Origin: Alphaproteobacteria bacterium | GTDB taxonomy: Bacteria > Pseudomonadota > Alphaproteobacteria > Rs-D84 | Length of the DNA: 64,000 bases | Assembly (NCBI GenBank): GCA_017528045.1 | Contig: JAFXPG010000010.1 | Location: forward strand, 13,968-77,967 | Reading direction: 5' to 3' | Part shown: positions 1 through 64,000 of the stretch, piece after piece | How the letters are laid out: each line of letters starts with the position of its first letter | Position numbering within the stretch: the first letter of the stretch is position 1 | Notes under the pieces: model-generated | The model's input: the letters and a program-made list of their open reading frames with translations, nothing else | Database searches by the model: none | Told to the model about the DNA's origin: nothing | Made by a program: the position numbers and the translations under genes

Positions 1-341
1 TAAATGCCCCAATGAACACAGATTCTGATTCAAAAGATATTTTATCAAATATGGCTGATACACGCATAAACATAGAAGAAAATATTGAACAATTAGAATT
101 TAAACGTCGTGGGTATGAATCTTTAAGAAAACACTTATCAGAATTACCAGAACGTGATCGTGAAATATTAAAAGCACGCAGATTATCAGACCCAGCTTCA
201 ACATTGGAAACATTATCTCAAAAATATGGAATTTCTCGCGAACGCGTTCGTCAAATTGAAGAAAGAGCTTTTAACAAATTAAAATCTGCTATGTTGGCTG
301 ATTCAAATCAACCAAAATTAATTATGGATAAAAAACTATGA
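1..341 (+). CDS. rpoH: RNA polymerase sigma-32 (RpoH-type) factor, C-terminal fragment; gene continues left of the window
   Basis: Reading frame is open to the left edge. It has a sigma-70 region 4 HTH (LETLSQKYGISRERVRQIEERAFNKLK) preceded by ERDREILKARRLSD, the pattern of RpoH-type sigma factors. Confidence 0.7.
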   Translation, partial: NAPMNTDSDSKDILSNMADTRINIEENIEQLEFKRRGYESLRKHLSELPERDREILKARRLSDPASTLETLSQKYGISRERVRQIEERAFNKLKSAMLADSNQPKLIMDKKL

Positions 342-1372
342 AACATATATCAGTATTATCAGCTTTACTAATTTTATCGACCAATGCTTTTGCATTAGAT
401 TATAATTATGAAAAATGGCAATTTAAATTGGATGCTGAAGGTATGGTTGGTTTTTTAAACCCTAAAACAGAAAAACCATTATTTATCGACGATTGGGATA
501 TCAAAGGTCAAGTTTTTTACAGGTTAAACCGAACACAAAAATTTGGTGCTGTATATTCTATTGACGCAGCATGTGTTGAAGATGATGAATATATACATGA
601 CGCTTTTGTTTTATTTGAAGATCGAGACTATGGTCGTGCTGAATTTGGTTTAACACATTCTGTTGCACGCAAAATGGGTTTGGGATTACCAGACGTTGGA
701 TATTTACGTATTAATAACAAATCTATATTACACAAAAAATTAGATATTAAACGTGTATTAATTTCTGATACAGCCGCAACAACAGGTCATGAATCTTTAC
801 GTTTAAACTTGGCAACAGCAAATACAGATTACGGTCAATATGGAATATCTTTATCCAGTGCTGGTGATGATTACGAATATGCTTTAGATGCCGCTGTAAA
901 AATCAAACAGCCACTAGGTAAATTAAAAACAGCATACTCTCTGGCTTTATCTTACATGAACAAACCAGAAAATTATTCTGAAAATTCTTTTTCGCCGACC
1001 GTCACAGCCGATTGGCGCGCACAAATAGCCACAGGATTTAATCTTCAGTATAACAGTTGGATTTTTGGGATAAACGCACGTATGATTTATGATGAAAAAC
1101 CAATAGCCAAAACTGCTGATGGTTTAATTGCCGGTTCTGGTATCAGTTATGATTTCTTAAGATCCAGTATATCTTTCACATATTTATTTTCAGATACAAA
1201 AATATGGGAACACAAAGATGAATTTGGAAACAAATTAGATAACGGTGATTATGTTCATACAACATTAGCATCCTTCAGATATAAATACAGCGAACATACA
1301 CATTTGTTCATGTCTGGTGGATATACAGATCACACACCTTTTTTCTCTGTTGGGATAAAATCAGGTTTTTAA
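338..1372 (+). CDS. outer-membrane beta-barrel protein (porin-like), family unknown
   Basis: Signal peptide MKHISVLSALLILSTNAFA, amphipathic beta-strand pattern, and C-terminal aromatic residue (...GIKSGF). ATGA overlap with rpoH stop. Confidence 0.6.
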   Translation: MKHISVLSALLILSTNAFALDYNYEKWQFKLDAEGMVGFLNPKTEKPLFIDDWDIKGQVFYRLNRTQKFGAVYSIDAACVEDDEYIHDAFVLFEDRDYGRAEFGLTHSVARKMGLGLPDVGYLRINNKSILHKKLDIKRVLISDTAATTGHESLRLNLATANTDYGQYGISLSSAGDDYEYALDAAVKIKQPLGKLKTAYSLALSYMNKPENYSENSFSPTVTADWRAQIATGFNLQYNSWIFGINARMIYDEKPIAKTADGLIAGSGISYDFLRSSISFTYLFSDTKIWEHKDEFGNKLDNGDYVHTTLASFRYKYSEHTHLFMSGGYTDHTPFFSVGIKSGF

Positions 1373-1396
1373 AAAACCGCCAAAAGGCGGTTTTTT
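1371..1396. terminator. bidirectional intrinsic terminator AAAAAACCGCC-AAAA-GGCGGTTTTTT
   Basis: Perfect palindrome with A-tract and T-tract between convergent genes. Confidence 0.75.
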
Positions 1397-1991
1397 AAGC
1401 AAAACAAGTTAATGTTGCTGGTATATTTTTTACCAAAAACCAAACTGTTCTGTAATTAGACATATAAACAGCCGCTAATAACATTGCACCAACCATTATA
1501 ATAAATAAAACGCTTATCTTTTTACCATGCAAACAATACACTGCAATATTATAAATCAAAAACAGTAAATATATATCTATCAATATACTGGTTAACCACA
1601 TAGAAGTACAATCAAAAGCCAAAGTATTTAATAACAAAGCCAATGGATAAACAAAAAATATAGAAGCAATACCCTTTACTGCAATTTCCCAATCACGTTC
1701 ACCACCTGTGATTTCAGAAACCAACATCATTAAACCTGCTGCACTGAACAATAACAACACCGCCAACACAGGATACATAACAATAGCTTTAAACAAAGAA
1801 AATATTGTGAAAGCATCCCCACGATATAAATTCATTATTAAAACAATCAAACCACCAACAAAGCCCCATAAAAAAGCTTTTAATATAGCATCTTCTATTT
1901 TACCGTCTGCAACAATACGTGAAAAGAAATATTTAGGACGAAAGAATATATCAGTTAATTTTGAAAACCAATTTCTTTTTTTTGCTTTCAT
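1395..1991 (-). CDS. Yip1-domain-like integral membrane protein
   Basis: About 5 predicted TM helices. The N-terminal FFRPKYFFSRI segment and overall layout resemble the Yip1 family. Weak, by eye only. Confidence 0.4.
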   Translation of the reverse strand: MKAKKRNWFSKLTDIFFRPKYFFSRIVADGKIEDAILKAFLWGFVGGLIVLIMNLYRGDAFTIFSLFKAIVMYPVLAVLLLFSAAGLMMLVSEITGGERDWEIAVKGIASIFFVYPLALLLNTLAFDCTSMWLTSILIDIYLLFLIYNIAVYCLHGKKISVLFIIMVGAMLLAAVYMSNYRTVWFLVKNIPATLTCFA

Positions 1992-2059
1992 TTTTTACCC
2001 CCAAAGTTTGATTATTTATATTTTTGCTTTATAATTATAAAAAATCAATGGAAAAAGAT

Positions 2060-3385
2060 ATGAAAAATTTAGTTATAGTTGGTCGCCCAAATACAGGTAA
2101 ATCAACTTTATTTAATGGATTAACTAATTCACGTGATGCATTGGTTCATGACAGACCAGGTGTTACACGTGATACAATTTCTGGTAAAATACCAAATCGT
2201 CCATGGACTGTTTTTGATACAGCGGGACTTGAAAATGCAAAATCTGGAATTGCACATAATTCAACGGATATGGCAATAAACGCTATTACAAATGCTGATG
2301 CTGTCTTATTTGTTGTCGATGGACGCGTTGGATTAAATCCAATGGATATAGAATGGGCAAAATTAGTTCATAAAAAAACAAAAGCCCCTGCTTTACTTTT
2401 GGTAAACAAATCAGAATCAGCAAAAAGATTATCTGATATTCATGATTTTTATAAATTGGGTTTTGGAGAACCTTTATTAATTTCAGCAGAACACAAACGC
2501 GGATTTGATGAAATATATGAATTTATAGATAAAATATCTGCACCAGAAGAAACAGATTCAACAGAACAAGATAAAACATTAAAAATCGCAGTTCTTGGAC
2601 AACCGAATGTTGGAAAATCAACTTTTGTAAATCGTGTATTAGGAGAACAAAGACAAATCGTCATGGATGTCCCAGGAATCACACGTGATACAGTAAAAAT
2701 TCCAACACATTTTTACGGGCGTGACATTGTTATTATGGACACTGCTGGTCTGCGTCGTAAAGCTGGTGTAACAGATGACGTAGAAACATTGTCCGCATTA
2801 AAATCATTAGATGCTATCGATAAAGCAGACGTTATTATTTTGGTTGTAGATGCAACAAAGAATATTGAAAACCAAGCCCTTTCTATTGCATCACGAGTTT
2901 ATGATGCCGGTAAAATATTATGCGTTGCATTGAACAAATGGGATTTGGTTGATGAAATAGAAAAAGATGATAAATTATTAAAATTAAAGCATCAATTTAC
3001 AAATTCTTTTCATCAGATTATAAAACCTTTGATATTAGCTATATCTGCAGAAAAAGGTACAGGTGTTCAAAACATGTTTAAAAGAATTTATGAACAATGG
3101 GATATATCTAATACAGATGCCCCAACCAGTTTAATTAACAGAATAATTGAAAAATTGGTTGCTGATCGACAACCACCTATGTCACGTTTAAAAAGACCTA
3201 TGAAAATAAAATTTGCACGTCAAAGCGGACATCATCCAATGAAAATAACTATTAATGTTGGTGGTGCATCTGACATTCCTGAATCATATACACGTTATTT
3301 AAGACGCGGTATAGCAACAGCATTAAAATGGGAACATCTGCCAGTGCTAATTGAATATAAAAAAGAAGAAAATCCGTTTGATTAA
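2060..3385 (+). CDS. der: ribosome-associated GTPase Der (EngA)
   Basis: Two tandem GTPase domains (GRPNTGKSTLFN..DTAG..NKSE and GQPNVGKSTFVN..DTAGLRRK..NKWD) plus a KH-like C-terminus. ORF is open from TTG 2024; ATG 2060 (MKNLVIVGRPN) preferred. Confidence 0.9.
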   Translation: MKNLVIVGRPNTGKSTLFNGLTNSRDALVHDRPGVTRDTISGKIPNRPWTVFDTAGLENAKSGIAHNSTDMAINAITNADAVLFVVDGRVGLNPMDIEWAKLVHKKTKAPALLLVNKSESAKRLSDIHDFYKLGFGEPLLISAEHKRGFDEIYEFIDKISAPEETDSTEQDKTLKIAVLGQPNVGKSTFVNRVLGEQRQIVMDVPGITRDTVKIPTHFYGRDIVIMDTAGLRRKAGVTDDVETLSALKSLDAIDKADVIILVVDATKNIENQALSIASRVYDAGKILCVALNKWDLVDEIEKDDKLLKLKHQFTNSFHQIIKPLILAISAEKGTGVQNMFKRIYEQWDISNTDAPTSLINRIIEKLVADRQPPMSRLKRPMKIKFARQSGHHPMKITINVGGASDIPESYTRYLRRGIATALKWEHLPVLIEYKKEENPFD

Positions 3386-3407
3386 AAACCGCCAATACGG
3401 CGGTTTT
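3385..3407. terminator. bidirectional intrinsic terminator AAAAACCGCC-AATAC-GGCGGTTTT
   Basis: GC hairpin flanked by A and T runs between convergent der and the hlyIII-family gene. Confidence 0.7.
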
Positions 3408-3408
3408 A

Positions 3409-4185
3409 TTACAACATACATTTGCTTGCAAAATCTATTATAGAACCAAACAGAACAGCAAAAAAGAAACAGACACTGCCGCCAATTACAAACATATGCC
3501 ACAATGCATGTGCGAACTTTAATTTACGCCATAAATAAAATACAACACCAACAGAATAAGATAGACCCCCAGCCAACACAAACCACATTCCGCGTGCCGA
3601 AATTGTATGTATCATCGCTGGCAAAATCCAAATCAAAGCCCAACCCATTATTAAATATAAAGCAACCATCCACTTTGGTTGTTTATGAGGATTATGTATT
3701 TTCATGATTGCTCCAAAAATAACAATAGCCCACAATATTCCAAACATTGTCCACCCCAGCGCAGTATTTCCACAACGGTTCAGATTCACCAATAAAAACG
3801 GTGTATAGGTTCCGGCTATCAAAGCATATATTGCTATTGTATCCCACACTTCAAAAAAACATTCACTTTTATCACCTATTGTCGCATGACACATTGTTGA
3901 ACCGAAATACAAAGTAAACATTGTTACACCAAAAATAGAACAAGCAACAACAGCCCAAACATTATGGTACACAGCAGCAAAAGCAACCAACAAACATAAC
4001 GCTGCCATTGCAAGACCAATTCCAATTCCATGTGTTAAAATGTTTACAGCTTCTTCAGCACGTGTTGATGGACGTTCCCAACGGAACAAACCTGTTGCCT
4101 GTAAAGCTTTCAATAAAAGCGAAGCATGTTTATCTTTTTTTACATCACGCAATTTTTGTTTAATTACTTTTTTCGTCTTTGTCAT
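3409..4185 (-). CDS. hemolysin-III / PAQR family channel protein
   Basis: 7-TM protein. The N-terminal EEAVNILTHGIG motif and C-terminal HxxHMFV-type motif (ALWHMFVIGG) are typical of the HlyIII family. ATG 4185 (MTKTKK) preferred over 4209. Confidence 0.75.
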   Translation of the reverse strand: MTKTKKVIKQKLRDVKKDKHASLLLKALQATGLFRWERPSTRAEEAVNILTHGIGIGLAMAALCLLVAFAAVYHNVWAVVACSIFGVTMFTLYFGSTMCHATIGDKSECFFEVWDTIAIYALIAGTYTPFLLVNLNRCGNTALGWTMFGILWAIVIFGAIMKIHNPHKQPKWMVALYLIMGWALIWILPAMIHTISARGMWFVLAGGLSYSVGVVFYLWRKLKFAHALWHMFVIGGSVCFFFAVLFGSIIDFASKCML

Positions 4186-4906
4186 ATTTTCCCCTTTTCC
4201 TAAAATCACAAAGTTTTATTGGATTTATTTTAATATCAGAAAAATCATCACGCATATTTTTTATACGTGTTATATACTCTGGTTGTCCAAGCATATCTTC
4301 CAAAACAAGACGTTGAACTTCATAATGTCCGCTGCCAAATATTGCGAAAACTGTGTCATATTTATTTAGCGCATTGGCAATATTATCCAACATAAATCTG
4401 TCACGTCCATAAAAATCAACATACGCAGACATTTTTTGATACATATTTCCATCTGGAAAAGGACCACCAGAACTAAAAACTTTATGTAAGTCATCAACAG
4501 TAATTTTATTATCCGGGAACCCACGATTTATAACATCAACACACTGAGCTTCAGATAAATCTGCAAACACAACCGGCACATTTCTTTTTACAGCAACTGC
4601 AGCAGCATATGCTAAAGTATTATCTTGCAAACCATGCCAATTAAACCTTTTTTCGAAATCAGCATTTATAATTTCAGTCAATAACACGTCAGGTTTTATA
4701 CTAAAATCATCTGAAAAACACATATCCACCATATTAAAAGAAATATTTAACCTATGATGATCACACATATAAACCAGTGTCTTGTTATCTTTTTTAAATA
4801 CCGCTATAAATGCAGTATTACTTGCAAAATCTTTTGCATGTTTTGCATCTGGCCAATAACGCAATAGATCAAAATTAGGTTTAAATTGCATTATTTGCTC
4901 TTTCAA
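4160..4906 (-). CDS. hypothetical protein, possibly TraB/GumN/Tiki-superfamily-like
   Basis: Long ORF in the same orientation as its neighbours. YMCDHH..., GRDRFMLDNI and FGSGHY resemble the GxxH / R..M / GxxH motif order of the Tiki/TraB superfamily. Weak. Confidence 0.35.
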   Translation of the reverse strand: MKEQIMQFKPNFDLLRYWPDAKHAKDFASNTAFIAVFKKDNKTLVYMCDHHRLNISFNMVDMCFSDDFSIKPDVLLTEIINADFEKRFNWHGLQDNTLAYAAAVAVKRNVPVVFADLSEAQCVDVINRGFPDNKITVDDLHKVFSSGGPFPDGNMYQKMSAYVDFYGRDRFMLDNIANALNKYDTVFAIFGSGHYEVQRLVLEDMLGQPEYITRIKNMRDDFSDIKINPIKLCDFRKRGKYDKDEKSN

Positions 4907-6467
4907 TAACCATTTCAGATCCCAACACTTGCATTACAGAATATAAATCAGGTGTATTTGTACGTCCAGTCATAGCAACACGTAAATTCATCGCAACTTC
5001 ACCTGGTTTAACACCACATTTTTCGGCAACAGCCACAATTTTATTCCACCAAGTATCTTTATCATCATTTGCATTATACGTTAATAAAAATTCATGCAAA
5101 ACATCTTTGTTATATTCATATTCTTTATTTGGTACAAACAAGAAATTCCAGAAATAAGACACTTCTTTCAATGTTTGTTGCCATGTAATAAAATCTTTAC
5201 GTATACGTTTAGGGTTATCACGTTCAATAGACAACACAGATGTTAAATATTCAATATTTTCAACCTGTTTTTTATTATCATCGCTACCATATTGATTTGC
5301 CCAATCAACAACAGATTTTACCAATACATCAACCGGCAATGTAGCTATATATTCTTTGGCCCACCAATCTAATTTTTCCGTGTTGAACAAAGCACTGCTT
5401 GTTGGAATTTTTTTTATTCTTAATGGATAATTCCAAATATTTGTCTCTGATTTCTTGGCCTTTTCTTCTTCATAACCAGACGCAACAATATTGTATAAAT
5501 AATTCAACACAGCTTCTTGTGGATATCCAGCAATTAAATATTGCATTGTGTTTGCTTCTGGGTCGGTTCGCTTAGACAATTTTCTTGAATTATGTGTTTG
5601 TTCGTCCAATTTATTGATTGTTGCAACATGGATATAATCTGGATTTTGCCACCCCATCATTCTGAACAACTGCAAATGCAAATTCAACGAAGATAACCAT
5701 TCTTCACCACGTTGAACCAATGTTGTTCTCATGAAATGGTCATCACATAAATGCGCAAAATGATATGTTGGTAATCTGTCATTAGATTTAATCAACACAA
5801 TATCTTCTTCATTTTCAGGGAACATCAAACGACCGCGCACTTTATCATTATAATAAATTTTGTTTTCTTTACTGCCCATTGAATACAGACGAATTGTAGG
5901 CACTTCGCCATTATCAAGATGTGTGATAATTTCTTCTTCTGTTAAATTTCTATCTCTGGCCCATTCACCATAAATACCAGTCGCCCAACCTGCAGATTTT
6001 TGTTTTTCACGAATTTCGTCCATTTCTTCTGCTGTTAAAAAGCAAGGATATGCCAAACCCTTTTCCAACAAATACGCTGCAACACTGTGATAAACATCTT
6101 TGCGCATTGATTGATAGTAAGGCCCATATTCACCACCGTATTCAGGACCTTCATCAGGAATCAAATTAAATGCTTTAGCACATTTCAAGATAACCTCAAC
6201 AGCCCCTTCAACCTCTCGCTTGGTATCAGTATCTTCAATACGCAACATAAATACACCTTCACTTTGTTGTGCTAATTTTTTTGCAATCATCATTTGATAC
6301 AAAGTCCCCAAATGCATAAATCCCGTAGGACTTGGTGCGACACGACTTACTATAGCACCTTCTGGTAATTGGCGAGCTGGGAATTTTTCTTCTAATTCAT
6401 CCAATGTATATTTTGGTGCATTTCCCAATACACGCGCTATTAAATCTTTACTTAATCCATTACGCAT
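4881..6467 (-). CDS. gltX: glutamate--tRNA ligase
   Basis: Class I aaRS motifs PSPTGFMHLGT (HIGH variant), RIEDTD and KLSKR (KMSKS). Confidence 0.9.
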   Translation of the reverse strand: MRNGLSKDLIARVLGNAPKYTLDELEEKFPARQLPEGAIVSRVAPSPTGFMHLGTLYQMMIAKKLAQQSEGVFMLRIEDTDTKREVEGAVEVILKCAKAFNLIPDEGPEYGGEYGPYYQSMRKDVYHSVAAYLLEKGLAYPCFLTAEEMDEIREKQKSAGWATGIYGEWARDRNLTEEEIITHLDNGEVPTIRLYSMGSKENKIYYNDKVRGRLMFPENEEDIVLIKSNDRLPTYHFAHLCDDHFMRTTLVQRGEEWLSSLNLHLQLFRMMGWQNPDYIHVATINKLDEQTHNSRKLSKRTDPEANTMQYLIAGYPQEAVLNYLYNIVASGYEEEKAKKSETNIWNYPLRIKKIPTSSALFNTEKLDWWAKEYIATLPVDVLVKSVVDWANQYGSDDNKKQVENIEYLTSVLSIERDNPKRIRKDFITWQQTLKEVSYFWNFLFVPNKEYEYNKDVLHEFLLTYNANDDKDTWWNKIVAVAEKCGVKPGEVAMNLRVAMTGRTNTPDLYSVMQVLGSEMVIERANNAI

Positions 6468-6513
6468 TTTATTTATCCTTGTTTTTAAGACAAACTGATT
6501 TTATACTAATTAT

Positions 6514-7182
6514 ATGGAAAAACAAGAATTAAAAAATTTAAAAAATAATGAATTGCGAACATTTGGTCGCCGTCACGGGAAAAAATTATCAAACCGCAAA
6601 CAATGGTTAATGGATAACATCTTGCCTGATTTATCACCAGATTCCAAAGACTTTGGTAAAAATCCTGTAATTTTAGAAATTGGATTTGGTAATGGCGAAC
6701 ATTTACGTGATTTATCAATAAAAAATCAAAAATCTATTATTATTGGTGCAGAACCTTTCGCAAATGGTGTTGCAGCCTTACTTTCTGCAATAACGACCGA
6801 ATCGGACAATCAATTAATAGACCAATATAAAAATATTCGTATTTGGCCTGATGATGTTAGAATTTTATTAAAAAACATAGAAAACGCAAAATTTGATGAA
6901 ATTTGGGTTTTACATCCAGATCCATGGCCAAAAGCCAGACATGAAAAAAGACGTCTGCTAAACCATGATTTTTTAAATTTATTATCAAAACATTTATCCA
7001 ATAATGGTAAAATTATCATAGGTACAGATCATTGGGAATATTATGATTGGATTGTTGAACAATTAAAACAAACCGAATTAATTATAAAATCTACCAATTT
7101 GGATATTATCAAAACAAGATACCAATTAAAAAACAAGGCTGGAACCACAAAACCAAAATATTTAATATTAACAAATCATTAA
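6514..7182 (+). CDS. trmB: tRNA (guanine46-N7)-methyltransferase
   Basis: EIGFGNGEH SAM-binding motif and VLHPDPWPKARHEKRRL, the diagnostic TrmB block. Confidence 0.85.
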   Translation: MEKQELKNLKNNELRTFGRRHGKKLSNRKQWLMDNILPDLSPDSKDFGKNPVILEIGFGNGEHLRDLSIKNQKSIIIGAEPFANGVAALLSAITTESDNQLIDQYKNIRIWPDDVRILLKNIENAKFDEIWVLHPDPWPKARHEKRRLLNHDFLNLLSKHLSNNGKIIIGTDHWEYYDWIVEQLKQTELIIKSTNLDIIKTRYQLKNKAGTTKPKYLILTNH

Positions 7183-7862
7183 AAGAAAAATTTTGTTTTA
7201 TTTATTAAATCGGGTTTCATAATTTCTGTTAAACGGACTATCTGATCTACCCTGTCCAAATTATTCAACAATACAAAATGTAATTGACCATCAAAATCCC
7301 ATTGTTCTAACAAAGCATAAATACGCCCAATAAAATCAGAACGATTTCCCATATCTTCTGAAAAAGTTAAACCTAAAGAATCTGCTTTAACACCTTTTAA
7401 TTTGTTGAATATATTAGATAAATCATTTATATCTATGTCTTGTATATCCATACATAAAGATAATTTATGTTCGAAAAACAAATCATTTCTTACTATTGAT
7501 AAAACATCAATCAAATTGTAAAAATCATGCATTTTTATAAATAATTGGACCCCATTTGCACCATGTTTAAATATTCCAGCAATGTTTTTTATTAAATCAT
7601 CAGCATCAGTATCAAAATTTTTCTTCAACGGTGTAAAACTGAATCTGGTTAAAATTTCGACTGGTACCTTTTCAAGATATGTCCACATATTTTCGACCAT
7701 ATCTGGTGGTACAGATACAACAGGCACTTTAGATTGTGCGATTTTATCTGCCAACAAAGCAGATTCATTAGTATCTTCCACCATTTCACACCATAATGCT
7801 AATCTGGTATCTTCATTAAAAAAAATTTCATTTGCTTCAATCATTTGTTTCCAGTTTATCAT
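7179..7862 (-). CDS. hypothetical protein (faint DeoC/aldolase-like TIM-barrel pattern)
   Basis: 227-aa ORF with ATGA-type overlap with the trmB end. VPVVSVPP...TRFSF...HGANGVQLFIKM is loosely reminiscent of DeoC-family strands. No catalytic Lys recognised. Confidence 0.45.
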   Translation of the reverse strand: MINWKQMIEANEIFFNEDTRLALWCEMVEDTNESALLADKIAQSKVPVVSVPPDMVENMWTYLEKVPVEILTRFSFTPLKKNFDTDADDLIKNIAGIFKHGANGVQLFIKMHDFYNLIDVLSIVRNDLFFEHKLSLCMDIQDIDINDLSNIFNKLKGVKADSLGLTFSEDMGNRSDFIGRIYALLEQWDFDGQLHFVLLNNLDRVDQIVRLTEIMKPDLINKTKFFF

Positions 7863-7886
7863 AAAATATGATACAATGAAAATGAA

Positions 7887-8780
7887 ATGAAGAAATTTTT
7901 TGAATCTATTTTATTATCTTTATTATTAAGCACTTCTGTTTTGATGGGGCTGTCTTTTTGGTTAAACATAAAATTTGGATTCAATTTATTTAATTCAGAA
8001 CATTGGAACGAATTATCAAGACTTCAAGCAACACATACACCAGTTAGCTTAACATTCTATATTTCTATCGCTTTGGCAATATTTGTATTTATTTTTGGTT
8101 TGTATTTAATTTTCAGACCAAGATTTCGTAATATTTTTAAACATAAAGAACTAATTAAAAAAGAACAAAAAATTGAATACACACCAAAAAAACCTGAAAT
8201 ACCTGTGATACACCAACCTGTTGAACAAGAACAAAAGAAACCAGAAAAACAAATACCTCAAATTAATATACCACGACCACAAAGATTGAATTTACCAAAA
8301 AACATCAGTGAAATTGCAGCTGCAAAATATGGAGACATAAAACCAGACATTCCACAAAAAGATTCCACAGAATATAATGCAATATTATCTGAAATATTTA
8401 CAAATAATAATTTTATTGTAAAAACAAACCCTGTTATTTCTGGATTTACCCCTAATTTATTTGCTATTGGTACAAATGAAATTTTATGGATTGGTGCAAT
8501 AAATTGTGATATTGAAAAAATAAAAAAATCTATTACAAAATTAACAGAAGTCTTCACAGATACTCTTTCAGATATAGAAATTAATATAAACGGATTTTTA
8601 ATTGATACAGTTAAACATTATGAATCTGATGATACAATCAAGATATTCCATAATATAGAAGATTTAAAACAATTTATATCAGAAAACCCTGGAAAAAAAC
8701 CAGAAGGAGAAGAACAAGAAAACCTTAACGCTTATTCTGAATACATTGATACAATTATAAATTATATAAAAAACCTATAA
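7887..8780 (+). CDS. hypothetical membrane protein with Pro/Gln/Lys-rich linker and unknown C-terminal domain
   Basis: Two N-terminal TM helices, a low-complexity linker (KKPEIPVIHQPVEQEQKKPEKQIPQINIPRPQ), and a ~150-aa globular C-terminus. Confidence 0.55.
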   Translation: MKKFFESILLSLLLSTSVLMGLSFWLNIKFGFNLFNSEHWNELSRLQATHTPVSLTFYISIALAIFVFIFGLYLIFRPRFRNIFKHKELIKKEQKIEYTPKKPEIPVIHQPVEQEQKKPEKQIPQINIPRPQRLNLPKNISEIAAAKYGDIKPDIPQKDSTEYNAILSEIFTNNNFIVKTNPVISGFTPNLFAIGTNEILWIGAINCDIEKIKKSITKLTEVFTDTLSDIEININGFLIDTVKHYESDDTIKIFHNIEDLKQFISENPGKKPEGEEQENLNAYSEYIDTIINYIKNL

Positions 8781-8791
8781 AGGAAAACTGA

Positions 8792-9298
8792 ATGCAATTT
8801 AATAAAAGTTCAGCATTAGACAGATTAAATAATTTAGGCATGGATGATATGCCTGTAATTGAATACACACCAACAAAATGTATAGTTGATAATACTTGGT
8901 TTAGTCAGTATGTGAAATTAAGACGTGAATTTTTAACATCTTTAACAGATTCTTTTACAGAAATTGCTTTTATGAATTTATCACAAGATGAATTTGTAAA
9001 TCTTGTTATGGGTAAATCAATACCTGATAATTTATCAATAAGATTTCGTATTCCTTTGATGTGGGGTGGTACATTAACCATAGATAATTTATTTATGTGT
9101 TTTTCTTTTCCACACAGTCAAAATTTAGATAGATTTATAATAGAACAATTTGATGCTAAAACAGTATTTTTACCAAATCCTGCAAAAAAAATTTATGTAC
9201 CTTCTCATCTATCTGGTGGGGGACCTGGCGGAAACGCCGCATCAGATAGATTAAGCCAAGCAGCAATGAATTTTGCTTCATCAAGGGGTAATGAATAA
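8792..9298 (+). CDS. hypothetical protein with degenerate HNH-like core
   Basis: AAGGAAAA RBS before the ATG. RIPLMWGGTLTIDNLFMCFSFPHSQ resembles the HNH beta-beta-alpha core (P..GG....NL.....H) but lacks the first His. Gly-rich tail. Confidence 0.5.
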   Translation: MQFNKSSALDRLNNLGMDDMPVIEYTPTKCIVDNTWFSQYVKLRREFLTSLTDSFTEIAFMNLSQDEFVNLVMGKSIPDNLSIRFRIPLMWGGTLTIDNLFMCFSFPHSQNLDRFIIEQFDAKTVFLPNPAKKIYVPSHLSGGGPGGNAASDRLSQAAMNFASSRGNE

Positions 9299-9300
9299 AC

Positions 9301-9735
9301 ATGACTACAATTGAATTTTTATCTTTAATAAAAAATAAAAATGCTAATATTTATAGCCCGGCTGATAATAACACAATAAATACAGCTAATATGAATTTGC
9401 AACAAATTCACGCTGCTATGTTACCTGTTTTTCTACAAGATTTATACAAACATACAAATTGTATAAACCTTGGATCATCTTATATATTTGGTCCAAAAGA
9501 AACAGAGCGTGGGGTAAAATACCCTATTCCTTCTATATTTAATATAAACAAAGAAATGTGTGGTAATACAAAATTATATGGAAAGACTGTTTTTGGAAAA
9601 AATGATTTATTTTGGTTTGCCACAGATGCTATGGGTAATTGTGTTATGCTGGATAATTTAACATTATCTGTTTTACGTAAATATGAAAACCCTTATCGTG
9701 CAATGATTGATTGTTTAATAATTGGAAAAATTTAA
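9301..9735 (+). CDS. hypothetical protein, SUKH/SMI1-KNR4-like (immunity-protein-like)
   Basis: Starts 2 nt after the previous stop. LPVFLQDLYKHTNCINLG...YIFG and VFGKNDLFWFATDAMGNCVMLD resemble the SUKH-family pattern. By eye only. Confidence 0.4.
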   Translation: MTTIEFLSLIKNKNANIYSPADNNTINTANMNLQQIHAAMLPVFLQDLYKHTNCINLGSSYIFGPKETERGVKYPIPSIFNINKEMCGNTKLYGKTVFGKNDLFWFATDAMGNCVMLDNLTLSVLRKYENPYRAMIDCLIIGKI

Positions 9736-9736
9736 T

Positions 9737-9949
9737 ATGCATAAAATATCTGTATCTTTATATGGTCATCAAACCAGTATTTCTCTAGAACAAGAGTTTT
9801 TTGATGTATTACAAAAAATAGCCAAGCAATCAAACACTTCTGTTGCGTCTATTATAAAAAATATTGATGAGCAAAGGCTACCAGGATCTAATCTTTCTTC
9901 TGAAATCCGTGTATGGATATTGAAACAAATATTGAAAACATCAAAATAA
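9737..9949 (+). CDS. ribbon-helix-helix domain protein (RHH_4-like)
   Basis: ISVSLYGHQTSISLEQEFFDVLQKIA...SVASIIKNIDEQR...NLSSEIRVWIL matches the alphaproteobacterial RHH_4 pattern (GH.TS.SLE..FW..L..iA......l...id......NLSSAiRv). 3' end overlaps the convergent lnt by 62 nt. Confidence 0.6.
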   Translation: MHKISVSLYGHQTSISLEQEFFDVLQKIAKQSNTSVASIIKNIDEQRLPGSNLSSEIRVWILKQILKTSK

Positions 9950-11897
9950 ATATCATCCATAAATCACGACCAATTGTTCTGTATGGTGTAATATGTTTTC
10001 CCCAAACATATCCATCTAAACTGCCTGTTTGAGCAACAGATAAATAAGATTCTACCTGTCCATCTGGCATGACAAAAGCACTTATTCCAGAATAATTTGC
10101 TCGCACAACTGGCAAACCGGATTCAATAGCATATCTGCGAACCATATCCAAATGTTGGTATACCCCAGGTGTTAACCCAAACCAAGTATCATTTGTTATA
10201 TTAACGATAGCATCAGGATTTGTGTCACGTGGAACCAAAGAATCAGAAAAAACTATTTCATAACATATTGCAGGTACAAACACAAAATCATTTTTATTTG
10301 TTTTTACACTTATCAATTCTGGACCATTGCCAGGTGTTAACAATCCAGGTGTTGGTATAACATCACCAAATGGTCTGTATTCACCAAAAGGAACAAGATG
10401 AGATTTACTGTATAAATGTTGAATTTTTCCTTGTTCGTTTGCTATCAACATTGAATTATATAAATTACCATCTTTATAATGATTAGCACCCATAATCACT
10501 TTTGAATTTAAAATATGAGACAAAGGAAAATCATCATCAACAACTGTATAAGGATATGCAGTTTCAGGAAAAACTATTATATCTGGCACTGCACTTTTAT
10601 CATTAGTTGCCCAAACAAATAAATCACGTATTTTTTGTTTTGCAATTTCTTGTGCTTCTTGTTTTGATGTTGGCATCTTGTATACAGCAGATTGTGCCGG
10701 TTGCACTATTCTTATCAACGGCATATTATCTATATTATAATTATCAGATATTTTCATATTACGGTAACCAAAAACACAACCAACAACAAATAAAATAATA
10801 TATATTGCAAAAATAAATTTGCATGATTTATCTGTTTTATTAGTAATTAATTCAACAAAACTTGATATCAAACCAACAATAACAAAAGTTAAACCAATTG
10901 CCCCCCATAAAGACATAGAATTAGCAACCATAGGAACATTAATCAAAATATTAGACAAAGGGTTCCATGGAAAACCTGTTAAAAACCATTCCCTTCCCCA
11001 TAAAACAAGTGTCCAAATTGTTGCAAATAAAACAGCCCTTTGCGCAGTTTTTCTTGAAACATAACGAATAACAGCAAAAGGAACAGATAATATAATTCCG
11101 CAAATCAAAGCTATGCCTATTAATCCTGGCAATGTCCAAACAGCAAATTGTCTGGCTAATTCTGGGATAACATATATAGAATTCAAAACCCACCAGAACA
11201 TAACTGTACCATATGTTGCCCCAAAAGGGAAAGCAAACAACCAAGATTTCCAAAAATTAATTTTATTTTTTTGAATAATTGTTAAATAATACATGCCACC
11301 TATTCCTAAAACAGACAGCAACCACAAATGAAAAGGAGCAAAACCAAAAGCTGTTATTGCCCCTAAAAATACAGATAATAAATAAATCCAAAAACCTTGT
11401 ATTTTTATAGATTTTAATTTTGTTATAAAACTTCCTGGGCAACAAGATTCTGAATTACAAACAACATCTTCTTCTGCATATGGATTTTTATATCCAAGAT
11501 TTTTTAAGATTCTTATTTCTTTATTTTCCATTACTTTTGCTTCTTTATCATTCAAATGATCATAACCTTGCAAATGTAAAATACCATGAACAATCATATG
11601 TGCCGTATGTTCTTCAACACTTATATTTGCATCTTTTGCTTCACGCATAACAGTATCCAAAGATATAAAAATATCACCTAGTAATAAATCATCACCCAGT
11701 TCAAAAGATAAAACATTTGTTGGTTTATCAATTCCACGATATTGCTTATTTAATTTATGAATTTGTTTATCATCAACCAAAGTTATAGAAACTTCTGAAT
11801 CTTTATATACAGCAGAAATCGCTGCATTAGCAATTTTTTCAAAATCTATTTTATATTTCTTCCATTTATTATTTTCAATATTAACACATACTTGCAT
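9888..11897 (-). CDS. lnt: fusion protein: endoribonuclease YbeY (N-terminal ~150 aa) + apolipoprotein N-acyltransferase Lnt (C-terminal ~510 aa)
   Basis: N-terminus has the YbeY metal site HGILHLQGYDH. One uninterrupted frame continues into multi-TM and nitrilase-type CN-hydrolase domains (VFPETAYP..., ICYE...). Start ATG 11897 is preceded by AAGGAAAAA. Confidence 0.8.
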   Translation of the reverse strand: MQVCVNIENNKWKKYKIDFEKIANAAISAVYKDSEVSITLVDDKQIHKLNKQYRGIDKPTNVLSFELGDDLLLGDIFISLDTVMREAKDANISVEEHTAHMIVHGILHLQGYDHLNDKEAKVMENKEIRILKNLGYKNPYAEEDVVCNSESCCPGSFITKLKSIKIQGFWIYLLSVFLGAITAFGFAPFHLWLLSVLGIGGMYYLTIIQKNKINFWKSWLFAFPFGATYGTVMFWWVLNSIYVIPELARQFAVWTLPGLIGIALICGIILSVPFAVIRYVSRKTAQRAVLFATIWTLVLWGREWFLTGFPWNPLSNILINVPMVANSMSLWGAIGLTFVIVGLISSFVELITNKTDKSCKFIFAIYIILFVVGCVFGYRNMKISDNYNIDNMPLIRIVQPAQSAVYKMPTSKQEAQEIAKQKIRDLFVWATNDKSAVPDIIVFPETAYPYTVVDDDFPLSHILNSKVIMGANHYKDGNLYNSMLIANEQGKIQHLYSKSHLVPFGEYRPFGDVIPTPGLLTPGNGPELISVKTNKNDFVFVPAICYEIVFSDSLVPRDTNPDAIVNITNDTWFGLTPGVYQHLDMVRRYAIESGLPVVRANYSGISAFVMPDGQVESYLSVAQTGSLDGYVWGKHITPYRTIGRDLWMIFILMFSIFVSISIHGFQKKD

Positions 11898-11907
11898 TTG
11901 TTTTTCC

Positions 11908-13251
11908 TTATGCCTGATATTCTTGATTAAAATGATAAACAACATTGTTGTCTTTATTATTTCGTAACATATTCAAATTTTTAATACCCTTATTAAACGC
12001 TATAACTTTTAATTCTGGCTTTTTAGATATATACACTGTCGTTTCTTTATCCAAGATTTTTTTATAAACAACAAAATCTTGAACTGTACCATTATCTGTT
12101 TTTTTTCTTTGTAAAGCATATTCTACGATTTCTGAATCAAAAATAAAATGTCCATTTTGTAAAATTTTGTTTAAATCAATTTTTGAAAAAGCATCCCTGT
12201 CCATATTCACAAAATCATCCATGCTAATTTTTCCAGTATAAAGCATCGCACACCACCAACGACGAATATTTGTTCCATTACGCCATTTACTTTTTACTTC
12301 ATTCCCGGCAATAAACGCATCTATTATTTTTTGTTCATCGTTTTCTGCATCTTTTAATTTTTTAATAATACCTTTTGTTGTATTTGGTAATTGATAAGAA
12401 GCGAAAAACACAGCCAAAACTTGATCAGCAGAAACTTTTGTAAAACCGTTCTTATAAAAACCAGATTGTATCAAAGATAAACATTCCCCACGATACGTAC
12501 AATGTTGTTTGACTTGATTCCATATTTCTTCATCAGAAAAATTTGAAACCGTATCTTTATAAATACCAATACATGGATATTGTTTTCCGTCGATATAAAC
12601 CCATGTAAGTCCAGGTCCATAAGTGTATCTTTTTTCACCAGTTTGCAACTTTGGTTTTTCATGATACGTTTCAAATTCTAATAAACCGATAACAATTTCT
12701 TCCCAATGAATTTGAACAAAATCTTGTACAAAATTTTTATCATCAGTTTTATATTTTTTATTTTTTTGAATTTTTATAACCCATTCTTTATAAATATCTT
12801 TTATATCTTCTTTATGTTCTGCAACTTTTATTCCAGATATTGTTAAACCTGTAAACAAAGCATAAACCATCCATAAATGCAATCTGGCTGTAGCCACAGG
12901 ATGTTCTTTTTGTAAAATTTTAAAAAATTGATTAAATTTATTATCAGAATCTTTAATATCAATATTTTGTTTTTTTGATTTTAATTTATCTATTATTTTA
13001 TTATCCAAAAAAACATTATTTAAACCAGATATTGTATCTTGTGTTGCATATTTCATTAAGCAAAATAAAAACCATGTTAAATCTATTGTTCCCAAACCAG
13101 CTACACGAGATGCTTTTCCTATTTTTGTTTCAGGCTGCCATTGTTTTAAATTATTATCATATTTTTCTAATATGCCTTTATCCCCATGAACGTATTCACG
13201 ACGTGTTGATATTTCAGATGTAATTTTTTTTAATTTATCAACAAAAGACAT
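11908..13251 (-). CDS. hypothetical protein with C-terminal GH24 (T4-type) lysozyme-like domain
   Basis: LEFETYHEKPKLQTGEKRYTYGPGLT resembles the E-x8-D-x5-T / YTIGIG region of T4 lysozyme. VLAVFFASYQL...NIRRWWCAMLYTG resembles the ...FN.G...RR..E..LF..G part. The N-terminal 180 aa has hydrophobic segments. Confidence 0.45.
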   Translation of the reverse strand: MSFVDKLKKITSEISTRREYVHGDKGILEKYDNNLKQWQPETKIGKASRVAGLGTIDLTWFLFCLMKYATQDTISGLNNVFLDNKIIDKLKSKKQNIDIKDSDNKFNQFFKILQKEHPVATARLHLWMVYALFTGLTISGIKVAEHKEDIKDIYKEWVIKIQKNKKYKTDDKNFVQDFVQIHWEEIVIGLLEFETYHEKPKLQTGEKRYTYGPGLTWVYIDGKQYPCIGIYKDTVSNFSDEEIWNQVKQHCTYRGECLSLIQSGFYKNGFTKVSADQVLAVFFASYQLPNTTKGIIKKLKDAENDEQKIIDAFIAGNEVKSKWRNGTNIRRWWCAMLYTGKISMDDFVNMDRDAFSKIDLNKILQNGHFIFDSEIVEYALQRKKTDNGTVQDFVVYKKILDKETTVYISKKPELKVIAFNKGIKNLNMLRNNKDNNVVYHFNQEYQA

Positions 13252-13260
13252 TATCGTTAC

Positions 13261-13668
13261 CTATTTTTTACCTAAACCTGTTTTCTTTGCAATTTTAGAA
13301 CGTGTTTTTGAATAATTTGCAGACACAAAAGGATAATTAACAGGCAACCCCCATTTATCACGGTATTGTTTTGGTGTAAGATTAAATTTTCTTTTTATAT
13401 AACGTTTCAACATTATATGCCAAGTACCATCTTCAAAACATTGTATTGCATCAGGTGTTATAGAATCGGCAATTTGTTGTTTGGTAATAGAAGCACTGCT
13501 TAAACTGTCTTTAGCTTGTTTTACAGCATCTTGCATTGTCATTTTTGGGTTTGCTGAAATTGCCGCAGCGGCAAGATTAGCAACAGCCAAAGCAAATTCA
13601 GAATTTTTATTTAGCAACTTGATAATCCTTTGATTATTTAATAGAATAATTATATCACAAATAAACAT
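13261..13668 (-). CDS. mucR: MucR/Ros-family transcriptional regulator with degenerate zinc site
   Basis: C-terminus LTPKQYRDKWGLPVNYPFVSANYSKTRSKIAKKTGLG is the Ros/MucR signature. The true start may be TTG 13617, which follows AAAGGA. Confidence 0.75.
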   Translation of the reverse strand: MFICDIIILLNNQRIIKLLNKNSEFALAVANLAAAAISANPKMTMQDAVKQAKDSLSSASITKQQIADSITPDAIQCFEDGTWHIMLKRYIKRKFNLTPKQYRDKWGLPVNYPFVSANYSKTRSKIAKKTGLGKK

Positions 13669-13687
13669 TAAATAAAATAAAAGTAAA

Positions 13688-14944
13688 ATGACACGTCCAT
13701 TGGCTGATTTAATGAGACCTAAAACAATTGATGAAATTGTTGGTCAAACGCATTTACTAGGTGAAAAAGGTATCATTCACCAAATGATTGACAATGAAAA
13801 TTTATCTAATTTGATTTTATGGGGGCCTCCTGGATGCGGAAAAACAACAATTGCACGAGCATTAGCTAATTCTATAGATATGGATTTTGTTCCAATGTCT
13901 GCCGTATTTTCTGGAACAGCAGATATAAAAAAAGCTATGGATGCGGCAAAAATAAACCAAAGTATTGGTCGTAATACTTTATTATTCATAGATGAAATTC
14001 ACAGATTTAATAAAACTCAACAAGATACACTGTTGCCGTATCTTGAAGATGGCACAGTAACATTTGTTGGTGCAACAACAGAAAACCCCAGTTTTAATTT
14101 AAACAATGCTTTACTTTCACGTTGTCATGTTTGTGTATTAAAACCTTTGTATACGGCAGATTTATTGACTTTAATAGAACGTGCTGAAAAATTTTTAGAC
14201 AAGAAAATTCCATTAACAAAAGACGCAAAATTACGTCTAGCACAAATGTCTGATGGTGATGCCAGATTTTTATTAAATACAGTTGAATATTTATCTGGGT
14301 TAAAAACAAAAAAAGAATTAGATGAAAAAGATTTAGACAAAGCTATTCAAAAACGCGCACCTTTATCAGATAAGTCAGGTGACGAACATTACAATTTAAT
14401 ATCGGCTGTACATAAATCTTTACGTTCATCAGATACAGATGCTGCACTATATTGGGTCGCAAGAATGATGGTTTCCGGTCAAGACCCAAGATATATTTTA
14501 CGCAGATTAACAAGATTCGCCATGGAAGACGTTGGTCTTGCAGATCCTAACGCTATGCAAATTGCTTTATCTGCTTGGCAAATTTATGAACGTATGGGAT
14601 CACCAGAAGGAGATATAGCATTAACAGAACTTGTTATATATTTATCCACTGCCCCAAAAAGTATTTCTGCGTATAAAGCACAAATGGCTTCTTATAACAC
14701 AGCCAGAAATACAGGCAGTTTAATGCCACCAAAAAACATTCTTAATGCACCAACAAAAATGATGAAAAATCTGGGATACAGTGAAGGATATGTATATGAC
14801 CCAGAAACAGAATCAGGATGCAGTGGTCAAAATTGTTTCCCAGAAGAAATGCCACGAACCAGTTTTTATAAACCTGTTGAACGTGGCTTTGAACGAGAAA
14901 TCAAAAAACGTTTTGAATATTGGAATTCTTTCAGAAAAAAATAA
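13688..14944 (+). CDS. rarA: replication-associated recombination protein A (AAA+ ATPase)
   Basis: Walker A GPPGCGKTT, Walker B LFIDEIHRFNK, and MgsA C-terminal domain (HYNLISAVHKSLRSSDTDAALYW). Confidence 0.9.
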   Translation: MTRPLADLMRPKTIDEIVGQTHLLGEKGIIHQMIDNENLSNLILWGPPGCGKTTIARALANSIDMDFVPMSAVFSGTADIKKAMDAAKINQSIGRNTLLFIDEIHRFNKTQQDTLLPYLEDGTVTFVGATTENPSFNLNNALLSRCHVCVLKPLYTADLLTLIERAEKFLDKKIPLTKDAKLRLAQMSDGDARFLLNTVEYLSGLKTKKELDEKDLDKAIQKRAPLSDKSGDEHYNLISAVHKSLRSSDTDAALYWVARMMVSGQDPRYILRRLTRFAMEDVGLADPNAMQIALSAWQIYERMGSPEGDIALTELVIYLSTAPKSISAYKAQMASYNTARNTGSLMPPKNILNAPTKMMKNLGYSEGYVYDPETESGCSGQNCFPEEMPRTSFYKPVERGFEREIKKRFEYWNSFRKK

Positions 14945-14951
14945 TATCTAT

Positions 14952-15794
14952 TTAAAATAATATTTTAACACTGGCACCTAATTGGAATCTTTCATCACCA
15001 AATTCATATCCAATTTTTCCAACATATTGGGTATTTCCATACTGGCGAACCAATTTAAAATTCAACCATTCCTGATCTTCCAATAAGTGTGTATTTGTAG
15101 ATCTTCTTATATCCAAACCTATTCCTGCACGCCAATCATATTTAAATCTGAAATAAGCTTCTGGAATAAAATCTATATAAGACAATCCCCTGGTATTATC
15201 AAAAACCCAAGTTGATTTAACAGTTCCAGCCAATGTTACCGATGTATATTGACGTCCCATACGAATACCAGCATAATATGAAGAATCAGCATATTCAGGA
15301 GTTCTTACGTGTGAAGAACCCCATGCTTTCAAACCAAACAAAACATCAGAAATAATTTTAGATTGATTAAATCCGTGGCTTAAACGATAAACACCACCCA
15401 GGTCAGTACTGGAAAAACCATATTCACGTCTGCCAGAAAAATCAAATTGATAATGTATATTTGCGTGTATGTATAAATTGTTATTTATACCATATCCTAA
15501 ATATTGCCCCAACAACATTTTCTTTGGTGGGAAATCAACAAACGTATCAGACAAAAATTGATTATCACCTATTTTAAATAAAGGGTCAGATGTATCATTA
15601 CTTAACAAACTTTCAGCACCAGAATAATTTTGTTGTGTTGTGTAACTCTGTTTTACATAAGTGCTGGTTTCACCAGAATTATTATCAACAACAACATCTT
15701 CTTCTGGCAAAGAAGTATCTGATAAAATTATACCTTCGGCGTTAACATTGCTGACACAAAAAACACCCAATAAAAACAATATGTACTTTTTCAT
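14952..15794 (-). CDS. outer-membrane beta-barrel protein, family unknown
   Basis: Signal peptide MKKYILFLLGVFCVSNVNA, beta-strand periodicity, and C-terminal ...ASVKILF. Confidence 0.55.
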   Translation of the reverse strand: MKKYILFLLGVFCVSNVNAEGIILSDTSLPEEDVVVDNNSGETSTYVKQSYTTQQNYSGAESLLSNDTSDPLFKIGDNQFLSDTFVDFPPKKMLLGQYLGYGINNNLYIHANIHYQFDFSGRREYGFSSTDLGGVYRLSHGFNQSKIISDVLFGLKAWGSSHVRTPEYADSSYYAGIRMGRQYTSVTLAGTVKSTWVFDNTRGLSYIDFIPEAYFRFKYDWRAGIGLDIRRSTNTHLLEDQEWLNFKLVRQYGNTQYVGKIGYEFGDERFQLGASVKILF

Positions 15795-15812
15795 ATCTTC
15801 AAACACCATAAA

Positions 15813-17156
15813 CTAGAAATACAATATTGCTTGTACACCGATTTTCCATTCGTTGTAATTTTTTAATTTGTAAGTACCTTCTGTATACAACAATTTACTA
15901 TCTGTAAACAAAGGTGTTATTGTTCCTGCTCCATCATCCAATTTTGGAAAATCAACAGGGTTTACTTCATAAGATAAAAATTTCAAAGTTTTATCTTTTG
16001 CAGAATCCCATAATGAAGTCATTGCATAAAAATTCAATGCAAAACTGTCACCAGGTTGAAAACCGATTGCACCTTTGATATTTAATTGATCATGCCAATC
16101 GTAATGACCATAAATCATTTCACCATTCAAAGTCATATATTTATTCAAAACTGAAAATGCACCGGCACCACCTTCTATATATAAAACATTATCAACATCT
16201 GTTTTATAAGCCAACATCATCCAACTGCCTTGGCCATATTTTAAACCAGTTCCATAAATATGCCCATCTGTCAAAACAGAATAACCAACACGTCCTAAAC
16301 CATATAATGTTGTTCTGTTAACTTTATATCCCGCTTTGATTTCACCAACAAAAGTATTAGCTGTATCTTTTTGATGTTGATAATATCCAGAAGCCATTGC
16401 AATCCATTCTGGATCATCAACAAAACGATATTGCAAACCAATACCAAAAATATTAATACCTGAATCAGAATCAGTTTTATCATCTGAAGACCAAGAAGAA
16501 TCTAATCTATCTTTCCAATCTTTAATTTTTACTTCTGTGCTATCATATTGAGCCATAGCAAGCAAAGATAAATTATTAGATATACCGTAACTAATATCTT
16601 CTTTTACAGTAAATTGTGTTGTTTCTGCTTTACCAGATAAATAAGAATCACCATGTATAGGGTTATTTGGATCATTATAACTTCCTGATGTCGTATCAAG
16701 ATTATATACAGTTCCATCTATTGTATCAAATTTAAAACTGTTTGTAGCATAGGACACATCTGTTACAGAACCAAATTGACCTTGTTCAGGTTGAAAGAAA
16801 GGATGAGCCAAGAAATATTTACGCATCTTAGATGAATAAGATTTTTTTGTATAACTTGTTTCTTCTTGAACAGGTTCTTGATAAGAATTTGAATAATCTG
16901 GCTTTGGAGTATAATAATTTTGTGCACGATAATCTGTTCTGGCTGCACCTGGTTGAATATAATAAAAATTATTTGTTATTGTATTTTTATATCCAGATGT
17001 CTTTCTGCTGGCTTTTTTATAAGAATTAGATCTGACTGTTCGTGTAGTTTCATACCCACAATCAGTGCAACTGGAAGAATAACGATAACCATAATCATCC
17101 CCAGCAAAAGCAGGCATAGCAACAAGCACACCCAATAAAAGCGCAGATTTTTTCAT
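15813..17156 (-). CDS. outer-membrane beta-barrel protein with Tyr/Ser/Lys-rich N-terminal extension
   Basis: Signal peptide MKKSALLLGVLVAMPAFA, a low-complexity ~120-aa region, then a beta-barrel-like region ending ...VQAILYF. Confidence 0.55.
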   Translation of the reverse strand: MKKSALLLGVLVAMPAFAGDDYGYRYSSSCTDCGYETTRTVRSNSYKKASRKTSGYKNTITNNFYYIQPGAARTDYRAQNYYTPKPDYSNSYQEPVQEETSYTKKSYSSKMRKYFLAHPFFQPEQGQFGSVTDVSYATNSFKFDTIDGTVYNLDTTSGSYNDPNNPIHGDSYLSGKAETTQFTVKEDISYGISNNLSLLAMAQYDSTEVKIKDWKDRLDSSWSSDDKTDSDSGINIFGIGLQYRFVDDPEWIAMASGYYQHQKDTANTFVGEIKAGYKVNRTTLYGLGRVGYSVLTDGHIYGTGLKYGQGSWMMLAYKTDVDNVLYIEGGAGAFSVLNKYMTLNGEMIYGHYDWHDQLNIKGAIGFQPGDSFALNFYAMTSLWDSAKDKTLKFLSYEVNPVDFPKLDDGAGTITPLFTDSKLLYTEGTYKLKNYNEWKIGVQAILYF

Positions 17157-17237
17157 AAAAAACTCCTTTCCATTTTCTTTTATTATATCACAAAAAAGGT
17201 CTGTAAAAAAGCCGAATTTTACAAAAAAACAAATAAA

Positions 17238-19460
17238 TTAAAGTATATGACGTTTACCACTTGAATCAGGACTGCTGACAACACCATCTTGTTCCATACG
17301 TTCTATCAATGTAGCCGCTTTATTATATCCGATTCCTAAACGTCTTTGAATATAAGAAATTGTTGGTTTTTTATCACGTAAAACTATTTCTTTGGCTTGT
17401 TCATACAAATCATTAGATTTTGCTTCTTTTGATACAGGCATTCCTGGAATAACAGATCCCATATCACCAGATTCTTCCATTGTGACACCTTCTGCATATT
17501 CTGGTTCACCTTGTTCACGCAAGAAATCAGCAATTCTATTTACTTCATCATTATCAACTAATGCTGCGTGTATACGCACAGGCGCACGCCCTGCTTCACT
17601 GAACAACATATCTCCTTGTGGCAATAATTGTTCTGCACCTTTTTCACCTAATGTTGTCATAGAATCAATTGAAGAACGCGCTTGGAAAGATATACGTGTT
17701 GGGAAATTAGCTTTGATAACACCTGTAATAACATCAGCACTTGGACGTTGGGTTGCCATAACTAAATGAATACCTGCTGCACGTGCTTTTTGTGCTAATC
17801 TTTGAACGCACATTTCAACATCTTTACGTGCAATAGTCATCAAATCTGCAACCTCGTCTATGATAATAACCAAATATGCCATATCTGATAAATCTATTTC
17901 TTTTGTTTCAAATTCAAATTCACCAGTTTCAGGATCTGTACCAACAACGACTTGTTCTGTTAAAACTTCACCTTGTTCACGTAATTGTGAAACTTTCGCA
18001 TTATATTCACCAATATTACGAACACCCATTTTTTTCAGCTTTTGATATCTGTCTTCCATATCACGAACAGACCATTTCAAAGCATTTACCGCTTCTGTTG
18101 CATCTGTTACAACAGGAGTAATAAGATGCGGTATATTATCCCAAGCAGCAAAATCAACAGCTTTTGGATCAACAATCATTAATTTACATTTATCAGGTGT
18201 AAAATGGTAAACAATAGAAGTAATTATAGATTGAACGAACACAGATTTTCCAGAACCCGTACGCCCTGCAACTAACATGTGTGGCATTTTTGCCAAATCA
18301 TAATACATTGCATCACCACTGATATTAACACCCAAAGCCAACGGTATTGCATATTTAGAATTAATAAATGCTGGATTAGACATCAAAGTTTGATAACGAA
18401 CGATTTTTCTATCTAAATTAACCATTTCAACACCAATATATTGTGTTCCAGGAATTGGTGTTATACGAATTTTTTCTGTTGCCATTGCACGAGTCATATC
18501 ACGTGCAGTATCTGTAATTTTATTTATACGTGTTCCTGGTTCAGGTTCAAATTCATATTGTGTGACAATCGGCCCAGGTTTAATTCCAACAACTTTTCCA
18601 TATATACCAAATTCTTCAAAATGGTCTTGTAATAAAACAGCAGTTTGTTTAAATTCTGGTGTAATAACATTTTTACCAAAAACAGACTTTTCTAACAATT
18701 CAGGATCAGGTAATTCATATTCATGTGCTTGAGCATCAGAAACAGCAACAACAGATTTTCTGCGTGCACTTTTACGACGTTTTGGTTTTTCTTCTTCTTC
18801 GTTTTCTTCGTATTCTTCTTCTACTTCTTCATCTTCTATTTCTTCATCATTTTCTTCAATATCTTCTGATGGTTTAATTAAATGGAAAGCAGATAAAACC
18901 CATATAATTAAATTATATGTGGTGTTTACAGCAACTTTTACATGATTCCATGTTACATGTAATAAAATACCAGACATAATTAAAAAACATACAAACAATA
19001 AAATCCCAATAATCACAGAAAAATTCCCAAATATTTTTGAAAAATCTGCCGCTACTATAGAACCTGCTAAACCACCAAAAGTTTTCGAAACACTCATTAA
19101 ACCAAGTCCTGCGCATCCGATACATAAAGTGACAAATCCACGCAATAAATTATATTCAGGAGCCCTTTCTTCATTCCACCCAATCATCAAACTTAAACCG
19201 AAACGACCCAAACATAAAAACAAAAATAAAGTTGGAATAAAACCTATGAAATACCGAATAATATTAACAACATTCCCTATAAAGCTTTGCGTACCAAAAG
19301 AACCTTGGGCAGCAAAACCAGATAAATAAGGGTTTCCAAAAAACAATACAAATACCAACCATAAAGAAATCAAACATAATAAAATACCACAACCACGCAA
19401 AGCCAAACTGCGCAACACCACAGAAATACTTTCTGGTAAGAAATTTGATTTTCTATTCAT
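17238..19460 (-). CDS. ftsK: DNA translocase FtsK
   Basis: N-terminal TM helices, acidic linker, motor domain with Walker A GRTGSGKS and Walker B IIIDE, and a gamma winged-helix C-terminus (YIQRRLGIGYNKAATLIERME). Confidence 0.92.
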   Translation of the reverse strand: MNRKSNFLPESISVVLRSLALRGCGILLCLISLWLVFVLFFGNPYLSGFAAQGSFGTQSFIGNVVNIIRYFIGFIPTLFLFLCLGRFGLSLMIGWNEERAPEYNLLRGFVTLCIGCAGLGLMSVSKTFGGLAGSIVAADFSKIFGNFSVIIGILLFVCFLIMSGILLHVTWNHVKVAVNTTYNLIIWVLSAFHLIKPSEDIEENDEEIEDEEVEEEYEENEEEEKPKRRKSARRKSVVAVSDAQAHEYELPDPELLEKSVFGKNVITPEFKQTAVLLQDHFEEFGIYGKVVGIKPGPIVTQYEFEPEPGTRINKITDTARDMTRAMATEKIRITPIPGTQYIGVEMVNLDRKIVRYQTLMSNPAFINSKYAIPLALGVNISGDAMYYDLAKMPHMLVAGRTGSGKSVFVQSIITSIVYHFTPDKCKLMIVDPKAVDFAAWDNIPHLITPVVTDATEAVNALKWSVRDMEDRYQKLKKMGVRNIGEYNAKVSQLREQGEVLTEQVVVGTDPETGEFEFETKEIDLSDMAYLVIIIDEVADLMTIARKDVEMCVQRLAQKARAAGIHLVMATQRPSADVITGVIKANFPTRISFQARSSIDSMTTLGEKGAEQLLPQGDMLFSEAGRAPVRIHAALVDNDEVNRIADFLREQGEPEYAEGVTMEESGDMGSVIPGMPVSKEAKSNDLYEQAKEIVLRDKKPTISYIQRRLGIGYNKAATLIERMEQDGVVSSPDSSGKRHIL

Positions 19461-19500
19461 AGATACTATTTTATCACAAAATCAATAAAAGTGCAAAAAT

Positions 19501-20184
19501 CTATTTGGAATTAATTCTTTTTAAATAATATTTTACAATATCTGCACATAACATACCGATAAAAGCCCCCAAAACAACATCAGAAGCCCAATGTGCACCA
19601 ACATATATTCTGGATATGGCAACAGTTATCGATAAAGTCCATGTCGCCCATTTTATTTTTGGAAATAACATTCCTATCATAACTAATCCAGCAAAACTGG
19701 CAGCAGTATGTCCAGAAGGCATAGAATTAAAAACATGTTCAAATGTTCCTGGTTCAAAAAATGTGGTTCCTAAAGCGTCAAACAAAACAGGTCTTGAACG
19801 TCCAATTAAAACTTTCAAAATACCTGTTATAAATACTGCTGAAAAAACAGAACAAAAAACATAAAATACATAACTGTTTTTTATTTTTACAAAAGCATAT
19901 CTAAAATCATTTTCATTTGTTACAGCTTTATAGATAAAAAATATGATTACTGATAAAAAAGAAAAAATTAACCATACTTTCGTACTGAATATTTTTCCAA
20001 TAATTATAGCCAAAGAACAAATAAAACCATGACTTAAAGACCAAGCATTACAATCAGGTCTGTGAATAATACCATGCAAAATTTTATCTAAACCAAATAT
20101 ACCCAAAATAACAAAAAACAAAGTTATCAAAGCGGCATATAAAATCCATTTTATTTTTAAAGTATTATTTGATCTTAAAAACAT
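19501..20184 (-). CDS. PAP2-family lipid phosphatase
   Basis: PAP2 motifs (KVLIGRSRP, SMPSGHTA, SRIYVGAHWASDV) in a multi-TM protein. Confidence 0.8.
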   Translation of the reverse strand: MFLRSNNTLKIKWILYAALITLFFVILGIFGLDKILHGIIHRPDCNAWSLSHGFICSLAIIIGKIFSTKVWLIFSFLSVIIFFIYKAVTNENDFRYAFVKIKNSYVFYVFCSVFSAVFITGILKVLIGRSRPVLFDALGTTFFEPGTFEHVFNSMPSGHTAASFAGLVMIGMLFPKIKWATWTLSITVAISRIYVGAHWASDVVLGAFIGMLCADIVKYYLKRINSK

Positions 20185-20185
20185 T

Positions 20186-21694
20186 TTATAATCCCATTAA
20201 TTCTTCATATATTTTTTTATCTGTTAAAATCTTTGCACTAATTGCATCAGCCAAAGCATCTTCATCATCACCACTGGTAATATTTGGACATGCTTTACGT
20301 AAAGCTTTTACATTTACATTTTTATCTTTATTATAATCGTGTGCATTAAAATCACCATTCATAACATTTAAAAAGAAAACTTGTTGTTGTGAATTACTTC
20401 TTATATTAGATAAACAAACCAACGGAAATACTCCGCGACCATCTAAAATGTTTCCGTTTCCTGTTTTTACAGATTTATTTAATAATTCCAAGACACCACC
20501 ATTATTTAAATCTATCAAAGTGGCAATTCTTGCACGACCTGCAGTTGGTGTTCCAATTAAAACACCACGTTTTTGTTCATATATAGATGCTGCCAAAGCT
20601 TCTGCGGTACCACGTGTTGTATCAGATATTAAAACGACCAAAGGTTTATCTGTAACAGCATCGCCACCAGGTACAACTTCTAATTCATCTACAGCTGTTT
20701 CAGAAACAATCATCACTGGTTTTTGACCAATAAACAATCCAGCTAATTTAGCAGCTGCTTTTTCATCATCACCCATACTGGTTCTTAAATCCAGAATTAT
20801 TCCACCTATGTCATTATATTTTGCCAAAGCTTCATTAACAATATTCACTGCACCATCAGATATTTTATGAACTATAATTTCTAAAATACCATCTGTTGTT
20901 TCGTTACTGCCGCGGTGAATAATATCTGCATCAGCCAACACAACAGTTGCACGACGTAATGTTACATACCTATTTCCAAAAGGTGTTAATAATTTTAATT
21001 TAGAAGTACCAGAATTATATCCAGATAAAATTCCAGATATATCACCATCACTCATTTCAGATACACGTTGTCCATTTATTTCTGAAATAATATCACCTTG
21101 ATGTAAATCAGCCATATCAGCAGGAGAATCTTTGAATACACCTGTTATTCTGAAATTACCACGATCATCACGGCCGCCATCAAAACCTATACTGGTTAAA
21201 ATACGGGTATCTGCATTATTAACAGCATCTTTTGAATAAACATAAGAACCATTTTCATCTATACCATTTAACAAAGCACTTACAACAACTTCATACAAAC
21301 CTGTTTCAGACAAAGAACGCAAACGTTTATCTTTTTCACGCATTTTTAAAACCAAAGCTGTTGTGATTTGACCATATTCTTTCCAATCTTTTGCATTAGG
21401 ATACGGATAATTTGCAATCAATTCATCACCCCAAACCAAAACAACACGTTCACCAGTTGCAGCAATATGTGCTTCCTGATTTAATTTTTCTAAACTTTCA
21501 ATTGCAACTTCTAAAGTTTTACCAGCCCAATTAACAGAATCTAATTTTTCATAAATATCTGCAAAAACATCAGATACTTTAAAAACATTTATACCATCTT
21601 GAACAGGTGTATCTTCATGAAATAAATCTAATGCATATGAAGCAAAAGGAATATTCACCAAAATCAGAAACAAAAACATTTTAAAAAATTTCAT
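20186..21694 (-). CDS. S41 (C-terminal processing peptidase, Ctp) homolog with PDZ domain; catalytic dyad apparently replaced
   Basis: Signal peptide, PDZ (ITGVFKDSPADMADLHQGDIISEINGQ), and S41 core (...LISDTTRGTAEALAASIYEQKRGVLIGTPTAGRA...). The positions of the Ser/Lys dyad read Gly and Arg. Confidence 0.65.
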   Translation of the reverse strand: MKFFKMFLFLILVNIPFASYALDLFHEDTPVQDGINVFKVSDVFADIYEKLDSVNWAGKTLEVAIESLEKLNQEAHIAATGERVVLVWGDELIANYPYPNAKDWKEYGQITTALVLKMREKDKRLRSLSETGLYEVVVSALLNGIDENGSYVYSKDAVNNADTRILTSIGFDGGRDDRGNFRITGVFKDSPADMADLHQGDIISEINGQRVSEMSDGDISGILSGYNSGTSKLKLLTPFGNRYVTLRRATVVLADADIIHRGSNETTDGILEIIVHKISDGAVNIVNEALAKYNDIGGIILDLRTSMGDDEKAAAKLAGLFIGQKPVMIVSETAVDELEVVPGGDAVTDKPLVVLISDTTRGTAEALAASIYEQKRGVLIGTPTAGRARIATLIDLNNGGVLELLNKSVKTGNGNILDGRGVFPLVCLSNIRSNSQQQVFFLNVMNGDFNAHDYNKDKNVNVKALRKACPNITSGDDEDALADAISAKILTDKKIYEELMGL

Positions 21695-21727
21695 AAAATC
21701 CTCCCTTTTCTGAAATTGGTGATATTT

Positions 21728-22591
21728 TTAATAATCTGTATCTCTTAAATTAAAATGATACAAAATAACATTAGAAATATAAATACTGGTTAATGTTCCG
21801 CTGACAATAGAAAATGTCATAGCGATAGCAAATTCTCTTAACATCATTCCACCAAATAAATATATTCCAACCATTGCTAATATAGTAGAAACACTGGTCA
21901 TAACTGTTCTGTATAACATTTCATTAACAGATAAATCTATAAGATCGCTGATTGGCATTTTGTGATATTTTTTAATATTTTCATCTATTCTGTCATAGTT
22001 TACAACTTTATCATTAACAGAATATCCAACACCCATCAAAATAACAGCAATGGCAGTTTGGTTAAATTCTAATCCTGCAATAGAAAAGAATCCAAACATT
22101 AATACCAAATCAAATATTAAAGAAACAAAAGATCCTACTGCATAACCGCCACGATATCTTATCCAAATATATATTGCCATCATTACAAATGAAACCAATA
22201 TAGCCATTATACCACCACGTATCAATTCACCACCAATCTTTGGTCCAACAACTTGCATTTGAGTATATTCAACACGATTACCCAAAATGTTTTTAATTTC
22301 ACTTACACGGGCATTTTGTTGTTCATCTGTCGAACCTTTTGGTAAACCAACACGCAACAAAATTGCATTTCCATCTACGGCTTGCAATTCTGGTTTAAAA
22401 GCTGCCAAATCATGACGCATTTTATCAATGGTATAATCTGCAACTATCGGTTTTACTTCCATAGAAATACCACCAGAAAAGTCTATACCATAATTAAAAC
22501 CTTTAAACACAATAGACAATATGGATAACAAAACGCAAATACCAGAAATCCAGTATGATAATTTGCGATATTTCATAAAATGTAATTTCAT
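21728..22591 (-). CDS. secF: protein translocase subunit SecF
   Basis: Typical SecF length and TM layout (GIDFSGG..., 6 TMs), immediately downstream of secD. Confidence 0.9.
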   Translation of the reverse strand: MKLHFMKYRKLSYWISGICVLLSILSIVFKGFNYGIDFSGGISMEVKPIVADYTIDKMRHDLAAFKPELQAVDGNAILLRVGLPKGSTDEQQNARVSEIKNILGNRVEYTQMQVVGPKIGGELIRGGIMAILVSFVMMAIYIWIRYRGGYAVGSFVSLIFDLVLMFGFFSIAGLEFNQTAIAVILMGVGYSVNDKVVNYDRIDENIKKYHKMPISDLIDLSVNEMLYRTVMTSVSTILAMVGIYLFGGMMLREFAIAMTFSIVSGTLTSIYISNVILYHFNLRDTDY

Positions 22592-22616
22592 TGATAACTC
22601 CTTAAATCACATAAAA

Positions 22617-24176
22617 TTATTTCATTCTGATATAACCAATTTTTTTGCTTTTACCATTCATATAATAATCAATTAATATTTTTGATAAAACCAAACAAGT
22701 AAACAAAGTTGTCATAACACCGATAGATAAAGTTACTGCAAACCCACGAATTGGTCCTGCACCAAATTGGAACAAAATCAAAGCACAGATTAAATTGGTT
22801 AATTCACCATCCAACACTGTCTTTGTAGAACGTTTAAAACCATAATCTACCGCACGTAATGTTGGTACACCACTTCGAACTTCATCACGAATTCTTTCAA
22901 ATGGTAAAATATTTGCATCAACCGCCATACCTAATGTTAATACGATACCTGCGATACCAGGCAAAGTCAAAGTTGCACCAAACAACGCAGAAACACCTAT
23001 TATCATTAACAAATTAACAATCAAAACAGCATCAGCAATCAAACCAAACAATCCGTATAACATTAACATAAACACTAATACAAACAGTACACCAACAACA
23101 GATCCTATTTTTCCTGTTGCAATTGTATCAGCACCCAATCCAGCACCAACAGTTCTTTCTTCAATTACTTCTAATGGGGCCGGCAAAGCACCACTACGTA
23201 ATAAAACAGCCAAATCTTTTGCACCCTGTAAAGTAAAACCACCAGAAATTTGACCACGACCACCAGGTATTGGTTCACGAATTGTTGGGGCAGATAAAAT
23301 TTTTCCATCTAAAACAATTGCAAAACGTTCATTAACATGTTCTGTTGTCAATCTTGCAAAACGACGTGCACCAGAAGCATCAAATTCTGTTGTAACAACA
23401 GGCATATTATTTTGATCAAAATCAGCTTGAGAATTCTTCAAACTGTCACCAGATACTTCGACATGAGAATAAACAGGCAAAACCTGATTTGGATTATCCA
23501 TCATAGGCAAAAACAATGTTCCAGAAGGAGCATGTTTAGATTCCAATTGTGCATTTGTAATATTTTCATTAACCAAATGGAAAGTCATCTTTGCTGTTTG
23601 ACCTATTAATTCTTTAATATGTTCTGGATTATCAACACCAGGCAATTGAATCAAAATATATTTACCAGATTGAGATTGAATTGAAGGTTCCTTTGTTCCC
23701 AAAGCATCAATACGACGACGAACAATTTCAATACTGCGTGTCATAGCATCAGATATCATTTCTTCACGTGCTTTAGAAGTATAAGAAACACTTAAAGTTT
23801 TACCACTGGAAGAAACATCTACATTTGCACCCAGTACTTTCTTTAAGCGACCTTTTGCTTTTGACATATCACCACTGTCACGAACATTTAAAGAAACACC
23901 GTCACCTGTATTATGTAAATCAGAAAAACGAATTATTCCTTTATCACGATCAATCATGGCACTGCGAACTTCTTCGTACAACTGTGCAGATTTTTCTTTT
24001 AACATTACTTCTGTATCAACTTCCAATAAAATCTGTGCACCACCTTTTAAATCCAATCCCAATGGAATTGGTTGAATCCAAGAAGGAAAATAAGGTGCTA
24101 AAGAAGGTGACAAACTTGGCACTGCCAACAATACACCAAACAAAGTTACAAAAACTACAAATAATTTTTTAAACAT
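22617..24176 (-). CDS. secD: protein translocase subunit SecD
   Basis: LGLDLKGG motif, large periplasmic domain, and C-terminal RND-like TM bundle. Confidence 0.9.
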   Translation of the reverse strand: MFKKLFVVFVTLFGVLLAVPSLSPSLAPYFPSWIQPIPLGLDLKGGAQILLEVDTEVMLKEKSAQLYEEVRSAMIDRDKGIIRFSDLHNTGDGVSLNVRDSGDMSKAKGRLKKVLGANVDVSSSGKTLSVSYTSKAREEMISDAMTRSIEIVRRRIDALGTKEPSIQSQSGKYILIQLPGVDNPEHIKELIGQTAKMTFHLVNENITNAQLESKHAPSGTLFLPMMDNPNQVLPVYSHVEVSGDSLKNSQADFDQNNMPVVTTEFDASGARRFARLTTEHVNERFAIVLDGKILSAPTIREPIPGGRGQISGGFTLQGAKDLAVLLRSGALPAPLEVIEERTVGAGLGADTIATGKIGSVVGVLFVLVFMLMLYGLFGLIADAVLIVNLLMIIGVSALFGATLTLPGIAGIVLTLGMAVDANILPFERIRDEVRSGVPTLRAVDYGFKRSTKTVLDGELTNLICALILFQFGAGPIRGFAVTLSIGVMTTLFTCLVLSKILIDYYMNGKSKKIGYIRMK

Positions 24177-24187
24177 ACTTTCTACCT

Positions 24188-24505
24188 TTATTGTTCAACA
24201 CTTGCTATTGCATGTTTATTAACTTCAATAACAACGCCTTTTGCGATTTCTAAATTTATTGTTGTTTCATTTATTTTTTTTACAGTTCCATAAATACCTG
24301 CAGCCAACACACGATTACCTACCTTGATATTACTTAACATTTTTTCATATTCGGCTATACGTTTTTTATTTGGACGCACCATAAAGAAATACAAAATAGC
24401 CATCACAACAAGACAATAAATTATTAATCCCCAAGAATTACCTTGTTGGGCAATAATGTCAGCGTTTTGACTTACTTGATTTGCAACTTCCGCTGTTTGA
24501 TTCAT
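24188..24505 (-). CDS. yajC: preprotein translocase subunit YajC
   Basis: Single TM followed by MVRPNKKR..., the YajC signature. ATG 24505 is preceded by AAGGAGA; the upstream extension to 24586 is unlikely. Confidence 0.85.
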   Translation of the reverse strand: MNQTAEVANQVSQNADIIAQQGNSWGLIIYCLVVMAILYFFMVRPNKKRIAEYEKMLSNIKVGNRVLAAGIYGTVKKINETTINLEIAKGVVIEVNKHAIASVEQ

Positions 24506-24617
24506 GAATGATCTCCTTTTTTTATAAGAATAGACTAGTAAAAAAACAAAGATAAGTAAAGCACGAATTTTCGTTATTGCGCGCATTAAGAAAATTCATT
24601 AAACCCCTATTTTATTC

Positions 24618-24646
24618 TTGTGTAAAAAAATGGGTTTTGCTAAAAT
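24618..24646 (+). promoter_or_regulatory. sigma70-like promoter of leader/cassette A (TTGTGT-17 nt-TAAAAT)
   Basis: Hexamers with 17-nt spacing. The -10 lies 6 nt upstream of the conserved GTCAG, the same geometry as in copy B. Confidence 0.55.
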
Positions 24647-24652
24647 CACATC

Positions 24653-24865
24653 GTCAGAAAGAGTTTTTCTGATGGGGTGTCAAGGCCCGTTCAGCATGCG
24701 TCTGTGTTACGGACGTTAAATATCTCCAACTAAAACATGGTTGGAGGGTTGCGATATACATAAATAAGCACACAATTTCATGTTGAATTGTCTTGAACCT
24801 CCAACCGCCTGAATTTTTCCGGCGGTTCTTTAGTTTTTGCTGCAGTGAAACAAAAAAGGGAAACC
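24653..24865 (+). promoter_or_regulatory. conserved structured 5' leader (candidate attenuator / riboswitch-like element), copy A
   Basis: G+C-richer non-coding stretch. Hairpins P1 24654-24672, X:Y 24724-24730/24740-24746 and P4 24772-24791, alternative strand X' 24798-24806, and a terminator. Colinear with copy B on the opposite strand. Confidence 0.6.
24803..24838 (+). terminator. leader (attenuator) intrinsic terminator, copy A
   Basis: AACCGCC-11 nt-GGCGGTT followed by TCTTTAGTTTTT, about 30 nt upstream of the start codon. Confidence 0.65.
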
Positions 24866-25624
24866 ATGAAAAGATTCATATTATTTATACCTGTATCATT
24901 TATGTGCACATTTGCATTTGCACATACAATAAATTGGCATGTTGATGGCAATACATATCAAACAACAACATGTAATATCGGTAATGATGTGATACTGCCA
25001 AACACACCAACAAAACGCGGATATACATTTAAAGGTTGGGAAGAAGAACATTTTTTAAGGGGTCAATTTGAAACATGGACAGATGTTCCAACAACAGACT
25101 TAAGGTATTTACGTGATATTTATAACAATCGTGTTCCAGCCCACTCAGATTACATTATCGTAGAAGATGCCAGTGATTACGTTCCTCTTACATTCAATGA
25201 TAGTTTTGAATTTTGGAATGTATCACATAATTATCAAACTATATGGGCACACAGATATAACGATACAACCGTACAAAAATCAGTGGTATATACATCTGGT
25301 AATGCGCTTAAACCAGAAGAGAATTGGTGGGATTATTTTGGTCCAAATAACGAAATATTAATAAAACGTATAAACGGAAATATAATTGTAATTGCTCAAA
25401 CAACGTTGCGCTTTAATGGGCAAGCATATACTTCAGGACAAACCATATTATCAACAAATCTAAACGATTCATCAAATGATCATAATACACATGTTGTTGA
25501 ATTTTTATCAGGTACATATCAAACAATAGAAGGCAGATGGAAATTTATTTATTCTGGTACATGGGACACAGATGGAAAAATTGGTTGGATACCAGATCAA
25601 CAAATTTCAAATACACTTGAATAA
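24866..25624 (+). CDS. secreted protein with N-terminal Listeria-Bacteroides (InlB B-repeat-like) repeat; cassette A gene 1
   Basis: Signal peptide MKRFILFIPVSFMCTFAFA. TINWHVDGNTYQTTTCNIGNDVILPNTPTKRGYTFKGW fits the P..P.K.GY.F.GW repeat pattern (Flg_new/PF09479-like). The remaining ~190 aa are unrecognised. Paralog of 55955..56695. Confidence 0.6.
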   Translation: MKRFILFIPVSFMCTFAFAHTINWHVDGNTYQTTTCNIGNDVILPNTPTKRGYTFKGWEEEHFLRGQFETWTDVPTTDLRYLRDIYNNRVPAHSDYIIVEDASDYVPLTFNDSFEFWNVSHNYQTIWAHRYNDTTVQKSVVYTSGNALKPEENWWDYFGPNNEILIKRINGNIIVIAQTTLRFNGQAYTSGQTILSTNLNDSSNDHNTHVVEFLSGTYQTIEGRWKFIYSGTWDTDGKIGWIPDQQISNTLE

Positions 25625-25628
25625 TGAC

Positions 25629-26363
25629 ATGAAAATATTTTTGATTTATGTTTTTATTTTATTACCAAGTTCTGTTGTTGCAGAACCCCTGTTTAACACA
25701 GACATTATTAATGGTTGTGGAAACAGTTCTTATTACAAAGCTATCTTAGAAACAAATACTTATAATTGTTCAAATGGTTATTATTTACCAGCTGGTGGAA
25801 TATCTTGCGAAACTTGTCCGATTAATCATACCTGCAATGGTGGATTTTTTGTATACAACCCCACTATAACTCAGGGTTTAGAAGATGGAAATATACTTGT
25901 TCAAAATGTTACAGGTGGCTGTTTAAATAATTTTGGTCAAAACTTTTCTGCTGTATTTATTTTAAATAGTTATAATTGTTCACCCGGTTATTACTTACCT
26001 GCGAACTTTGATGAATGTCGTCCATGTTTATTAAATCATTATTGCGTTGGTGGAACGTATAGTTTTAATGAAACAACCGATCAAGGTATAGAAGAATGTC
26101 CATCAATGCGACCATTTGCACCGGTTAATTCGGATATATGTTATGCACATATATTACATGTTGGTAACGATATAATATATTTGCGTTCTAATAAATTAAC
26201 CACACCATCTTTAAATGTTGCATATGGAAATGAAGTATTTTATACGAATATGACAACGACACCAACATACATGACGTCCGGTTCATCGCATTATTTCAAA
26301 ACGATTTATAATAACACAGAATATTATATTTGTGATGATACAACATATAATGTTGAAGATTAA
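25629..26363 (+). CDS. secreted Cys-rich protein with two furin-like/ephrin-receptor-like (GCC2_GCC3-like) repeats; cassette A gene 2
   Basis: Signal peptide MKIFLIYVFILLPSSVVA. Two repeats of YNCS.GYYLPA-x5-C-x2-C-x2-NH-x-C-x-GG...N.T..QG.E. 13 Cys in the mature part. Paralog of 55203..55958. Confidence 0.6.
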   Translation: MKIFLIYVFILLPSSVVAEPLFNTDIINGCGNSSYYKAILETNTYNCSNGYYLPAGGISCETCPINHTCNGGFFVYNPTITQGLEDGNILVQNVTGGCLNNFGQNFSAVFILNSYNCSPGYYLPANFDECRPCLLNHYCVGGTYSFNETTDQGIEECPSMRPFAPVNSDICYAHILHVGNDIIYLRSNKLTTPSLNVAYGNEVFYTNMTTTPTYMTSGSSHYFKTIYNNTEYYICDDTTYNVED

Positions 26364-28108
26364 ATTCGTTCGAACATAGCGTCTAATTCAGATATTGGTA
26401 TAACCTTATATACAGGCCTTCCATGGTTACATTCCCCACCCCGCTCTGTTCTTTCTATATCACGTAAAAGTGCATCCATTTCATCCATATTCAATTTGCG
26501 ACCAGCCCTGACAGAATGGTGACACGCATAATTTGCCAATTTTAAATGCAATTTTTCATTTAATCTGGATGAATGGCCATATGCCCTGACCTCATCTGCA
26601 ATTTCATGAAAACAAACTTCCCAATTTAAATCCCAATCTGCCGGCTTTTCAAATATAGCCAATGCATTTTCACCAAACGCATCAACATGTAATCCAGATT
26701 GTTTTAATTCATCTTGGATAGATAGAACAGAATCAACATCTTCACTTTTTAATTTTATAACCAAAGGTGTCAACAAAGGTTGTGTTTTTATAGCGTGCGT
26801 TCTTAATTTTTCATAAGTTATTCTTTCATGTGCAGCATGTTGATCAATTATAACGAAACCATCTTTATTTTCAGCCAAAATATATTTATTGTTTAATTGT
26901 CCAATTACATGTCCCAAAGGCATATCAAAATCAGATTCTGTTGTAATTGTTTGTGTTGTTGTTATATTTTCTGAATTTGTTGGTATATGAATGTTTTCAA
27001 CAGATACTTTAGGTGAAGCCACAAAACTTTTGGCATAATTATTTTGATTTGTTGTATTTGTGTTAAAAAATGTTTGTACCATTGGCATTTCAAAAGCATT
27101 TGGTGTTTTTTCAAAATTATTATTAACAATATTTTGATTTAATGTTTTTGATAATGCTTCACGTAAAGTTTTTATAATAAAAGCACGAACATGTGTTGGT
27201 TCCAAGAAATGAACTTCTGTTTTTGCTGGGGACACATTTACATCAACATTACGAGATGGCATATCCAAATACAAAGCACACAATGGAAATTCACGCGCAT
27301 GCATAACATCCATATAAGAAGCACGTAATGCAGCAACTAAAATTTTATCTTTCACAGGTCTATTATTAACAAACAAATATTGATCTATGGAAGATGCCCT
27401 TCTTAAAGTTGGTTTAGATATAAAACCATGAATATGCATATCCGAAGAAGAAGATACAGAATTTATTTCCAGCATTTGTCCACGAACATCTTCACCCATA
27501 ACAGAAATTACACGTTCTATTAAATTTTGGTTTTTAGGGAAAAACCATTTGTTATTCAAAACGAATCCAACATCAGGACGTGCCACAGCCAATCTTTTTA
27601 CAGTATCTAAAACAGAAAGCATTTCTGCTTTATCTGTATGTAAAAATTTCAACCTAGCAGGTGTTTTACCAAATAAATTAGAAACTCGAATACGTGTTCC
27701 ACTTTCCCAATCAGATGGTTTTATTTCATTATTATCAACTTCAAAACACCAGCCATTTGAATCTTTACCATTATTTGTATCTATGACCATATTTGAAACA
27801 GAAGCAATAGAAGGCAGAGCTTCACCACGAAATCCCATAAAATTAATATTCAATAAATCATCTGTTGGTAATTTTGATGTGGCATGTCTTAAAACACAAT
27901 TTGCCAAATCTTCTTTGTTCATTCCTTTACCATTATCTATTACAGATATCATTGTTCTTCCACCATCAACAACATCTATAACTATCTGGTCTGCACCAGC
28001 ATCCAAGGCATTTTCAACCAATTCTTTAACCACGCTAGATGGTTTTTCAACAACCTCTCCAGCTGCTATTTGGTTAATCAAAAAATCTGGCAAAACGCGA
28101 ACAGACAT
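26360..28108 (-). CDS. mutL: DNA mismatch repair endonuclease MutL
   Basis: GHKL ATPase N-terminus (IAAGEVVEKPSSVVKELVENALDAG). C-terminal domain with DQHAAHERITYE endonuclease motif and CNHGRP. Confidence 0.92.
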   Translation of the reverse strand: MSVRVLPDFLINQIAAGEVVEKPSSVVKELVENALDAGADQIVIDVVDGGRTMISVIDNGKGMNKEDLANCVLRHATSKLPTDDLLNINFMGFRGEALPSIASVSNMVIDTNNGKDSNGWCFEVDNNEIKPSDWESGTRIRVSNLFGKTPARLKFLHTDKAEMLSVLDTVKRLAVARPDVGFVLNNKWFFPKNQNLIERVISVMGEDVRGQMLEINSVSSSSDMHIHGFISKPTLRRASSIDQYLFVNNRPVKDKILVAALRASYMDVMHAREFPLCALYLDMPSRNVDVNVSPAKTEVHFLEPTHVRAFIIKTLREALSKTLNQNIVNNNFEKTPNAFEMPMVQTFFNTNTTNQNNYAKSFVASPKVSVENIHIPTNSENITTTQTITTESDFDMPLGHVIGQLNNKYILAENKDGFVIIDQHAAHERITYEKLRTHAIKTQPLLTPLVIKLKSEDVDSVLSIQDELKQSGLHVDAFGENALAIFEKPADWDLNWEVCFHEIADEVRAYGHSSRLNEKLHLKLANYACHHSVRAGRKLNMDEMDALLRDIERTERGGECNHGRPVYKVIPISELDAMFERI

Positions 28109-28109
28109 A

Positions 28110-28580
28110 TTAATCCTTGAATTTAACATCAACTATTTCAAATTCTTTCTCACCACTTGGTAATCTTACAGTGCAAGTATCACCAACACAATGCCCTATT
28201 AACGCACGACCAACAGGTGAAGTACAAGATATAATCATACGACCATCAGATTCTATATCTGACAAAATACGGCATTCCATTTTATTACCATCTTCATCTT
28301 CTGTTATAACTTTTGCACCAAAAACAACCCTGTCTCCTGAAAGAGAATCTATGTCTATAACTTGTGCGTTTTCTATTATTGATTCAATAAATTGAATACG
28401 TTTATCAATTTGACGTTGTTTTTCTTTAGCTGCGCTGTAATCTGCATTTTCAGATAAATCACCCAAGGAACGCGCCCATTGAACAACTTTTAATATTTCT
28501 GGTCTTTGATTTTCTTTCAAATCTTTTAATTCTTTTACCAGCGCATCAAAGCCCTGACGAGATATCGGTTTCTTTTCCAT
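28110..28580 (-). CDS. greA: transcription elongation factor GreA
   Basis: N-terminal coiled coil with DLSENADYSAAKE and a C-terminal FKBP-like domain. ATG 28580 (MEKKPISRQG). Confidence 0.9.
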   Translation of the reverse strand: MEKKPISRQGFDALVKELKDLKENQRPEILKVVQWARSLGDLSENADYSAAKEKQRQIDKRIQFIESIIENAQVIDIDSLSGDRVVFGAKVITEDEDGNKMECRILSDIESDGRMIISCTSPVGRALIGHCVGDTCTVRLPSGEKEFEIVDVKFKD

Positions 28581-28665
28581 AATAAAATCCTTCAATTTTC
28601 TATTAACAATAGACCATAAATTTTAATTTTGCAATTATCAATTCAAACTATTATAATATAAGATT

Positions 28666-29733
28666 ATGTTCAGATTTAAACCTAATGTTTTAACAAGATT
28701 TTTAATAAAACGTTTCTTTGCCAGTTTTTTATTGGTAATGTTCACTGTGTGCGGAATTATATATATTGTGACTTTTGTTGAAAGATTAGGTTCTAATCCA
28801 AACACGATTGCAACATTATTAGATTCTTGGATAAGATTATTAGAATACATCCCTTTATTTTTGCCATTGGCTGTATTTATGGGGACATTATTAGCTTTTT
28901 ATAATTTAACTAAATCTTCAGAATTAATAATTATATCTGGTACAGGTTTATCCCCCTTTCAAATATCAAAACCTTTCTTATTTGGCGGATTCATTATCGG
29001 GGCATTAGCAGCAACAGTTATTAACCCATATTCTGTAAAAATTTCTACTGATAATTTAACAAAAAACCATTTAGAACTAGTAGATGATAATATCTGGATA
29101 CGTGAAAATTCAGAAAATCAATTTTTGACTATACGTGCAGATGGTATCCATATAGAAAAAAATAAAGACATAACTTTTAATAATGTGTCTATATTTTTAC
29201 AAAATGATAAATTTAAATTAACAAATCGTATTTCTGCTGATCACGCAACATTATCAAATGATGGTTTAACAATAAACAATGCTGTTAATATTAATGAAAA
29301 AGCTGATACAACAAGAAAAAATGAACATATACAAACAAAAATAACCCCACAAACTGTATTAGAAAGATACTTACAACCAGATCAAATATCTTTTTGGAAT
29401 TTACCTGCTTTCATAAAAAAGATGAATGCTGTTGGCGTTGTAACACGTGGCCATTTGGTTCAATTTTGGACATTATTGTTTTTGCCTTTAACAATGATGG
29501 CAATGGTAACATTGGGAATTGCCTTTTCACAAACAAAACAACGCAGAAATTACAGTTTTGGTGTAAAATTCAGTTTAGGTATATTAACGTGCTTTGCTTT
29601 ATATTTTATAACACATTTATTTAATGCTTTAGGTAATACAGGCACACTGCCACCATTAATTGCCATTGTTGCACCACAAATTATTATTATTACTGGTGCA
29701 TGCACATTTATAACAACTTATGATACAATATAG
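28666..29733 (+). CDS. LPS export ABC permease, LptF/LptG (YjgP/YjgQ) family
   Basis: 6-TM layout with a central periplasmic beta-jellyroll region, and N-terminus ...LTRFLIKRFFASFLLV typical of the family. F versus G not resolvable by eye. Confidence 0.7.
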   Translation: MFRFKPNVLTRFLIKRFFASFLLVMFTVCGIIYIVTFVERLGSNPNTIATLLDSWIRLLEYIPLFLPLAVFMGTLLAFYNLTKSSELIIISGTGLSPFQISKPFLFGGFIIGALAATVINPYSVKISTDNLTKNHLELVDDNIWIRENSENQFLTIRADGIHIEKNKDITFNNVSIFLQNDKFKLTNRISADHATLSNDGLTINNAVNINEKADTTRKNEHIQTKITPQTVLERYLQPDQISFWNLPAFIKKMNAVGVVTRGHLVQFWTLLFLPLTMMAMVTLGIAFSQTKQRRNYSFGVKFSLGILTCFALYFITHLFNALGNTGTLPPLIAIVAPQIIIITGACTFITTYDTI

Positions 29734-29741
29734 GAAAAAAC

Positions 29742-29873
29742 ATGCCGATTTATCGTAAAAAGAAAAAATCAAAAAAATTATTGATATACGCAATTTTAAT
29801 TGTTTTATTTATTTTAATGATTATATCTTTTTCTACTAACCCAGAAATGACTGAAATTGTATTGTGGCCATGA
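29742..29873 (+). CDS. possible small membrane protein (43 aa)
   Basis: MPIYRKKKKSKKLLIYAILIVLFILMIISFSTNPEMTEIVLWP: basic N-terminus plus one TM. Its stop overlaps the xerD ATG (ATGA). Not in the ORF track because it is under 60 aa. Confidence 0.3.
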   Translation: MPIYRKKKKSKKLLIYAILIVLFILMIISFSTNPEMTEIVLWP

Positions 29874-30733
29874 ATTATATAGATATTTTCTTAGAAGCTT
29901 TGTCTGCAGAAAAAGGTCGCAGCCAGAAAACATTATTGGCTTATTCTTCTGATTTATATTCTGCACAAAAACAAATAGGAAATTTATTATCAGCAACAAA
30001 AGAAGATATTCAAGATTATTTGTCTCATTTACCAGACAAACCTTCTTCTGTTGCCAGAAAAGCAAGTGCATTAAGAAGTTTTTATAAATTTTTAATGTTA
30101 GAAAAAATAATAGAAAAAAATCCAACAGCTAACCTAGAATTACCAAAACGAGGTCGTTCTTTACCAAAATATTTATCACAACAAGAAATAGAATTATTAA
30201 TATCTTCTTCTGGAGATATAAAAACAGCTGTTCGTTTAAAATGTATGATTGAATTATTGTACGCTTCTGGGTTACGTGTTTCTGAATTATGTGAATTACC
30301 TATGTCTGCAAATCTTGGTGACAAATTATTAATACATGGAAAAGGTGCAAAAGAAAGACTGGTCCCTATGCATGAAGCTGCACAAGATTCTTTACATAAA
30401 TGGTTAGAAATACGCGGTGATAACGATTCAAAATATGTTTTTCCATCTAATTCAGAATCTGGACATATTACACGCGATGGTTTTTTTAAGATATTAAAAA
30501 AATGTGCTGTTTTAGCGGGTATAGATCCATCACGTGTAAGTCCTCACGTGCTGCGTCATTCTTTTGCTTCACATTTATTGGCTGGCGGTGCAAACTTGCG
30601 TATTATTCAAACAATGTTGGGACACGAAGATATAGCAACAACACAAATATATACTCACGTATTACCAGAAAAATTAAAAGATACTGTTGAATCTGCCCAT
30701 CCATTAGCACATAATGAAATTAAGGATATATAA
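29870..30733 (+). CDS. xerD: site-specific tyrosine recombinase XerD (XerC/D family)
   Basis: Catalytic blocks ELLYASGLRVSEL, HVLRHSFASHLL and LGHEDIATTQIYTHV. N-terminal SAM-like domain. Confidence 0.8.
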   Translation: MNYIDIFLEALSAEKGRSQKTLLAYSSDLYSAQKQIGNLLSATKEDIQDYLSHLPDKPSSVARKASALRSFYKFLMLEKIIEKNPTANLELPKRGRSLPKYLSQQEIELLISSSGDIKTAVRLKCMIELLYASGLRVSELCELPMSANLGDKLLIHGKGAKERLVPMHEAAQDSLHKWLEIRGDNDSKYVFPSNSESGHITRDGFFKILKKCAVLAGIDPSRVSPHVLRHSFASHLLAGGANLRIIQTMLGHEDIATTQIYTHVLPEKLKDTVESAHPLAHNEIKDI

Positions 30734-30735
30734 AC

Positions 30736-31233
30736 ATGATTACAAAATGCGATCATCCAGGATGTACAAAAGCAGGCATTTGCCGTGCACCAAAAACACG
30801 AGACTTAAAAGAATATTGGTGGTTTTGCAAAGAACATGCTGCTGAATATAATAAAAATTGGAATTATTATGCCAATATGACACCTGATGAAATAGATGCA
30901 GAATGGGAACGTGAAACTTTTGGTATTGCTGATAAAGATAAAGAAAAAGCCAATCAAGATGAAGCAGATTATGTAAAATTTTTAAACGATTTTATTACCG
31001 GACGTGGAACTTTTGATAAAATGCCTGTTAAAAAATCTGTACCATCACAAATAACATCTGCTTTGGGGGTATTCGGATTACCTATAACAGCCTCTTGGCG
31101 AGAAGTTGGTATAAAATATCGTGCATTAGCGAAAAAATATCACCCAGATACAGCAAAAGATAAATCTTCAACCACAGAATTTACGCGTATAAATACAGCA
31201 TATGAAACATTAAAAAAATATTTCAAAAAATAA
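30736..31233 (+). CDS. J-domain (DnaJ-like) protein with N-terminal Cys-rich segment
   Basis: C-terminal J domain with HPD motif (YRALAKKYHPDTAKD). N-terminus CDHPGCTKAGICRAP...WWFCKEHAAEYN. Confidence 0.75.
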   Translation: MITKCDHPGCTKAGICRAPKTRDLKEYWWFCKEHAAEYNKNWNYYANMTPDEIDAEWERETFGIADKDKEKANQDEADYVKFLNDFITGRGTFDKMPVKKSVPSQITSALGVFGLPITASWREVGIKYRALAKKYHPDTAKDKSSTTEFTRINTAYETLKKYFKK

Positions 31234-31299
31234 CCTATTTTATATTTGCAAGAATGCCTTTTTATGCTATGATTCGCACATATAAAAATAGGAAAGAAA

Positions 31300-32196
31300 A
31301 TGTATGATGTAATTATTTTAGGTTCTGGACCTGCTGGATTGACGGCTGCAATATATTGTGGACGCGCAAACAAATCAACTCTTGTTTTAGCTGGCGATTC
31401 TTTGGGTGGTCAGACTGCAGAAATTGCAAAATTGGAAAATTATCCTGGCTGGGCTGGTTCTGGTATGGAATTAATTCAGTTTATGAAAAAACAAGCAGAA
31501 TCTTTCAATGCAAAGGTTGAATTTACATCTGCAACAGATATTAAATTTAATGACGAAGGCACATTTACAGTTATTTGTGATAATGGTAAAAATTTAGATA
31601 CAAAGTCAGTAATTCTTGCAACAGGTGCACGTGCTCGTCGTCTTGAAATAGATGGTGCCCGCGAATTCTTTGGCAAAGGTGTTTCTTACTGTGCAACATG
31701 CGATGGATTTTTCTATTCTGGTAAAGATGTTTTAGTTATGGGTGGCGGAAATTCTGCTTTGAATGATGCACTTTATCTTGCTGACATTGCAAAAAGTGTG
31801 AAAATTGTTTATCGTAAATCTGAATTCTTCCGCGCAGAAGCTGTATTGCGCGATCGTGTTGATGCAAAAGAAAACATTGAATGTTTATTCAATACAGACC
31901 TTAAATCTATTTCTGCAAAACCAGATTCAGATAAATTAATTGCAACAACAACTGATGACAGAGAAATTGAATGTGATGGAATATTTGTTGCTATTGGTCA
32001 CGAAGCAAACACAGATTATTTATCTGAAACAATTAAACGTGACGAATTGGGCCGTATAGCACCAGAATCTTTACCATCTGGTATGTTTGTTGCTGGCGAT
32101 GTTCAAAGTGGTATAAAAATGCAAATTGCTACAGCAGTAGGCACAGGATGCACAGCTGCTATGAACGCGATTGCATATTTGAATTCAAGGAATTAA
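31300..32196 (+). CDS. trxB: thioredoxin-disulfide reductase
   Basis: FAD site GSGPAG, redox-active CATCDG, and NADPH site GGGNSA. Confidence 0.9.
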   Translation: MYDVIILGSGPAGLTAAIYCGRANKSTLVLAGDSLGGQTAEIAKLENYPGWAGSGMELIQFMKKQAESFNAKVEFTSATDIKFNDEGTFTVICDNGKNLDTKSVILATGARARRLEIDGAREFFGKGVSYCATCDGFFYSGKDVLVMGGGNSALNDALYLADIAKSVKIVYRKSEFFRAEAVLRDRVDAKENIECLFNTDLKSISAKPDSDKLIATTTDDREIECDGIFVAIGHEANTDYLSETIKRDELGRIAPESLPSGMFVAGDVQSGIKMQIATAVGTGCTAAMNAIAYLNSRN

Positions 32197-32197
32197 A

Positions 32198-32338
32198 ATG
32201 GAAAAATTTAAATCTTTTAATGATTATCCAATTGTGCCTTCAAAAATTTTCACACCTAAAAATTTAGCACAATATGATAATTATATAAAAGAAGCCATCA
32301 GACAATCTCAACAAATGGAAATGATTGCTCTAAATTAG
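32198..32338 (+). CDS. possible small ORF (46 aa), unknown
   Basis: ATG 1 nt after the trxB stop: MEKFKSFNDYPIVPSKIFTPKNLAQYDNYIKEAIRQSQQMEMIALN. No recognisable motif. Confidence 0.2.
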   Translation: MEKFKSFNDYPIVPSKIFTPKNLAQYDNYIKEAIRQSQQMEMIALN

Positions 32339-32396
32339 GCAAGAAAAAATGTTATCTATTTCCATACTGGCAGATAAAAAATAAAGAAGGTAAAAA

Positions 32397-33677
32397 ATGT
32401 TAGATATAAAATTTATTCGTGAAAATCCAGATATAGTTAAAAACGCATGCAAGGTTAAAAATTTTCCAGATGTAGTCGATGAATTATTAGCATTGGATGT
32501 ACGCGTTCGCGAATTAAAAACAATTACACAAACAAAAACTGCCGAAAAAAATAAAATTACCAAAGAAATACCAACAGCAACAGACAAAGCACCATTAATT
32601 GCACAATCAAAAGCAATCAGCGAAGAAATTGCCGCTGATATGGCTGAATTGGCAGAAAAAGAAGCCCTGCTTAATGATTTAATGCATCGTGTTCCACAAA
32701 TTCCAGACGCTTCTGCCCCTGTTGGTGCAGATGAAAGTGCAAACATAGAAATTCGTCGTGTTGGAACACCACGTACGTTTGATTTTACACCACGTCCACA
32801 ATGGGAATTATTAGAAATGAATGGATGGTGGATGCCTGAAAAAATAGCCGGCATTTGTGGAACACGTGTTTATGCACTTTGTGGTGAATTAGCTGAATTG
32901 GCTTTGGCTGTTCAAACATATGTTGTTCAAAAATTAATTTCTAAAGGATTCAAATACATTGAATGTCCTTCTATTACAAAACCACAAACAATATTTAATG
33001 CAGGACATTTTATGGGATCTGATTTATCAGTTATGAATAACGATGTATTTATGTTATCTGATACAGACAGATGCTTGGCTGGAACCGCTGAAATAATTAT
33101 AAATTCTTTACACAGCGATGAAATTTTAAACGAAAATGAATTACCTTTAAAATACGCTGGCTATTCACCATGTTTTCGTAAAGAAGCTGGTGCAGCAGGT
33201 CGTGACACACGAGGAATTGTTCGTGTTCATCAATTTAATAAAGTTGAACAATATGTCTTCTGTAAACCAGAACAAAGTGATGAAATGCATGAACATATTT
33301 TAAATAATCTTTGTGAATTTATGGAAGCGTTTGAATTACCATATCGTGTAATTGCAAATTCAACTGGTGATATGGGATTCAACAAAGTAAAAATGAACGA
33401 TGTTGAAGCGTGGTTCCCATCTGAAAATTCATATCGTGAATTAGGGTCTTGTTCTTCCATTGGTCAATTCCAAGCACGCAGAACAAACACACGTTATCGT
33501 GAAAATGCAACCGGCGAAGTAAAATATGTAGCAACATTAAATAATACAGCTATCGCCCTGCCTCGTGCTTTGGTTCCAATTATTGAAAACCATCAAAATG
33601 CTGACGGCAGTGTAAATATCCCAAAAGCATTACAACCATACATGGGTGGCAGAACAAAAATTGGTGGAAAACATTAA
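32397..33677 (+). CDS. serS: serine--tRNA ligase
   Basis: N-terminal coiled-coil arm and class II motifs (FRKEAGAAGRDTRGIVRVHQF; GSCSS...ARR). Confidence 0.92.
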   Translation: MLDIKFIRENPDIVKNACKVKNFPDVVDELLALDVRVRELKTITQTKTAEKNKITKEIPTATDKAPLIAQSKAISEEIAADMAELAEKEALLNDLMHRVPQIPDASAPVGADESANIEIRRVGTPRTFDFTPRPQWELLEMNGWWMPEKIAGICGTRVYALCGELAELALAVQTYVVQKLISKGFKYIECPSITKPQTIFNAGHFMGSDLSVMNNDVFMLSDTDRCLAGTAEIIINSLHSDEILNENELPLKYAGYSPCFRKEAGAAGRDTRGIVRVHQFNKVEQYVFCKPEQSDEMHEHILNNLCEFMEAFELPYRVIANSTGDMGFNKVKMNDVEAWFPSENSYRELGSCSSIGQFQARRTNTRYRENATGEVKYVATLNNTAIALPRALVPIIENHQNADGSVNIPKALQPYMGGRTKIGGKH

Positions 33678-33680
33678 ATA

Positions 33681-33709
33681 AAAAATCACCCGTTTGGGTG
33701 ATTTTTTTT
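33681..33709. terminator. bidirectional intrinsic terminator AAAAATCACCC-GTTT-GGGTGATTTTT
   Basis: Palindromic hairpin with flanking A/T runs between convergent genes. Confidence 0.7.
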
Positions 33710-34247
33710 AACGACTTAATACATTTGTTTTTATACGACTGCGTAACATCTTCATATTTTTACGAGCTTGTTTAATTTTTAAAGCCAAATCAAAAACATT
33801 AACTTTTGAAGTAACACGTTTAGAATCTTGTTCGATTTCTTTTGCGTATTTTTCTTTTTGATCATCAGGTATTATTTCATAATTTTGTACTTTATCTAAA
33901 AAATTATAATACTGACAAGCCAAAGAAACATCCATAGCATGACGAGACAACATCCAAATAATATCTCTTGGACTTTCAACAAACACATAATCTCCGTAAC
34001 AATCTTCTGGTCTGACAACATGGCTTTGTGAGAATTCCTTGCTGCGTCTTAACCAAGAAGATTTACTTCTTTCACTAGAAAACCATTTCTGATCTTTTGC
34101 AACAATATCCATTACTCCTAATGAACGACAAGCATCACATTTTTCATGTAAATTCATTTTTCTCCAACGACGACGCACATATTTTTTTGCCAAATCTCTG
34201 TAAGCTGCGAAACCATCAGTAATATAACCTTTTAACATTTCAGACAT
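33708..34247 (-). CDS. hypothetical protein
   Basis: 179-aa ORF with basic termini. No motif recognised. Confidence 0.5.
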   Translation of the reverse strand: MSEMLKGYITDGFAAYRDLAKKYVRRRWRKMNLHEKCDACRSLGVMDIVAKDQKWFSSERSKSSWLRRSKEFSQSHVVRPEDCYGDYVFVESPRDIIWMLSRHAMDVSLACQYYNFLDKVQNYEIIPDDQKEKYAKEIEQDSKRVTSKVNVFDLALKIKQARKNMKMLRSRIKTNVLSR

Positions 34248-34385
34248 ATTTTTTCCTTTTTTTGTTATTCACACTGATATTATAGACAAAATTTTTTTAA
34301 TGTCAATTTTTTAATATAATTTGTTGAATTTTTAAAATTATAGTATAATCTATAAGAATTCGCGAAAAAACAATAAGGTTCATAT

Positions 34386-36230
34386 ATGAAAATTCGAAAT
34401 ATTGCAATTATAGCTCACGTTGACCACGGTAAAACAACTTTGGTTGACAATATGTTAAAACAAGCCGGTACATTCCGTGAAAACGAACACGTTGAAGACC
34501 GCGTAATGGACAGCGGTGATATAGAACGTGAACGTGGAATTACTATATCAGCAAAACCAACATCTATTCAATGGGGTGAATATAAAATTAATATTGTAGA
34601 TACCCCAGGACACGCAGATTTTGGTGGCGAAGTAGAACGTATTTTATCCATGGTTGATGGTGTTGTCTTATTGGTAGACAGTGCAGAAGGCCCATTACCA
34701 CAAACAAAATTCGTATTATCAAAAGCTTTGAAATTAAATTTACGTCCAATTGTTTGCATTAATAAAATTGATCGTGGCGATGCACGTCCTGACGAAGTTT
34801 TAACAGAAACATTTGATTTATTTGATAAATTAGGTGCGACAGATTCTCAACTTGATTTTCCATATTTGTATGCTTGCGGAAGAGACGGTTGGGCAATTCG
34901 TGATTTAAAAGATATAGATAACCCAAACAAAGATTTGACACCTTTGTTTCAATTGATTGTTGATCATGTACCTGCCCCAGATTGTAATGGTACAAGATGT
35001 CAATTAGATGCACCTTTTACTATGTTGGCAACTACACTGGAAGCAGACCCTTATGTTGGACGTATTTTAACTGGAAAAATTGAATCAGGTACTGTAAAAG
35101 TTGGTCAATCTGTAAAAGCTATTAATATGAAAGGTGAATTCATAGAAAACGCAAAAATAACAAAAATTATTGAACACCAAGGTATAAATAAAGTATCACG
35201 TGAAAGTGCTTCTGCTGGTGATATTGTTGTTATCGCAGGTTTTTCAAAAGCTACTGTGGCAGATACACTGTGTGATCCATCTGTGAACGAACCTATTCCT
35301 GCTATGCCTATTGATCCACCAACCTTAACAATGACATTCTTTGTTAATACATCTCCGTTGGCTGGACAAAGTGGTAAAAAATTAACATCACGTATGATTG
35401 GCGAAAGATTGTTTAAAGAAGCAGAAACTAATATTGCTTTGAAAGTTACACAAAGTGCAAACAACGAAGCTTTTGAAGTTTCTGGCCGTGGCGAATTACA
35501 GTTAGGTATTTTGATTGAAACAATGCGTCGTGAAGGTTTTGAATTATCTGTATCACGTCCACGCGTTGTTATGCAAACAAATGAAAACGGTGAAAAACTT
35601 GAACCAATTGAAGAAGTTGTTATTGACGTTGATGATGAATTCAGCGGTGTTGTTATTGAAAAAATGACTAAACGTAAAGCAACCATCACAGAAATGAAAC
35701 CTTCTGGAATTGGGAAAACCCGTATAGTATTTTCTGCACCTTCACGTGGTTTGATTGGTTATTTATCTGAATTCAGAACTGACACTCGTGGCACTGGTAT
35801 TATGAACCGAGTTTTTGATAAATATGATTTATACCGTGGTCCTATTACCCAATACAGACCGGGTGTATTAGTATCTATGGAAGCAGGCTCTACAACAACA
35901 TATGCTTTGCACAACTTGGAACCACGTGGTGTATTATTTGTTGGACCACAAGTTGAAGTTTACAGCGGTATGATTGTTGGTGAACACAGCAAAGAAAACG
36001 ATATTGAAGTCAACCCTGTTCGTGGCAAACAATTAACAAACGTTCGTTCTGTAACAGCAGATGAAAAATTGTTCCTTGCTCCACCAAGAAAGATGTCTTT
36101 GGAAGAAGCCTTGTCTTATATCCAAGACGATGAATTGGTAGAAGTAACCCCAAGCACAATACGTTTACGCAAAAAAGAATTAGACAGCGGTAAACGTAAA
36201 AAAGCTTATCGCTTTGCTGAAACCGATTAA
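34386..36230 (+). CDS. typA: translational GTPase TypA/BipA
   Basis: AHVDHGKTTL, DTPGHADF and NKID, with EF-G-like domains and typical length 614 aa. Confidence 0.93.
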   Translation: MKIRNIAIIAHVDHGKTTLVDNMLKQAGTFRENEHVEDRVMDSGDIERERGITISAKPTSIQWGEYKINIVDTPGHADFGGEVERILSMVDGVVLLVDSAEGPLPQTKFVLSKALKLNLRPIVCINKIDRGDARPDEVLTETFDLFDKLGATDSQLDFPYLYACGRDGWAIRDLKDIDNPNKDLTPLFQLIVDHVPAPDCNGTRCQLDAPFTMLATTLEADPYVGRILTGKIESGTVKVGQSVKAINMKGEFIENAKITKIIEHQGINKVSRESASAGDIVVIAGFSKATVADTLCDPSVNEPIPAMPIDPPTLTMTFFVNTSPLAGQSGKKLTSRMIGERLFKEAETNIALKVTQSANNEAFEVSGRGELQLGILIETMRREGFELSVSRPRVVMQTNENGEKLEPIEEVVIDVDDEFSGVVIEKMTKRKATITEMKPSGIGKTRIVFSAPSRGLIGYLSEFRTDTRGTGIMNRVFDKYDLYRGPITQYRPGVLVSMEAGSTTTYALHNLEPRGVLFVGPQVEVYSGMIVGEHSKENDIEVNPVRGKQLTNVRSVTADEKLFLAPPRKMSLEEALSYIQDDELVEVTPSTIRLRKKELDSGKRKKAYRFAETD

Positions 36231-36246
36231 AAAATAAACACTTAAA

Positions 36247-36275
36247 CAAAACCGCCACATCGGCGGTTTTGTTTT
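36247..36275 (+). terminator. intrinsic terminator AAAACCGCC-ACATC-GGCGGTTTTGTTTTG
   Basis: GC hairpin plus T-tract after typA. Confidence 0.75.
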
Positions 36276-36325
36276 GTTGCAAATATTATATAAAGTTTGT
36301 ATAGTTAGCATAAGGATAAAAAATA

Positions 36326-37177
36326 ATGAAATATCCAAAAAGATTATTTTTATTTGCAGGATACGACAAAGACGGCATTATTGATGATGCATTGATTTAT
36401 TATGTGTCTGAATTATCAAAATATGGCGATATCATTGTTTATATAGATAACGATATAAAAACTAAAAATTTATCTATATTAAAGAAATATACAATCAAGA
36501 CTATTGCTATACGTCATGGTGAATACGATTTTGGTTCTTACAAACGTGCATATGAATATGCAGACAAACACAAATTATTATCAAAATATGATTATGTGTA
36601 TTTGGTAAATGATTCTGTATTTGGACCTTTATACAATATCAAACAAACATTAGATAAAATTGAATCAATAAAAACAGATGCAGCCGGTTTAATTGTTGCA
36701 AAACACGAAACACATTCTTATATGGAATCTTGGTTTATCAGATTAAATAAAAATATATTTGAATCACCGTGGTTTAAAAAATTTATATTATCTGTGACTA
36801 AACAACCAACAAAAGCCAGAATAACAATTCAATATGAACATGGTTTGTCTAATTTAATTCGTGCAAATAAATGTTCTTGGTCTGGTATTCATACATACCA
36901 TGGACGTTTTACATATAATAATCCAAAATATTTATTTAAACATAAATGTCCTTTTGTTAAAAAAGCATGCTTTACCAGACACAATGGTGCTTTTGGAAAT
37001 CAAATAAAAAACATATTGAACAATTGTGATAAAAAAGCCGCTGAATCTATATTAAAGACGGCTAACCGTATTTATGGTACAGAATACATGAATAAATTTT
37101 TAACATATAATCCAATAAAAATATTTGTTCGAAAATTCAGATACGCATTACAAAAAATAATAAATGGTGGAATATGA
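36326..37177 (+). CDS. rhamnan-synthesis-F (RgpF)-like polysaccharide biosynthesis protein
   Basis: FAGYDKDGIIDDALIYYVSELSKYGDIIVYIDND matches the N-terminal signature of the RgpF family. By eye. Confidence 0.5.
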   Translation: MKYPKRLFLFAGYDKDGIIDDALIYYVSELSKYGDIIVYIDNDIKTKNLSILKKYTIKTIAIRHGEYDFGSYKRAYEYADKHKLLSKYDYVYLVNDSVFGPLYNIKQTLDKIESIKTDAAGLIVAKHETHSYMESWFIRLNKNIFESPWFKKFILSVTKQPTKARITIQYEHGLSNLIRANKCSWSGIHTYHGRFTYNNPKYLFKHKCPFVKKACFTRHNGAFGNQIKNILNNCDKKAAESILKTANRIYGTEYMNKFLTYNPIKIFVRKFRYALQKIINGGI

Positions 37178-38010
37178 AAAAATTAAAAAAAATAGCAGCA
37201 ATCACTATGGCACGCGATGATGAATTTTTTTTGTCACGTTGGATTGCTTACTATGGAAAACAATTTGGAACAGATAATTTATATATTTTATTAGATGGCA
37301 AAGATCAAAATATTCCAGGAAACGCTGGTAAATCTCACATAACAAAATTATCACACGAAACACAATCACGTGCTGCCGGTGACAAATACAGAATTAATAA
37401 ATTATCAAATCTGGCAAACGAATTATTAAAAAAATATGATATTGTTATTGGATGTGATGTTGATGAATTCTTGATCGTTGATTCAAAAACACATCAAAAT
37501 TTACACCAATATTTATCAAATAAAAAAATTAACACTACTTTATCTGGATTAGGATTAGATATTGGGCAACATTTATATAAAGAAGCAATTCTTGATAAAT
37601 CTGCACCATTTTTAGAACAACGGGAATACGCCCTGCTTTCTACACGTTATACTAAGCCTGTTGTTATAAACAAACCCGTATCTTGGGGCAGCGGTTTTCA
37701 CAGTATCCGTCATCACAATTTTCACATTGATAAAAATTTATATCTGTTACATTTTGGTGCAATAGATATGAACATGTTAGAAGAAAAAGCAAAAAAACGT
37801 GGTTCAGATTGGTTAAAACATTTACAACGTCGTGGTAATGGCACAATTAATTTGGTTACACATAAAAAAGCAAGAAGTGAAAAAACTTTTAAATTTGCAC
37901 GTTTCTTACAAACGTATTGCAGACCAATTTATGCTTTACGTAAACCAGCAATGATGGGATTAAAAATAGTTGTTAAAATACCAACACGATTCAAGAAATC
38001 AGGAATATAA
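37174..38010 (+). CDS. glycosyltransferase (GT2/GT92-like fold)
   Basis: AAITMARDDEFFLSRWIAYYGKQFG..LYILLDG and a DVDEF (DxD) motif. ATGA overlap with the upstream gene. Confidence 0.5.
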   Translation: MKKLKKIAAITMARDDEFFLSRWIAYYGKQFGTDNLYILLDGKDQNIPGNAGKSHITKLSHETQSRAAGDKYRINKLSNLANELLKKYDIVIGCDVDEFLIVDSKTHQNLHQYLSNKKINTTLSGLGLDIGQHLYKEAILDKSAPFLEQREYALLSTRYTKPVVINKPVSWGSGFHSIRHHNFHIDKNLYLLHFGAIDMNMLEEKAKKRGSDWLKHLQRRGNGTINLVTHKKARSEKTFKFARFLQTYCRPIYALRKPAMMGLKIVVKIPTRFKKSGI

Positions 38011-38011
38011 A

Positions 38012-40024
38012 ATGAAAAACGATAAAATAGACATTGTTTATTTATGGGTTGATGGGTCAGATAAAAATTGGCGCAAACAACGTGATTTTTGGTATAAAAA
38101 ACAAAACAATCAAAATTCCGATAATTTAAACAATTCACTTTATCGTGATAATGGTGAATTAAAATATTCATTGCGGTCGGTGGCTGAAAATGTTCCATGG
38201 GTAAATCATATTTATATTATAACCGGATTTAACCAAGTTCCAAAATGGCTTGATACAACAAACCCAAAAATAACAATTGTTCCACACGAACAAATTATGC
38301 CGAAAGCAGCATTACCGACATTTAATTCTAATTCAATAGCAAGTTGTATTTACAAAATACCAAACTTATCTGAAAAATTTATTGTTTTAAATGACGATAC
38401 TTTTTTTAATAAAAAAATTAAACCATCATTTTTCTTTGACAGACACGGTCGTGCAATTGTCCGATATAACAAACACAAAGATTTTCAACACGACACACAA
38501 AAATGGTTAAATTCTGTAGATAGATATACGCATACATTGATTTTATCTGCTTTAAAAATTAAAGAAATTTTTGGAAAAACATATCCTAAATATCGTCCAA
38601 GTCATGGCATTGACCCATATATAAAATCAAGTATGATTGAATGTATAAATCATCCGTTGGTAAAAAAACAAATGGACAAACAGATACTTGAAAAATTTAG
38701 AATACGCAATGCATTACAAATGTGGTTGTTTGAATTATATTCCGTTATGATTAACAAGGCAATATTAGTCAAGGCACGTGGATATAAATCTGGTCATCAT
38801 TGGTTTTCTAATTTTATTTATAACACAATCTTTTTTCATGCTGTTCGCAGATCCCCAGTATTTTGTTTTGATGCAAAAGAATCTAAAAATTCAATCAAGC
38901 ACGCACCTGTATTTTGCATAAATGATTCTAAATATACTACAAATGAAACGATTAAAAATAACGTTGAATTTTTAGAAAATCGTTTTCCAAATCCATCTCC
39001 TTTTGAAAAAGAATATAAAAATAAAATAGACATTGTTTATTTATGGGTTGATGGATCTGATAAAAATTGGAAAAAAGAAAAAGATAAATGGTATAAAAAA
39101 ATAACAGGAAAAACACCTGTATATAAAGAAGCCGCAGGCGAAGAACGTTTTCGTGATAATGGCGAATTAAAATATTCTTTGCGTTCCGTCGCAAAATATG
39201 CAAATTGGGTAAATCATATTTATATTATAACCGGATTTAACCAGGTTCCAAAATGGTTAAACACAAAACATCCTAAAATCACTGTTGTTCCACACGAACA
39301 AATTATGCCAAAAGCTGCATTACCGACATTTAATGCAACAGCCATAGAAATGTGTATTCCAAACATTAAGGGTTTATCTGAAAAATTTATTCTGATTAAT
39401 GACGATATGTTTTTTAATAAAAAACTGCAACCTTCTTTCTTTTTTGACAAACAAGGTAGACCTGTTGTTTATTATACTTCATATACCAAACATCCTAAAA
39501 ATATAAATAGATGGATACAATCAGTAGATGAATACACACAAACTTTAATTTTATCTGCAAAAATACTTCAAGATAATTTTAATAAAAATTTATATTTTGG
39601 AAGGCCTTGTCATGGTATAGACCCTTATTTAAAATCTTCTTGGATTGAATGTTTAAAAAATAAAAAAATAAAAAAGCAAGTAGCAAAACAAATCTTTAAT
39701 AAATTTAGAACCAATCAAGAAATTCAACGTTGGACATTTAATTTATACGATTTAATAACAAAACGTGCAATTTTTAGACATGCACGTGCATATAAATATA
39801 ATCATAAACACAAATTATCAAATTTGATTTATAATGCTTTTCATTGGAAAGGGATGAACGAATCAAACATTACATGTGTAAATATCGAAAAAGCCAAGAA
39901 GGCTTTACCATATGCAGCAACATTTTGTATAAACGATTCTGCAAACAACAATTTTGATGTATTAAAAAACAATCGTGAATTTTTAGAAAATCGTTTTCCA
40001 GATAAATGTGAATTTGAAAAATAA
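38012..40024 (+). CDS. tandem-duplicated Stealth-family (CR1-CR4) sugar-1-phosphate transferase
   Basis: Two full modules, each with IDIVYLWVDGSDKNW (CR1), RDNGELKYSLRSV...W.NHIYIITGFNQVPKWL (CR2) and LPTFN (CR3). Module 1 is about 38012-39014 and module 2 about 39015-40024. Confidence 0.8.
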   Translation: MKNDKIDIVYLWVDGSDKNWRKQRDFWYKKQNNQNSDNLNNSLYRDNGELKYSLRSVAENVPWVNHIYIITGFNQVPKWLDTTNPKITIVPHEQIMPKAALPTFNSNSIASCIYKIPNLSEKFIVLNDDTFFNKKIKPSFFFDRHGRAIVRYNKHKDFQHDTQKWLNSVDRYTHTLILSALKIKEIFGKTYPKYRPSHGIDPYIKSSMIECINHPLVKKQMDKQILEKFRIRNALQMWLFELYSVMINKAILVKARGYKSGHHWFSNFIYNTIFFHAVRRSPVFCFDAKESKNSIKHAPVFCINDSKYTTNETIKNNVEFLENRFPNPSPFEKEYKNKIDIVYLWVDGSDKNWKKEKDKWYKKITGKTPVYKEAAGEERFRDNGELKYSLRSVAKYANWVNHIYIITGFNQVPKWLNTKHPKITVVPHEQIMPKAALPTFNATAIEMCIPNIKGLSEKFILINDDMFFNKKLQPSFFFDKQGRPVVYYTSYTKHPKNINRWIQSVDEYTQTLILSAKILQDNFNKNLYFGRPCHGIDPYLKSSWIECLKNKKIKKQVAKQIFNKFRTNQEIQRWTFNLYDLITKRAIFRHARAYKYNHKHKLSNLIYNAFHWKGMNESNITCVNIEKAKKALPYAATFCINDSANNNFDVLKNNREFLENRFPDKCEFEK

Positions 40025-40051
40025 AAAATGCGATTTAAAATCGCATTTTTT
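40023..40051. terminator. bidirectional intrinsic terminator AAAAAATGCGATT-TAA-AATCGCATTTTTT
   Basis: Perfect palindrome between convergent genes. Confidence 0.7.
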
Positions 40052-40053
40052 AA

Positions 40054-41073
40054 TTATTTCACATCAATAAATTTATAAATATTCTCACGTAAATCATACC
40101 ATTCATTTGGTACATTATCAAAAACACCTATTTCATTCATTTCAATAAATTCCTTACGTGCAGAATTAAATTCTTCATCTGTTTTTAAATATTTTAATTT
40201 ACGAAAAGCCCAATTTACAAACCACCACATAAATTGAGATTGCCATTTTTTCATTTGTTCTTTATCAGCTTTTTCTGCATACAATCGATATGATGTTTTT
40301 ATTCCTGTACACAAACTTTTCATAATTTTTAATTGTTTTGCAGACAACACTATTCCACCAAAATTTGGTATATAATAATATAATGGTAATGGCACAACTG
40401 TAACACGCGGTCGTTTCAACATAATTTCAGACCACCACGGAAAATCTTCAAATAAAATCCCTTTGATAAAAGGAGTATCTTTAATCAAATCTTTTTTATA
40501 AAGATTTTTCCAAACCTGACAATGTTTTATCAACCATTTGCGATTTGGATTATTTTTATTATGAGTACGTTCTGTAGCTAATTCAAAAACATCTTCAACA
40601 GTACGTGTTTTTATTTTATTTAAATCATATTTCTTTTTAATTCCAAACGGAATAACATTATAAGTAGTAAGATGTAATATATGACGTACCATTAATTGTG
40701 GACGATAAAATCTATCATAAGTAAAAGAAACTATATCTGATTTATTTTCTTCCGCTATATTATAAGCTATTTCCATAGTTTGCGGATGAATAAAATCATC
40801 ACTATCAAGATACATGATATATTTACCCTTAGCATATGGCATACCATAATTTCGTGCATCTGATAAACCACCGTTTTCTTTATGAACAACTATAAATCTT
40901 TTATCTTTTTTTGCATATTCTTCTGCTATTTCACCAGATTTATCTGGACTGCCATCATCTACACATATTGCCGTCCAATCTTGAAATGTTTGATTTTTTA
41001 CACTGTCCAAACAACGGCGTAAATATTTTTCTACGCCCCACATTGGTATAATTATAGATATTTTTGGTTTCAT
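40054..41073 (-). CDS. family 2 glycosyltransferase
   Basis: ISIIIPMWGVEKYLRRCLDSVKNQTFQDW..ICVDDGSPD...YLDSDD, the canonical GT2 N-terminal domain. Confidence 0.85.
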   Translation of the reverse strand: MKPKISIIIPMWGVEKYLRRCLDSVKNQTFQDWTAICVDDGSPDKSGEIAEEYAKKDKRFIVVHKENGGLSDARNYGMPYAKGKYIMYLDSDDFIHPQTMEIAYNIAEENKSDIVSFTYDRFYRPQLMVRHILHLTTYNVIPFGIKKKYDLNKIKTRTVEDVFELATERTHNKNNPNRKWLIKHCQVWKNLYKKDLIKDTPFIKGILFEDFPWWSEIMLKRPRVTVVPLPLYYYIPNFGGIVLSAKQLKIMKSLCTGIKTSYRLYAEKADKEQMKKWQSQFMWWFVNWAFRKLKYLKTDEEFNSARKEFIEMNEIGVFDNVPNEWYDLRENIYKFIDVK

Positions 41074-41080
41074 GTTACAC

Positions 41081-41986
41081 CTACATTTTATTTACCATTT
41101 CATCAGCAAATGTTCCCGGTACTATATTTTTTACCCATGGACTGCTATATGTTGTTTTTTGAAAAAAAGAATCTTTTGTTACTTTATCAAAAGTTTTTTT
41201 ATCAAAAGGTTTATCACCATAAGCCCACCACAAAGCATGTGTTGGATCTTGATCAACATGAGGCATTTTTTCAAAATATTTTTTTGCCCTCTCATCATTT
41301 TCTACCATTGTCTTAAACAACAATTGATGCATAAAATAATCAAAACTGTGATTTTCATGCATCCAATAATCAAAAATCATTGCACGCCATGCATCCAGTA
41401 AAAAAGCACCTTTTCTTGCACGAATAAAACAATTTTGCATAAACGAATATGGAGATCCCACATTTTGTCCAGCCATATAAACAAAGAAATCTTCTTTTTC
41501 TATCCAATCAGGAATTGCTGATGTTGCAAAACCAGTTGAATCTAACCAATACCCGCCATGTTCATATAATAATTCAACACGACAAATATCAGCAAAATGA
41601 GCATGCCCTATTTTACCTTGTTTTCTTTTTTTTACGATTTCTTGTGGTAAAGTAATGTAATCAAAAATTGTATTTTCATCTAATACTATTAATTCTTGTT
41701 TACAGTGTTTACGAATACTTTTAAAACAAGCTTTCACCAATGCAGGTGCATTTTCTTCACCCTGCAACCAAAGAGTATATATTTTATCGTTCTTGTCATC
41801 TTTGATAACTTCACGTTCTTGTATTTTTGTAATAGATGGTAAATATCTTTTAAAATAACGTGGTATCACAGATAATATAACATCACAACGTTTTGCACGT
41901 CTATGTTCACGAGTCCACCATAAAGGAACCAAAATATGTCCACGAACAATTATATTCATCATTGCAAACATACGTTTTATATTCAT
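41081..41986 (-). CDS. capsular-polysaccharide-synthesis (Caps_synth / DXD sugar-binding) family glycosyltransferase
   Basis: IYTLWLQGEENAP..., HFADICRVELLYEHGGYWLDST. ATG 41986 is preceded by AAAGGA; the ORF extension to 42058 would overlap recA and a hairpin. Confidence 0.6.
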   Translation of the reverse strand: MNIKRMFAMMNIIVRGHILVPLWWTREHRRAKRCDVILSVIPRYFKRYLPSITKIQEREVIKDDKNDKIYTLWLQGEENAPALVKACFKSIRKHCKQELIVLDENTIFDYITLPQEIVKKRKQGKIGHAHFADICRVELLYEHGGYWLDSTGFATSAIPDWIEKEDFFVYMAGQNVGSPYSFMQNCFIRARKGAFLLDAWRAMIFDYWMHENHSFDYFMHQLLFKTMVENDERAKKYFEKMPHVDQDPTHALWWAYGDKPFDKKTFDKVTKDSFFQKTTYSSPWVKNIVPGTFADEMVNKM

Positions 41987-42047
41987 ATCAATATCCTTTG
42001 GTATATAAAGTGATTTTAGGTGGCACGAATGCCACCTAAAATTATTT

Positions 42048-43121
42048 CTATTCTTCAACTATTCCGTCTTCATCTTCATCAATCGGACCAGTTGTCATTT
42101 CTTCGGCTATACCGTTTGCTTTAGCCATAATTTTATCTAATAATTCTTGTTGAGCTTCTGGATGATCTTTCAACCATTGACGTGCATTAGCTTCTCCTTG
42201 CCCAATACGTTCATTATTATATGAATAAAAAGAACCCGCTTTTTCAATAAAATTATATTTAACACCCATATCCAAGATTTCACTAATTCTTGAAATACCT
42301 TCACCATACATAATTTTAAAATCAACTGTACGGAAAGGTGGTGCCACTTTATTTTTAACAATCTTTACTCTGGTTTCATTACCTATAACATTTTCTTTAT
42401 CTTTAATTGCACCTGTTCTGCGAATATCCAAACGAACTGAAGCATAAAATTTCAAAGCATTTCCACCAGATGTTGTTTCAGGAGAACCAAACATAACACC
42501 TATCTTCATACGAATTTGATTAATAAATATTAACAAAGTGTTACTGCGTGAAACAGAACCCGCCAATTTTTTTAATGACTGAGACATCAAACGTGCAGTT
42601 GTTCCCATATAAGTATCACCAATATTTCCTTCTAATTCAGCCTTTGGTACCAAAGCCGCAACAGAATCAACAACAACAACATCTACTGCCCCAGATTTAA
42701 TCAAAGTATCTGCTATTTCTAAAGCTTGTTCACCAGAATCTGGTTGAGAAATAATCAAATTAGAAACATCAACGCCTAATTTTTTTGCATAACTTGGGTC
42801 CAATGCATTTTCAGCATCAATATAAGCACAAGTTCCACCTTTCTTTTGAGATTCTGCAACAGCATGCAAAGCCAATGTTGTTTTACCAGAAGATTCTGGA
42901 CCATAAATTTCAACAATGCGTCCTTTTGGATAACCACCTATTCCTAATGCAATATCCAATCCCAAAGATCCAGACGAAATGGCTTCTATATTTTGTTGAG
43001 AACCATCTCCCATTTTCATAATAGCTTCTTTACCAAATTGTTTTTGAATTTGTGCCAAAGCCATTTCTAACGCAGGATTTTTTGCAGAAACACTTTCTTT
43101 TACTACTTCTTTTTTTGCCAT
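42048..43121 (-). CDS. recA: recombinase RecA
   Basis: GPESSGKTT Walker [10 protein letters not shown], and near-canonical RecA sequence throughout. Confidence 0.97.
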
Positions 43122-43186
43122 AAAAATACCCCTTTCTTATATAAGAAAATCATACTAAGAAAAACTTATGAACGCAAGGTCTATTA

Positions 43187-44416
43187 TTAACGTTTTGCCC
43201 ATAACACTATTGTTGACAAAACAGCCATAGTTGCACTGATTAACCACACAGAAGATGTTGTTCCAAACAAAGTTATACACAACATACCTAACAAAGGTGC
43301 TATGACACTTGGAAAGTTAACACTGGTTCTGAAAAATCCATAATATTTTGATTGCTCTTTTTTTGGCATATTATTAAAGAATAACAAATCATGTGATGTT
43401 TCCATCAAAGCACCTGATATTTGCCATAAAACAAATATAAATAATAACAAAGTTCCAGATAAAAATGTTGCCAACATTGAAAATATTGCAAATGAAATAA
43501 AACCACAAGTTAACCAAAATCTTGGACCATATTTTTTAATCAAATTTCCTATAAATAAATTAACAAAAACATACGGTAAAATACCAACAGATAAGATAAT
43601 ACCTAAAGTTTCATTTGAAAAACCATTTTCTATCACAACGATAGGAACATAAAGTAATCGCATTGAACGTAAAGCAAAAAAACCAAAATTAACAACATAC
43701 GCTTGTAACATACCTGATTTTTTAAAGAAAGATATAGCACTTATATGCAACAAACGAATTGTTTTTTTCATATTAATACGTTTTAAAACTTTATCTTGTT
43801 GAACCAATCCAAAATGTTTAAAAAATAACAATCCTGAAAAATAAATTAAACCTGCAGCTAATAAAGGCATCCTGTAATTGCCATCAAAATAACTAACGAC
43901 ACTCATCGCAAATACTGGTGCAATCATTCCGCCAATATTTCCCCATAAATGGTATCGTGCATTTAAACGTTCCATACCTATATTTTTAGAAAATTCAGAC
44001 ATAAAGAGAGGCAATAAAACACCAAGCATAGTTAGTGCAAAATTATTAACATAATCTAATGTTATAAATGTCATTGGTTTTACAGAAAAACTCATCATGC
44101 AATAACACGTTCCCAAAATAATCATTGTTATATATAACAATCTTGTTTTAGTAAACCAATGTAATATTTCAGATGAAAACAAACCAACAATAACAGCAAA
44201 AAATGCATAAATCGCAGCATACGCACCAACAGCTGCAGATGCCATTTCTTCATTAAAAAAAACTTTAAAAATTTCCAATAAACACAAAGAATAAACAGCA
44301 TTAACTATACTGCCTGCAAAACCTGTAAATAACCCCAAGTTCGCGAAAGAAAACCCGGTAACAGATTTGTTCATAGAAAGATATTTTTCTCTGCTCATAT
44401 TATCCCTTGTGTTCAA
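43187..44416 (-). CDS. MFS transporter
   Basis: About 12 TM helices in two halves. No substrate assignable. Confidence 0.7.
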   Translation of the reverse strand: MNTRDNMSREKYLSMNKSVTGFSFANLGLFTGFAGSIVNAVYSLCLLEIFKVFFNEEMASAAVGAYAAIYAFFAVIVGLFSSEILHWFTKTRLLYITMIILGTCYCMMSFSVKPMTFITLDYVNNFALTMLGVLLPLFMSEFSKNIGMERLNARYHLWGNIGGMIAPVFAMSVVSYFDGNYRMPLLAAGLIYFSGLLFFKHFGLVQQDKVLKRINMKKTIRLLHISAISFFKKSGMLQAYVVNFGFFALRSMRLLYVPIVVIENGFSNETLGIILSVGILPYVFVNLFIGNLIKKYGPRFWLTCGFISFAIFSMLATFLSGTLLLFIFVLWQISGALMETSHDLLFFNNMPKKEQSKYYGFFRTSVNFPSVIAPLLGMLCITLFGTTSSVWLISATMAVLSTIVLWAKR

Positions 44417-44457
44417 ATAATAACAAAAATAAAATTTTTATAAACTATAATTTATTA

Positions 44458-44931
44458 CTAAAACCTTGATGTATTAGCATGAGTCAAAGCAATAGCAATA
44501 GCATCACTTTCATCTGGTGTTTTTGGGTGTGCCGCAGGCAATAAAATAGTTAACATTTTATAAATTTGGTCTTTATCTGCATGACCTATACCTGTTAATG
44601 CTTTTTTTACTTTATTCGGCTCATATTCAAACACTGGTATTTTTTCAACTGCAACCGCAGTAATAGCAGCAGCACGTGCATGACCTAATAACAATGTTGT
44701 TTTTCCATTTTTATTTACAAAAATAACTTCTATACTGCATTCTGTTGGATTAAATTTTTTACACAAATCATTTACGTGATTAAATATAAAAGCTAATCTT
44801 TCAGATAAAGGAATATTTGTTGGTGGCAAAATAACACCACTGGCCACATATGTACGTGTTGACCCAGCGCAATCTATTATTGACCAACCAGTATGTAAAA
44901 GTCCAGGATCTATCCCTAAAATACGTTTCAT
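44458..44931 (-). CDS. ruvC: crossover junction endodeoxyribonuclease RuvC
   Basis: MKRILGIDPG..., ...DESDAIAIALTH catalytic acidic residues, 157 aa. Confidence 0.9.
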   Translation of the reverse strand: MKRILGIDPGLLHTGWSIIDCAGSTRTYVASGVILPPTNIPLSERLAFIFNHVNDLCKKFNPTECSIEVIFVNKNGKTTLLLGHARAAAITAVAVEKIPVFEYEPNKVKKALTGIGHADKDQIYKMLTILLPAAHPKTPDESDAIAIALTHANTSRF

Positions 44932-44932
44932 A

Positions 44933-45268
44933 TTATTTCCTGATAGTTATTTTTGATACAGCCTTTCTGCCATAATATTTATTAATTTTATTTATACATT
45001 CTTCAACTTTATAAGATAATTCCAGTGCAAAAGCTGAATTTATCGGACGTAAAACAATATTAAACTTATTATCTTTTGTTGTTTTTATTGCAACTACATT
45101 TGAAATATTTGCAATTTCATTACCAACAACATCACGCCACTTTTCTAGCAATATTGCATCCGAAGAACGAATACCAAAACGATCCATCAAAGAACCAAAT
45201 GATGCAGCCAAAGTCTGTGGACGAGATTTACGAACAAAAATATTTTCTTTTTTATCTTGGTTTGACAT
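44933..45268 (-). CDS. dciA: DUF721 / DciA-like protein (putative replicative-helicase operator)
   Basis: ...LEKWRDVVGNEIANISNVVAIK...FNIVLRPINSAFALELSYKVEECINKINKYYG fits the DUF721 pattern (W..ivG..la.......L.v.v.s.a.a.eL). Confidence 0.6.
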   Translation of the reverse strand: MSNQDKKENIFVRKSRPQTLAASFGSLMDRFGIRSSDAILLEKWRDVVGNEIANISNVVAIKTTKDNKFNIVLRPINSAFALELSYKVEECINKINKYYGRKAVSKITIRK

Positions 45269-46331
45269 AAGTATACTCTTTAGGCATCAAAATATACATT
45301 TGACCTGTTGCGTGTTGCCCATGTGCTAATTCAAAAGCTTCATCTCCTACACCAAAAAATATGTCTGCACGAATCCATCCTTTGATTGCACCACCGGTAT
45401 CTTGTGCTATCATCAAACGTTGAAATTTACGACCATCGGACAAATTTGTATCCAAATAGACCGGTAATCCTAATGTATAAATAGAATCATCAACAGCTAT
45501 TGTACGTATTTTTGATATTTTTACACCCATTTTTCCGATAACATCAAAATTTTCTGCAGCACGATAATAAACATAACGTGGATTGTTATCAACCAATTCT
45601 TGTGCTAAATCTCTGTGAGATTTTAAATACGCACGAACTGCTTTCATTGTGTATCCACCTTCTGGACGAATACCACGTTTTTGTAATTGAGAACCAATAC
45701 CATTAAATGGTAAATCGTTAGTAGAAGCAACATTAACTTTTACTTTACTGCCGTCTTCTAAGATTAATGTTGCAGACCCCATATCTTGTAAATCAATTGG
45801 ATCTATCCAATATATTACGCGTCCTATACGATTTTTAACCAAAGTTTTACTGTCTACACCTTTATATTTGCGACCATCTGTTGGTACATCCATAATTGGC
45901 ACACTGCATTTTGCTGTTTGATTACGACACGCATGAACCACAGGGGAATAATATCCTGTGAATTTTCCACCTTTGTCTGATCCTTTTTCGTTATAAATTT
46001 TGTAAGGTTGAAAATGTGATTCAAACCAAGCACGTACAGTTGCTATATCAGCAGAAGCACTTGGTAACATATTACATTTTTCACGCAACAATTCTGGATC
46101 TGGGATAACAGAGCCTGCATATTGAATCTTAGCTTTACAAGTATTACGAAAAGCTTGCAATGCATATCTTACATCATCATCTCGCCATCCAGGCAAAGCA
46201 GAATAAGACACAGCATGTAAATTAGAAGGTGTCTTGGAATTATTACCAACATGTGTTGGTGCTGACAAATCACATCCTGCCATAAGTCCCAAAAATCCAA
46301 TTACACCTAAAAATTTCATAATATTTAACAT
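45252..46331 (-). CDS. mltA: membrane-bound lytic murein transglycosylase A (lipoprotein)
   Basis: Lipobox LMAGC, MltA domain, and C-terminal 3D domain (AQDTGGAIKGWIRADIFFGVGDEA). ATG 46331 follows GGGGGGA. Confidence 0.8.
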   Translation of the reverse strand: MLNIMKFLGVIGFLGLMAGCDLSAPTHVGNNSKTPSNLHAVSYSALPGWRDDDVRYALQAFRNTCKAKIQYAGSVIPDPELLREKCNMLPSASADIATVRAWFESHFQPYKIYNEKGSDKGGKFTGYYSPVVHACRNQTAKCSVPIMDVPTDGRKYKGVDSKTLVKNRIGRVIYWIDPIDLQDMGSATLILEDGSKVKVNVASTNDLPFNGIGSQLQKRGIRPEGGYTMKAVRAYLKSHRDLAQELVDNNPRYVYYRAAENFDVIGKMGVKISKIRTIAVDDSIYTLGLPVYLDTNLSDGRKFQRLMIAQDTGGAIKGWIRADIFFGVGDEAFELAHGQHATGQMYILMPKEYTYVKPR

Positions 46332-46413
46332 TTTAACAATCCCCCCACTTGTAAAAATCATTTCTTAATGTTATATTATCATAAATCGATTAATAAAAAA
46401 AGGAGCAATCGTA

Positions 46414-46860
46414 ATGGCAAAATTTAATCTTATATCTCAATTTTTAAAAGATATCTCTTTTGAAAGCCCAAATGTCCCAGAATTATTCTTTAAACAAGAA
46501 AACAATCCTGCTAAATTGGAAATGAATATAGACATTAATATCAAAGGTTCTGAAAATAATTTATTTATGGTCGATGTAATCACAAAAGTTCATTCAAAAA
46601 TTGAAAAAGATAATAAAACTGTATTTTTAATCGAATCCACTTATACAGGAATGGTTCAATACGAAGAAAAAGATGAAGAAACAAAGAAAAGAACATTATT
46701 AATAGATGTTCCAACTGTTTTATTCCCATCTATTCGTGCAATCGTAACAAGATTGGTATCTGAATCTGGATTTCCTCCATTTAATATGCCAATTGTTGAT
46801 TTTGCAGACATGTATGAACAAAGACAAAATGCAGCAAAACAACAACCTGCTAATCAATAA
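46414..46860 (+). CDS. secB: protein-export chaperone SecB
   Basis: YLKDISFESPN...LLIDVPTVLFPSIRAIV, the typical SecB sequence and length. Confidence 0.88.
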   Translation: MAKFNLISQFLKDISFESPNVPELFFKQENNPAKLEMNIDINIKGSENNLFMVDVITKVHSKIEKDNKTVFLIESTYTGMVQYEEKDEETKKRTLLIDVPTVLFPSIRAIVTRLVSESGFPPFNMPIVDFADMYEQRQNAAKQQPANQ

Positions 46861-46871
46861 AAACATAAAAC

Positions 46872-46903
46872 AAAAAAACACCGGCAAATTCCGGTGTTTT
46901 TTT
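46872..46903. terminator. bidirectional terminator AAAAAAACACCGG-CAAATT-CCGGTGTTTTTTT (recurrent motif, copy 1)
   Basis: Palindrome between convergent secB and yebC. Near-identical copies at 49552 and 63488. Confidence 0.75.
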
Positions 46904-46918
46904 ATAAATAAAATTTAA

Positions 46919-47635
46919 TTATGCTGCTGCTGTGAATACTTTTTGAACATCATCATTAGCATCCAAAGCATCAACCAATTTTTCTAATTTGGCATAAGCT
47001 TCATCATCCAAATCAACAGGCATATTTGGAACCCATGTTATTTCTGCATTTTCAGGTTCACCAAGTTTATCAGCCAAAGCTTTTTGAATATTCATAAAAT
47101 TATCTGGTTTTGTTGTGATAATAAATCCTTCTTCTGAAGTTTCTAAATTATCGGCATCAACTTCCATAACTAATTCCATCATTTCGTCTTCACTTTTACC
47201 AATTGATGCAGGATACATAATCTGTCCTACATGTGTAAACATGAACACAACAGAACCTTCTTCACCCATATTTCCACCATTTTTAGCAAAAATATTTCGA
47301 ACTTCTGGAACTGTTCTACGTGGATTATCAGTCAAAGCTTCTACAATCACAGGAACAGCATTTGGACCATAACCTTCGTATCTTACAGCTACAAAATTAT
47401 CTGTATTTGCACCTGATGCTTTTTCAATAGCACGTTTAATATTATCATTAGGCATAGAAGCTTTACGTGCCTGTAAAATTGCCAAACGCAATCTTGGGTT
47501 GTTATCTGGATTTTTATCACCCAATTTTGCCGCCATTGTTATTTCACGAGCCAATTTTGTAAACAAACCGCTGCGTGCTGCATCAACCAATCCTTTTTTG
47601 TGTTGGATGTTATGCCATTTACTGTGTCCACTCAT
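46919..47635 (-). CDS. yebC: YebC/PmpR family DNA-binding transcriptional regulator
   Basis: MSGHSKWHNIQHKKG N-terminus is diagnostic. Confidence 0.9.
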   Translation of the reverse strand: MSGHSKWHNIQHKKGLVDAARSGLFTKLAREITMAAKLGDKNPDNNPRLRLAILQARKASMPNDNIKRAIEKASGANTDNFVAVRYEGYGPNAVPVIVEALTDNPRRTVPEVRNIFAKNGGNMGEEGSVVFMFTHVGQIMYPASIGKSEDEMMELVMEVDADNLETSEEGFIITTKPDNFMNIQKALADKLGEPENAEITWVPNMPVDLDDEAYAKLEKLVDALDANDDVQKVFTAAA

Positions 47636-47685
47636 ATTTGACCTTTTGATTTAATTAGATTAGAATTACGTTAAAAGGATAACAA

Positions 47686-48258
47686 ATGATTGGAAAATTG
47701 CAAGGTGTAATTGATTATATTGGTGATGGATTCGTTATTTTAATGGTTGGTGGTGTTGGCTATAAAGTATACACCCCTGAAATATTAACACTGAAATCCC
47801 CGGTATCATTATGGATTGAAACAATAGTTCGTGAAGATTCTTTGCGTTTATTTGGTTTTTCAACAATTGCTGGCCAGAATTTATTCAATCAATTAACAAC
47901 TGTTTCTGGTGTTGGTCCAAAGGTGGCATTAGCCATAATGGGCACAATCAAAACAGATACTTTGATGTCCGCAATTGCAACAGGTGATGCAAAAACTATT
48001 GCCACAGCTCCAGGAGTTGGTAAGAAAGTCGCAGAAAAAATTATTGTTGAATTAAAAAACAAAATGGGTGGTGGTAATTTTGATTTTGGTAACGACATTG
48101 CAGGCGGCGCATTACCTGATTTATTAGCAGCATTAGAATCTTTGGGATACAAAAGGATGGATATAATTGATATGGCACAAAAATTAGTATCAAACAACCC
48201 AAATATGGATGTATCCAAATTGGTTCCAATGGCATTAAAAGAAATAAGCAGTAAATAA
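47686..48258 (+). CDS. ruvA: Holliday junction branch migration complex subunit RuvA
   Basis: MIGKLQG.., two HhH motifs (SGVGPKVALAI; APGVGKKVAEKI), and C-terminal domain III. Confidence 0.9.
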   Translation: MIGKLQGVIDYIGDGFVILMVGGVGYKVYTPEILTLKSPVSLWIETIVREDSLRLFGFSTIAGQNLFNQLTTVSGVGPKVALAIMGTIKTDTLMSAIATGDAKTIATAPGVGKKVAEKIIVELKNKMGGGNFDFGNDIAGGALPDLLAALESLGYKRMDIIDMAQKLVSNNPNMDVSKLVPMALKEISSK

Positions 48259-49553
48259 TGAATACTCAAGATACTATTTTTGCATTGTCATCAGCACCTG
48301 GTAAATCAGGTGTTGCTGTTGTACGTATAAGTGGCAATGATTTATCAAAATTATTTGAACGTATTATAAATAAAAATGAGCATATTGTTCGTCATGCTTA
48401 TTATACAAATTTTAAAGATGATAATAATGATTTGATAGATCAGTGTATAGCAATATTTTTTTCTGCACCGAATTCTTTTACAGGTGAAGATGTTATAGAA
48501 ATTTATTCACACGGTGCTTCGGCTGTTATAGACAAAATATTTGATTTTTTACGTGGTTATAATTGTCGCATAGCAAACCGTGGTGAATTTTCACAACGTG
48601 CTTTTTATAACAATAAAATGGATTTAACAGATGTTGATGGTTTAATCGCATTATTAGATGCACAAACAGATAAACAACGTCAAAGTGCATTGCGTTCTTT
48701 AACAGGTAACGATTCAAAAACTTATACAGACTGGCGCAATCAAATGATTGAAATATCTGCGTATGCAGCGGCTATTTTAGATTATGATGAAGATGATTTA
48801 CCAAAAGATATAGATAAAAAAATATTAGAAAAAACAAAAACATTATTACAAGAATTAAAAAATTCTGTTGATGGATTTCATGCTTCTCGTGCTTTACGTA
48901 ATGGATTTAATATTGTTTTAATTGGTGAAACAAATGTTGGAAAATCTTCCATATTTAATAAATTAGTTGGTTCAAACCGTGCAATAGTTTCTGATATTGC
49001 TGGAACAACACGTGATGTTGTATCTTCACAAATAGATTTAGATGGATATCTGGTTAATTTATCAGATACCGCCGGTATTCGTGAATCAAATGATATTATT
49101 GAAAAAATTGGTATTGAAAGAACGCATGACGAAATAGAAAAAGCTGATTTAATAATTCATGTTTATAATAATATCCCAGAAATAATTAAATCAGATGAAA
49201 TTACAGTTATAAATAAATCAGATTTATTAACTGATAAATCAAATAAAAATGTAATTTATACATCTGTGAATACTGATACAGGTTTTGATATTTTATTAAA
49301 TACAATAAAACAAAAAATGCATGAATTGATGGGAAACAGCGAATCTAAAATCACAATAAATGAACGTACTTATGAATTGTTAAAAGAAGCTATTTCTGAA
49401 TTAGAAAATGCTATTAATAAATACGATGGCAATTATGATATATTTGCAGAACATGTTCACAGAGCCAGCGATGCCATTGGTAAAATATTAGGTGTTATAA
49501 CTACAAGCGAAATTGCCGATGCAACATTTTCAAGATTATGTTTAGGAAAATAA
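48258..49553 (+). CDS. mnmE: tRNA modification GTPase MnmE
   Basis: DTIFALSS..G.SGVAVVRISG, G domain GETNVGKSS/DTAGIRE, and C-terminal CLGK. Confidence 0.9.
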   Translation: MNTQDTIFALSSAPGKSGVAVVRISGNDLSKLFERIINKNEHIVRHAYYTNFKDDNNDLIDQCIAIFFSAPNSFTGEDVIEIYSHGASAVIDKIFDFLRGYNCRIANRGEFSQRAFYNNKMDLTDVDGLIALLDAQTDKQRQSALRSLTGNDSKTYTDWRNQMIEISAYAAAILDYDEDDLPKDIDKKILEKTKTLLQELKNSVDGFHASRALRNGFNIVLIGETNVGKSSIFNKLVGSNRAIVSDIAGTTRDVVSSQIDLDGYLVNLSDTAGIRESNDIIEKIGIERTHDEIEKADLIIHVYNNIPEIIKSDEITVINKSDLLTDKSNKNVIYTSVNTDTGFDILLNTIKQKMHELMGNSESKITINERTYELLKEAISELENAINKYDGNYDIFAEHVHRASDAIGKILGVITTSEIADATFSRLCLGK

Positions 49554-49584
49554 AAAAACACCGGCAAATGCCGGTATTTTTTTA
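49552..49584. terminator. bidirectional terminator AAAAAAACACCGG-CAAATG-CCGGTATTTTTTT (recurrent motif, copy 2)
   Basis: Hairpin between convergent mnmE and the acyl-CoA ligase. Confidence 0.7.
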
Positions 49585-51162
49585 TTCTTTTCTGTCTGGA
49601 TATTGACCAGCAATTAAGTTCTTTCGAACAACATGGTGTTTAACCTTTTGTGTACTGGTCATTGGTAAATCTTCAGTTGTCATTGCAAAATGCGTTACCC
49701 ATTTATATGAAGCAACTTTTTTATTTTGTTCTGCAATTTCTTTTGACAATTTATCCAATGTCATATCTTTATCAACACTGAACACACCGTATGCAACTGT
49801 TTTATCACCTACTTTATGTTCGAATACCGCGACATTTTTTACACCTGGAATTTCAATGAATAAACCTTCCAGTTCATCTGGATATACGTTTTTACCAGAA
49901 TCTAAAACAATTACTTGTTTTTTACGTCCAGCAAAATGTAATTCTCCGTTTTTATCCATATACATCATATCGCCAGTATTAAACCAACCATCTTGATCAA
50001 ATACAGTTGCATTAACTTCATCATTATTCATATAACCATTGAAAACTTGATGCCCACGCAACCATAAAACACCTACACCATTTTCGTCTTTATCACGAAT
50101 TTCACATTCGTTATTAGATGTTGGAGCACCAACTGAATAAGCCAATCTTTTATTGGTTGGTTTTGAAATACAGATTGGTCCTACTGTTTCTGTTAAACCA
50201 TAACCTTGTATAAAAGATAAACCCAAAGATTCATAGAAATTTTCAACTTCTGGTTTAGTAGCTGCACCACCGGCAATTAATAATTTAGCACGTCCACCAA
50301 AAACACTTAAAATTGGTTCTTGCACTTTGCGAACAAAGAAATCTAAGCCCATATCTTTTAATGTTTTTTGATTTCTTAAAATAAATGATGCGACACGCCA
50401 TTTACCTTGTTCTTTCATTGTTGTAACAATTTTATTACGGAACAATTCCCAAACACGTGGAACAGCCGGTATAACATGTGGTTGGAATTTTTTGAAATCG
50501 TCCAAGATATATTTAGGATTAACCGTTGGTTGCAAAACCAATGATGCGCCATAATGAACAGTTGCCAAAATACCAATAGCAAAACCGAATATATGATACA
50601 AAGGTAAAAAACCATACATAACATCACCTGAATGAAAATATTCAGACATATCTTCCAAAGAATTTGCACATTCTGTTAAGTTAAAATGTGTTAAAGGAAC
50701 AACTTTTGGTGTTCCTGTGGAACCAGAGGTGAAAGATAAAGTTGCGATATCTGTTGATTCAGAAGCATAAGGTCTTAAATCATAATTTATATCGCCATCT
50801 TTGCTGGTAATATCATAAAATTTAAATTTTTTTGTTTTATAAAAGAACGATGGTTCTGCACAAACAAATTTACATCCAGCAATTTCACACATTTTATCGT
50901 ATTCCAAAGGTGTTAAATTTGTATCTAACATCAATACAGTTCCACCCAAATACCATACAGCAAATAAAGTCAATGGAAATTGTGGAATATTATGCGATAA
51001 AATTCCAACAATATCACCGTGTTTAATACCTTCTTTGTGTAAACTTGCAGCCCTTGCACGAACTTGTTCAATGAATTGAGAATAAGTTACGTTTTCACGA
51101 ACCAAAAATAAATTTTCTGGCCATTGATTAACTGCATTTTCTAATTTTTGATACATATTCAT
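49582..51162 (-). CDS. AMP-dependent synthetase/ligase (FadD-like acyl-CoA or acyl-ACP synthetase), paralog 1 of 3
   Basis: SFTSGSTGTPK (AMP motif I), QGYGLTET, TGD, GRKKQVIVLDSGKNVYP. Confidence 0.85.
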   Translation of the reverse strand: MNMYQKLENAVNQWPENLFLVRENVTYSQFIEQVRARAASLHKEGIKHGDIVGILSHNIPQFPLTLFAVWYLGGTVLMLDTNLTPLEYDKMCEIAGCKFVCAEPSFFYKTKKFKFYDITSKDGDINYDLRPYASESTDIATLSFTSGSTGTPKVVPLTHFNLTECANSLEDMSEYFHSGDVMYGFLPLYHIFGFAIGILATVHYGASLVLQPTVNPKYILDDFKKFQPHVIPAVPRVWELFRNKIVTTMKEQGKWRVASFILRNQKTLKDMGLDFFVRKVQEPILSVFGGRAKLLIAGGAATKPEVENFYESLGLSFIQGYGLTETVGPICISKPTNKRLAYSVGAPTSNNECEIRDKDENGVGVLWLRGHQVFNGYMNNDEVNATVFDQDGWFNTGDMMYMDKNGELHFAGRKKQVIVLDSGKNVYPDELEGLFIEIPGVKNVAVFEHKVGDKTVAYGVFSVDKDMTLDKLSKEIAEQNKKVASYKWVTHFAMTTEDLPMTSTQKVKHHVVRKNLIAGQYPDRKE

Positions 51163-51183
51163 TTTTGTTACCTACTTTCTTTA

Positions 51184-52764
51184 TTAGTCATGTCTTATCG
51201 TATATTTACCATCAATCAACCATTGACGAACGACATGGTGTTTTATTTTTTGTGTACTGGTCACAGGCAAATCATCTGTTGTTAAAGCAAAATGTGTCAC
51301 CCATTTATAAGAAGCAACTTTTTTATTTGTATTAGCAACTTGTGCTGCTAATTTATCAATACTCATTCCTTCTTCTACACTGAACACACCGTATGCAACA
51401 GTTTTACCACCTATTTCATGTTCGAATACAGCTACACTTTTTACACCTGGAATTTCAATGAATAAACCTTCCAGTTCATCTGGATATACGTTTTTACCAG
51501 AATCTAAAACAATTACTTGTTTTTTACGTCCAGCAAAATGTAATTCTCCGTTTTTATCAATTGATACCAAATCACCTGTACAGAAAAAACCATCTTTATC
51601 AAAAGATTCTTTGTTGGCTTCATCATTATTCAAATAGCCACCAAATATTTGGTTTCCACGAACCCATAACATACCTATTCCATTTTCATCTTTATTACGG
51701 ATTTGAATTTCAGTATCACCCATTGGTGCACCAAAAGCATAAGGAATACGTTTTTTCAAAGGTCTTGAACAACATATTGGACCAACGGTTTCTGTCATTC
51801 CATATCCTTGAACAAAAGCCATTCCCAGTTGTGTATAAAATTTTTCAACTTCTGGTTTAGTAGCTGCACCACCTGCAACTAATAATCTTGCACGTCCACC
51901 AAAAATAGAACGAATTTGATTAAGAACTTTATCAACTAATTTTCCCAATCCAACCAATCGCAATACTTTTTGATTATTCATGATGAAAGATACTAACCAC
52001 CACTTCTTTTTTGCTTTTACACCTTCAATAATTTTTTTACGGAATATTTCCCATAACTTTGGTACGGCAGGTATAACTTGTGGTTTATATTTTGCAAAAT
52101 CAGCCATAATCGCATTAGGATTAATCGTAGATTGCAATAATATTCCCATACCAAAATGCAATGGTGCCAAAAATCCAACAGCAAAACCAAACACATGGTA
52201 TAATGGTAAAAATGCATAAAACATTTCACCAGGTCTTAACCATTGATTTAAATATTCCAAATTATCAGAACAAGAAACTAAATTAAAATGAGTCAAAGGA
52301 ACCACTTTTGGTGTTCCCGTGGAACCAGATGTAAAAGACATAGTTGCAACATCTTCATCTTTCAAAGGATAAGCTTTTAAATTTTCGTCTGTATTTTCAT
52401 CTTTTGTTTCTATATCAAAAAACCTAAAAGTTTCAGTTTCATAAAAGAATGATTTTTCAGCACATACAAATTTACAATCTGTGGTTTTAGTCATATTTTC
52501 ATATTCAACAGATGTTAAATTTGTATCTAATAACAAAACAGTTCCACCCAAATACCAAATTGCAAATAAAGTAGATACAAATTCTGGTATATTGTGTGAT
52601 AACAAGCCAACTACATCTCCAGGTTTAACACCTAAATCACGTAAAGTAGTTGCACGTGCTTGAACCATTTTTGGAAAATCTTCAAAAGTTATATTTTCAC
52701 GAACAAGAAATACTGTTTTTGGATTTCTTGTAACGTTTTTTTCCAATAATTGATACATATTCAT
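51184..52764 (-). CDS. AMP-dependent synthetase/ligase, paralog 2 of 3
   Basis: Same motifs as paralog 1. TAATG stop/start overlap with paralog 3. Confidence 0.85.
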   Translation of the reverse strand: MNMYQLLEKNVTRNPKTVFLVRENITFEDFPKMVQARATTLRDLGVKPGDVVGLLSHNIPEFVSTLFAIWYLGGTVLLLDTNLTSVEYENMTKTTDCKFVCAEKSFFYETETFRFFDIETKDENTDENLKAYPLKDEDVATMSFTSGSTGTPKVVPLTHFNLVSCSDNLEYLNQWLRPGEMFYAFLPLYHVFGFAVGFLAPLHFGMGILLQSTINPNAIMADFAKYKPQVIPAVPKLWEIFRKKIIEGVKAKKKWWLVSFIMNNQKVLRLVGLGKLVDKVLNQIRSIFGGRARLLVAGGAATKPEVEKFYTQLGMAFVQGYGMTETVGPICCSRPLKKRIPYAFGAPMGDTEIQIRNKDENGIGMLWVRGNQIFGGYLNNDEANKESFDKDGFFCTGDLVSIDKNGELHFAGRKKQVIVLDSGKNVYPDELEGLFIEIPGVKSVAVFEHEIGGKTVAYGVFSVEEGMSIDKLAAQVANTNKKVASYKWVTHFALTTDDLPVTSTQKIKHHVVRQWLIDGKYTIRHD

Positions 52765-54362
52765 TATAAACGCTCCCGTAATTTATCAGTGTTATCTGGA
52801 TATTTACCATCAATCAAATTTTGACGTACTTCATGATGTTTTACTTTTTGAGTACTGGTCATCGGTAAGTTATCTGTTGTCATTGCAAAATGTGTTACCC
52901 ATTTATATGGTGCAACCTTACGATTAGCCAGCGCAACTTGTGCTGCTAATTTAATTAAACTTACACCTTTTTCAACTTGGAACACAGCATATGTCACAGT
53001 TTTATTTTTTACTTTATGTTCAAACACAGCAACGTTTTTAACACCATCTATTTCCATAAATAATGCTTCTAATTCATCTGGATAAACATTTTTACCAGAA
53101 TCTAAAACAATTACTTGTTTTTTACGACCTGCGAAATGATATTGATTATATTTATCTAAATAAACCAAATCACCGGTATTAAACCAACCATCTTTATCAA
53201 AAGATTCTGCATTTGCATTTTTATTATTTAAATAACCATTAAATACATTTGGTCCACGTACCCATAATGTTCCAATACCTTTTTCATTTGCATCGCGTAT
53301 TGTACATTCAGAACAACCTATGGGTGTTCCAAAAGCAAACGGCACACGATGTTTAGCAGGACGAGAGCAACAGAATGGACCAACAGTTTCAGTCATTCCA
53401 TATCCTTGAACAAAAGTTATACCCAAAGATTCATAGAATTTTTCAACTTCTGGTTTAGTAGCTGCACCACCTGCAATCATCAAATTTACACGACCACCAA
53501 AAATATCACGCAAAGGTTTTTGAACTTTAGCAACTAATTTTTTCAAACCAATTGCGCGTAAAAATTTTTGATGACGTAAAACGAACGATACAAACCACCA
53601 CATACGTTTTGCTTTAACACCTTCGATAATTTTATTACGAAAAACTTCGTATAATCTTGGTACCGCAGGAATACAATGAGGTTTATAAACTTTAAAATCT
53701 TCCAAAATGTATTTTGGATTAACACTTGGTTGTAATAAAATTCCCATATGGAAATACATTGGTGCCAAAATACCACCGGCAAACCCAAATATATGATACA
53801 AAGGTAAAAATCCATACATTATTTCATTTTTATGTAACCATTTACCCATATCTGCATAATAATCAGAAGAAGTCTTTAAATTACCATGAGTCAAAGGAAC
53901 AACTTTTGGTGATCCAGTAGATCCAGAAGTAAAAGACATTGTTGCAACAGCATCTTCTTTCAATTTTACAGATTTTAATTTTGCATCAGCTTTTTCATCT
54001 TTTGTTTCTATATCAAAAAATTTAAAACCTTTTGCTTTATAGAAAAAAGATTTTTCTGCACATACAAATTTACATTTAACCGTTTTAGTCATATTATCAT
54101 ATTCAAATGGCGTCAAATTTGTATCCAGCAATAAAACTGTGCCACCCAGATACCATATAGCGAAAAGAGTCAACGGAAATTCTGGAATATTATGTGCCAA
54201 CAACCCAACAACATCACCTGCTTTTACCCCTGCTTTATGTAATGTGGTTGCACGTGCATGAACCATTTTCAGAAAGTTTTTAAATGTGATCTTTTCACGT
54301 ACCAAATACAAAGCATTAGGCGATTCTTTCGCCACCTGCTCTAAAACGTGATACATATTCAT
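52764..54362 (-). CDS. AMP-dependent synthetase/ligase, paralog 3 of 3
   Basis: SFTSGSTGSPK, QGYGMTET, TGD, GRKKQVIVLDSGKNVYP. Confidence 0.85.
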   Translation of the reverse strand: MNMYHVLEQVAKESPNALYLVREKITFKNFLKMVHARATTLHKAGVKAGDVVGLLAHNIPEFPLTLFAIWYLGGTVLLLDTNLTPFEYDNMTKTVKCKFVCAEKSFFYKAKGFKFFDIETKDEKADAKLKSVKLKEDAVATMSFTSGSTGSPKVVPLTHGNLKTSSDYYADMGKWLHKNEIMYGFLPLYHIFGFAGGILAPMYFHMGILLQPSVNPKYILEDFKVYKPHCIPAVPRLYEVFRNKIIEGVKAKRMWWFVSFVLRHQKFLRAIGLKKLVAKVQKPLRDIFGGRVNLMIAGGAATKPEVEKFYESLGITFVQGYGMTETVGPFCCSRPAKHRVPFAFGTPIGCSECTIRDANEKGIGTLWVRGPNVFNGYLNNKNANAESFDKDGWFNTGDLVYLDKYNQYHFAGRKKQVIVLDSGKNVYPDELEALFMEIDGVKNVAVFEHKVKNKTVTYAVFQVEKGVSLIKLAAQVALANRKVAPYKWVTHFAMTTDNLPMTSTQKVKHHEVRQNLIDGKYPDNTDKLRERL

Positions 54363-54432
54363 AATTTAAAATCCTTGTTGTTTTTATATTGGACATTGTG
54401 TATTATAGACTTATAAAAAAAAGATTGCAATT

Positions 54433-55206
54433 ATGAAAATATTGACATTAAACATAAACTCTATACGTGCCCATATTGAAAGTTTTATGGATATTTTACG
54501 TTCTGGTGAATACGACACAATATTAGTTCAAGAATTAAAAGTAGAAAATGCTAATTTTCCATATAATTTATTAGATGAATATGGTTACAACATCAAAATT
54601 TTTGGTCAAAAATCTTGGAATGGTGTTGCAATATTTTCTAAACATTCAATTGAAGACGTTACAATGGGTATGCCAACATATCCAGATATAAATTCCAGAT
54701 TTCTTGAATGTGTAATTGATGGTCATGTTCGTGTAATTAATGTATATATGCCAAATGGTGACAATATAGAATCACCAAAATTCCCATATAAATTAGAATG
54801 GATGCGTGCTTTTACCGAATACATCAAACAATACATTGATTCCGAAGAACCGGTCATAATTGGTGGCGATTACAACGTATCTATTGAAGACAGGGATATT
54901 TGGAACCCTAAAAATTATATAGGGTCTTCTATTTCAGCACCGGCAGCACGCGAAATAATGCAACAATGGCTGGATTCTGGTTGGATTGATGCATGGCGTA
55001 CATTACATCCGGATGAAAACGATTATACTTGGTATGGGTATCGTGGCCGAGACACAGTTGGCAACAACCAAGGTTTAAGACTAGATTATTTTTTATGTAA
55101 TAAACGCGCAGCTAAAATAATTAAAAATTGCGAAATAGACAAAGAACCACGTCTGGCCGAAAAACCAACCGACCATTGTGGTTTAATGATTGAATTGAAA
55201 GATTAA
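54433..55206 (+). CDS. xth: exodeoxyribonuclease III
   Basis: EEP-fold motifs: LNINSIRA, VQELK, NGVAI, GGDYNV, and C-terminal TDHCGLMIEL. Confidence 0.9.
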   Translation: MKILTLNINSIRAHIESFMDILRSGEYDTILVQELKVENANFPYNLLDEYGYNIKIFGQKSWNGVAIFSKHSIEDVTMGMPTYPDINSRFLECVIDGHVRVINVYMPNGDNIESPKFPYKLEWMRAFTEYIKQYIDSEEPVIIGGDYNVSIEDRDIWNPKNYIGSSISAPAAREIMQQWLDSGWIDAWRTLHPDENDYTWYGYRGRDTVGNNQGLRLDYFLCNKRAAKIIKNCEIDKEPRLAEKPTDHCGLMIELKD

Positions 55207-55958
55207 TCATTTCTACATTCTGGAACACTATCATCACATATTAAATATTCGACATCACCAATCATTACATGTAACCCTTTTGACATACCTTCGGACATTT
55301 TTGGAAAAGTATATGAATTCATGTCTCTGGGGACTGCATTTGCCGAATATATACCGTTATGGTGTCCAATAAATAATCTATGGACTGTTGGATGTGCTGG
55401 TGATTGGTGCATGTATAAAATATCTTCACCAACATGTAATTTTCGACCACATTGACTTGACAGCCACATGCCAGCCGGAGCAAATGGATGGTTGCCCGGA
55501 CATTCTATGATTCCTTGTGGTGTTGTTTCATTAAATGTTAAATTACCACCAGGACAATAGTGGTCATTTAAACATTTTGTACATTCAACACTATTTGCCG
55601 GCAAATAATAACCAGGACTACAATTACGTTCCGCAATCTTAAAGTTTGCATATAACATCCTTGGGAAATTTTCAGAACAAACATTGTTGGCTGATTTTGT
55701 TATCTTTTGTGTATAATCTATTCCCGAAGATTTAGTTTCGTTAAATAATAATTCACCACCAGAACAAGTATAACCATTTGGGCAATTTGAACAAACAACA
55801 GAATTCGCGGGTAAAAATTGATTAATATCACAAACTATAGATTTATTAGAAAATTTTGCCACAAGCTGCAAACCATAAAAACATTCTATTTTATCATCCG
55901 CAAAAACAGACGAAAATAAAAATAAAAACACTGTAAAAAACATAATTTTTATTATCAT
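55203..55958 (-). CDS. secreted Cys-rich protein with furin-like/ephrin-receptor-like repeats; cassette B gene 2
   Basis: Signal peptide MIIKIMFFTVFLFLFSSVFA. Repeat NCSPGYYLPANSVECTKCLNDHYCPGGNLTFNETTPQGIIECP plus a degenerate first repeat. 14 Cys. Paralog of 25629..26363. Confidence 0.6.
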   Translation of the reverse strand: MIIKIMFFTVFLFLFSSVFADDKIECFYGLQLVAKFSNKSIVCDINQFLPANSVVCSNCPNGYTCSGGELLFNETKSSGIDYTQKITKSANNVCSENFPRMLYANFKIAERNCSPGYYLPANSVECTKCLNDHYCPGGNLTFNETTPQGIIECPGNHPFAPAGMWLSSQCGRKLHVGEDILYMHQSPAHPTVHRLFIGHHNGIYSANAVPRDMNSYTFPKMSEGMSKGLHVMIGDVEYLICDDSVPECRND

Positions 55959-56695
55959 TGGTTTCCACCTAAATATTTTTCAGCAACCCATCCATTCTTT
56001 CCTGAGGCATCCCAATTATCAGACTGATATGAGAATCTCCAAGTACCTTCATAACCACTCTGTCCTGTAAAGTTGATTTCTTTATATAATGTTTCTTGAG
56101 ATGGTCTCGCGTAATGCCACTGTAATGCGATTTCATTGATTGGTTTTACTACACCATCTACAATTACTGGTACATCTAAAGGTGTCAATTTCCAAACTTC
56201 ACTAGCATAAGTAATTCTCAATTGATTACCATTAGTACCAATTATAAAACCTTTTGCACCTCTTTGAAAAACTTCATTGTGATTTAATGTTATATCAGTT
56301 GCACCAAATACAAATCTCGCAAATGCAGTACCACCACTCATTGGTTCGTTATAAATTTGTATAGGCATACCAGGTTTTACATAACCACTTGGATCTTCAA
56401 CTACCATATAATCTATATATGTTGGTTTAGTACTACCTGTATAATCTGGATAATAACTTCTATAATCTGTTGGTACTGTATCCCATGTACTAAATTTACC
56501 ACGATAAAAACTTGCGATCCAACCATCAAAATCATAACCGTGTTTTGATGGTTGGATTACTGGCAAATCTAAATCTTGGCCTATTTCACAAGTTGTTTGG
56601 TCATATAATTCGCCATCTTTATACCAATCCAGATTTATCGTATCTGCATTTGCGCCGAAACACAGCATTGATAATATTATTAAAATCTTTTTCAC
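55955..56695 (-). CDS. secreted protein with InlB B-repeat-like N-terminus; cassette B gene 1
   Basis: GTG 56695 follows AGGGAGAAAA. Signal peptide (V)KKILIILSMLCFGANA. TINLDWYKDGELYDQTTCEIGQDLDLPVIQPSKHGYDFDGW. C-terminal GTWRFSYQSDNWDASGKNGW parallels GRWKFIYSGTWDTDGKIGW of copy A. Confidence 0.6.
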   Translation of the reverse strand: MKKILIILSMLCFGANADTINLDWYKDGELYDQTTCEIGQDLDLPVIQPSKHGYDFDGWIASFYRGKFSTWDTVPTDYRSYYPDYTGSTKPTYIDYMVVEDPSGYVKPGMPIQIYNEPMSGGTAFARFVFGATDITLNHNEVFQRGAKGFIIGTNGNQLRITYASEVWKLTPLDVPVIVDGVVKPINEIALQWHYARPSQETLYKEINFTGQSGYEGTWRFSYQSDNWDASGKNGWVAEKYLGGNQ

Positions 56696-56895
56696 GATTT
56701 TCTCCCTGTTTGCTTTCAACAAAACACCGCCAGAAAATCGGGCGGTTGGAGGTTAGTTACAATTTAAACGGAAATTGTGCGCTTATTCAATATATTCACG
56801 ACCCTCCAACCATAACAGAGTTGGAGATTTTTTCGTCTTTACTTTGACGCCGTTTAATCGGGTAACTACACCCCATCAGCAAAACTCTTGCTGAC
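56696..56895 (-). promoter_or_regulatory. conserved structured 5' leader (candidate attenuator / riboswitch-like element), copy B
   Basis: P1 56876-56894, X 56820-56826, Y 56802-56811, P4 56759-56778 and X' 56744-56752. Colinear with copy A. Confidence 0.6.
56718..56747 (-). terminator. leader (attenuator) intrinsic terminator, copy B
   Basis: On the minus strand: AACCGCC-CGATTTTCT-GGCGGTG followed by TTTTGTT, about 20 nt before the start codon. Confidence 0.6.
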
Positions 56896-56901
56896 AAATT
56901 T

Positions 56902-56930
56902 ATTATAAAATATACACCGTAAAATGTAAA
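56902..56930 (-). promoter_or_regulatory. sigma70-like promoter of leader/cassette B (TTTACA-17 nt-TATAAT)
   Basis: Near-consensus hexamers on the minus strand. The -10 lies 6 nt upstream of the conserved GTCAG. Confidence 0.65.
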
Positions 56931-56937
56931 CAGAAAA

Positions 56938-59421
56938 TTAATCGTTAACCCGTGCAAGATCGTCGTATTCGTGATATTTTGCACCAACACTTTCACGATA
57001 TTCATACGCAGCAGGTTCTAATCCACTGTATTGTCCAAATAATTCTTTTACCTTTTGAACAGTGTTATCAATCATTTCTTGAGCAGTTTCTCCAGAATAT
57101 TCTATTAAATCTAAATCACCATTTTTTAATTGTAAAAATTGCATTATTGGGACAATTGAAACATCTTTCATTTTTATTGGAAAACCACCTGATTGCAATA
57201 TGTATGCTTCCAATGGTAATTGTGGCATCGTACCATCAGTTAATTGCTTTTTACTTGGCGCTTTCCCTGTTTTAATATCCATAACAGTATCATTCCAAAC
57301 AATATCAGCACGTGCCCGAACATTACGTCCATTTATTTTTATTCCACCAGATATTTCTTTTTTGCCAATTGGTCTAGATTTAAAATGTTTATTTACAAAC
57401 GGTGCAATTTCACAAAATCTTTTATGCCAAAAATAAAATAAAACAGAATTTTTTTCCAACACTTGTTTTGCACGTGTATCCATTTCTTGAATCAATTCAT
57501 CAACATCAAAATTTGTTGAATTTTCTATAACATCATGAACTAAAATTCCAAAATTGCGTGAATCAGGTAAAACCCAATAATCATCAACCGGTTTTAATTT
57601 CAAAATATGTTTAGCATAAAAAGCATATGGATTATGAATCAACAATTCTAATTCCGTCACATAAACATCAGATCTATCTATTGGTGGAATTGGCGGCGAA
57701 TAATCAAGTGGTTCATACGGCACATCATCTGTTTTACGCACAGATTCCAAAATATCTTTTGATTCTTGGATATCGCCAATTGCCACACGAACACGGGATA
57801 AAAATCTGGATTCATTTATTAACACACCCCCAGATTGTTTAGAACGCAACCAATATACTTCACGACAACAAGACAGATTTATAAAATCTAAAGCCATCAA
57901 AGATACTTTTCTGTTTGGCGAAGGTAAACCTATTTCCATTGCTATTTTTCGTGGTAACCATGAATTTTCATAACCAGTTGTTGGAAACATACCTTCGTTT
58001 AAACCAGTTAAAATAACAACATCTGCTGTTTGCATACGAGATTCAATTGTTCCCAAAACACAAACTTTACAATCATCTTCTAATACAGGTCTGACAGAAA
58101 CAGAATCTATCGCATCTTTTACAAAAGCACGTGCATCAAAAACATTTAATATAATACCATTTTTATTTAAATATTCAGACATACTTTTTATCACATTCCA
58201 AATTGGAATATCTTGTTCATTTTCTATTGTAAAACTGGGTTGAAAAAGACATGGATTATTATCAACTAAATCAACCAACATATTAAATATATTATAATTA
58301 TATTCTTGATACTTTTGTTCAAATTCTGTTTGATTATTATCACACCAATATTCAAACAAATTTAAAATTGCGCGTCCTAAATTTGTCATTTTTCCAGACA
58401 AACCCGCTGAAAAATCCGCATTAATATTATTATGCATCATTTCTGATTTTATTCTTTGGTTAGCCGCCGCATCTGGGGTAATAATCAATACCGTTTTATT
58501 TTGTTTTATTGCGCGTTTTGTAATCTCAACAGCGGCACAAGCTTCTTCGCTTTCACGCACACATTCTATTAAATGACAATTATCTAATCCAGACAATACA
58601 TGTTTACCAGTATTTTCAAAAGCAATATTCAATATATCAACATATCTAGATGTTCCAACATCAATAGTTTGAACATCTGTTGGTTTTAAACCCAATCTTT
58701 TTAAAAATTTATATTCAGCATTATATGGATTAGTATCTAATTCAAAATCATCTTCACGACCAGATATTTTACCAGACAAAATTATCTTTCCATTATCACG
58801 TTGCGCAATTTCATACATTAAATCAGCCGTTGCTGGGACAGATGCAGTAGAACCACAAACAATAACTTGTTTATACTCATCTAATTTTTTTATCCATGAA
58901 CGAATATCGTTATTTCGTTTTGACACAGATGTCAATTTATCGTTTGGTAATTGTTTTAAAATATCCAGTATGCGTGCTTTATTTTGAAAATGTTTTGCAT
59001 ATTTTTCATCTATCAAAGATGACCATTGTACATCAGAAATCTTGATTCCTTCATTTTCTAAATAATCTTGCATACGAATAAAATCATGTGCTATTGGTAA
59101 TGCAGTTGAAATATTTTTTATATTAGCATCTGCTGATAATAATTTAGATAAAATTATCACACGTTCTTGGTTTGAAAAAATATCATCATCATTATCTTCA
59201 TCACTATCTTCAACACCTGTACCCAAAGGGATCAATTCTGGCAATATAACCGCATGACCTATTTTTTTTATAATCATACGTTCAACACTTCTTATTGCAC
59301 GACGTGATGGTAAAAAAATCAAAACATCAGAAAAATCTTGCTTATATTTTTCCAATATATACCACAATGCATCTAAAGTATGTGCAGGATCAGAAACATT
59401 AAAAACATTATTATTTAACAC
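56938..59421 (-). CDS. addB: double-strand break repair protein AddB (alphaproteobacterial type, PD-(D/E)XK nuclease C-terminus)
   Basis: Degenerate helicase-like N-terminal domains. C-terminal nuclease motif ...RADIVWNDTVMDIKTGK...QLPLEAYIL. 827 aa. Confidence 0.7.
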   Translation of the reverse strand: MLNNNVFNVSDPAHTLDALWYILEKYKQDFSDVLIFLPSRRAIRSVERMIIKKIGHAVILPELIPLGTGVEDSDEDNDDDIFSNQERVIILSKLLSADANIKNISTALPIAHDFIRMQDYLENEGIKISDVQWSSLIDEKYAKHFQNKARILDILKQLPNDKLTSVSKRNNDIRSWIKKLDEYKQVIVCGSTASVPATADLMYEIAQRDNGKIILSGKISGREDDFELDTNPYNAEYKFLKRLGLKPTDVQTIDVGTSRYVDILNIAFENTGKHVLSGLDNCHLIECVRESEEACAAVEITKRAIKQNKTVLIITPDAAANQRIKSEMMHNNINADFSAGLSGKMTNLGRAILNLFEYWCDNNQTEFEQKYQEYNYNIFNMLVDLVDNNPCLFQPSFTIENEQDIPIWNVIKSMSEYLNKNGIILNVFDARAFVKDAIDSVSVRPVLEDDCKVCVLGTIESRMQTADVVILTGLNEGMFPTTGYENSWLPRKIAMEIGLPSPNRKVSLMALDFINLSCCREVYWLRSKQSGGVLINESRFLSRVRVAIGDIQESKDILESVRKTDDVPYEPLDYSPPIPPIDRSDVYVTELELLIHNPYAFYAKHILKLKPVDDYWVLPDSRNFGILVHDVIENSTNFDVDELIQEMDTRAKQVLEKNSVLFYFWHKRFCEIAPFVNKHFKSRPIGKKEISGGIKINGRNVRARADIVWNDTVMDIKTGKAPSKKQLTDGTMPQLPLEAYILQSGGFPIKMKDVSIVPIMQFLQLKNGDLDLIEYSGETAQEMIDNTVQKVKELFGQYSGLEPAAYEYRESVGAKYHEYDDLARVND

Positions 59422-59965
59422 CGATAATATCTCTTAATTCTTGCAAACCATATTTCTTTTCTGCGGATGTTTCCAGTACATTTGCTATCATTGCAGGATG
59501 ATTTTCATGTGATAATTCTACTTGTGTATGTTCACGAATTTTTTTATCTTTTTTTGTATAAACAATTTGATAACAAATTCCATTATTATCACAAAAATCC
59601 ATCAAATCTAAATCTGAATCTTTTGGTCCTATTCTTGAATCAATTAAAATAAATAATCTGCGTAATTGAGAACGATTTAATAAATATTCTTCCAATCTGT
59701 GTAACCAGCGCAAAGCATCTGTTTTTGAAACACGTGCATAACCATAACCAGGTAAATCAACAATCATGATTTTATCATTTATATTAAACAAATTTAAACT
59801 TTGTGTTCGTCCCGGAGTATTAGAAGTTCTTGCTATTTTTTCGTTAACAATCGCATTAATCAAAGAAGATTTTCCAACATTACTGCGTCCAACAAATGCA
59901 TATTCTTCAAATTGAGTTTTTGGTAAAGAATTTACTGTTTCAAAAGATCCAACAAATTTTATCAT
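59411..59965 (-). CDS. yihA: ribosome biogenesis GTP-binding protein YihA/EngB
   Basis: GRSNVGKSSLINA, DLPGYGYA and TKKDK motifs. Confidence 0.88.
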   Translation of the reverse strand: MIKFVGSFETVNSLPKTQFEEYAFVGRSNVGKSSLINAIVNEKIARTSNTPGRTQSLNLFNINDKIMIVDLPGYGYARVSKTDALRWLHRLEEYLLNRSQLRRLFILIDSRIGPKDSDLDLMDFCDNNGICYQIVYTKKDKKIREHTQVELSHENHPAMIANVLETSAEKKYGLQELRDIIGVK

Positions 59966-60750
59966 TATTTATTCACCAATTTTTTATATGCTTCTTTCTT
60001 AGAAATGCCAGCCATAGCTGCTAGTTGTGCTGCAGCAGATTTTGTAGAATTTGCAACAATATCATTTACAATTTCACTGATTTCATTATCTGTCATTTTT
60101 TTATCTGGCGCAGGTGCAACTACCAAAACAATTTCCCCACGTGGTGGTTCTATATTAACCAAATCTGATGGATAACCTATTATTGTTTCTTCATATATTT
60201 TTGTAATTTCACGAACAATCGCTATTTTACGTTCTGGCATAACAGATGCCAAAATCTTAATAGTATCCATAATACGATTTGGACTTTCATAATAAATTAT
60301 AGTATGACGAATTTTATTGTCTTCACGTACTTTCTTTTCATCAAAAAAACCACAAAAAGTAAATCTGTCTGTTGGAAATCCAGATAATACCAAACCAGAT
60401 ATCACAGCCGTTGGTCCAGGAACAACATACACAGGAACACCTGCTTCACGGGCAGCACGAATTAATCTGAATCCAGGATCGCTTATCCCGGGCATTCCAG
60501 CATCTGATACAGTTGCAATTGATTGTCCAGATTGAATTTTTTCAACCAAGGAATCAACTATTTCACGTTCATTATGATCATGACATGATACAGATTTGGT
60601 TTTAATTCCGAAATGTTGCGCTAATTTAGCAAAAACCCGTGTATCTTCTGCCGCAACAAGATCAACATTTTGTAAAACATCTATCGCACGTGGTGACATA
60701 TCAGATAAATTTCCAATAGGAGTTCCAACCACATAAAGTCCTGATTGCAT
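59965..60750 (-). CDS. rsmI: 16S rRNA (cytidine1402-2'-O)-methyltransferase
   Basis: LYVVGTPIGNLSDMSPRA..., tetrapyrrole-methylase fold, SDAGMPGISDPG. Confidence 0.88.
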   Translation of the reverse strand: MQSGLYVVGTPIGNLSDMSPRAIDVLQNVDLVAAEDTRVFAKLAQHFGIKTKSVSCHDHNEREIVDSLVEKIQSGQSIATVSDAGMPGISDPGFRLIRAAREAGVPVYVVPGPTAVISGLVLSGFPTDRFTFCGFFDEKKVREDNKIRHTIIYYESPNRIMDTIKILASVMPERKIAIVREITKIYEETIIGYPSDLVNIEPPRGEIVLVVAPAPDKKMTDNEISEIVNDIVANSTKSAAAQLAAMAGISKKEAYKKLVNK

Positions 60751-60787
60751 TTTTAATCCTTTTATAATAGAATATTACATATAAAAA

Positions 60788-62410
60788 ATGGGTTTTTCAA
60801 TGTATATAAATAAAATTTTACTTTTTGGATGTGTTTCCTTAGCACTTGCCAGTTGTGGTGGTGGTTCAAAATATTTAACAACAAAATATAATAATGTTGC
60901 GACAACAACACCAACAGACATACAAGAAACATACCTTTATTCTACATCTTTATATGGTTCAGATAATGGCGGACGCAGTGCAAATATCGCAGTATTATTA
61001 CCAATGTCTGGGGAAGCAAAAAACATTGGAAACAACATAAAAACATCCATAGAAACTGCTTTTTTAAGAAAACCTAAACAAAGCATAAAAGTTTCTTTTT
61101 ATGATGTATCTGGTAAAAACAGCAAAGACGCTATTTATTCTGCTTTATCTTCTAATCCTGATATTATTATTGGCCCATTATTTGCAGAAGATGCAAAAAC
61201 ATTGCGTAATGCAAAAGCATCAAAAACACCAGCAATATCTTTTACATCTGATGTAAATGCTTTGGGTGATGGTGTTATGACAATAAATTTAATTCCTACA
61301 CAAAGCGTAGAAGCTATCGTTCAACAAATGAAAAAAGATGGCGCAAACAATATGATTATTTTGGCACCAAACGATAATTCTGGTAAAACGATGGTATATA
61401 CAGCAGATATTGCATCAGACACATATAATATTCCTGTCAAAGGGCTGTTTTATTATACCCCCGGAGACCCAGATTCAATTAAAGATGTTTCTATGCGTGC
61501 ATCAATGTATAACACCAGAAATGCCGCTAATACCAGGGCACGCGAAGTATTATCAGATATCTTAACCAAAGAAAAATTAGATTCTGCAACATATAACAAT
61601 TTAAATAAACAATTAGAAAAAATTTCTCGCAATGAAACATTGGGGGATTTACCATATGATGCTATTTTATTCCTTGGTAACGGCGAAGATTCAAAAACAT
61701 TATCATCATTTTTACGTTATTATGGCATAGGAAACCGTGATGTAGCGTTTTATGGAACAACATTATGGCAAGGTTCTGATATTGCATCAGATTTTACTAT
61801 GTCTGGTGCAAAGTATGCAACATTACCTGAAATATCAAATAATTTTGTAAGTTTATATTCAATGGTATCTGGGGCAGAACCTGACTTATTATCTGCTTTT
61901 GGTTATGATGCTGCTAATTTAGCTTTAGGTGCAATATATGCACAATCTTCACTAGAAGATTATCTTTACAATCCTAATGGTTATATTGGTACATCAGGAA
62001 TATTCCGAATTCAACAATCTGGTGAATCTGAACGAGCTTTACGTATAATGGGATTAAACGGCTCTGGAACACCACAAACATTACAAGAAGCAAAAACAAA
62101 CTTTTTAACACCAATATATGAAATTCATACAACAAATCATAAAGAAATAAAAGAACATGAATTATCAACACGTGGTGTAAATCCTGGGGATTACATTAAA
62201 ATTCCAGAATATTTAAAAAGAAAATCTGAATACAGAACAAAAACTATTGGTGCAAATTATGTATCAGATGATAATACAGTAAAAACAGATGAACCAATAC
62301 AAATTTATGCTGCTGACGATCAAGAAACAGTATCGAACCCAGAATATGAATCTGTAAAAAAAGATGCTGTATCCAGAAAATATATAGATAGTGTTGAAAT
62401 CACAGAATAA
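60788..62410 (+). CDS. lpoA: penicillin-binding protein activator LpoA-like lipoprotein (LppC family)
   Basis: Lipobox LALASCGG and a periplasmic-binding-protein-like body (IAVLLPMSG...IIGPL...). Divergent from rsmI, as in many Proteobacteria. Confidence 0.6.
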   Translation: MGFSMYINKILLFGCVSLALASCGGGSKYLTTKYNNVATTTPTDIQETYLYSTSLYGSDNGGRSANIAVLLPMSGEAKNIGNNIKTSIETAFLRKPKQSIKVSFYDVSGKNSKDAIYSALSSNPDIIIGPLFAEDAKTLRNAKASKTPAISFTSDVNALGDGVMTINLIPTQSVEAIVQQMKKDGANNMIILAPNDNSGKTMVYTADIASDTYNIPVKGLFYYTPGDPDSIKDVSMRASMYNTRNAANTRAREVLSDILTKEKLDSATYNNLNKQLEKISRNETLGDLPYDAILFLGNGEDSKTLSSFLRYYGIGNRDVAFYGTTLWQGSDIASDFTMSGAKYATLPEISNNFVSLYSMVSGAEPDLLSAFGYDAANLALGAIYAQSSLEDYLYNPNGYIGTSGIFRIQQSGESERALRIMGLNGSGTPQTLQEAKTNFLTPIYEIHTTNHKEIKEHELSTRGVNPGDYIKIPEYLKRKSEYRTKTIGANYVSDDNTVKTDEPIQIYAADDQETVSNPEYESVKKDAVSRKYIDSVEITE

Positions 62411-62414
62411 ACAC

Positions 62415-62442
62415 TTGCGTTTATAAAAAAATAAGTTATAAT
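62415..62442 (+). promoter_or_regulatory. sigma70-like promoter for the tRNA-Gly/tRNA-Tyr pair (TTGCGT-16 nt-TATAAT)
   Basis: Hexamers about 20 nt upstream of tRNA-Gly. Confidence 0.5.
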
Positions 62443-62463
62443 CACAAGGCTTGATAAATCGTT

Positions 62464-62538
62464 GCGAGCATAGTTCAAAGGCTAGAATGCAAGCCTTCCA
62501 AGCTTGAAATGAGGGTTCGATTCCCTCTGCTCGCACCA
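62464..62538 (+). tRNA. tRNA-Gly (anticodon UCC), CCA encoded
   Basis: Hand-folded cloverleaf: acceptor GCGAGCA/TGCTCGC, anticodon stem CAAGC/GCTTG with loop CTTCCAA, T arm GAGGG-TTCGATT-CCCTC. 75 nt. Confidence 0.9.
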
Positions 62539-62559
62539 CAGTTTGTGGTAAACGGTTCT

Positions 62560-62646
62560 GGGCGTGCGCCGGAGTTGGAGAGCCGGGGCAGACTGTAAAT
62601 CTGTTGTCTTACGACTGAGGTGGTTCGAATCCACCCACTCCCACCA
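62560..62646 (+). tRNA. tRNA-Tyr (anticodon GUA), long variable arm, CCA encoded
   Basis: Acceptor GGGCGTG/CACTCCC (one C-U mismatch at 4:69), D stem CCGG/CCGG, anticodon loop CTGTAAA, 14-nt variable arm, T arm GGTGG-TTCGAAT-CCACC. 87 nt. Confidence 0.85.
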
Positions 62647-62649
62647 AAA
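62635..62649 (+). repeat. 15-nt direct repeat CCACTCCCACCAAAA, copy 1 (3' end of tRNA-Tyr)
   Basis: Exact second copy at 62815-62829. Confidence 0.9.
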
Positions 62650-62654
62650 AATAT

Positions 62655-62683
62655 AACCACCCTTGCGGTGGTTTTATTTTTTT
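62655..62683 (+). terminator. intrinsic terminator after tRNA-Tyr
   Basis: AACCACC-CTTGC-GGTGGTT followed by TTATTTTTTT. Confidence 0.7.
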
Positions 62684-62814
62684 GTCGGGTTTGTTTTATG
62701 GTTATTAGGCCACACAAACGAAGTTTGTTTGGTTCGACTATGAGTAAGCGAAAACAAGTGTCAACGAAGTTTGAGCGCTAACGAATGTGGCGCAGGCATT
62801 TATGCCGAGATAAT

Positions 62815-62829
62815 CCACTCCCACCAAAA
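62815..62829 (+). repeat. 15-nt direct repeat CCACTCCCACCAAAA, copy 2 (orphan tRNA-Tyr 3' end)
   Basis: Exact match to 62635-62649 and, like copy 1, followed by its own terminator hairpin. Confidence 0.9.
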
Positions 62830-62834
62830 GATAC

Positions 62835-62865
62835 ACCGCACTTAAACAGTGCGGTTTTTCTTTTG
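62835..62865 (+). terminator. intrinsic terminator after the orphan tRNA 3'-end copy
   Basis: ACCGCACT-TAAAC-AGTGCGGT followed by TTTTCTTTT. Confidence 0.65.
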
Positions 62866-62976
62866 ATTTTATATTACTTGGATGGTTCGAAAATAGTATG
62901 TCTAAAAAACATAAAATTCAAAAAATTCTTCTTTTTTATACAGATATATTATACACTCTTTCTAAAGGAGTAATAT

Positions 62977-63489
62977 ATGAACTACATCTTGGTTGCTGAT
63001 AAACAAGAAGCTGACAATATAAAAATTCCAAAAGAATTGAAAGATTCTGTAAAAATCATTACTTTTGATGGTTGGGGTGACACAGCCGTAATAAAGAAAT
63101 TATCAAAAATGATGTTGAATCATGAATTTAATAAAAACGATAAATTTTTCAATATTGGTTATGCGGGGTCAAATGAATTTCCAATTGGTACGGCCGTCGT
63201 TGTCGGAACAGTTGCGAAAGAAATTCCTTCACATACGGTAAAAGAACCATCTGTTAAATTAGATAAAGAATCCAAGATTAAATGTTATTCATCATTGAAT
63301 TTCGTAGAAAACACAAAACACATCGGTGTATTTGATATGGAACTTTATACATTAGCTACATTTTTTCCAAAGATTAAATCTGTTAAGATAGTTTCAGATA
63401 ATTTGAATTATCATGAATATAAACAAGTTGCTATTACAAAAGCTTGGAAAGAAGCGAATAAAATATTATTCGAATGGATAAAAAAATAA
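62977..63489 (+). CDS. phosphorylase-family-1 (nucleosidase/PNP_UDP_1)-like protein, short form
   Basis: AAAGGAG RBS. NIGYAGS...IGTAVVVG and VFDMELYTLA...IVSD resemble the MTA/SAH-nucleosidase-type motifs. Confidence 0.45.
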   Translation: MNYILVADKQEADNIKIPKELKDSVKIITFDGWGDTAVIKKLSKMMLNHEFNKNDKFFNIGYAGSNEFPIGTAVVVGTVAKEIPSHTVKEPSVKLDKESKIKCYSSLNFVENTKHIGVFDMELYTLATFFPKIKSVKIVSDNLNYHEYKQVAITKAWKEANKILFEWIKK

Positions 63490-63517
63490 AAAAACACCGG
63501 CAAATGCCGGTGTTTTT
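63488..63517. terminator. bidirectional terminator AAAAAAACACCGG-CAAATG-CCGGTGTTTTT (recurrent motif, copy 3)
   Basis: Palindrome between convergent genes. Same sequence family as 46872 and 49552. Confidence 0.75.
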
Positions 63518-63791
63518 AATTATACATTGGTGGAAAACAATTATCACCACCGTCCGGACAACAAACCATCCAACCATCACCGGCATCTGTATACACTTCC
63601 CCAGCACAACAACCATTTTTATCAGGTCGATTACCATCTGGACAAGTTACAAAAAAACCGTTCCAATTTGTAATCAAATAATTTGTTGTATATCCAAAAA
63701 TACAGCCAAAAACAAATGCACACAAAACCCAAATCCATAATTTGGGTTTTGTATTTTGTTTTACAGATTTTTTAATAACTTTCTTTTTCAT
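63516..63791 (-). CDS. small membrane-anchored Cys-rich protein, unknown
   Basis: Basic N-terminus, one TM (LWIWVLCAFVFGCIFGY), then CPDGNRPDKNGCCAGEVYTDAGDGWMVCCPDGGDNC (7 Cys, CPDG twice). Confidence 0.5.
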   Translation of the reverse strand: MKKKVIKKSVKQNTKPKLWIWVLCAFVFGCIFGYTTNYLITNWNGFFVTCPDGNRPDKNGCCAGEVYTDAGDGWMVCCPDGGDNCFPPMYN

Positions 63792-63798
63792 AATACAC

Positions 63799-64000
63799 CT
63801 ATTCTTCTATTATTTTTTCTAATTGAATTATGAAATCAATTGCAGGATTTGCAATTTTTTTAGCTTTTTCAATCATACGTTCTGCTTCTGCTTGCATTTG
63901 CAAACGTTTATAAGTTTCAACAATTTCAACAGATTCTTCTGGATTGTGTTCTATATTATCATCAGTCAAAGCACGTGCGATTTCCAATTCTTGTTTTGCC
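63799..64000 (-). CDS. hypothetical protein, C-terminal fragment; gene continues right of the window
   Basis: Frame is open to the right edge. Helical, acidic sequence with no motif recognised. Confidence 0.4.
   Translation of the reverse strand, partial: AKQELEIARALTDDNIEHNPEESVEIVETYKRLQMQAEAERMIEKAKKIANPAIDFIIQLEKIIEE

Follow-up and report, generated by a model that had tools for sequence, protein, structure and literature searches.

A multicopy structured RNA leader as a probable transcription read-through switch in Rs-D84 Alphaproteobacteria

Which kind of element occupies the non-coding stretch that separates yajC (PF02699; 24188-24505, minus strand) from a cassette of secreted-protein genes in a genome of the alphaproteobacterial order Rs-D84? 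The window analysed comprises 64,000 nucleotides of one contig, and the cassette in question (cassette A; 24866-26363, plus strand) encodes a Flg_new secreted protein (24866-25624) and a Cys-rich secreted protein (25629-26363), with signal-peptide-like N-termini and a PF09479 match (E = 1e-8). Rs-D84/Enterousia are uncultured gut bacteria with genomes smaller than 1 Mb, and probably depend on partners (PMC12306168). The original prediction, made from the letters of the window alone, proposed a non-coding structured cis leader gating the cassette. To our knowledge, almost nothing is known about gene regulation in Rs-D84/Enterousia, and the leader would open a direct way to learn which signals these cells perceive.

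Two copies of the leader in the window

The leader of cassette A (copy A) extends over positions 24654-24839 of the plus strand (covariance-model match, 146.5 bits) and is, as had been predicted, richer in G+C than its surroundings (0.416 compared with 0.319 for the whole window). All the elements originally listed for copy A were found again in their places. The sigma70-like promoter (-35 TTGTGT, 24618-24623; 17-nt spacer; -10 TAAAAT, 24641-24646) is present as described, but its -35 box is weak (3/6 consensus positions) and was consequently missed by the simple scanner. The RNA probably starts at the P1 hairpin (UCAGAAA-GAGUU-UUUCUGA, 24654-24672), which is backed by sequence and covariation and is followed by GAUGGGGUGU. 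Further 3′ are: P2, a short GGG/CCC stem (24674-24689) whose loop is PK1a (UCAAGGC, 24680-24686); PK2a (UUCAGCAUG, 24690-24698), the partner of the P6 loop; P3, a hairpin CGUCUG..CGGACG (containing CGUC..GACG; 24699-24715) which is optional in the family; X (CUCCAAC, 24724-24730), the putative anti-antiterminator strand; and Y (GGUUGGAGG, 24739-24747), able to pair with X or with X′. The P5 stem GUUGC/GCAC (24748-24771), weakened in copy A by a 1-nt deletion, closes the conserved loop GAUAUACAUAAAUAA and is followed by P6 (ACAAUU/AAUUGU, 24772-24791; loop PK2b, CAUGUUGAA, 24779-24787), by PK1b (GUCUUGA, 24790-24796), which is the partner of the P2 loop, and by X′ (CCUCCAACC, 24798-24806), the putative antiterminator partner of Y. 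The last 4 nt of X′ belong also to the 5′ arm of an intrinsic terminator (AACCGCC-11 nt-GGCGGUU, 24803-24827) that ends, with its tail CUUUAGUUUUUG, at 24839; the SD (AGGGA) and the ATG (24866) of the first cassette A gene lie at 24856-24868. P1, P3, X:Y, P6 and the terminator had been recognised beforehand, and P5, PK1 and PK2 had been overlooked. GAUGGGGUGU and AUAAGC, initially taken as invariant, do occur in copy A but vary in the family, where they form parts of the P2/PK1 and P5 helices.

A second copy had been announced at 56.7-56.9 kb, upstream of a paralogous cassette. This copy (copy B) exists and matches the covariance model with 155.9 bits, but it lies on the minus strand (56894-56717), which had not been noticed. 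Its promoter (TTTACA-17-TATAAT, 56902-56930) was called by the simple scanner (11/12 matches), and its elements, all on the minus strand, are P1 (56894-56876), PK1a (56868-56862), PK2a (56857-56850), P3 (56849-56834), X (56826-56820), Y (56811-56803), P6 (56778-56759), PK1b (56760-56754), X′ (56752-56744), the terminator (56746-56726) and the U tract (56725-56717). Downstream of it, and likewise on the minus strand, cassette B encodes a paralogue of the Flg_new protein (56695-55955, starting with GTG) followed by a Cys-rich protein (55958-55203). The two leaders share about 80% nucleotide identity whereas amino-acid identity between the proteins of the two cassettes is as low as 29% and 36%, indicating selection on the leader; within P1, an A-U pair of one copy is replaced by C-G in the other. 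RNAfold z-scores of -4.6 and -3.2 place the folding of the two window leaders beyond chance, and the terminator stem is drawn by RNAfold in both, although the simple scanner called neither terminator because their loops exceed 8 nt. The next-best covariance-model match in the window, at 1370-1518 (minus strand), reached only 16 bits and was discarded as a third copy, since it is simply a gene end with an AACCGCC..GGCGGTT terminator.

Genomic layout and fold of the leader family

The original prediction had proposed a covariance-model search for homologues, with an analysis of covariation, as a check. Pattern and model searches revealed a family of more than 130 copies of a structured RNA of about 185 nt (at least 126 pattern matches plus pattern-independent model matches, from about 70 assemblies). 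Nearly all the carriers are Enterousia/Rs-D84 MAGs (gut Alphaproteobacteria, Ca. Enterousia, order Rs-D84), together with three IMG/VR phage contigs. The Enterousia genomes, smaller than 1 Mb, carry at least 8-9 copies each; standing before at least 8-9 operons per genome (surface/secreted proteins, small regulators), this single RNA element would rank among the lineage's major regulatory systems. The search pattern fixed Y, X′ and the 3′ arm of the terminator in most copies, and the evidence independent of it comes from X, from both pseudoknots and from about 20 pattern-independent matches. Helix covariation and the presence of open reading frames were analysed in 86 copies, model matches in 115 and start-codon distances in 118. 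The pattern matches L013, L025, L037, L039, L080, L127 and L130, from GC-rich genomes, were false and do not belong to the family; nor does L089, where the covariance model gives no match. The leader is not described in the literature searched (Enterousia, core sequences and catalogues of candidate structured RNAs, covering the supplements of PMC8040213 in part).

Each copy has the same layout: promoter, structured RNA, GC-rich hairpin with U tract, SD and start codon. A sigma70-like promoter (at least 9/12 matches) ends 1-2 nt 5′ of the model start in 65% of the copies, compared with 5% of the control windows. The GC-rich hairpin lies directly 5′ of the U tract, as in intrinsic terminators, and the 9-nt tail contains at least 6 U in 107 of 115 copies. 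An SD-preceded start codon is located no more than 45 nt past the terminator, always on the same strand, in 100/118 copies (median distance 32 nt). A leader ORF (an ATG that has an SD-like motif and is followed by 10 or more codons ahead of Y) was found in none of the 86 copies analysed, and an AUG at the P1/P2 junction in only 23 of them. Position, promoter and lack of a leader ORF support the proposal of a non-coding cis leader. The downstream genes are varied (XRE HTH small regulators, Flg_new proteins, OMP beta-barrels, lipoproteins, secreted proteins, phage genes/morons); a regulon pointing to one metabolite or signal was not found among them, and this heterogeneity gives no clue to a ligand. 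Three leaders stand in tandem at one locus (L077).

Covariation among the 86 copies supports a predicted fold made of P1, P2, P3, P5, P6 and two long-range pseudoknots. Of the helix cells, 90.9% were paired compared with 76.5% in shuffles, and 672 cells showed changes on both sides compared with 227 in shuffles, counts that do not correspond to independent events since the leader sequences are related; slid controls were paired in 34-53%. P1 was paired in 91-93% of its cells, with both-side changes in all 7 pairs; P2 in 92%, with GC, GU and AU variants; P3, missing from short copies, in 93% where present, with CG to UA changes; P5 in 98%, with both-side changes in 3/5 pairs; P6 in 87%, with UA to AU in 33 copies; and the terminator stem in 95%, with GC to AU in 25 copies. 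PK1 joins the P2 loop to the 5-8 nt immediately 5′ of X′ (95% paired, both-side changes in all 6 pairs, 72 distinct duplexes), and PK2 joins the linker 3′ of P2 to the P6 loop. PK2 is poorly resolved in the MAFFT alignment (64% paired) and was therefore assessed by a per-sequence complementarity test with cross-sequence controls, in which the self-complementarity had a median of 8 nt compared with 5 nt in the controls (84 distinct duplexes); cross-sequence controls uphold both pseudoknots. In the nested minimum free energy structure, RNAfold draws PK1 and PK2 as one single long helix with GGGG:CCUC. The pseudoknotted reading is preferred to this helix, given that P2 and P6 covary and that P2 is longer in the diverged copies (type II), and both states may occur.

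The X, Y, X′ strands and the proposed read-through switch

We interpret the leader, with a probability of about 80%, as a cis-acting 5′ RNA that gates the read-through of transcription to the gene that follows. The alternative pairing of Y with X or X′, and the overlap of X′ with the terminator, had been recognised in copy A from the start, and the family extends this arrangement: among the 115 model matches, many of which lie outside the search pattern, no fewer than 15 variants of Y occur, and X as well as X′ is complementary to Y in each variant. The joint change of the three strands supports a terminator/antiterminator/anti-antiterminator logic. X:Y (7-9 bp, often with G-U; 96% paired, X being outside the search pattern) and Y:X′ (9-12 bp, perfect in nearly all cases; 9 bp or longer in 113/115 model matches) are mutually exclusive, which together with the overlap between X′ and the terminator is the organisation of an expression platform, and they accompany a conserved, covarying structured domain of the kind generally found in riboswitches. 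Independent support for Y:X′ comes from the Rfam family RF02221 (sRNA-Xcc1), whose consensus draws the same helix as its closing stem.

According to the proposed mechanism, the sigma70-type promoter would start the RNA at P1 and the first 150 nt or so would fold into a compact domain (P1, P2, P3 where present, P5, P6, PK1 and PK2). Local pairing of Y with X would leave X′ free, its AACC would enter the terminator stem, and transcription would stop at the U tract with the gene off. Pairing of Y with X′ would block the terminator and let the RNA polymerase continue to the SD and the start codon about 30 nt further on; Y:X′, P5, P6 and PK1 would then join as a four-way junction with linkers of 0, 1, 0 and 1 nt. 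The choice between both pairings is presumably regulated. Nested folding prefers X:Y plus the terminator by 8-14 kcal/mol, suggesting that read-through probably needs a ligand or factor; as Y:X′ is moreover the better-conserved helix, we favour a default termination and an ON switch in which the ligand or factor would stabilise the Y:X′ junction. That the copies are numerous and precede such different genes (for surface proteins, small XRE regulators and phage morons) suggests that the signal would be a global one.

The same three-strand logic is known from the trp and pyrBI attenuators and from the PyrR, TRAP, BglG/RAT and ANTAR leaders; the leader differs from classical attenuators in lacking a leader peptide (0/86) and in its much larger structured domain. 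The Thr, Trp, Leu and Phe leader, PyrR and T-box models of Rfam gave no match at the leaders, and the T-box model RF00230 in particular none at E <= 10 for the window copy or at the gathering threshold for 15 loci. In common with terminator riboswitches the leader has a conserved domain containing pseudoknots, behind which antiterminator and terminator helices exclude each other, and it shares with the c-di-GMP-I/II classes, judged by regulon, its multi-copy and tandem occurrence before surface proteins, regulators and phage genes; it differs from riboswitches in matching no Rfam riboswitch model and in having the extra anti-antiterminator strand X inside the structured domain. A family of more than 130 sequences combining an unusual reciprocal double pseudoknot with an explicit three-strand terminator switch is a strong orphan riboswitch/attenuator candidate.

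Relationship to sRNA-Xcc1 and phage elements, and competing readings

No curated RNA family covers the leader. Rfam 15 gave noise only (snoRNA, miRNA, RcsR1 at E = 7.8), both for the whole window at the gathering threshold and for the window copies at E <= 10, in line with the initial statement that the core is not known to resemble any riboswitch, T-box or ribosomal-protein leader; the scan suggested at that time thus gave no significant match, but a sub-threshold resemblance of diverged relatives to sRNA-Xcc1 had escaped attention. RF02221 is the top Rfam match, over the whole model, of two type II relatives (35.2 bits, E = 7.5e-5, and 25.3 bits, E = 0.016), both below the gathering threshold of 53 bits; it does not match copy A at E <= 10 or the whole window at gathering. 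When 16 loci were scanned together only chance leader-peptide/sRNA matches away from the element appeared, and the sRNA-Xcc1 match of one locus (L005) was lost because the filters tighten with more sequence. RF02221 is a three-way junction whose G/C-rich closing helix has 9 bp; its first hairpin carries an AUACAA internal loop and its second is simple. Both type II relatives align with it in the same register, so that the closing helix falls on Y:X′, the first hairpin on P5, the second on P6 and the 6-nt joiner on PK1b. The window copies have the Y:X′, P5, P6 topology, with GAUAUACAUAAAUAA or GAAUAUAUUGAAUAA in the P5 loop and not the AUACAA..GAA of RF02221; the type II relatives carry AUACAA/AUAAAA there. 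Members of RF02221 also lie directly upstream of genes (symE, ORF6N, ant, KilA-N), but the family lacks the 5′ domain (P1-P3, X, PK1a, PK2a) and a terminator after X′. The sRNA-Xcc1 RNA itself is an 88-nt RNA of Xanthomonas campestris integron cassettes, present also in phages, detected as an RNA of about 88-100 nt in Xanthomonas; in its publication it is a sRNA that acts in trans and is controlled by HrpG/HrpX. The complementarities of PK1, PK2, X and Y:X′ recur in four phage leaders (Aaphi23, P13374, Acinetobacter 4316 and Mcat15), which immediately precede ant or KilA-N genes and carry a GC hairpin with U7 between the two domains, whereas the Enterousia copies have no internal terminator.

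Several other readings of these data were weighed. That the leader is a passenger, i.e. a repeat acting at the DNA level or not at all (duplicated UTR, MITE/REP-like element, recombination site), would fit its multiple copies and mobile contexts (phages, and integron cassettes in the case of sRNA-Xcc1), yet this is hardly credible considering that hundreds of compensatory changes preserve the helices while the sequence drifts, that on the opposite strand the many G-U pairs would turn into A-C mismatches, and that orientation and spacing to promoter, terminator and gene are fixed. An independent gene for a trans-acting sRNA, with the terminated RNA of about 185 nt as the product and the nearby gene as an incidental neighbour, might act for example through the anti-SD-like CCUCC motif, a typical seed region of alphaproteobacterial sRNAs; it would account for the own promoter and terminator and for the discrete RNA seen in Xanthomonas. 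This is improbable given the same-strand start codon found so close behind the terminator, a distance which leaves no room for a separate promoter, and given the duplication of X as X′ overlapping the terminator, which makes sense only as a read-through switch; the sRNA-Xcc1 relatives, too, lie directly upstream of genes. A dual role, as cis switch and trans sRNA, may exist.

The other two readings concern how the pairing choice would be made. A new class of small-molecule riboswitch, in which a global signal (for instance a nucleotide second messenger or a host/partner metabolite) would bind the pseudoknotted domain as its aptamer and so select either Y:X′ or X:Y plus terminator, is one particular form of the read-through switch and does not compete with it. 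We consider it plausible, with the odds somewhat against it: the complex fold (double pseudoknot, tight four-way junction, conserved P5 loop), the terminator platform with its three-way covariation, the tandem leaders and the many copies per small genome before surface-protein, regulator and phage genes, a pattern similar to that of c-di-GMP riboswitches, speak for it, but the gene context provides no ligand clue, conservation is highest in the nucleotides of the switch helices, for which three-way pairing would be explanation enough, and the inter-domain terminator of the phage relatives is more reminiscent of an antisense module. The 5′ part (PK1a, PK2a, X) could be a c4-like antisense module aimed at PK1b, PK2b and Y, released as a short terminated RNA in the phage relatives and fused in cis here, with PK1 and PK2 as address codes; processing, a protein or a competing RNA would open this lock, leading to Y:X′ and read-through. 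The c4 RNA of P1/P7 (immI operon), which acts upstream of icd-ant by pairing at two sites, is similar in being an upstream module that uses two or more short variable segments to pair with downstream sites on the same transcript, and the leader relatives precede antirepressor genes as well; the window leader differs in that both parts are joined in one RNA, with an intrinsic terminator as its output. The four phage leaders and the extreme diversity of PK1 and PK2 agree with such a module. We regard it nevertheless as unlikely, because the Rfam C4, c4-2 and c4-a1b1 models gave no match, nor any sequence similarity, at the leaders tested, because copies within one genome can share a PK1 core (UAGAAAC, common to L027 and L122), and because of the missing internal terminator in Enterousia.

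Returning to the cis-acting read-through switch, the leader and the sRNA-Xcc1 RNAs could, as a rather speculative proposal, form one superfamily of two-domain switches in which a 3′ four-way junction (PK1b, PK2b, Y:X′) is locked or released by a 5′ address module (PK1a, PK2a, X). In temperate phages a terminator would stand between the modules, and antirepressor genes would be what they gate; in the Rs-D84 symbionts the modules would be fused, and one global signal, possibly a new riboswitch ligand, would govern the cell-surface repertoire through the at least 8-9 copies that each of these small genomes carries. The comparison further suggests that what Rfam lists as sRNA-Xcc1 forms the 3′ half of a cis-regulatory element of greater length, by which antirepressor/toxin genes on phages and integrons are gated. 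A BLAST search of plasmids with the RF02221 consensus gave one partial match.

Two leader copies in the window

The 360-nt non-coding stretch between yajC (24188-24505, minus strand, PF02699) and the two genes of cassette A, encoding a Flg_new secreted protein (24866-25624, plus strand) and a Cys-rich secreted protein (25629-26363, plus strand), harbours copy A of the leader (24654-24839, plus strand). All the elements listed in the original prediction (promoter, hairpins, the strands X, Y and X', and terminator) were found where it had placed them, and the leader is indeed G+C-richer than its surroundings (0.416 in 24654-24838 vs 0.319 in the whole window). The sigma70-like promoter of copy A is present but weak, its -35 matching at 3/6 positions. 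The predicted second copy does precede a paralogous cassette (56695-55203), but copy B (56894-56717) lies on the minus strand; its promoter, on the same strand, is near-consensus (TTTACA-17-TATAAT). From P1 to the terminator both copies share approximately 80% nucleotide identity, compared to just 29% and 36% between the proteins encoded behind them, indicating that the leader RNA is constrained far more than the cassette genes. The 4-nt overlap of the cassette B gene pair (55958/55955) suggests that the cassette genes may be translationally coupled; in cassette A, the mechanical ORF of the second gene opens 57 nt before its likely start at 25629 (25572-25628), within the end of the first gene.

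With R1, a covariance model trained on 86 copies, only two copies were detected in the window, scoring 155.9 and 146.5 bits; the match ranking third (16 bits) was considered as a further copy and discarded as just a terminator. Other repeats in the window are three tandem paralogous genes of ~1.6 kb at 49600-54363 (532-aa ORFs, minus strand, 66-84% nucleotide identity over their full length), two tandem paralogous segments of ~1 kb each at 38022-40024 (79-85% identity), and the terminator sequence AAAAAAACACCGGCAAATGCCGGTGTTTTT, found three times (46858-46901, 49538-49581, 63474-63517).

Distribution and downstream genes

Relatives were traced from homologues of the cassette protein to their contigs, every one of which has a homologous, diverged leader. 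A search pattern combining Y and X' with the terminator's 3' arm retrieved at least 118 stretches from GTDB species genomes and three true copies from IMG/VR contigs (one adjoining a terminase and preceding lipoprotein genes, another preceding a secreted protein); at least 126 distinct copies were left once GC-rich false positives had been removed. Homologues were also recovered by the covariance model: among the matches listed, R1 has 136 in the fetched loci, about 20 of them new to the pattern. The carriers, again among the matches listed and subject to possible MAG binning errors, are with few exceptions gut MAGs (~70 assemblies; human, ruminant, horse, chicken and termite hosts) classified as Candidatus Enterousia, uncultured 'Rickettsiales' or Alphaproteobacteria, and a single MAG can hold at least 8-9 copies. 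Genomes of Rs-D84, the carrier order, are smaller than 1 Mb and the lifestyle is probably partner-dependent (PMC12306168). Four loci in 'Bacteroides fragilis'/'Muribaculaceae' bins (L020, L017, L035, L095) have leaders near-identical to alphaproteobacterial ones (L020 compared to L016); these contigs probably belong to Rs-D84 or phages and were binned wrongly.

The layout of the copies is as follows: a sigma70-type promoter (at least 9/12 matches) with its -10 ending 1-2 nt before the model start in 65% of the leaders vs 5% of control windows; a U tract (at least 6 U in the 9 nt past the hairpin) in 107/115 copies; and a start codon preceded by a Shine-Dalgarno sequence within 45 nt downstream in 100/118 (median 32 nt), so near that there is no space for a promoter of the downstream gene's own. 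No leader peptide was found. The downstream genes are heterogeneous: 57/103 encode signal-peptide-like N-termini (Flg_new, OMP beta-barrel, surface antigen, lipoproteins), and 42/103 encode small proteins, chiefly monocistronic XRE-type HTH regulators. The commonest class is a 70-80-aa XRE-type HTH family (MSIVLVDxKYFGQYLxxARK...), mostly monocistronic, in ~35 loci (e.g. L014, L030, L034, L120 and L062, the last with two near-identical leader-HTH units in opposite orientation). At another locus (L077:2338-3027, minus strand), a single OMP-like gene is preceded by three complete tandem leaders, each with its own terminator, an arrangement also seen in some known riboswitches.

The proposed switch and the fold

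Y and X' covary within the pattern's degrees of freedom (first pair: U-A 90, C-G 28, U-G 7, C-A 1; second pair: A-U 85, G-C 35, G-U 6, A-C 0), both strands being partly fixed by the search pattern for most copies. Stronger evidence is the covariation among the model matches, some of them copies that the pattern does not cover: a minimum of 15 different Y cores occur, each accompanied by an X and an X' that are complementary to it (Y/X/X': GUCAGGAGG/CUCCUGA/CCUCCUGAC; GUGUCGGGAAGU/UCCCGAC/ACUUCCCGACAC; GGUCGAGGA/UCCUUGACC/UCCUCGACC; GGUCGGGUG/CCUGACC/CACCCGACC). Y:X' comprises 9-12 bp and is nearly always perfect, X:Y comprises 5-10 bp with frequent G-U pairs, and the final 4 nt of X' also belong to the terminator stem. 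This covariation and overlap support the three-strand logic originally proposed, and the leader's interpretation as a putative attenuator.

In an alignment of 86 type I copies (A4, MAFFT), 90.9% of the cells are paired in the proposed structure, vs 76.5% in shuffles and 34-53% with the partners slid, and the covariation looked for in relatives is evident in 672 cells with double-sided changes vs 227 in shuffles, counts that are non-independent events because the sequences are related. Pairing reaches 91-93% in P1 (every pair compensated), 92% in P2, 93% in P3, 96% in X:Y, 98% in P5, 87% in P6 and 95% in both the terminator stem and PK1. The two pseudoknots are additions to the original prediction. 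In PK1, the P2 loop pairs with the 5-8 nt directly 5' of X' (72 distinct duplexes; mean self-complementarity 7.4 nt vs 4.2 nt across different copies); in PK2, the P6 loop is the partner of the linker that follows P2 (84 distinct duplexes; median 8 nt vs 5 nt in cross-sequence controls). The order from 5' to 3' is P1, P2a-PK1a-P2b, PK2a, (P3), X, Y, P5, P6a-PK2b-P6b, PK1b, X', terminator. As the linkers in the alignment are 0 nt (Y-P5), 1 nt (P5-P6), 0 nt (P6-PK1b) and 1 nt (PK1b-X'), P5, P6 and PK1 would form a perfect four-way junction closed by Y:X'. RNAfold, for which pseudoknots are out of scope, draws PK1 and PK2 as a single long interrupted helix, and this nested state may occur beside the pseudoknotted fold.

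Nested nearest-neighbour folding favours X:Y plus terminator, at -68.5 kcal/mol in copy A and -60.7 kcal/mol in copy B, vs -54.8 and -52.1 with Y:X' forced; as isolated duplexes, Y:X' (-18.6) is stronger than X:Y (-12.5). The favoured polarity is that termination would be the default, and that a ligand or factor stabilising the Y:X' junction would lead to read-through, because Y:X' is better conserved and because the consensus that Rfam gives for the nearest family is closed by this helix. The switch may also work with the opposite polarity.

The window copies belong to type I of two architectures; type II differs by additional hairpins and by switch strands of the CCCCGACC type. The two probably answer one signal, since they are found together in genomes and before one gene family. 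One leader (L003:44-227) has a 5' half resembling that of L028 (PK1a CUAGAAAC, PK2a UAGCUU) and a 3' half like copy A (PK1b GUCUUGA); PK1 and PK2 are both broken because the halves resemble different copies, and it is either an inter-copy recombinant or an assembly chimera (1.2-kb contig).

Relationship to sRNA-Xcc1

The leader had been placed outside known riboswitch, T-box and ribosomal-protein leader families, and Rfam 15 agrees: at gathering thresholds the only matches in the window are two tRNAs, and no credible match to the leader appears even at E <= 10. In narrow-range Rfam scans, the top match of two type II relatives was sRNA-Xcc1 (RF02221), over the full 87-nt model and in identical register (35.2 bits, E = 7.5e-5; 25.3 bits, E = 0.016; gathering threshold 53 bits). 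In the sRNA-Xcc1 consensus, Y:X' has its counterpart in the closing helix, P5 and P6 in the inner hairpins, and PK1b in the 6-nt joiner. The two copies in the window do not qualify for RF02221 and are therefore not assigned to it; the leader represents a new, large family of predicted cis-regulatory leaders, remotely linked to sRNA-Xcc1.

In Xanthomonas, mapping of sRNA-Xcc1 gave an RNA of 88 nt (PMC2996969). In integron cassettes the element is found upstream of symE, and in APSE phages upstream of an ORF6N gene. BLAST with the Rfam consensus matched 30 phages; in Aaphi23, Stx phage P13374, Acinetobacter phage 4316 and Moraxella Mcat15 (L132:1367-1620, L133:1395-1610, L134:~550-810, L135:~550-810) it precedes ant or KilA-N genes by 40-100 nt. 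Upstream of it, the intergenic regions of these four phages contain a 5' domain that the Rfam model leaves out, with PK1a, PK2a and a terminator hairpin bearing X, its X-like stretches being complementary to Y; examples are CUCAAAAC/GUUUUGAG and UCGAAA/UUUCGA for PK1, and CAAACAG/CUGUUUG and UACGAAG/CUUCGUA for PK2. Given this comparable upstream domain, what RF02221 describes seems to be just the 3' junction of a longer element with two domains. Unlike the Enterousia leaders, the phage relatives have a GC hairpin and U7 between both domains, and X' without a terminator after it; the Enterousia leaders thus seem to be a fused version with the terminator shifted behind X'. R1 matches Aaphi23 weakly (11.2 bits).

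Follow-up and report, generated by a model that had tools for sequence, protein, structure and literature searches.

What is a closely spaced pair of genes for small exported proteins doing among the housekeeping genes of a gut alphaproteobacterium, and how is it controlled? The pair, here called cassette A, consists of two tightly coupled ORFs at positions 24866–25624 and 25629–26363 on the forward strand of a 64-kb stretch of DNA (the window), and is flanked by secDF-yajC and mutL. Its products of 252 and 244 aa are identical in sequence to the NCBI entries MBR3510966.1 ('InlB B-repeat-containing protein') and MBR3510967.1 ('hypothetical protein IKN73_02795'), and the two-ORF arrangement with a 4-nt spacing, which had been proposed in a sequence-only reading of this DNA, agrees with the coordinates and with these entries. 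Bacteria of the Candidatus Enterousia and Rs-D84 groups occur widely in the guts of livestock and humans, and to our knowledge nothing is known about how they touch their suspected partner. The host-associated bacterium that the sequence-only reading had supposed is borne out, as the cassettes are carried by Ca. Enterousia and the order Rs-D84, in gut and rumen genomes of less than 1 Mb. It has been described that the genomes of the Rs-D84 group are smaller than approximately 1 Mb and that these bacteria are thought to depend on a partner, and standard transporters for sugars, amino acids and peptides are reportedly missing from their genomes (PMC12306168). We describe the unit here as one specific to Ca. 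Enterousia and related Rs-D84 and made up of three parts, namely a putative promoter, an attenuator leader of about 200 nt and two coupled genes for exported proteins.

Gene 1 and gene 2 form a conserved, multi-copy unit of translationally coupled genes. In cassette A exactly 4 nt (TGAC) separate the two genes, and at 54 fetched loci a gene 1 homologue lies directly upstream of a gene 2 homologue, with stop-to-start gaps that are mostly between -8 and +7 nt; by inspection, the signal-peptide pattern of both genes recurs in the listed gene pairs. The expectation of a conserved, tightly coupled pair that co-occurs in other genomes is therefore upheld. A second copy, cassette B, was found by tblastn on the reverse strand of the window (55203–56695), flanked by addB and xth. 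Gene 1B (55955–56695; tblastn E 9e-22) probably starts at a GTG at 56695 behind the ribosome-binding site AGGGAGA and encodes 246 aa, and gene 2B (55203–55958; tblastn E 1.7e-39), the first 4 nt of which are shared with the end of gene 1B, encodes a 251-aa protein (MBR3510996.1) that aligns with the gene 2A product at 36–38% identity. The MAG to which the window belongs contains at least four cassettes, each with a leader, and a pattern scan, the counts of which are lower bounds, gave at least 12 cassette loci in RUG12675, at least 9 in SRR873609_bin.15 and at least 6 in JAZURV01. ORFs are intact throughout the fetched loci, and at 49 loci, among them the four cassettes known from the window's MAG, a full leader stands before complete ORFs with signal peptides. 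At two loci (L003 and L004) the cassettes adjoin capsid-like and cell-wall hydrolase genes. An apparent gene 1–gene 2 fusion at L033 was not counted as real, since it looks like intergenic read-through and the second signal peptide is intact.

The boundaries within gene 1A (forward strand, ATG at 24866, TAA at 25624; putative ribosome-binding site AAGGGA at 24856–24861) were drawn from the ORF and from family alignments, and divide the product into a signal peptide, an InlB-type B-repeat and a variable head. The predicted Sec-type signal peptide, MKRFILFIPVSFMCTFAFA followed by H, covers residues 1–19 (24866–24922) and ends in AFA; it was called by inspection and a crude rule, and the pattern recurs across the family. 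Inspection of the gene 1 signal peptide revealed no lipobox of the form [LVI][ASTG][GA]C: bulky residues precede the Cys (F-M-C, F-I-C) and the A-x-A site comes after it. Residues 20–78 (24923–25099) are a genuine member of the Flg_new family (Pfam PF09479; 35.6 bits, E 1e-8, gathering score 27), as the sequence-only reading had recognized. Gene 1B scores 19 bits with the same model, which is under the gathering score, and Flg_new was found in 49 of 50 gene 1 relatives at E<=0.01. Profiles of the two forms of gene 1 that we distinguish lead to the solved InlB B-repeat 2Y5P, with E 3.7e-5 over profile positions 22–63 for type I and E 0.0033 for type II, and to nothing else among PDB sequences; in the AlphaFold2 model of gene 1, residues 6–59 have a pLDDT of 35–45, which is too low to state a beta-grasp fold for the B-repeat. 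The remainder of the gene 1A product, residues 79–252 (25100–25621), is by alignment and AlphaFold2 a beta-rich, fast-evolving 'type I' head with only one Cys in the whole mature protein. This part had previously been called unplaceable and we could not place it either, as Pfam, PHROG, NCBIfam and PADLOC gave no match. Profile searches revealed no toxin, nuclease or peptidase family in any gene 1 head, and among the type II heads one weakly matches a virion structural protein of PHROG (E 0.0016). AlphaFold2 gave a weak model for gene 1A (mean pLDDT 62.9), in which a conserved core at residues 60–100 and 220–250 is confident, and its best matches in a Foldseek search of the PDB were galectins, which have the fold of carbohydrate-binding jelly-rolls, at a non-significant E of about 0.1.

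Gene 2A (forward strand, ATG at 25629, TAA at 26363) encodes a signal peptide, two Cys-rich repeats and a C-terminal beta-sandwich (CTD), and 183 homologues of it were found. The predicted signal peptide, MKIFLIYVFILLPSSVVA followed by E, again rests on inspection and a crude rule; inspection found no Cys in it and therefore no lipobox. Both proteins thus carry the Sec-type pattern that had been proposed for them, and the description of the pair as exported and disulfide-rich stands with regard to export, whereas only gene 2 is disulfide-rich. The repeats, at residues 24–88 and 92–158 (25698–26102), were recognized through internal self-similarity, with a Smith-Waterman score of 149 compared with 30.5 +/- 6.1 in 2000 shuffles (z 19.5); there are indeed two copies, but the unit is approximately 65–70 aa long and not approximately 45 aa as first read. 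Each unit has five conserved Cys, and the family alignment contains ten invariant ones. Variation in the Cys number has a bearing on the idea of an intermolecular disulfide between the gene 1 and gene 2 products, which had started from the single conserved Cys of gene 1 and the odd Cys count of gene 2; the idea was dropped because the number of Cys in gene 2 relatives varies, with 12, 13 or 14 of them (14 in gene 2B).

The affiliation of the repeats to known families is less straightforward. An assignment to the ephrin-receptor type, Ephrin_rec_like/GCC2_GCC3 (PF07699), had been suggested but is not sustained: gene 2A gave 14.9 bits over 19 residues, below the cut-off of 23.1, and 1 of 69 gene 2 relatives matched at E<=0.01. 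There was no match of gene 2A to TNFR_c6 (PF00020), for which the best relative reached 20.2 bits with a gathering score of 29.4. Using the AlphaFold2 model of gene 2A (mean pLDDT 83.6), Foldseek returned TNFR2 as best match (E 0.5, TM 0.18–0.24) and also 4-1BB, EphA4 and Elapor1, none of them significant, and the family profile gave no match to PDB sequences even at E<=10. The domain DUF7631 (PF24634) did not match gene 2A at E<=1; it gave 20 bits with gene 2B, short of the gathering score of 27, which is reached by the relatives P0021 (35 bits), P0018 (29.6) and P0013 (27.0), and it matched 30 of 69 gene 2 relatives at E<=0.01. The gene 2 family borders on DUF7631 as its nearest Pfam family, and gene 2A is at best a divergent member. 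Repeats of this kind had been thought to be rare in bacteria, which does not fit with the 1249 cluster representatives that match the gene 2 family profile at E<=1e-3. The CTD (about 80 aa; 26106–26360), delimited by AlphaFold2 and by near-invariant motifs, contains the tail LHVG ... YYICDD that had been pointed out before. No other part of the model is predicted as well as this domain, which shows six strands and a pLDDT of 94–98; it has no match in the PDB or BFVD (Foldseek at E<=0.001 and PDB sequence search). In many cassettes the gene 2 variant lacks the CTD, and in some gene 2 variants and giant proteins a B-repeat forms the alternative C-terminal end. Homology between the CTD and the B-repeat was considered and rejected, as hhalign matched the signal peptides only.

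The two genes differ clearly in conservation. Median identity is 30% for gene 1 versus 48% for gene 2, gene 2 is the more conserved in 99% of comparisons, and the divergence of the two is weakly correlated (Spearman 0.25); within gene 1, median identity is 25% for the head and 43% for the B-repeat. When type I and type II gene 1 were compared by hhalign, the alignment (probability 99.8) was confined to residues 1–62, and homology of the two heads was rejected on this ground. At one locus with the order addB-cassette-xth (L035), identity to the cassette B locus is 72% and 89% for the flanking genes and 60% for gene 2, and gene 1 aligns with gene 1B over the first 55 aa only. At another (L026), adjoining a mutL that is 77% identical, a B-repeat replaces the CTD of gene 2. 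Heads and CTDs are thus swapped at orthologous loci, and we take these loci as evidence that paralogues may exchange parts. Across the family the signal peptides, B-repeat, Cys pattern and CTD are conserved, and the head alone diverges or is replaced.

Upstream of gene 1A lies a putative sigma-70-type promoter, read from the sequence (TTGTGT, 17 nt, TAAAAT; 24618–24646, forward strand), which is followed by leader A with helices P1–P6 and a terminator (24639–24840, forward strand; covariance model 177.6 bits, E 3.7e-55). In an alignment of 29 leaders a TAnAAT box is kept approximately 7 nt upstream of P1. The leader is about 200 nt long and seven helices are backed by covariation. In an independent MAFFT alignment of 29 sequences 92.7% of cells are paired, with double changes in 24 of 43 pairs and a covariation score of 0.32 as compared with 0.15 after shuffling and approximately 0.055 after sliding; the values for a model-fitted alignment of 51 sequences are 95.8% and 33 of 40 pairs. 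Leader A has an MFE of -65 kcal/mol (z -5.2), and the MFE fold includes the terminator. Helix P4 (24724–24748; CTCCAAC ... GGTTGGAGGG) is 100% paired in the 29 sequences, and its 3' arm is a switching segment that can pair instead with 24797–24806, within an antiterminator partner, ACCTCCAACC, that overlaps the intrinsic terminator (AACCGCC / GGCGGTT and a T-run; 24803–24838), the two together covering 24797–24838, and was identified through conservation of pairing. The terminator helix is 93.7–95.4% paired, with compensatory changes, and the alternative antiterminator pairing of 9 bp is kept at 99.6%. Moreover, the three switch segments change jointly between leader subgroups, from CTCCAAC / GTTGGAGGG / CCTCCAACC to CCCTGAC / GTCGGGGAG / CTCCCCGACC in a divergent subgroup. 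The leader therefore has a covariation-supported fold with mutually exclusive P4, antiterminator and terminator pairings. Attenuation through a leader peptide was rejected, as the ATG of 'ATGGGG' is not conserved (ATT, GTT, ACG, TTG and others occur in its place) and the short ORF also differs between leaders A and B.

Cassette B has a corresponding control region at 56712–56930 on the reverse strand, with a promoter (TTTACA, 17 nt, TATAAT; 56930–56902) that makes 11 of 12 matches in a simple scanner and a leader (56909–56712) that scores 190.1 bits with the covariance model and has an MFE z of -4.9. The same scanner reported neither the promoter of leader A nor the terminator of either leader, the terminators failing its rules through an overlong loop and a broken T-run; these elements are supported by conservation instead. 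At gathering scores Rfam 15 identified two tRNAs only in the whole window, and at E<=10 it gave nothing meaningful for leaders A and B and the leader at L044, c-di-GMP classes included. On these grounds we describe the leader as what appears to be a previously undescribed structured RNA, a riboswitch-like attenuator, for which a small-molecule, a protein or an RNA effector is equally possible. The window contains the leader twice and one MAG carries 12 or more copies, and a covariance search with default filters gave no leader match at L032, L034, L038 and L055. The same leader also precedes approximately 50 other orphan genes for secreted proteins: among 98 leader-downstream ORFs from metagenomes about half encode other, orphan, mostly signal-peptide proteins, and one leader-controlled gene is porin-like. 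Signal peptides were present in 87 of these 98 ORFs compared with 17 of 57 ORFs of the window. The RNA switch that the sequence-only reading had placed in front of the pair is therefore real as a structured leader with terminator and antiterminator, but it is not dedicated to the cassette.

None of the homology and fold searches points to a function, and a role of the cassette in host interaction is one that we infer. Taken together, we consider it somewhat probable (roughly 55%) that the cassette is a bipartite surface-binding module of a partner-dependent bacterium, with a conserved stalk or anchor and a swappable head. Once exported, the gene 2 protein would form a stalk that is stiffened by disulfides and ends in a domain for anchoring or docking, and the gene 1 protein would provide a variable, probably lectin-like binding head that is joined via its conserved B-repeat. 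Together or in parallel, the two proteins may cover the cell surface and bind structures of the partner or host, and their specificity would be diversified by recombination between paralogues. With regard to control, folding energies suggest that the aptamer-plus-terminator form, and hence the OFF state, is the default of the leader, and a ligand or factor may tip the balance toward the antiterminator, so that the cassette family and the other secreted or outer-membrane proteins that bear this leader could be switched as one regulon. Neither protein has a beta-barrel, a lipobox or a recognizable outer-membrane or secretion-system signal, so that retention in the periplasm or release from the cell is conceivable for both. 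The weak correlation between the divergence of the two proteins likewise lends no support to the idea that they bind each other. In addition, the many gene 2 variants that lack the CTD weaken a strict anchor role for this domain, and 'lectin-like' and 'TNFR-like' are to be taken as leads only, given the poor model of the gene 1 head and the non-significant Foldseek matches.

The proposed surface module can be compared with several known systems. As in the internalins, the B-repeat of gene 1 occurs in an exported protein beside what would be a binding domain; in contrast to Listeria InlB, however, gene 1 has a single repeat directly after the signal peptide, lacks LRR, inter-repeat and GW/LPXTG modules and belongs to a Gram-negative bacterium, and the protein is replaceable except for the B-repeat, which alone is conserved. 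What gene 2 shares with the TNFR, ephrin-receptor and Elapor-type domains is a tandem arrangement of Cys-rich modules, each about 65 aa long, in which the spacing is conserved, but gene 2 is bacterial, Sec-exported and joined to a novel C-terminal beta-sandwich. Variable multigene families of surface proteins are found in other host-associated bacteria with reduced genomes, such as msp2/p44 in Anaplasma, vls in Borrelia and vsp/vlp in Mycoplasma, and the cassettes resemble them in having many paralogues in a small genome, with conserved export or anchor parts, a hypervariable rest and signs of exchange between paralogues. They differ in that each copy is complete, having a promoter, a leader, signal peptides and start codons to itself, and encodes a two-protein unit, that no single expression site is fed by silent cassettes and that neither repeats nor invertases for phase variation came to light at the cassettes. 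Finally, c-di-GMP-I and -II riboswitches are located upstream of surface-protein genes (adhesins, pilins) in Clostridioides and Vibrio. Here too, a structured 5' RNA with an intrinsic terminator precedes genes for exported or surface proteins, and one RNA class governs a set of surface functions; the cassette leader, however, matches no Rfam 15 family and has an unusually high copy number for the genome size.

A different explanation would be that the proteins are not adhesins but are secreted or periplasmic and capture nutrients such as glycans, the leader being a metabolite riboswitch for scavenging. This would be consistent with the reported lack of standard transporters in Rs-D84 (PMC12306168), with the missing outer-membrane anchor in both proteins, with the jelly-rolls among the weak best folds of the gene 1 head, and with the riboswitch-like architecture of a leader that also controls a porin-like gene. 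However, the cassettes have no transporter partner, the replacement of a head by one of unrelated fold at an orthologous locus is more typical of surface recognition, and the modules recur in giant multi-domain proteins with BspA/DUF285-like repeats; we therefore regard nutrient capture as rather unlikely. It could also be argued that the proteins stay within the envelope, for example as periplasmic structural or stress proteins, and that their variability merely reflects relaxed constraint in a symbiont with a small population. The fast evolution of reduced genomes would fit with this, as would the fact that neither a function nor a surface signal could be assigned. Yet a head that diverges or is replaced on its own between flanking genes of 72–89% identity, while ORFs stay intact, also in all four cassettes of the window's MAG, and the signal peptides, B-repeat, Cys pattern and CTD are all conserved, speaks against relaxed constraint, and 6–12 copies in a genome of approximately 1 Mb argue for selection. 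We hold this explanation to be improbable.

Two further proposals account for the variable heads in other ways. Gene 1 combines a conserved N-terminal region with C-terminal domains that are hypervariable and can be swapped, and it lies in a multi-copy locus next to a tightly linked second gene; in this it recalls a polymorphic toxin or bacteriocin with a variable C-terminal effector, and gene 2 would then be a helper or immunity protein. The heads contain no toxin, nuclease or peptidase family, though, PADLOC gave 0 matches, and gene 2 is exported, conserved and without tight co-variation with the head, which is the opposite of what is expected of a cognate immunity protein, so that this proposal is very hard to maintain. 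Head swapping is also reminiscent of receptor-binding proteins of phages, and together with the capsid-like and cell-wall hydrolase genes at L003 and L004 and the virion structural match of one type II head it could point to a remnant of a phage or gene-transfer agent, with gene 1 as receptor-binding protein and gene 2 as assembly chaperone or tail component. Against this, both proteins have Sec signal peptides, a tblastn search of 50,697 phage genomes gave no match, IMG/VR contained no relatives, the proteins of the window had no PHROG matches and the cassettes of the window lie amid housekeeping genes. The phage-remnant reading is thus already largely refuted, and we give it next to no weight.

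The surface-binding module that we favour may in turn be part of something larger. We suggest, though only tentatively and as the less probable outcome, that the lineage possesses a widely shared 'adhesome' of perhaps 20–30 genes per genome of approximately 1 Mb, with the cassette as its most frequent member, in which one new riboswitch class, responding to a partner or host signal or to a second messenger, would control TNFR-like disulfide stalks that end in a new kind of anchoring domain and B-repeat-docked, interchangeable lectin-like heads. If so, an obligately partner-dependent gut alphaproteobacterium could use these proteins to select and hold its partner cell. As they are exported, have a conserved scaffold and exchange their heads, the proteins of the cassette family, which takes up approximately 2% of such a genome, are the most obvious candidates for the partner interface, and they are concrete proteins that can be expressed and tested. 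The leader is an attractive candidate for a new riboswitch, because it occurs in many copies in a tiny genome, precedes a regulon of secreted proteins and has a clear expression platform, and it could offer a handle on what uncultured Rs-D84 bacteria sense.

The modules of the cassette are also found outside it, and the architecture of Cys-rich repeats and CTD represents an uncharacterized bacterial domain family with more than 1000 representatives. The CTD is present at the extreme C terminus of many secreted proteins of 0.7–5 kaa, among them giant ones of 1–5 kaa, and giant proteins with Sec signals combine cassette modules with Flg_new, DUF285/BspA-like and Laminin_G_3-like domains. BspA-like/DUF285 surface proteins occur in gut and oral bacteria and in Mycoplasma, and, in contrast to the window cassette itself, which has no LRR, the relatives L061 and P0211 mix the repeat, CTD and B-repeat with DUF285/BspA-type repeats, a combination that points to the same functional niche. 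At L061 a BspA-like LRR is fused to a gene 2-type repeat, and this gene lies downstream of the same leader class.

The data presented here show that two adjacent genes, which we call cassette A, belong to an expression unit that is conserved, exists in multiple copies, encodes two exported proteins and is controlled by an attenuator, and in which the head of the gene 1 protein (the part following its InlB-type B-repeat) is rapidly exchanged. In the window, which has a G+C content of 31.9 %, gene 1 (ATG 24866 to 25624, plus strand, 252 aa), with AAGGGA 5 nt before its ATG, and gene 2 (ATG 25629 to 26363, plus strand, 244 aa) are separated by a spacer of 4 bases and are flanked by yajC (24188–24586, minus strand), which lies before gene 1, and by mutL (26360–28132, minus strand), which is convergent with gene 2. 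The products are identical in sequence to two NCBI entries from one MAG named 'Alphaproteobacteria bacterium', MBR3510966.1 ('InlB B-repeat-containing protein') and MBR3510967.1 ('hypothetical protein IKN73_02795'). The sequence-only reading had described this pair correctly in every checkable detail, including the N-terminal TINWHVDG...GYTFKGW segment of gene 1 and, in gene 2, the two YNCS-GYYLPA...C..C..NH.C.GG modules and the LHVG...YYICDD tail. At 26360–26363 the stop codons of gene 2 and mutL overlap, which leaves no space for an intervening terminator and is a sign of a very compact genome.

A paralogous cassette B is located at 55203–56695 on the minus strand, and its genes 1B and 2B are approximately 30 % and 36–38 % identical to their counterparts in cassette A. 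In the start region of gene 1B (56693–56722, minus strand), the codon called mechanically, TTG 56722, falls within the terminator tail of the upstream leader RNA; the true start is probably GTG 56695, which has the ribosome-binding site AGGGAGA and yields a canonical signal peptide (MKKILIILSMLCFGANA/D). Beside this cassette, at 49582–54362 (minus strand), lie three tandem paralogous genes for AMP-binding, acyl/aryl-CoA ligase-like proteins of 526, 526 and 532 aa. In a collection of 5.8 billion proteins we found 183 gene 2 homologues with 45–63 % identity, nearly all from gut and rumen metagenomes, and a scan restricted to one genome per species gave 61 loci from rumen, faeces and human gut, all of them in Candidatus Enterousia or in alphaproteobacterial or proteobacterial MAGs. 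The window's own MAG contains at least four cassettes, and as many as 12 loci per MAG were counted by pattern scan, which is a lower bound. These bacteria are members of the order Rs-D84; most of their genomes are smaller than 1 Mb, standard transporters are lacking, and a partner-dependent lifestyle is suspected (PMC12306168). The sequence-only reading had made recurrence of the pair in other genomes a point on which it could fail; in an iterative HMM search over all ORFs of the loci retrieved, 54 gene 2 homologues had a gene 1 homologue immediately before them, which is nearly all loci with sufficient upstream DNA. The stop-to-start distances are mostly between –8 and +7 nt, and in the gene pairs listed both partners have Sec-type signal-peptide-like N-termini. 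Cassettes on two related contigs (L003, 1–1143 and 8691–8750; L004, 86–2813) adjoin Phage_T7_Capsid, Phage_capsid_2 and Hydrolase_2 genes, and a reverse-transcriptase (RVT_1) gene lies 4 kb from the cassette on L003.

The assignment of a Listeria–Bacteroides repeat (Flg_new) to gene 1 holds: residues 20–78 score 35.6 bits in Pfam against a gathering score of 27, the InlB B-repeat of known structure, 2Y5P, is matched at E 3.7e-5 by a profile built with 14 close relatives, and 49 of 50 gene 1 family members match Flg_new. At least two types of head follow this repeat. Type I is that of the window, while type II is marked by the motifs EYLESTGTQYIDTG and LVRDFIPVLD...FYYN.GTG.FIAGP, and in a profile–profile comparison the two types can be aligned over residues 1–62 only (probability 99.8), that is, over the signal peptide and the B-repeat. 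The structure model of gene 1, for which 14 homologues were the input, is poor (pLDDT 62.9), with a confident core limited to the conserved residues 60–100 and 220–250, and its top Foldseek matches are galectin-type jelly-rolls at an E value of only about 0.1.

The internal repeat of the gene 2 protein is far above chance, with a local score of 149 compared with 30.5 ± 6.1 in shuffled sequences; its unit spans approximately 65–70 residues and contains five conserved cysteines. The pair had been described as disulfide-rich, which applies to gene 2 only, since mature gene 1 contains a single cysteine. The proposed ephrin-receptor-like nature of the repeat falls below the Pfam threshold (Ephrin_rec_like, 14.9 bits versus a cut-off of 23.1), and TNFR_c6 and NCD3G were seen only in relatives and only below threshold. 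The closest Pfam family is DUF7631, which is matched at E≤0.01 by 30 of 69 relatives and at its gathering score by three of those tested; the window protein itself gave no match to it. The structure model, with an input of 69 homologues, is good (mean pLDDT 83.6) and reaches 94–98 in the two repeats and especially in a C-terminal six-stranded beta-sandwich (residues ~170–235), hereafter the CTD. Foldseek returned no significant match for this model in PDB or BFVD, the top PDB entries being TNFR2, EphA4, 4-1BB and Elapor1 (E 0.5–2.4, TM ~0.2), and the gene 2 profile had no match at E≤10 among PDB sequences. As these matches are non-significant and the gene 1 model is poor, a 'TNFR-like stalk' for gene 2 and a 'lectin-like head' for gene 1 are leads and not results. 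Residues 32–230 of gene 2A contain nine N-x-S/T sequons, one of which, F-N-E-T in the second Cys-rich repeat (the one nearer the C-terminus), is near-invariant; at this position the first repeat has N-P-T, which is no sequon, and the family consensus there is likewise F-N-E. This may be an effect of AT-rich composition or mark a glycosylation site.

Across cassettes the median identity is 48 % for gene 2 versus 30 % for gene 1, gene 2 being better conserved in 99 % of comparisons, and within gene 1 the B-repeat is 43 % identical versus 25 % for the remainder. At the orthologous site in locus L035, where the cassette lies between addB and xth, the flanking genes are 72 % and 89 % and gene 2 is 60 % identical to the window, with a type II head where the window has type I. 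Beside xth in L021, gene 2 is closer to window gene 2A than to gene 2B, and beside mutL in L026 (77 % identical) a B-repeat takes the place of the CTD at the end of gene 2. Such differing contents at orthologous positions show the unit to be a conserved scaffold with exchangeable parts, apparently reshuffled among paralogues. A three-gene cassette in L046 (2277–4193) consists of gene 1, a gene 2 variant with a B-repeat end and a short protein carrying a single repeat and the CTD.

The same modules occur in other proteins. When 1.84 billion cluster representatives were searched exhaustively with a profile, 1249 proteins matched at E≤1e-3, 181 of them at E≤1e-30; many are 1–6 kaa long, begin with a signal peptide and contain as many as 31 matched stretches. 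Of the 57 proteins of ≥700 aa, at least 20 have the last repeat and beta-sandwich about 12 residues or less from the C-terminus, and some of the remaining long proteins end in a B-repeat or a third Cys-rich module instead of the CTD. These three alternative C-terminal modules are found among the giants P0173–P0306 (1–6 kaa, with signal peptide and the same Cys-rich repeats), the third ending in '...KKCER.C.PG...W'. Partner domains include Flg_new, DUF285/BspA-like repeats and a Laminin_G_3-like domain, and two giants carry a terminal Endonuclease I, in P0261 by Pfam, after the CTD, and in P0266 presumably, given a C-terminus near-identical to that of P0261. Immediately behind the leader that also precedes the window cassettes, L061 encodes a 550 aa protein (1678–3330) that combines a signal peptide with leucine-rich repeats of the BspA/DUF285-like kind, a single Cys-rich repeat and, at the C-terminus, a B-repeat.

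Such combinations of domains are typical of surface and adhesion proteins in bacteria, and they provide the main argument, an indirect one, for such a function. We favour, with a probability of roughly 0.55, the reading that the cassette products are surface-exposed binding proteins of a partner-dependent bacterium, in which the conserved part of the pair would serve as stalk or anchor at the cell surface and the variable head as the binding part. The proteins might instead capture nutrients, which we regard as a possible but clearly weaker explanation, and it is rather unlikely that they are envelope proteins of unknown role whose variability stems from relaxed constraint. A toxin/immunity pair is improbable and a phage-derived receptor-binding protein more so, as gene 2 is conserved and exported, the heads contain no toxin domains and no phage homologues were found.

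The leader, a structured RNA of approximately 200 nt, lies upstream of both window cassettes (24639–24840, plus strand, and 56712–56909, minus strand) with 78 % column identity, and a covariance model finds it at these two places only within the window and, among the loci retrieved through gene 2, immediately before gene 1 in 49, 20 of them divergent copies. An alignment of 29 leaders supports seven helices, and in one long-range helix two-sided changes occur in 11–13 sequences per pair with no one-sided changes. With the curated structure on the MAFFT alignment of these leaders, 92.7 % of cells are paired and 24 of 43 pairs show double changes; the covariation score is 0.32 versus 0.15 for shuffled and ~0.055 for slid partners. 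The corresponding values in a model-fitted alignment of 51 sequences are 95.8 % and 33 of 40. The leader contains a terminator/antiterminator switch. Helix P4 has a 3' arm (GGTTGGAGGG) that can pair with CTCCAAC to form P4 or, alternatively, with ACCTCCAACC, which shares bases with the 5' arm of a hairpin terminator (AACCGCC/GGCGGTT, then a T-run). This alternative pairing is preserved in 99.6 % of cells, and in a divergent subgroup all three switch segments co-change (CCCTGAC/GTCGGGGAG/CTCCCCGACC). In each of the two window leaders the minimum-energy fold includes aptamer and terminator (z –5.2 and –4.9); leader B is preceded by a strong promoter-like site and leader A by a weaker one, TTGTGT-17-TAAAAT. 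No Rfam 15 family matches the leader and no conserved leader peptide was found, and, independently of the cassettes, we regard it as a strong candidate for an orphan riboswitch. The sole Rfam matches within the window are adjoining tRNA-Gly(TCC) and tRNA-Tyr(GTA) genes (62464–62538 and 62560–62646, plus strand). Our literature searches yielded no mention of DUF7631 and no description of the cassette family or leader. B-repeat, Cys-rich repeat and attenuator are familiar kinds of parts; their combination, the copy number in a ~1-Mb genome and the orphan RNA are new.

The RNA switch had been taken as dedicated to the cassette, a view that did not survive a wider search. An exact-pattern scan of metagenome contigs gave at least 120 leader stretches, and when the first ORF of ≥110 aa downstream was classified, the 98 ORFs among the matches listed comprised 40 gene 1-like, 8 gene 2-like and 50 other proteins. 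By a crude rule, 87 of these 98 have signal-peptide-like N-termini versus 17 of 57 long window ORFs, and 17 scanned 'other' ORFs had no Pfam domain save for one Opacity/porin-like protein. This abundance of signal peptides in cassette-like and other ORFs points to a regulon of exported proteins under the leader, of which the cassette appears to be the commonest member among the matches listed. On L187, a contig classed as viral in IMG/VR, a leader match of 117.5 bits (9512–9715, minus strand) precedes a 171 aa ORF that lacks a signal peptide, together with a lipoprotein gene.

Follow-up and report, generated by a model that had tools for sequence, protein, structure and literature searches.

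A candidate attenuation leader with two alternative folds ahead of genes for putative signal-peptide proteins in gut Alphaproteobacteria with reduced genomes

The window analysed here, a stretch of 64,000 nt from an alphaproteobacterium of the Rs-D84 lineage, carries two similar two-gene cassettes, A and B, on opposite strands. We asked what cassette B is, what the long leader in front of its genes might do and how the two cassettes are related. A sequence-only reading had ascribed the architecture of A, that is, promoter, leader, gene 1 and gene 2, to cassette B on the opposite strand, and we found all of these elements in B.

Cassette B lies on the minus strand. Its promoter is followed by a leader of roughly 190 nt and by two genes that overlap and code for proteins with putative signal peptides. 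The ORF of gene 1 spans 55955..56722 in the ORF list; the likely start of the gene is a GTG at 56695, as called in public assemblies and preceded by GGGAGA, which gives a gene of 246 aa (55955..56695). Gene 2 (55203..55958, 251 aa) begins in the stop of gene 1, with an ATGA overlap at 55955-55958. In cassette A there is no such overlap when gene 2 is read from its signal-peptide start at 25629: the TAA of gene 1 of A is at 25622-25624. The N-termini of both B proteins show a K-rich stretch, a hydrophobic core and an A-x-A-type site. The stop of gene 2 overlaps that of a convergent neighbour outside the cassette, xth (54433..55206, plus strand; Exo_endo_phos family, Pfam PF03372), in a 4-nt TTAA at 55203-55206. 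On the other side of the genes, a sigma-70-type promoter (TTTACA-17-TATAAT, 56902..56930, minus strand) matches at 11 of 12 positions and is the best match within 54300-57100; its -10 box ends 6 nt upstream of the first leader hairpin. The promoter scan found no promoter-like site between 56712 and 56695, that is, from the end of the leader to the start of gene 1.

The protein encoded by gene 1 has a putative signal peptide, an N-terminal segment like the Flg_new (Listeria-Bacteroides) repeat, with which it opens, and a rare C-terminal domain. Its score against Pfam PF09479 (Flg_new) is 19 bits, below the cut-off of 27, and the homologous gene 1 of cassette A reaches 35.5 bits. In the gene 2 protein, a putative signal peptide is followed by two Cys-rich repeats of the form CxxGYYLPAxxxxCxxCxxxxYCxGG, which resemble the ephrin-receptor type, and by a C-terminal beta domain. 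Here, the matches to DUF7631 and to PF07699 (Ephrin_rec_like) are weak, the latter with 11 bits for B and 14.7 bits for A at a cut-off of 23.1; another leader-linked protein, L114, scores 35.6 bits against the same family. Both B proteins thus differ from members of these families in that they remain below the Pfam cut-offs, and the C-terminal domains of gene 1 and gene 2 did not match any Pfam family. A k-mer based search returned 4 homologues of B gene 1; for B gene 2 there are 131, all of them hypothetical proteins. An AlphaFold2 model of B gene 2 has a mean pLDDT of 82, and comparing it with the PDB by Foldseek gave nothing below an E value of 0.3, the top match being the EphA4 ectodomain.

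The leader RNA of cassette B (56712-56900, minus strand) belongs to what we call the type I family; it matches our covariance model with 167.9 bits and has a fold z-score of -4.19. In the direction of transcription, it contains the hairpin P0 (56875-56895), the 5' strand of P1 (56862-56874), the 5' strand of P2, called X (56850-56857), the hairpin P3 (56834-56849), the strands P4a (56820-56826, CUCCAAC) and P4b (56803-56811, GGUUGGAGG) and the hairpin P5 (56780-56801). The 3' strands of P2 (X', 56764-56771) and P1 (56748-56760) follow, as do the two strands of P6 (56772-56778 paired with 56759-56765) and a tail at 56744-56752 (CCUCCAACC). The 5' arm of a predicted intrinsic terminator (56718..56745; CCGCCCG..CUGGCGG, then UGUUUUGUU) overlaps this tail. 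The paralogous leader A on the plus strand (24648..24840; 162.3 bits, fold z-score -5.19) has its P0 at 24653-24673, P4a at 24724-24730, P4b at 24739-24747, the tail at 24798-24806 and the terminator at 24805-24831. Between leaders A and B there are compensatory changes in P0, P1 and P2.

Within the window, the leader pattern occurs exactly twice, with no occurrence expected, and the covariance model finds leaders A and B only, the next match having 16 bits. Searching the whole window with the 4227 models of Rfam at the gathering threshold, we found two tRNAs and no match to the leaders; on the leaders themselves, with E values up to 10, only noise appeared (best match: sroD, 18 bits). Two candidate small ORFs were rejected. 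A leader peptide starting from the conserved AUG in GAUGGGGUG would differ between A and B in length (25 and 15 codons) and in sequence, it has no Shine-Dalgarno sequence and its AUG lies inside a helix; for a small ORF after the GGAGG of P4b, neither frame nor length is conserved. The sequence-only reading had spotted the leader, but did not recognise that no other part of the cassette is as well conserved or as informative.

How far does this RNA extend beyond the window? The exact three-block leader pattern was found in at least 117 stretches among 185,579 species genomes, and, among the pattern matches listed, all but one chance match come from Enterousia or Rs-D84-type MAGs. The covariance model added 13 further divergent copies. 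The copies collected, more than 160 and all from MAGs or metagenomes, fall into two sequence classes, type I and type II, which share the same architecture. The search pattern itself accounts in part for the invariance of GAUGGGGUG, GGUUGGAGG and CCUCCAACC. As far as sampled, the family is confined to gut Alphaproteobacteria with reduced genomes (Candidatus Enterousia, order Rs-D84), where it occurs many times per genome and nearly always before genes of putative signal-peptide proteins. In the literature we found nothing on RNA elements in Enterousia or Rs-D84, and searches with conserved 9-mers gave no relevant matches. Judged by its sequence, the leader reads as a previously undescribed RNA family, probably an attenuator or an orphan riboswitch-like element.

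Across 118 copies, a TGnTAnAAT box lies at a fixed distance upstream of P0. An ORF follows on the same strand in 104 of the 118, starting at a median of about 50 nt (49.5) past the tail. By a crude hydrophobicity test, 92 of these 104 ORFs have a signal-like N-terminus, compared with 15 of 41 other window ORFs. The downstream genes are diverse and mostly uncharacterised, and include secreted proteins, lipoproteins, HTH regulators and a probable methyltransferase. Single-linkage clustering merged 96 of the downstream proteins into a single cluster through the modules that they share, which shows mosaicism only. This diversity gives no clue to a ligand and fits poorly with a metabolite-specific riboswitch. 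One element in front of many operons for surface or secreted proteins is known from the regulons of c-di-GMP riboswitches and from RfaH/ops or LoaP leaders; the leader, repeated within a genome before genes of putatively secreted proteins, appears analogous to these systems, but has neither sequence nor structural similarity to them.

Covariation among the copies supports two mutually exclusive folds of the leader. In the leader alignment, 95.8% of the cells are paired, compared with 31-49% when the pairing partners are slid, and 810 cells show double changes, compared with at most 149; none of 500 shuffles reached the observed values. For P2, a copy forms on average 7.85 bp with its own partner strand and 4.54 bp (sd 0.10) with permuted partners, over 86 distinct sequences. 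At one pair of P6, 59 copies have A:U, 57 have U:A and none has a mismatch, and in the type II class P6 reads AAUCAU / AUGAUU; P6 could alternatively be a pseudoknot with P2 and not a part of the alternative state. A terminator helix is predicted for every copy, with AU as the third pair in 55 of them and GC in 54, and all aligned copies have a hairpin with a U-run. P4a, P4b and the tail change jointly, for example to CUCCUGA / UCAGGAGG / CCUCCUGAC, to UUCCUGGC / GCCAGGAAGG / CCUCCUGGCC or to CCCUGAC / GGUCGGGGAG / CUCCCCGACC, and this covariation of the antiterminator helix comes from some 8 divergent copies of type I together with the type II class. P4b and the tail can form a helix of 9 bp, and CC/AACC in the tail also belongs to the terminator's 5' arm. 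Calculated energies of the two states are close, with -61.0 and -58.0 kcal/mol for leader B and -69.5 and -57.3 kcal/mol for leader A.

From the promoter, the structure with its two covarying alternative pairings and the sequence of the terminator, we consider it likely that the leader is an attenuation switch, in which State A terminates transcription and State B allows reading through into gene 1 and gene 2. Cassette B would be a self-contained expression unit, in which a sigma-70-type promoter and a structured leader precede an operon of two translationally coupled genes. In State A, the helices P1, P2, P3, P4 (that is, P4a:P4b) and P5 would be formed and the 3' tail left free; the free tail would build the intrinsic terminator, and transcription would stop before gene 1. 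In State B, P4b would pair with the tail and not with P4a, and this helix would close a three-way junction enclosing P5 and the local hairpin P6. As the 5' arm of the terminator would be consumed, RNA polymerase could enter gene 1 and gene 2. We infer that the switch controls termination and that a cellular signal, be it a small ligand, a protein or an RNA, shifts the balance between the states. P4 is a stable local hairpin, which weighs against easy entry into State B during transcription. As the sensor, the three-way junction is the likeliest candidate, since most of the conserved unpaired bases lie in it and it resembles stand-alone elements of the sRNA-Xcc1 family found elsewhere.

This family (Rfam RF02221) was first described as an integron-encoded sRNA of Xanthomonas. 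Both elements are located upstream of a gene and have the same three-way junction, with a closing helix of GG..GG(G)AGG and CCUCC..CC, a first hairpin whose internal loops are rich in A/U (GAAUAAAAUA ... GGAAUAA) and a short second hairpin. State B of leaders A and B has the topology of sRNA-Xcc1, with a 9-bp closing helix that encloses two hairpins, and in a model alignment of a type II leader, P4b:tail, P5 and P6 map onto the family structure. With the family model, type II leaders score 38.8-39.4 bits (for 38.8 bits, E 1.4e-5 in 301 nt) against a gathering score of 53 and 69-72 bits for genuine members, and the type I leaders of the window gave no match with E values up to 10. In the reverse direction, we used a model, R2, which contains the closing helix only, this being all that RNAalifold recovered from a mixed MAFFT alignment of both types, and which is hence weak. 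Its best match fell on the element, weakly, in two of three genuine sRNA-Xcc1 loci (16.9 bits, E 0.003; 10.5 bits, E 0.17; none in the third). Genuine members also have a downstream hairpin, which overlaps the 3' strand of their closing helix. The leaders differ in that they add a 5' domain of about 90 nt (P0, P1a, X, P3, P4a) competing with the junction, have a clear U-tract terminator and occur in tens of copies in a chromosomal housekeeping context.

Attenuators with a terminator and an antiterminator, and riboswitch platforms (pyr/PyrR, trp, SAM-I), combine these two elements and an anti-antiterminator in a promoter-proximal RNA. The leader resembles them: by its sequence, it has a covarying structure, a predicted terminator just before the ORF without an intervening promoter and a putative antiterminator that overlaps the 5' arm of this terminator. 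On the other hand, it does not match any known aptamer class, and its regulon would consist of uncharacterised secreted proteins, not of a metabolic pathway. Potentially, an RNA-binding protein of the PyrR or BglG/SacY type could set the balance between terminator and antiterminator by binding a hairpin or the junction. The leader has the same three-hairpin logic as the pyr leaders, with their anti-antiterminator, antiterminator and terminator; the diversity of the regulated genes suits a global regulator better than a metabolite, and the conserved loop of P0 (GNGUU) and the stem of P3 (CGUC/GACG) could be protein sites. However, we identified no candidate protein, typical protein-binding attenuators are smaller and less intricate than this RNA with its 6 helices and conserved junctions, and these genomes of about 0.9 Mb encode few regulators, so we regard a protein-dependent attenuator as possible but doubtful.

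In the leaders of phage P4 CI and P1/P7 c4, a sequence called seqB is complementary to an upstream seqA and a downstream seqC and decides whether the operon is terminated prematurely. P4b, P4a and the tail correspond to seqB, seqA and seqC within one leader, and this matches the logic of P4 immunity that Sabbattini et al. reportedly described in 1995. Similarly to these systems, the junction might be processed to a stable small RNA, whose P4b would pair in trans with P4a and the tail of nascent leaders of the same class and control termination genome-wide. Such a network is compatible with the cis switch, to which it adds a layer in trans. In its favour, P4a, P4b and the tail are near-invariant over at least 100 copies from many species while the neighbouring helices covary freely, although the invariance comes partly from how the copies were collected and a sequence-specific contact with a protein or ligand explains it equally well. 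Furthermore, the three segments vary in concert and define discrete classes, which occur side by side in one genome or even in one 8-kb locus (L028 holds two type I variants, and L033, L053 and L058 hold type I with type II), and the junctions of type II resemble sRNA-Xcc1, which was published as a trans-acting sRNA and is located upstream of genes. Against it, neither sequence nor model comparison links the leaders to the phage elements (the Rfam C4 family gives no match), and the context is one of housekeeping genes and not of a prophage. Overall, we think that a trans network is unlikely.

A further-reaching version, in which a bacterium with about 0.9 Mb regulates its accessory surface proteome by a code of leaders made of RNA only, seems to us quite improbable. 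Each class (CCAACC, CCUGAC, CCUGGCC, CCCCGACC) would be an orthogonal channel, in which junction RNAs released from one leader reach, in trans, the P4a and tail sites of every cassette in that class, and the leaders would descend, in expanded and chromosomal form, from an element of the sRNA-Xcc1 or phage-immunity type. If true, surface cassettes could be expressed in a coordinated or mutually exclusive manner without protein regulators.

How are cassettes A and B related? The sequence-only reading saw in them an old intragenomic duplication, in which the inverted leaders could serve as substrates of recombination and the TTAA overlap is a hallmark of the cassette. The cassettes are indeed inverted and paralogous, and each abuts a repair gene: the genes of cassette A (24845..26363, plus strand; gene 1 24845/24863..25624, gene 2 most likely 25629..26363) end in a TTAA at 26360-26363 shared with the stop of mutL, so that both stop overlaps were confirmed. 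The homology of the proteins is equally clear, with amino-acid identities of 30% for gene 1 (E 6e-27) and 36% for gene 2 (E 4e-44) in BLASTP, and the motif blocks listed in that reading are visible in the alignments. The divergence is old, as had been proposed: coding DNA is 52% identical (the leaders have a mean column identity of 79%), third positions are identical at 0.43-0.46 compared with 0.36 for random sequences, and dS is 1.12, near saturation. The nominal dN/dS of about 0.6 (dN 0.68) was discarded as uninformative at such saturation. Both copies are intact; in an alignment of 59 family sequences, gene 2 of A and gene 2 of B each retain every one of the 20 invariant columns, of which 12 are Cys.

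The remaining parts of this picture did not hold. B gene 2 shares 64-68% identity with proteins of other assemblies and 53% with a homologue in L016, but only 36% with A gene 2, and A and B are therefore not a private duplicate pair; on sequence, the two gene 2 proteins are members of different subfamilies of one large mosaic family of putatively secreted proteins. A third TTAA overlap, at 7179-7182, lies between two unrelated ORFs. With three such overlaps among about 12 convergent pairs in the ORF list of the window, the TTAA is a feature of a compact genome and not of the cassette. Inversion through the leaders is unlikely, as their longest identical run is 14 nt and the flanks are unchanged in the independent contigs shown: L118 and L119, from other samples, have the same order as the window (PDDEXK_1 nuclease, cassette, xth), and the short contig L120, also from another sample, covers the xth side only. 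In another species, the slot between yajC and mutL holds a different leader and gene in the opposite orientation. We consider the duplication and recombination view as very unlikely and largely refuted. That the leaders are a non-functional dispersed repeat (REP- or MITE-like), which folds by accident, would suit their multi-copy, intergenic occurrence, but is barely credible given the fixed promoter, orientation and distance to the downstream ORF, the extensive compensatory change instead of decay, the one architecture common to two sequence classes and the absence of terminal inverted repeats and target duplications.

Rs-D84 and Enterousia are abundant in the guts of ruminants, horses, chickens and termites and have reduced genomes without biosynthetic and respiratory pathways, so that they probably depend on a partner (PMC12306168). 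The leader family would add a large new group of structured cis-regulatory RNAs, and it is rare for an orphan element that both alternative folds are visible in comparative data. It also suggests another view of sRNA-Xcc1: currently listed as an sRNA that acts in trans, this element may represent the antiterminator domain in a broader class of leaders. In the annotation of MAGs from these bacteria, the covariance model can be used to mark the starts of accessory operons. By its putative control of expression, the family would be tied to the largely uncharacterised secreted proteome of Rs-D84 and Enterousia, and the switch would offer a handle on when these bacteria display candidate host-interaction proteins.

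Cassette B begins with a promoter (TTTACA-17-TATAAT, 56930..56902, minus strand) that matches the consensus at 11 of 12 positions and is the top match within 54300-57100. Between the promoter and gene 1 lies the non-coding leader B (56712-56900, minus strand). Gene 1 (55955..56695, minus strand, 246 aa), which begins at a GTG following GGGAGA, is called identically in public assemblies; its stop overlaps the start of gene 2 (55203..55958, minus strand, 251 aa) in ATGA, and the stop of gene 2 overlaps that of the convergent xth gene in the TTAA at 55203-55206. Both proteins are homologous to their counterparts in cassette A (30% identity, E 6e-27 for gene 1; 36% identity, E 4e-44 for gene 2). 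The order of the parts, the ATGA, the TTAA and the homology are thus as the sequence-only reading had described them, and the shared motif blocks that it listed are seen in the protein alignments. The ATGA overlap is present in B; in A gene 1 ends with the TAA at 25622-25624 and there is no overlap if gene 2 starts at its signal-peptide ATG at 25629.

The TTAA had also been regarded as a hallmark of the cassettes. While the stop of cassette A gene 2 does overlap the mutL stop in this way (26360-26363), the same overlap is present at 7179-7182 between two convergent ORFs unrelated to the cassettes (6514..7182, plus strand; 7179..7862, minus strand). Counting from the ORF list, it occurs in 3 of about 12 convergent pairs of the window, which fits a compact, A+T-rich genome. 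The sole terminator-like site 3' of cassette B on its strand (54318-54337, minus) lies past the far end of xth, so that cassette B transcripts would cross all of xth antisense, unless stopped otherwise. Other features of the window include three tandem AMP-binding (acyl/aryl-CoA ligase-like) paralogues of 526, 526 and 532 aa (49582-54362, minus strand); in one other sample (L118), the counterpart of 52764-54362 is split into 347- and 193-aa products. There are also two adjacent tRNA genes on the plus strand (62464-62535 and 62560-62643), the second a low-scoring one (38.5 bits) whose variable arm is long.

An inversion mediated by the two leaders, as had been suggested, is neither observed nor likely, since their longest common exact run is 14 nt and two long contigs from other samples (L118 and L119) carry the PDDEXK_1 nuclease, cassette B and xth as in the window, with the short L120 containing the xth side only. 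The dN/dS ratio, proposed as a check on the maintenance of both copies, is nominally 0.6 but uninformative, because dS (about 1.1) is close to saturation. The idea that A and B are duplicates of each other did not hold up: proteins of other assemblies share 64-68% identity with B gene 2 and a gene of L016 shares 53%, but A gene 2 only 36%. Judging by these identities, the two cassettes come from distinct old subfamilies and do not make up a private pair. Where the cassettes sit is not conserved from one species to another. The yajC-mutL slot of one locus (L082:1-4300) is taken by a different leader and gene that point the opposite way, and in another (L029:3900-7300) a leader lies behind mutL and on its strand. 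Such slots resemble exchange hot spots.

The leaders are conserved, promoter-proximal RNAs. Leaders A and B are 79% identical, compared with 52% for the coding DNA of the cassettes; both fold much more stably than shuffled controls (z = -4.19 for B and -5.19 for A), and their differences are compensatory in three helices. Rfam gave no match to them when the entire window was searched at gathering thresholds, and nothing at E up to 10 for the two leaders alone. We describe the family by an exact three-block pattern derived from A and B, a search that inflates the apparent invariance of the three blocks. The pattern occurs twice in the window (0 expected) and in at least 117 stretches when one genome per species is searched (185,579 species). 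All data are sequences of MAGs and metagenomes. Among the matches listed, all but one chance match are in MAGs named Candidatus Enterousia, uncultured Alphaproteobacteria or Rickettsiales, from rumen, horse, deer, chicken and other gut-type samples. These MAGs belong to the order Rs-D84, whose genomes of 0.75-1.0 Mb are without the TCA cycle, respiration and most biosynthesis (PMC12306168). A single MAG carries at least seven copies, and two copies are found in 11 of about 100 8-kb loci among the matches listed. In the window, a covariance model of these type I leaders (its E-values, like those of the other models built here, are rough) picks up only leaders B and A, at 168 and 162 bits, the next match reaching 16 bits; in the retrieved loci it adds 13 copies that are more divergent. 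An extended -10 box (TGnTAnAAT) is conserved at a fixed distance upstream of the leader across the family.

In the first of two folds, which we call State A, a 5' hairpin (P0) begins about 6 nt after the -10 box; the other elements are the long closing helix P1, the long-range helix P2, the hairpins P3 and P5, the hairpin P4 (CUCCAAC / GGUUGGAG; strands P4a and P4b) and a predicted terminator hairpin followed by a U-run. In the 117-sequence alignment, standard pairs fill 95.8% of the proposed-pair cells, compared with 31-49% if partners are slid by 1-3 columns; both sides have changed in 810 cells (at most 149 with slid partners), and the covariation score is 0.467 (at most 0.08). None of 500 shuffles attained the observed values of pairing, double changes and covariation. 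In the variable part of P1 we find 53-66 compensatory sequences per pair and nearly no broken pairs, with 10 at the fifth, less variable pair. At the third terminator pair, 55 copies have AU and 54 have GC. Since MAFFT was unable to align P2, we assessed it separately: over 86 distinct sequences, the best contiguous helix within a copy averages 7.85 bp, compared with 4.54 bp (sd 0.10) for permuted partners.

The second fold involves the 3' tail of the leader. The tail (CCUCCAACC) repeats the P4a sequence and is perfectly complementary to P4b (GGUUGGAGG), and the terminator takes its 5' arm from the last bases of the tail. Among divergent copies P4a, P4b and tail vary in concert: CUCCUGA / UCAGGAGG / CCUCCUGAC in L070 and L028, UUCCUGGC / GCCAGGAAGG / CCUCCUGGCC in L092, CCCUGACC / GGUUGGGGAG / CUCCCCGACC in L033 and a further related set in L058. 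Covariation of this antiterminator helix comes from about eight divergent copies and the type II class described below. If the P4b:tail pairing is enforced, the remainder folds as a three-way junction (State B) that contains P5 and the local P6 hairpin (ACAAU / AUUGU). At one P6 pair, 59 copies have A:U and all of the other 57 have U:A. P6 crosses P2, and the two could instead form a pseudoknot. There are two alternative folds, each with covariation behind it, and their energies lie close together, at -61.0 vs -58.0 kcal/mol for leader B and -69.5 vs -57.3 kcal/mol for leader A. As the predicted terminator can form in only one of the competing folds, State A (P1, P2, P4 and terminator) is predicted to be "off" and State B (junction, no terminator) to be "on". 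Type I variants with another shared P4a/P4b/tail code (CCUGAC, CCUGGCC or CCAAUC) are seen at L028:7606-7834, L070:986-1206, L092:3010-3225 and L044:1039-1238; L028 has a standard and a variant copy within 8 kb.

Three weak model matches led to the pattern of a second class, type II, with 47 metagenome stretches. It has the element order of type I with different sequences: P0 is GAAUCCAA-GAGA-UUGGGUUC, then GGGGCUGU; P4a / P4b is CCCUGAC / GGUCGGGGAG; P6 (AAUCAU / AUGAUU) encloses the P2 3' strand, as in type I; and the tail, ACUCCCCGACC, is followed by the terminator. The second class independently supports P2, P6 and the triple of P4a, P4b and tail. Type II copies are found in L121-L167 and also at L033:2247-2466, L053:4171-4399 and L058:797-1008; both types occur together in the same loci.

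The type II junctions score 38.8-39.4 bits against the Rfam family sRNA-Xcc1 (RF02221; E 1.4e-5 in a 301-nt search), below its gathering score of 53. The sRNA-Xcc1 consensus structure is identical to State B, its closing helix being followed first by a hairpin whose internal loops are A/U-rich and then by a short hairpin. In genuine members (69-72 bits) the closing helix is GGCCGGGAGG / CCUCCCGGCC, close to GGUUGGAGG / CCUCCAACC of type I, and two of the three members examined (L169 and L170) have a downstream hairpin that overlaps the 3' strand of the closing helix just before the gene. The reverse test is weak: the best match of the junction model falls on the sRNA-Xcc1 element in two of three loci, with 16.9 and 10.5 bits. 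Owing to this and to the sub-gathering scores, we leave the leaders outside RF02221; the leader junction is probably a distant relative. The published contexts of sRNA-Xcc1 are upstream of symE in Xanthomonas integrons and of an ORF6N protein gene in the APSE phage. The leaders add a 5' competitor domain of about 90 nt, an explicit terminator and an expansion to many chromosomal copies, and these are new relative to sRNA-Xcc1. In Aeromonas and Nitratidesulfovibrio records (L169:780-885 and L170:780-882), a terminator-like hairpin, GCCCGTCAGNCGTRG with T7 and ATGCCC after it, is conserved about 50 nt upstream of the genuine sRNA-Xcc1 element; that it is common to distant hosts suggests a larger mobile unit.

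A same-strand ORF of at least 70 aa follows the leader in 104 of 118 copies, starting at a median of 49.5 nt past the tail. A signal-like hydrophobic N-terminus is found in 92 of these 104 ORFs (several of the other 12 are wrong-frame ORF picks), compared with 15 of 41 other ORFs in the window. The proteins are mosaics of recurring modules, namely Flg_new-type N-termini, Cys-rich repeats, fibre-like "AYVDTKQDK" repeats and the C-termini "YCWCKM...", "LHVGxD...YxxDD" and "LVRDFIPA...", and Pfam recognises almost none of them. B gene 1 has just four detectable homologues. B gene 2 has 131, all hypothetical, the named ones being from Alphaproteobacteria MAGs; it has 12 invariant cysteines, and its confident AlphaFold2 model (mean pLDDT 82) comprises two Cys-rich repeats and a beta domain, with no match in the PDB below E 0.3. 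The genes downstream of type II leaders are of the same kinds. In both classes, a few leaders are followed by a gene for a small XRE/HTH_3 regulator and not by one for a secreted protein (L001:7067-7417, HTH_3 E 2.3e-13; L101:4092-4250; L165:623-958). An extra conserved hairpin, GGTGGCGTATTTCCACGCATTTATACGCCACC, is seen between terminator and gene in cassettes of a single genome, MAG Horse_feces297 (L028, L029, L035, L095 and L107), and a different one (CCCCTTCAG..CTGAAGGGG) in L010 and L078.

We favour the junction as the sensing domain, which would act as the "on" element, because most of the conserved unpaired bases are located there and because it stands alone elsewhere as sRNA-Xcc1. A trans-acting layer similar to P4 immunity is a serious rival, or maybe a complement, given that P4a, P4b and tail are nearly invariant across copies (partly an effect of the pattern search) and that discrete P4a/P4b/tail classes coexist inside one genome. 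Some signal, perhaps a small ligand, a protein or an RNA, would shift the balance of the two folds, and this balance would set the read-through into gene 1 and gene 2, the leaders as a family having a regulon of predicted secreted proteins downstream.
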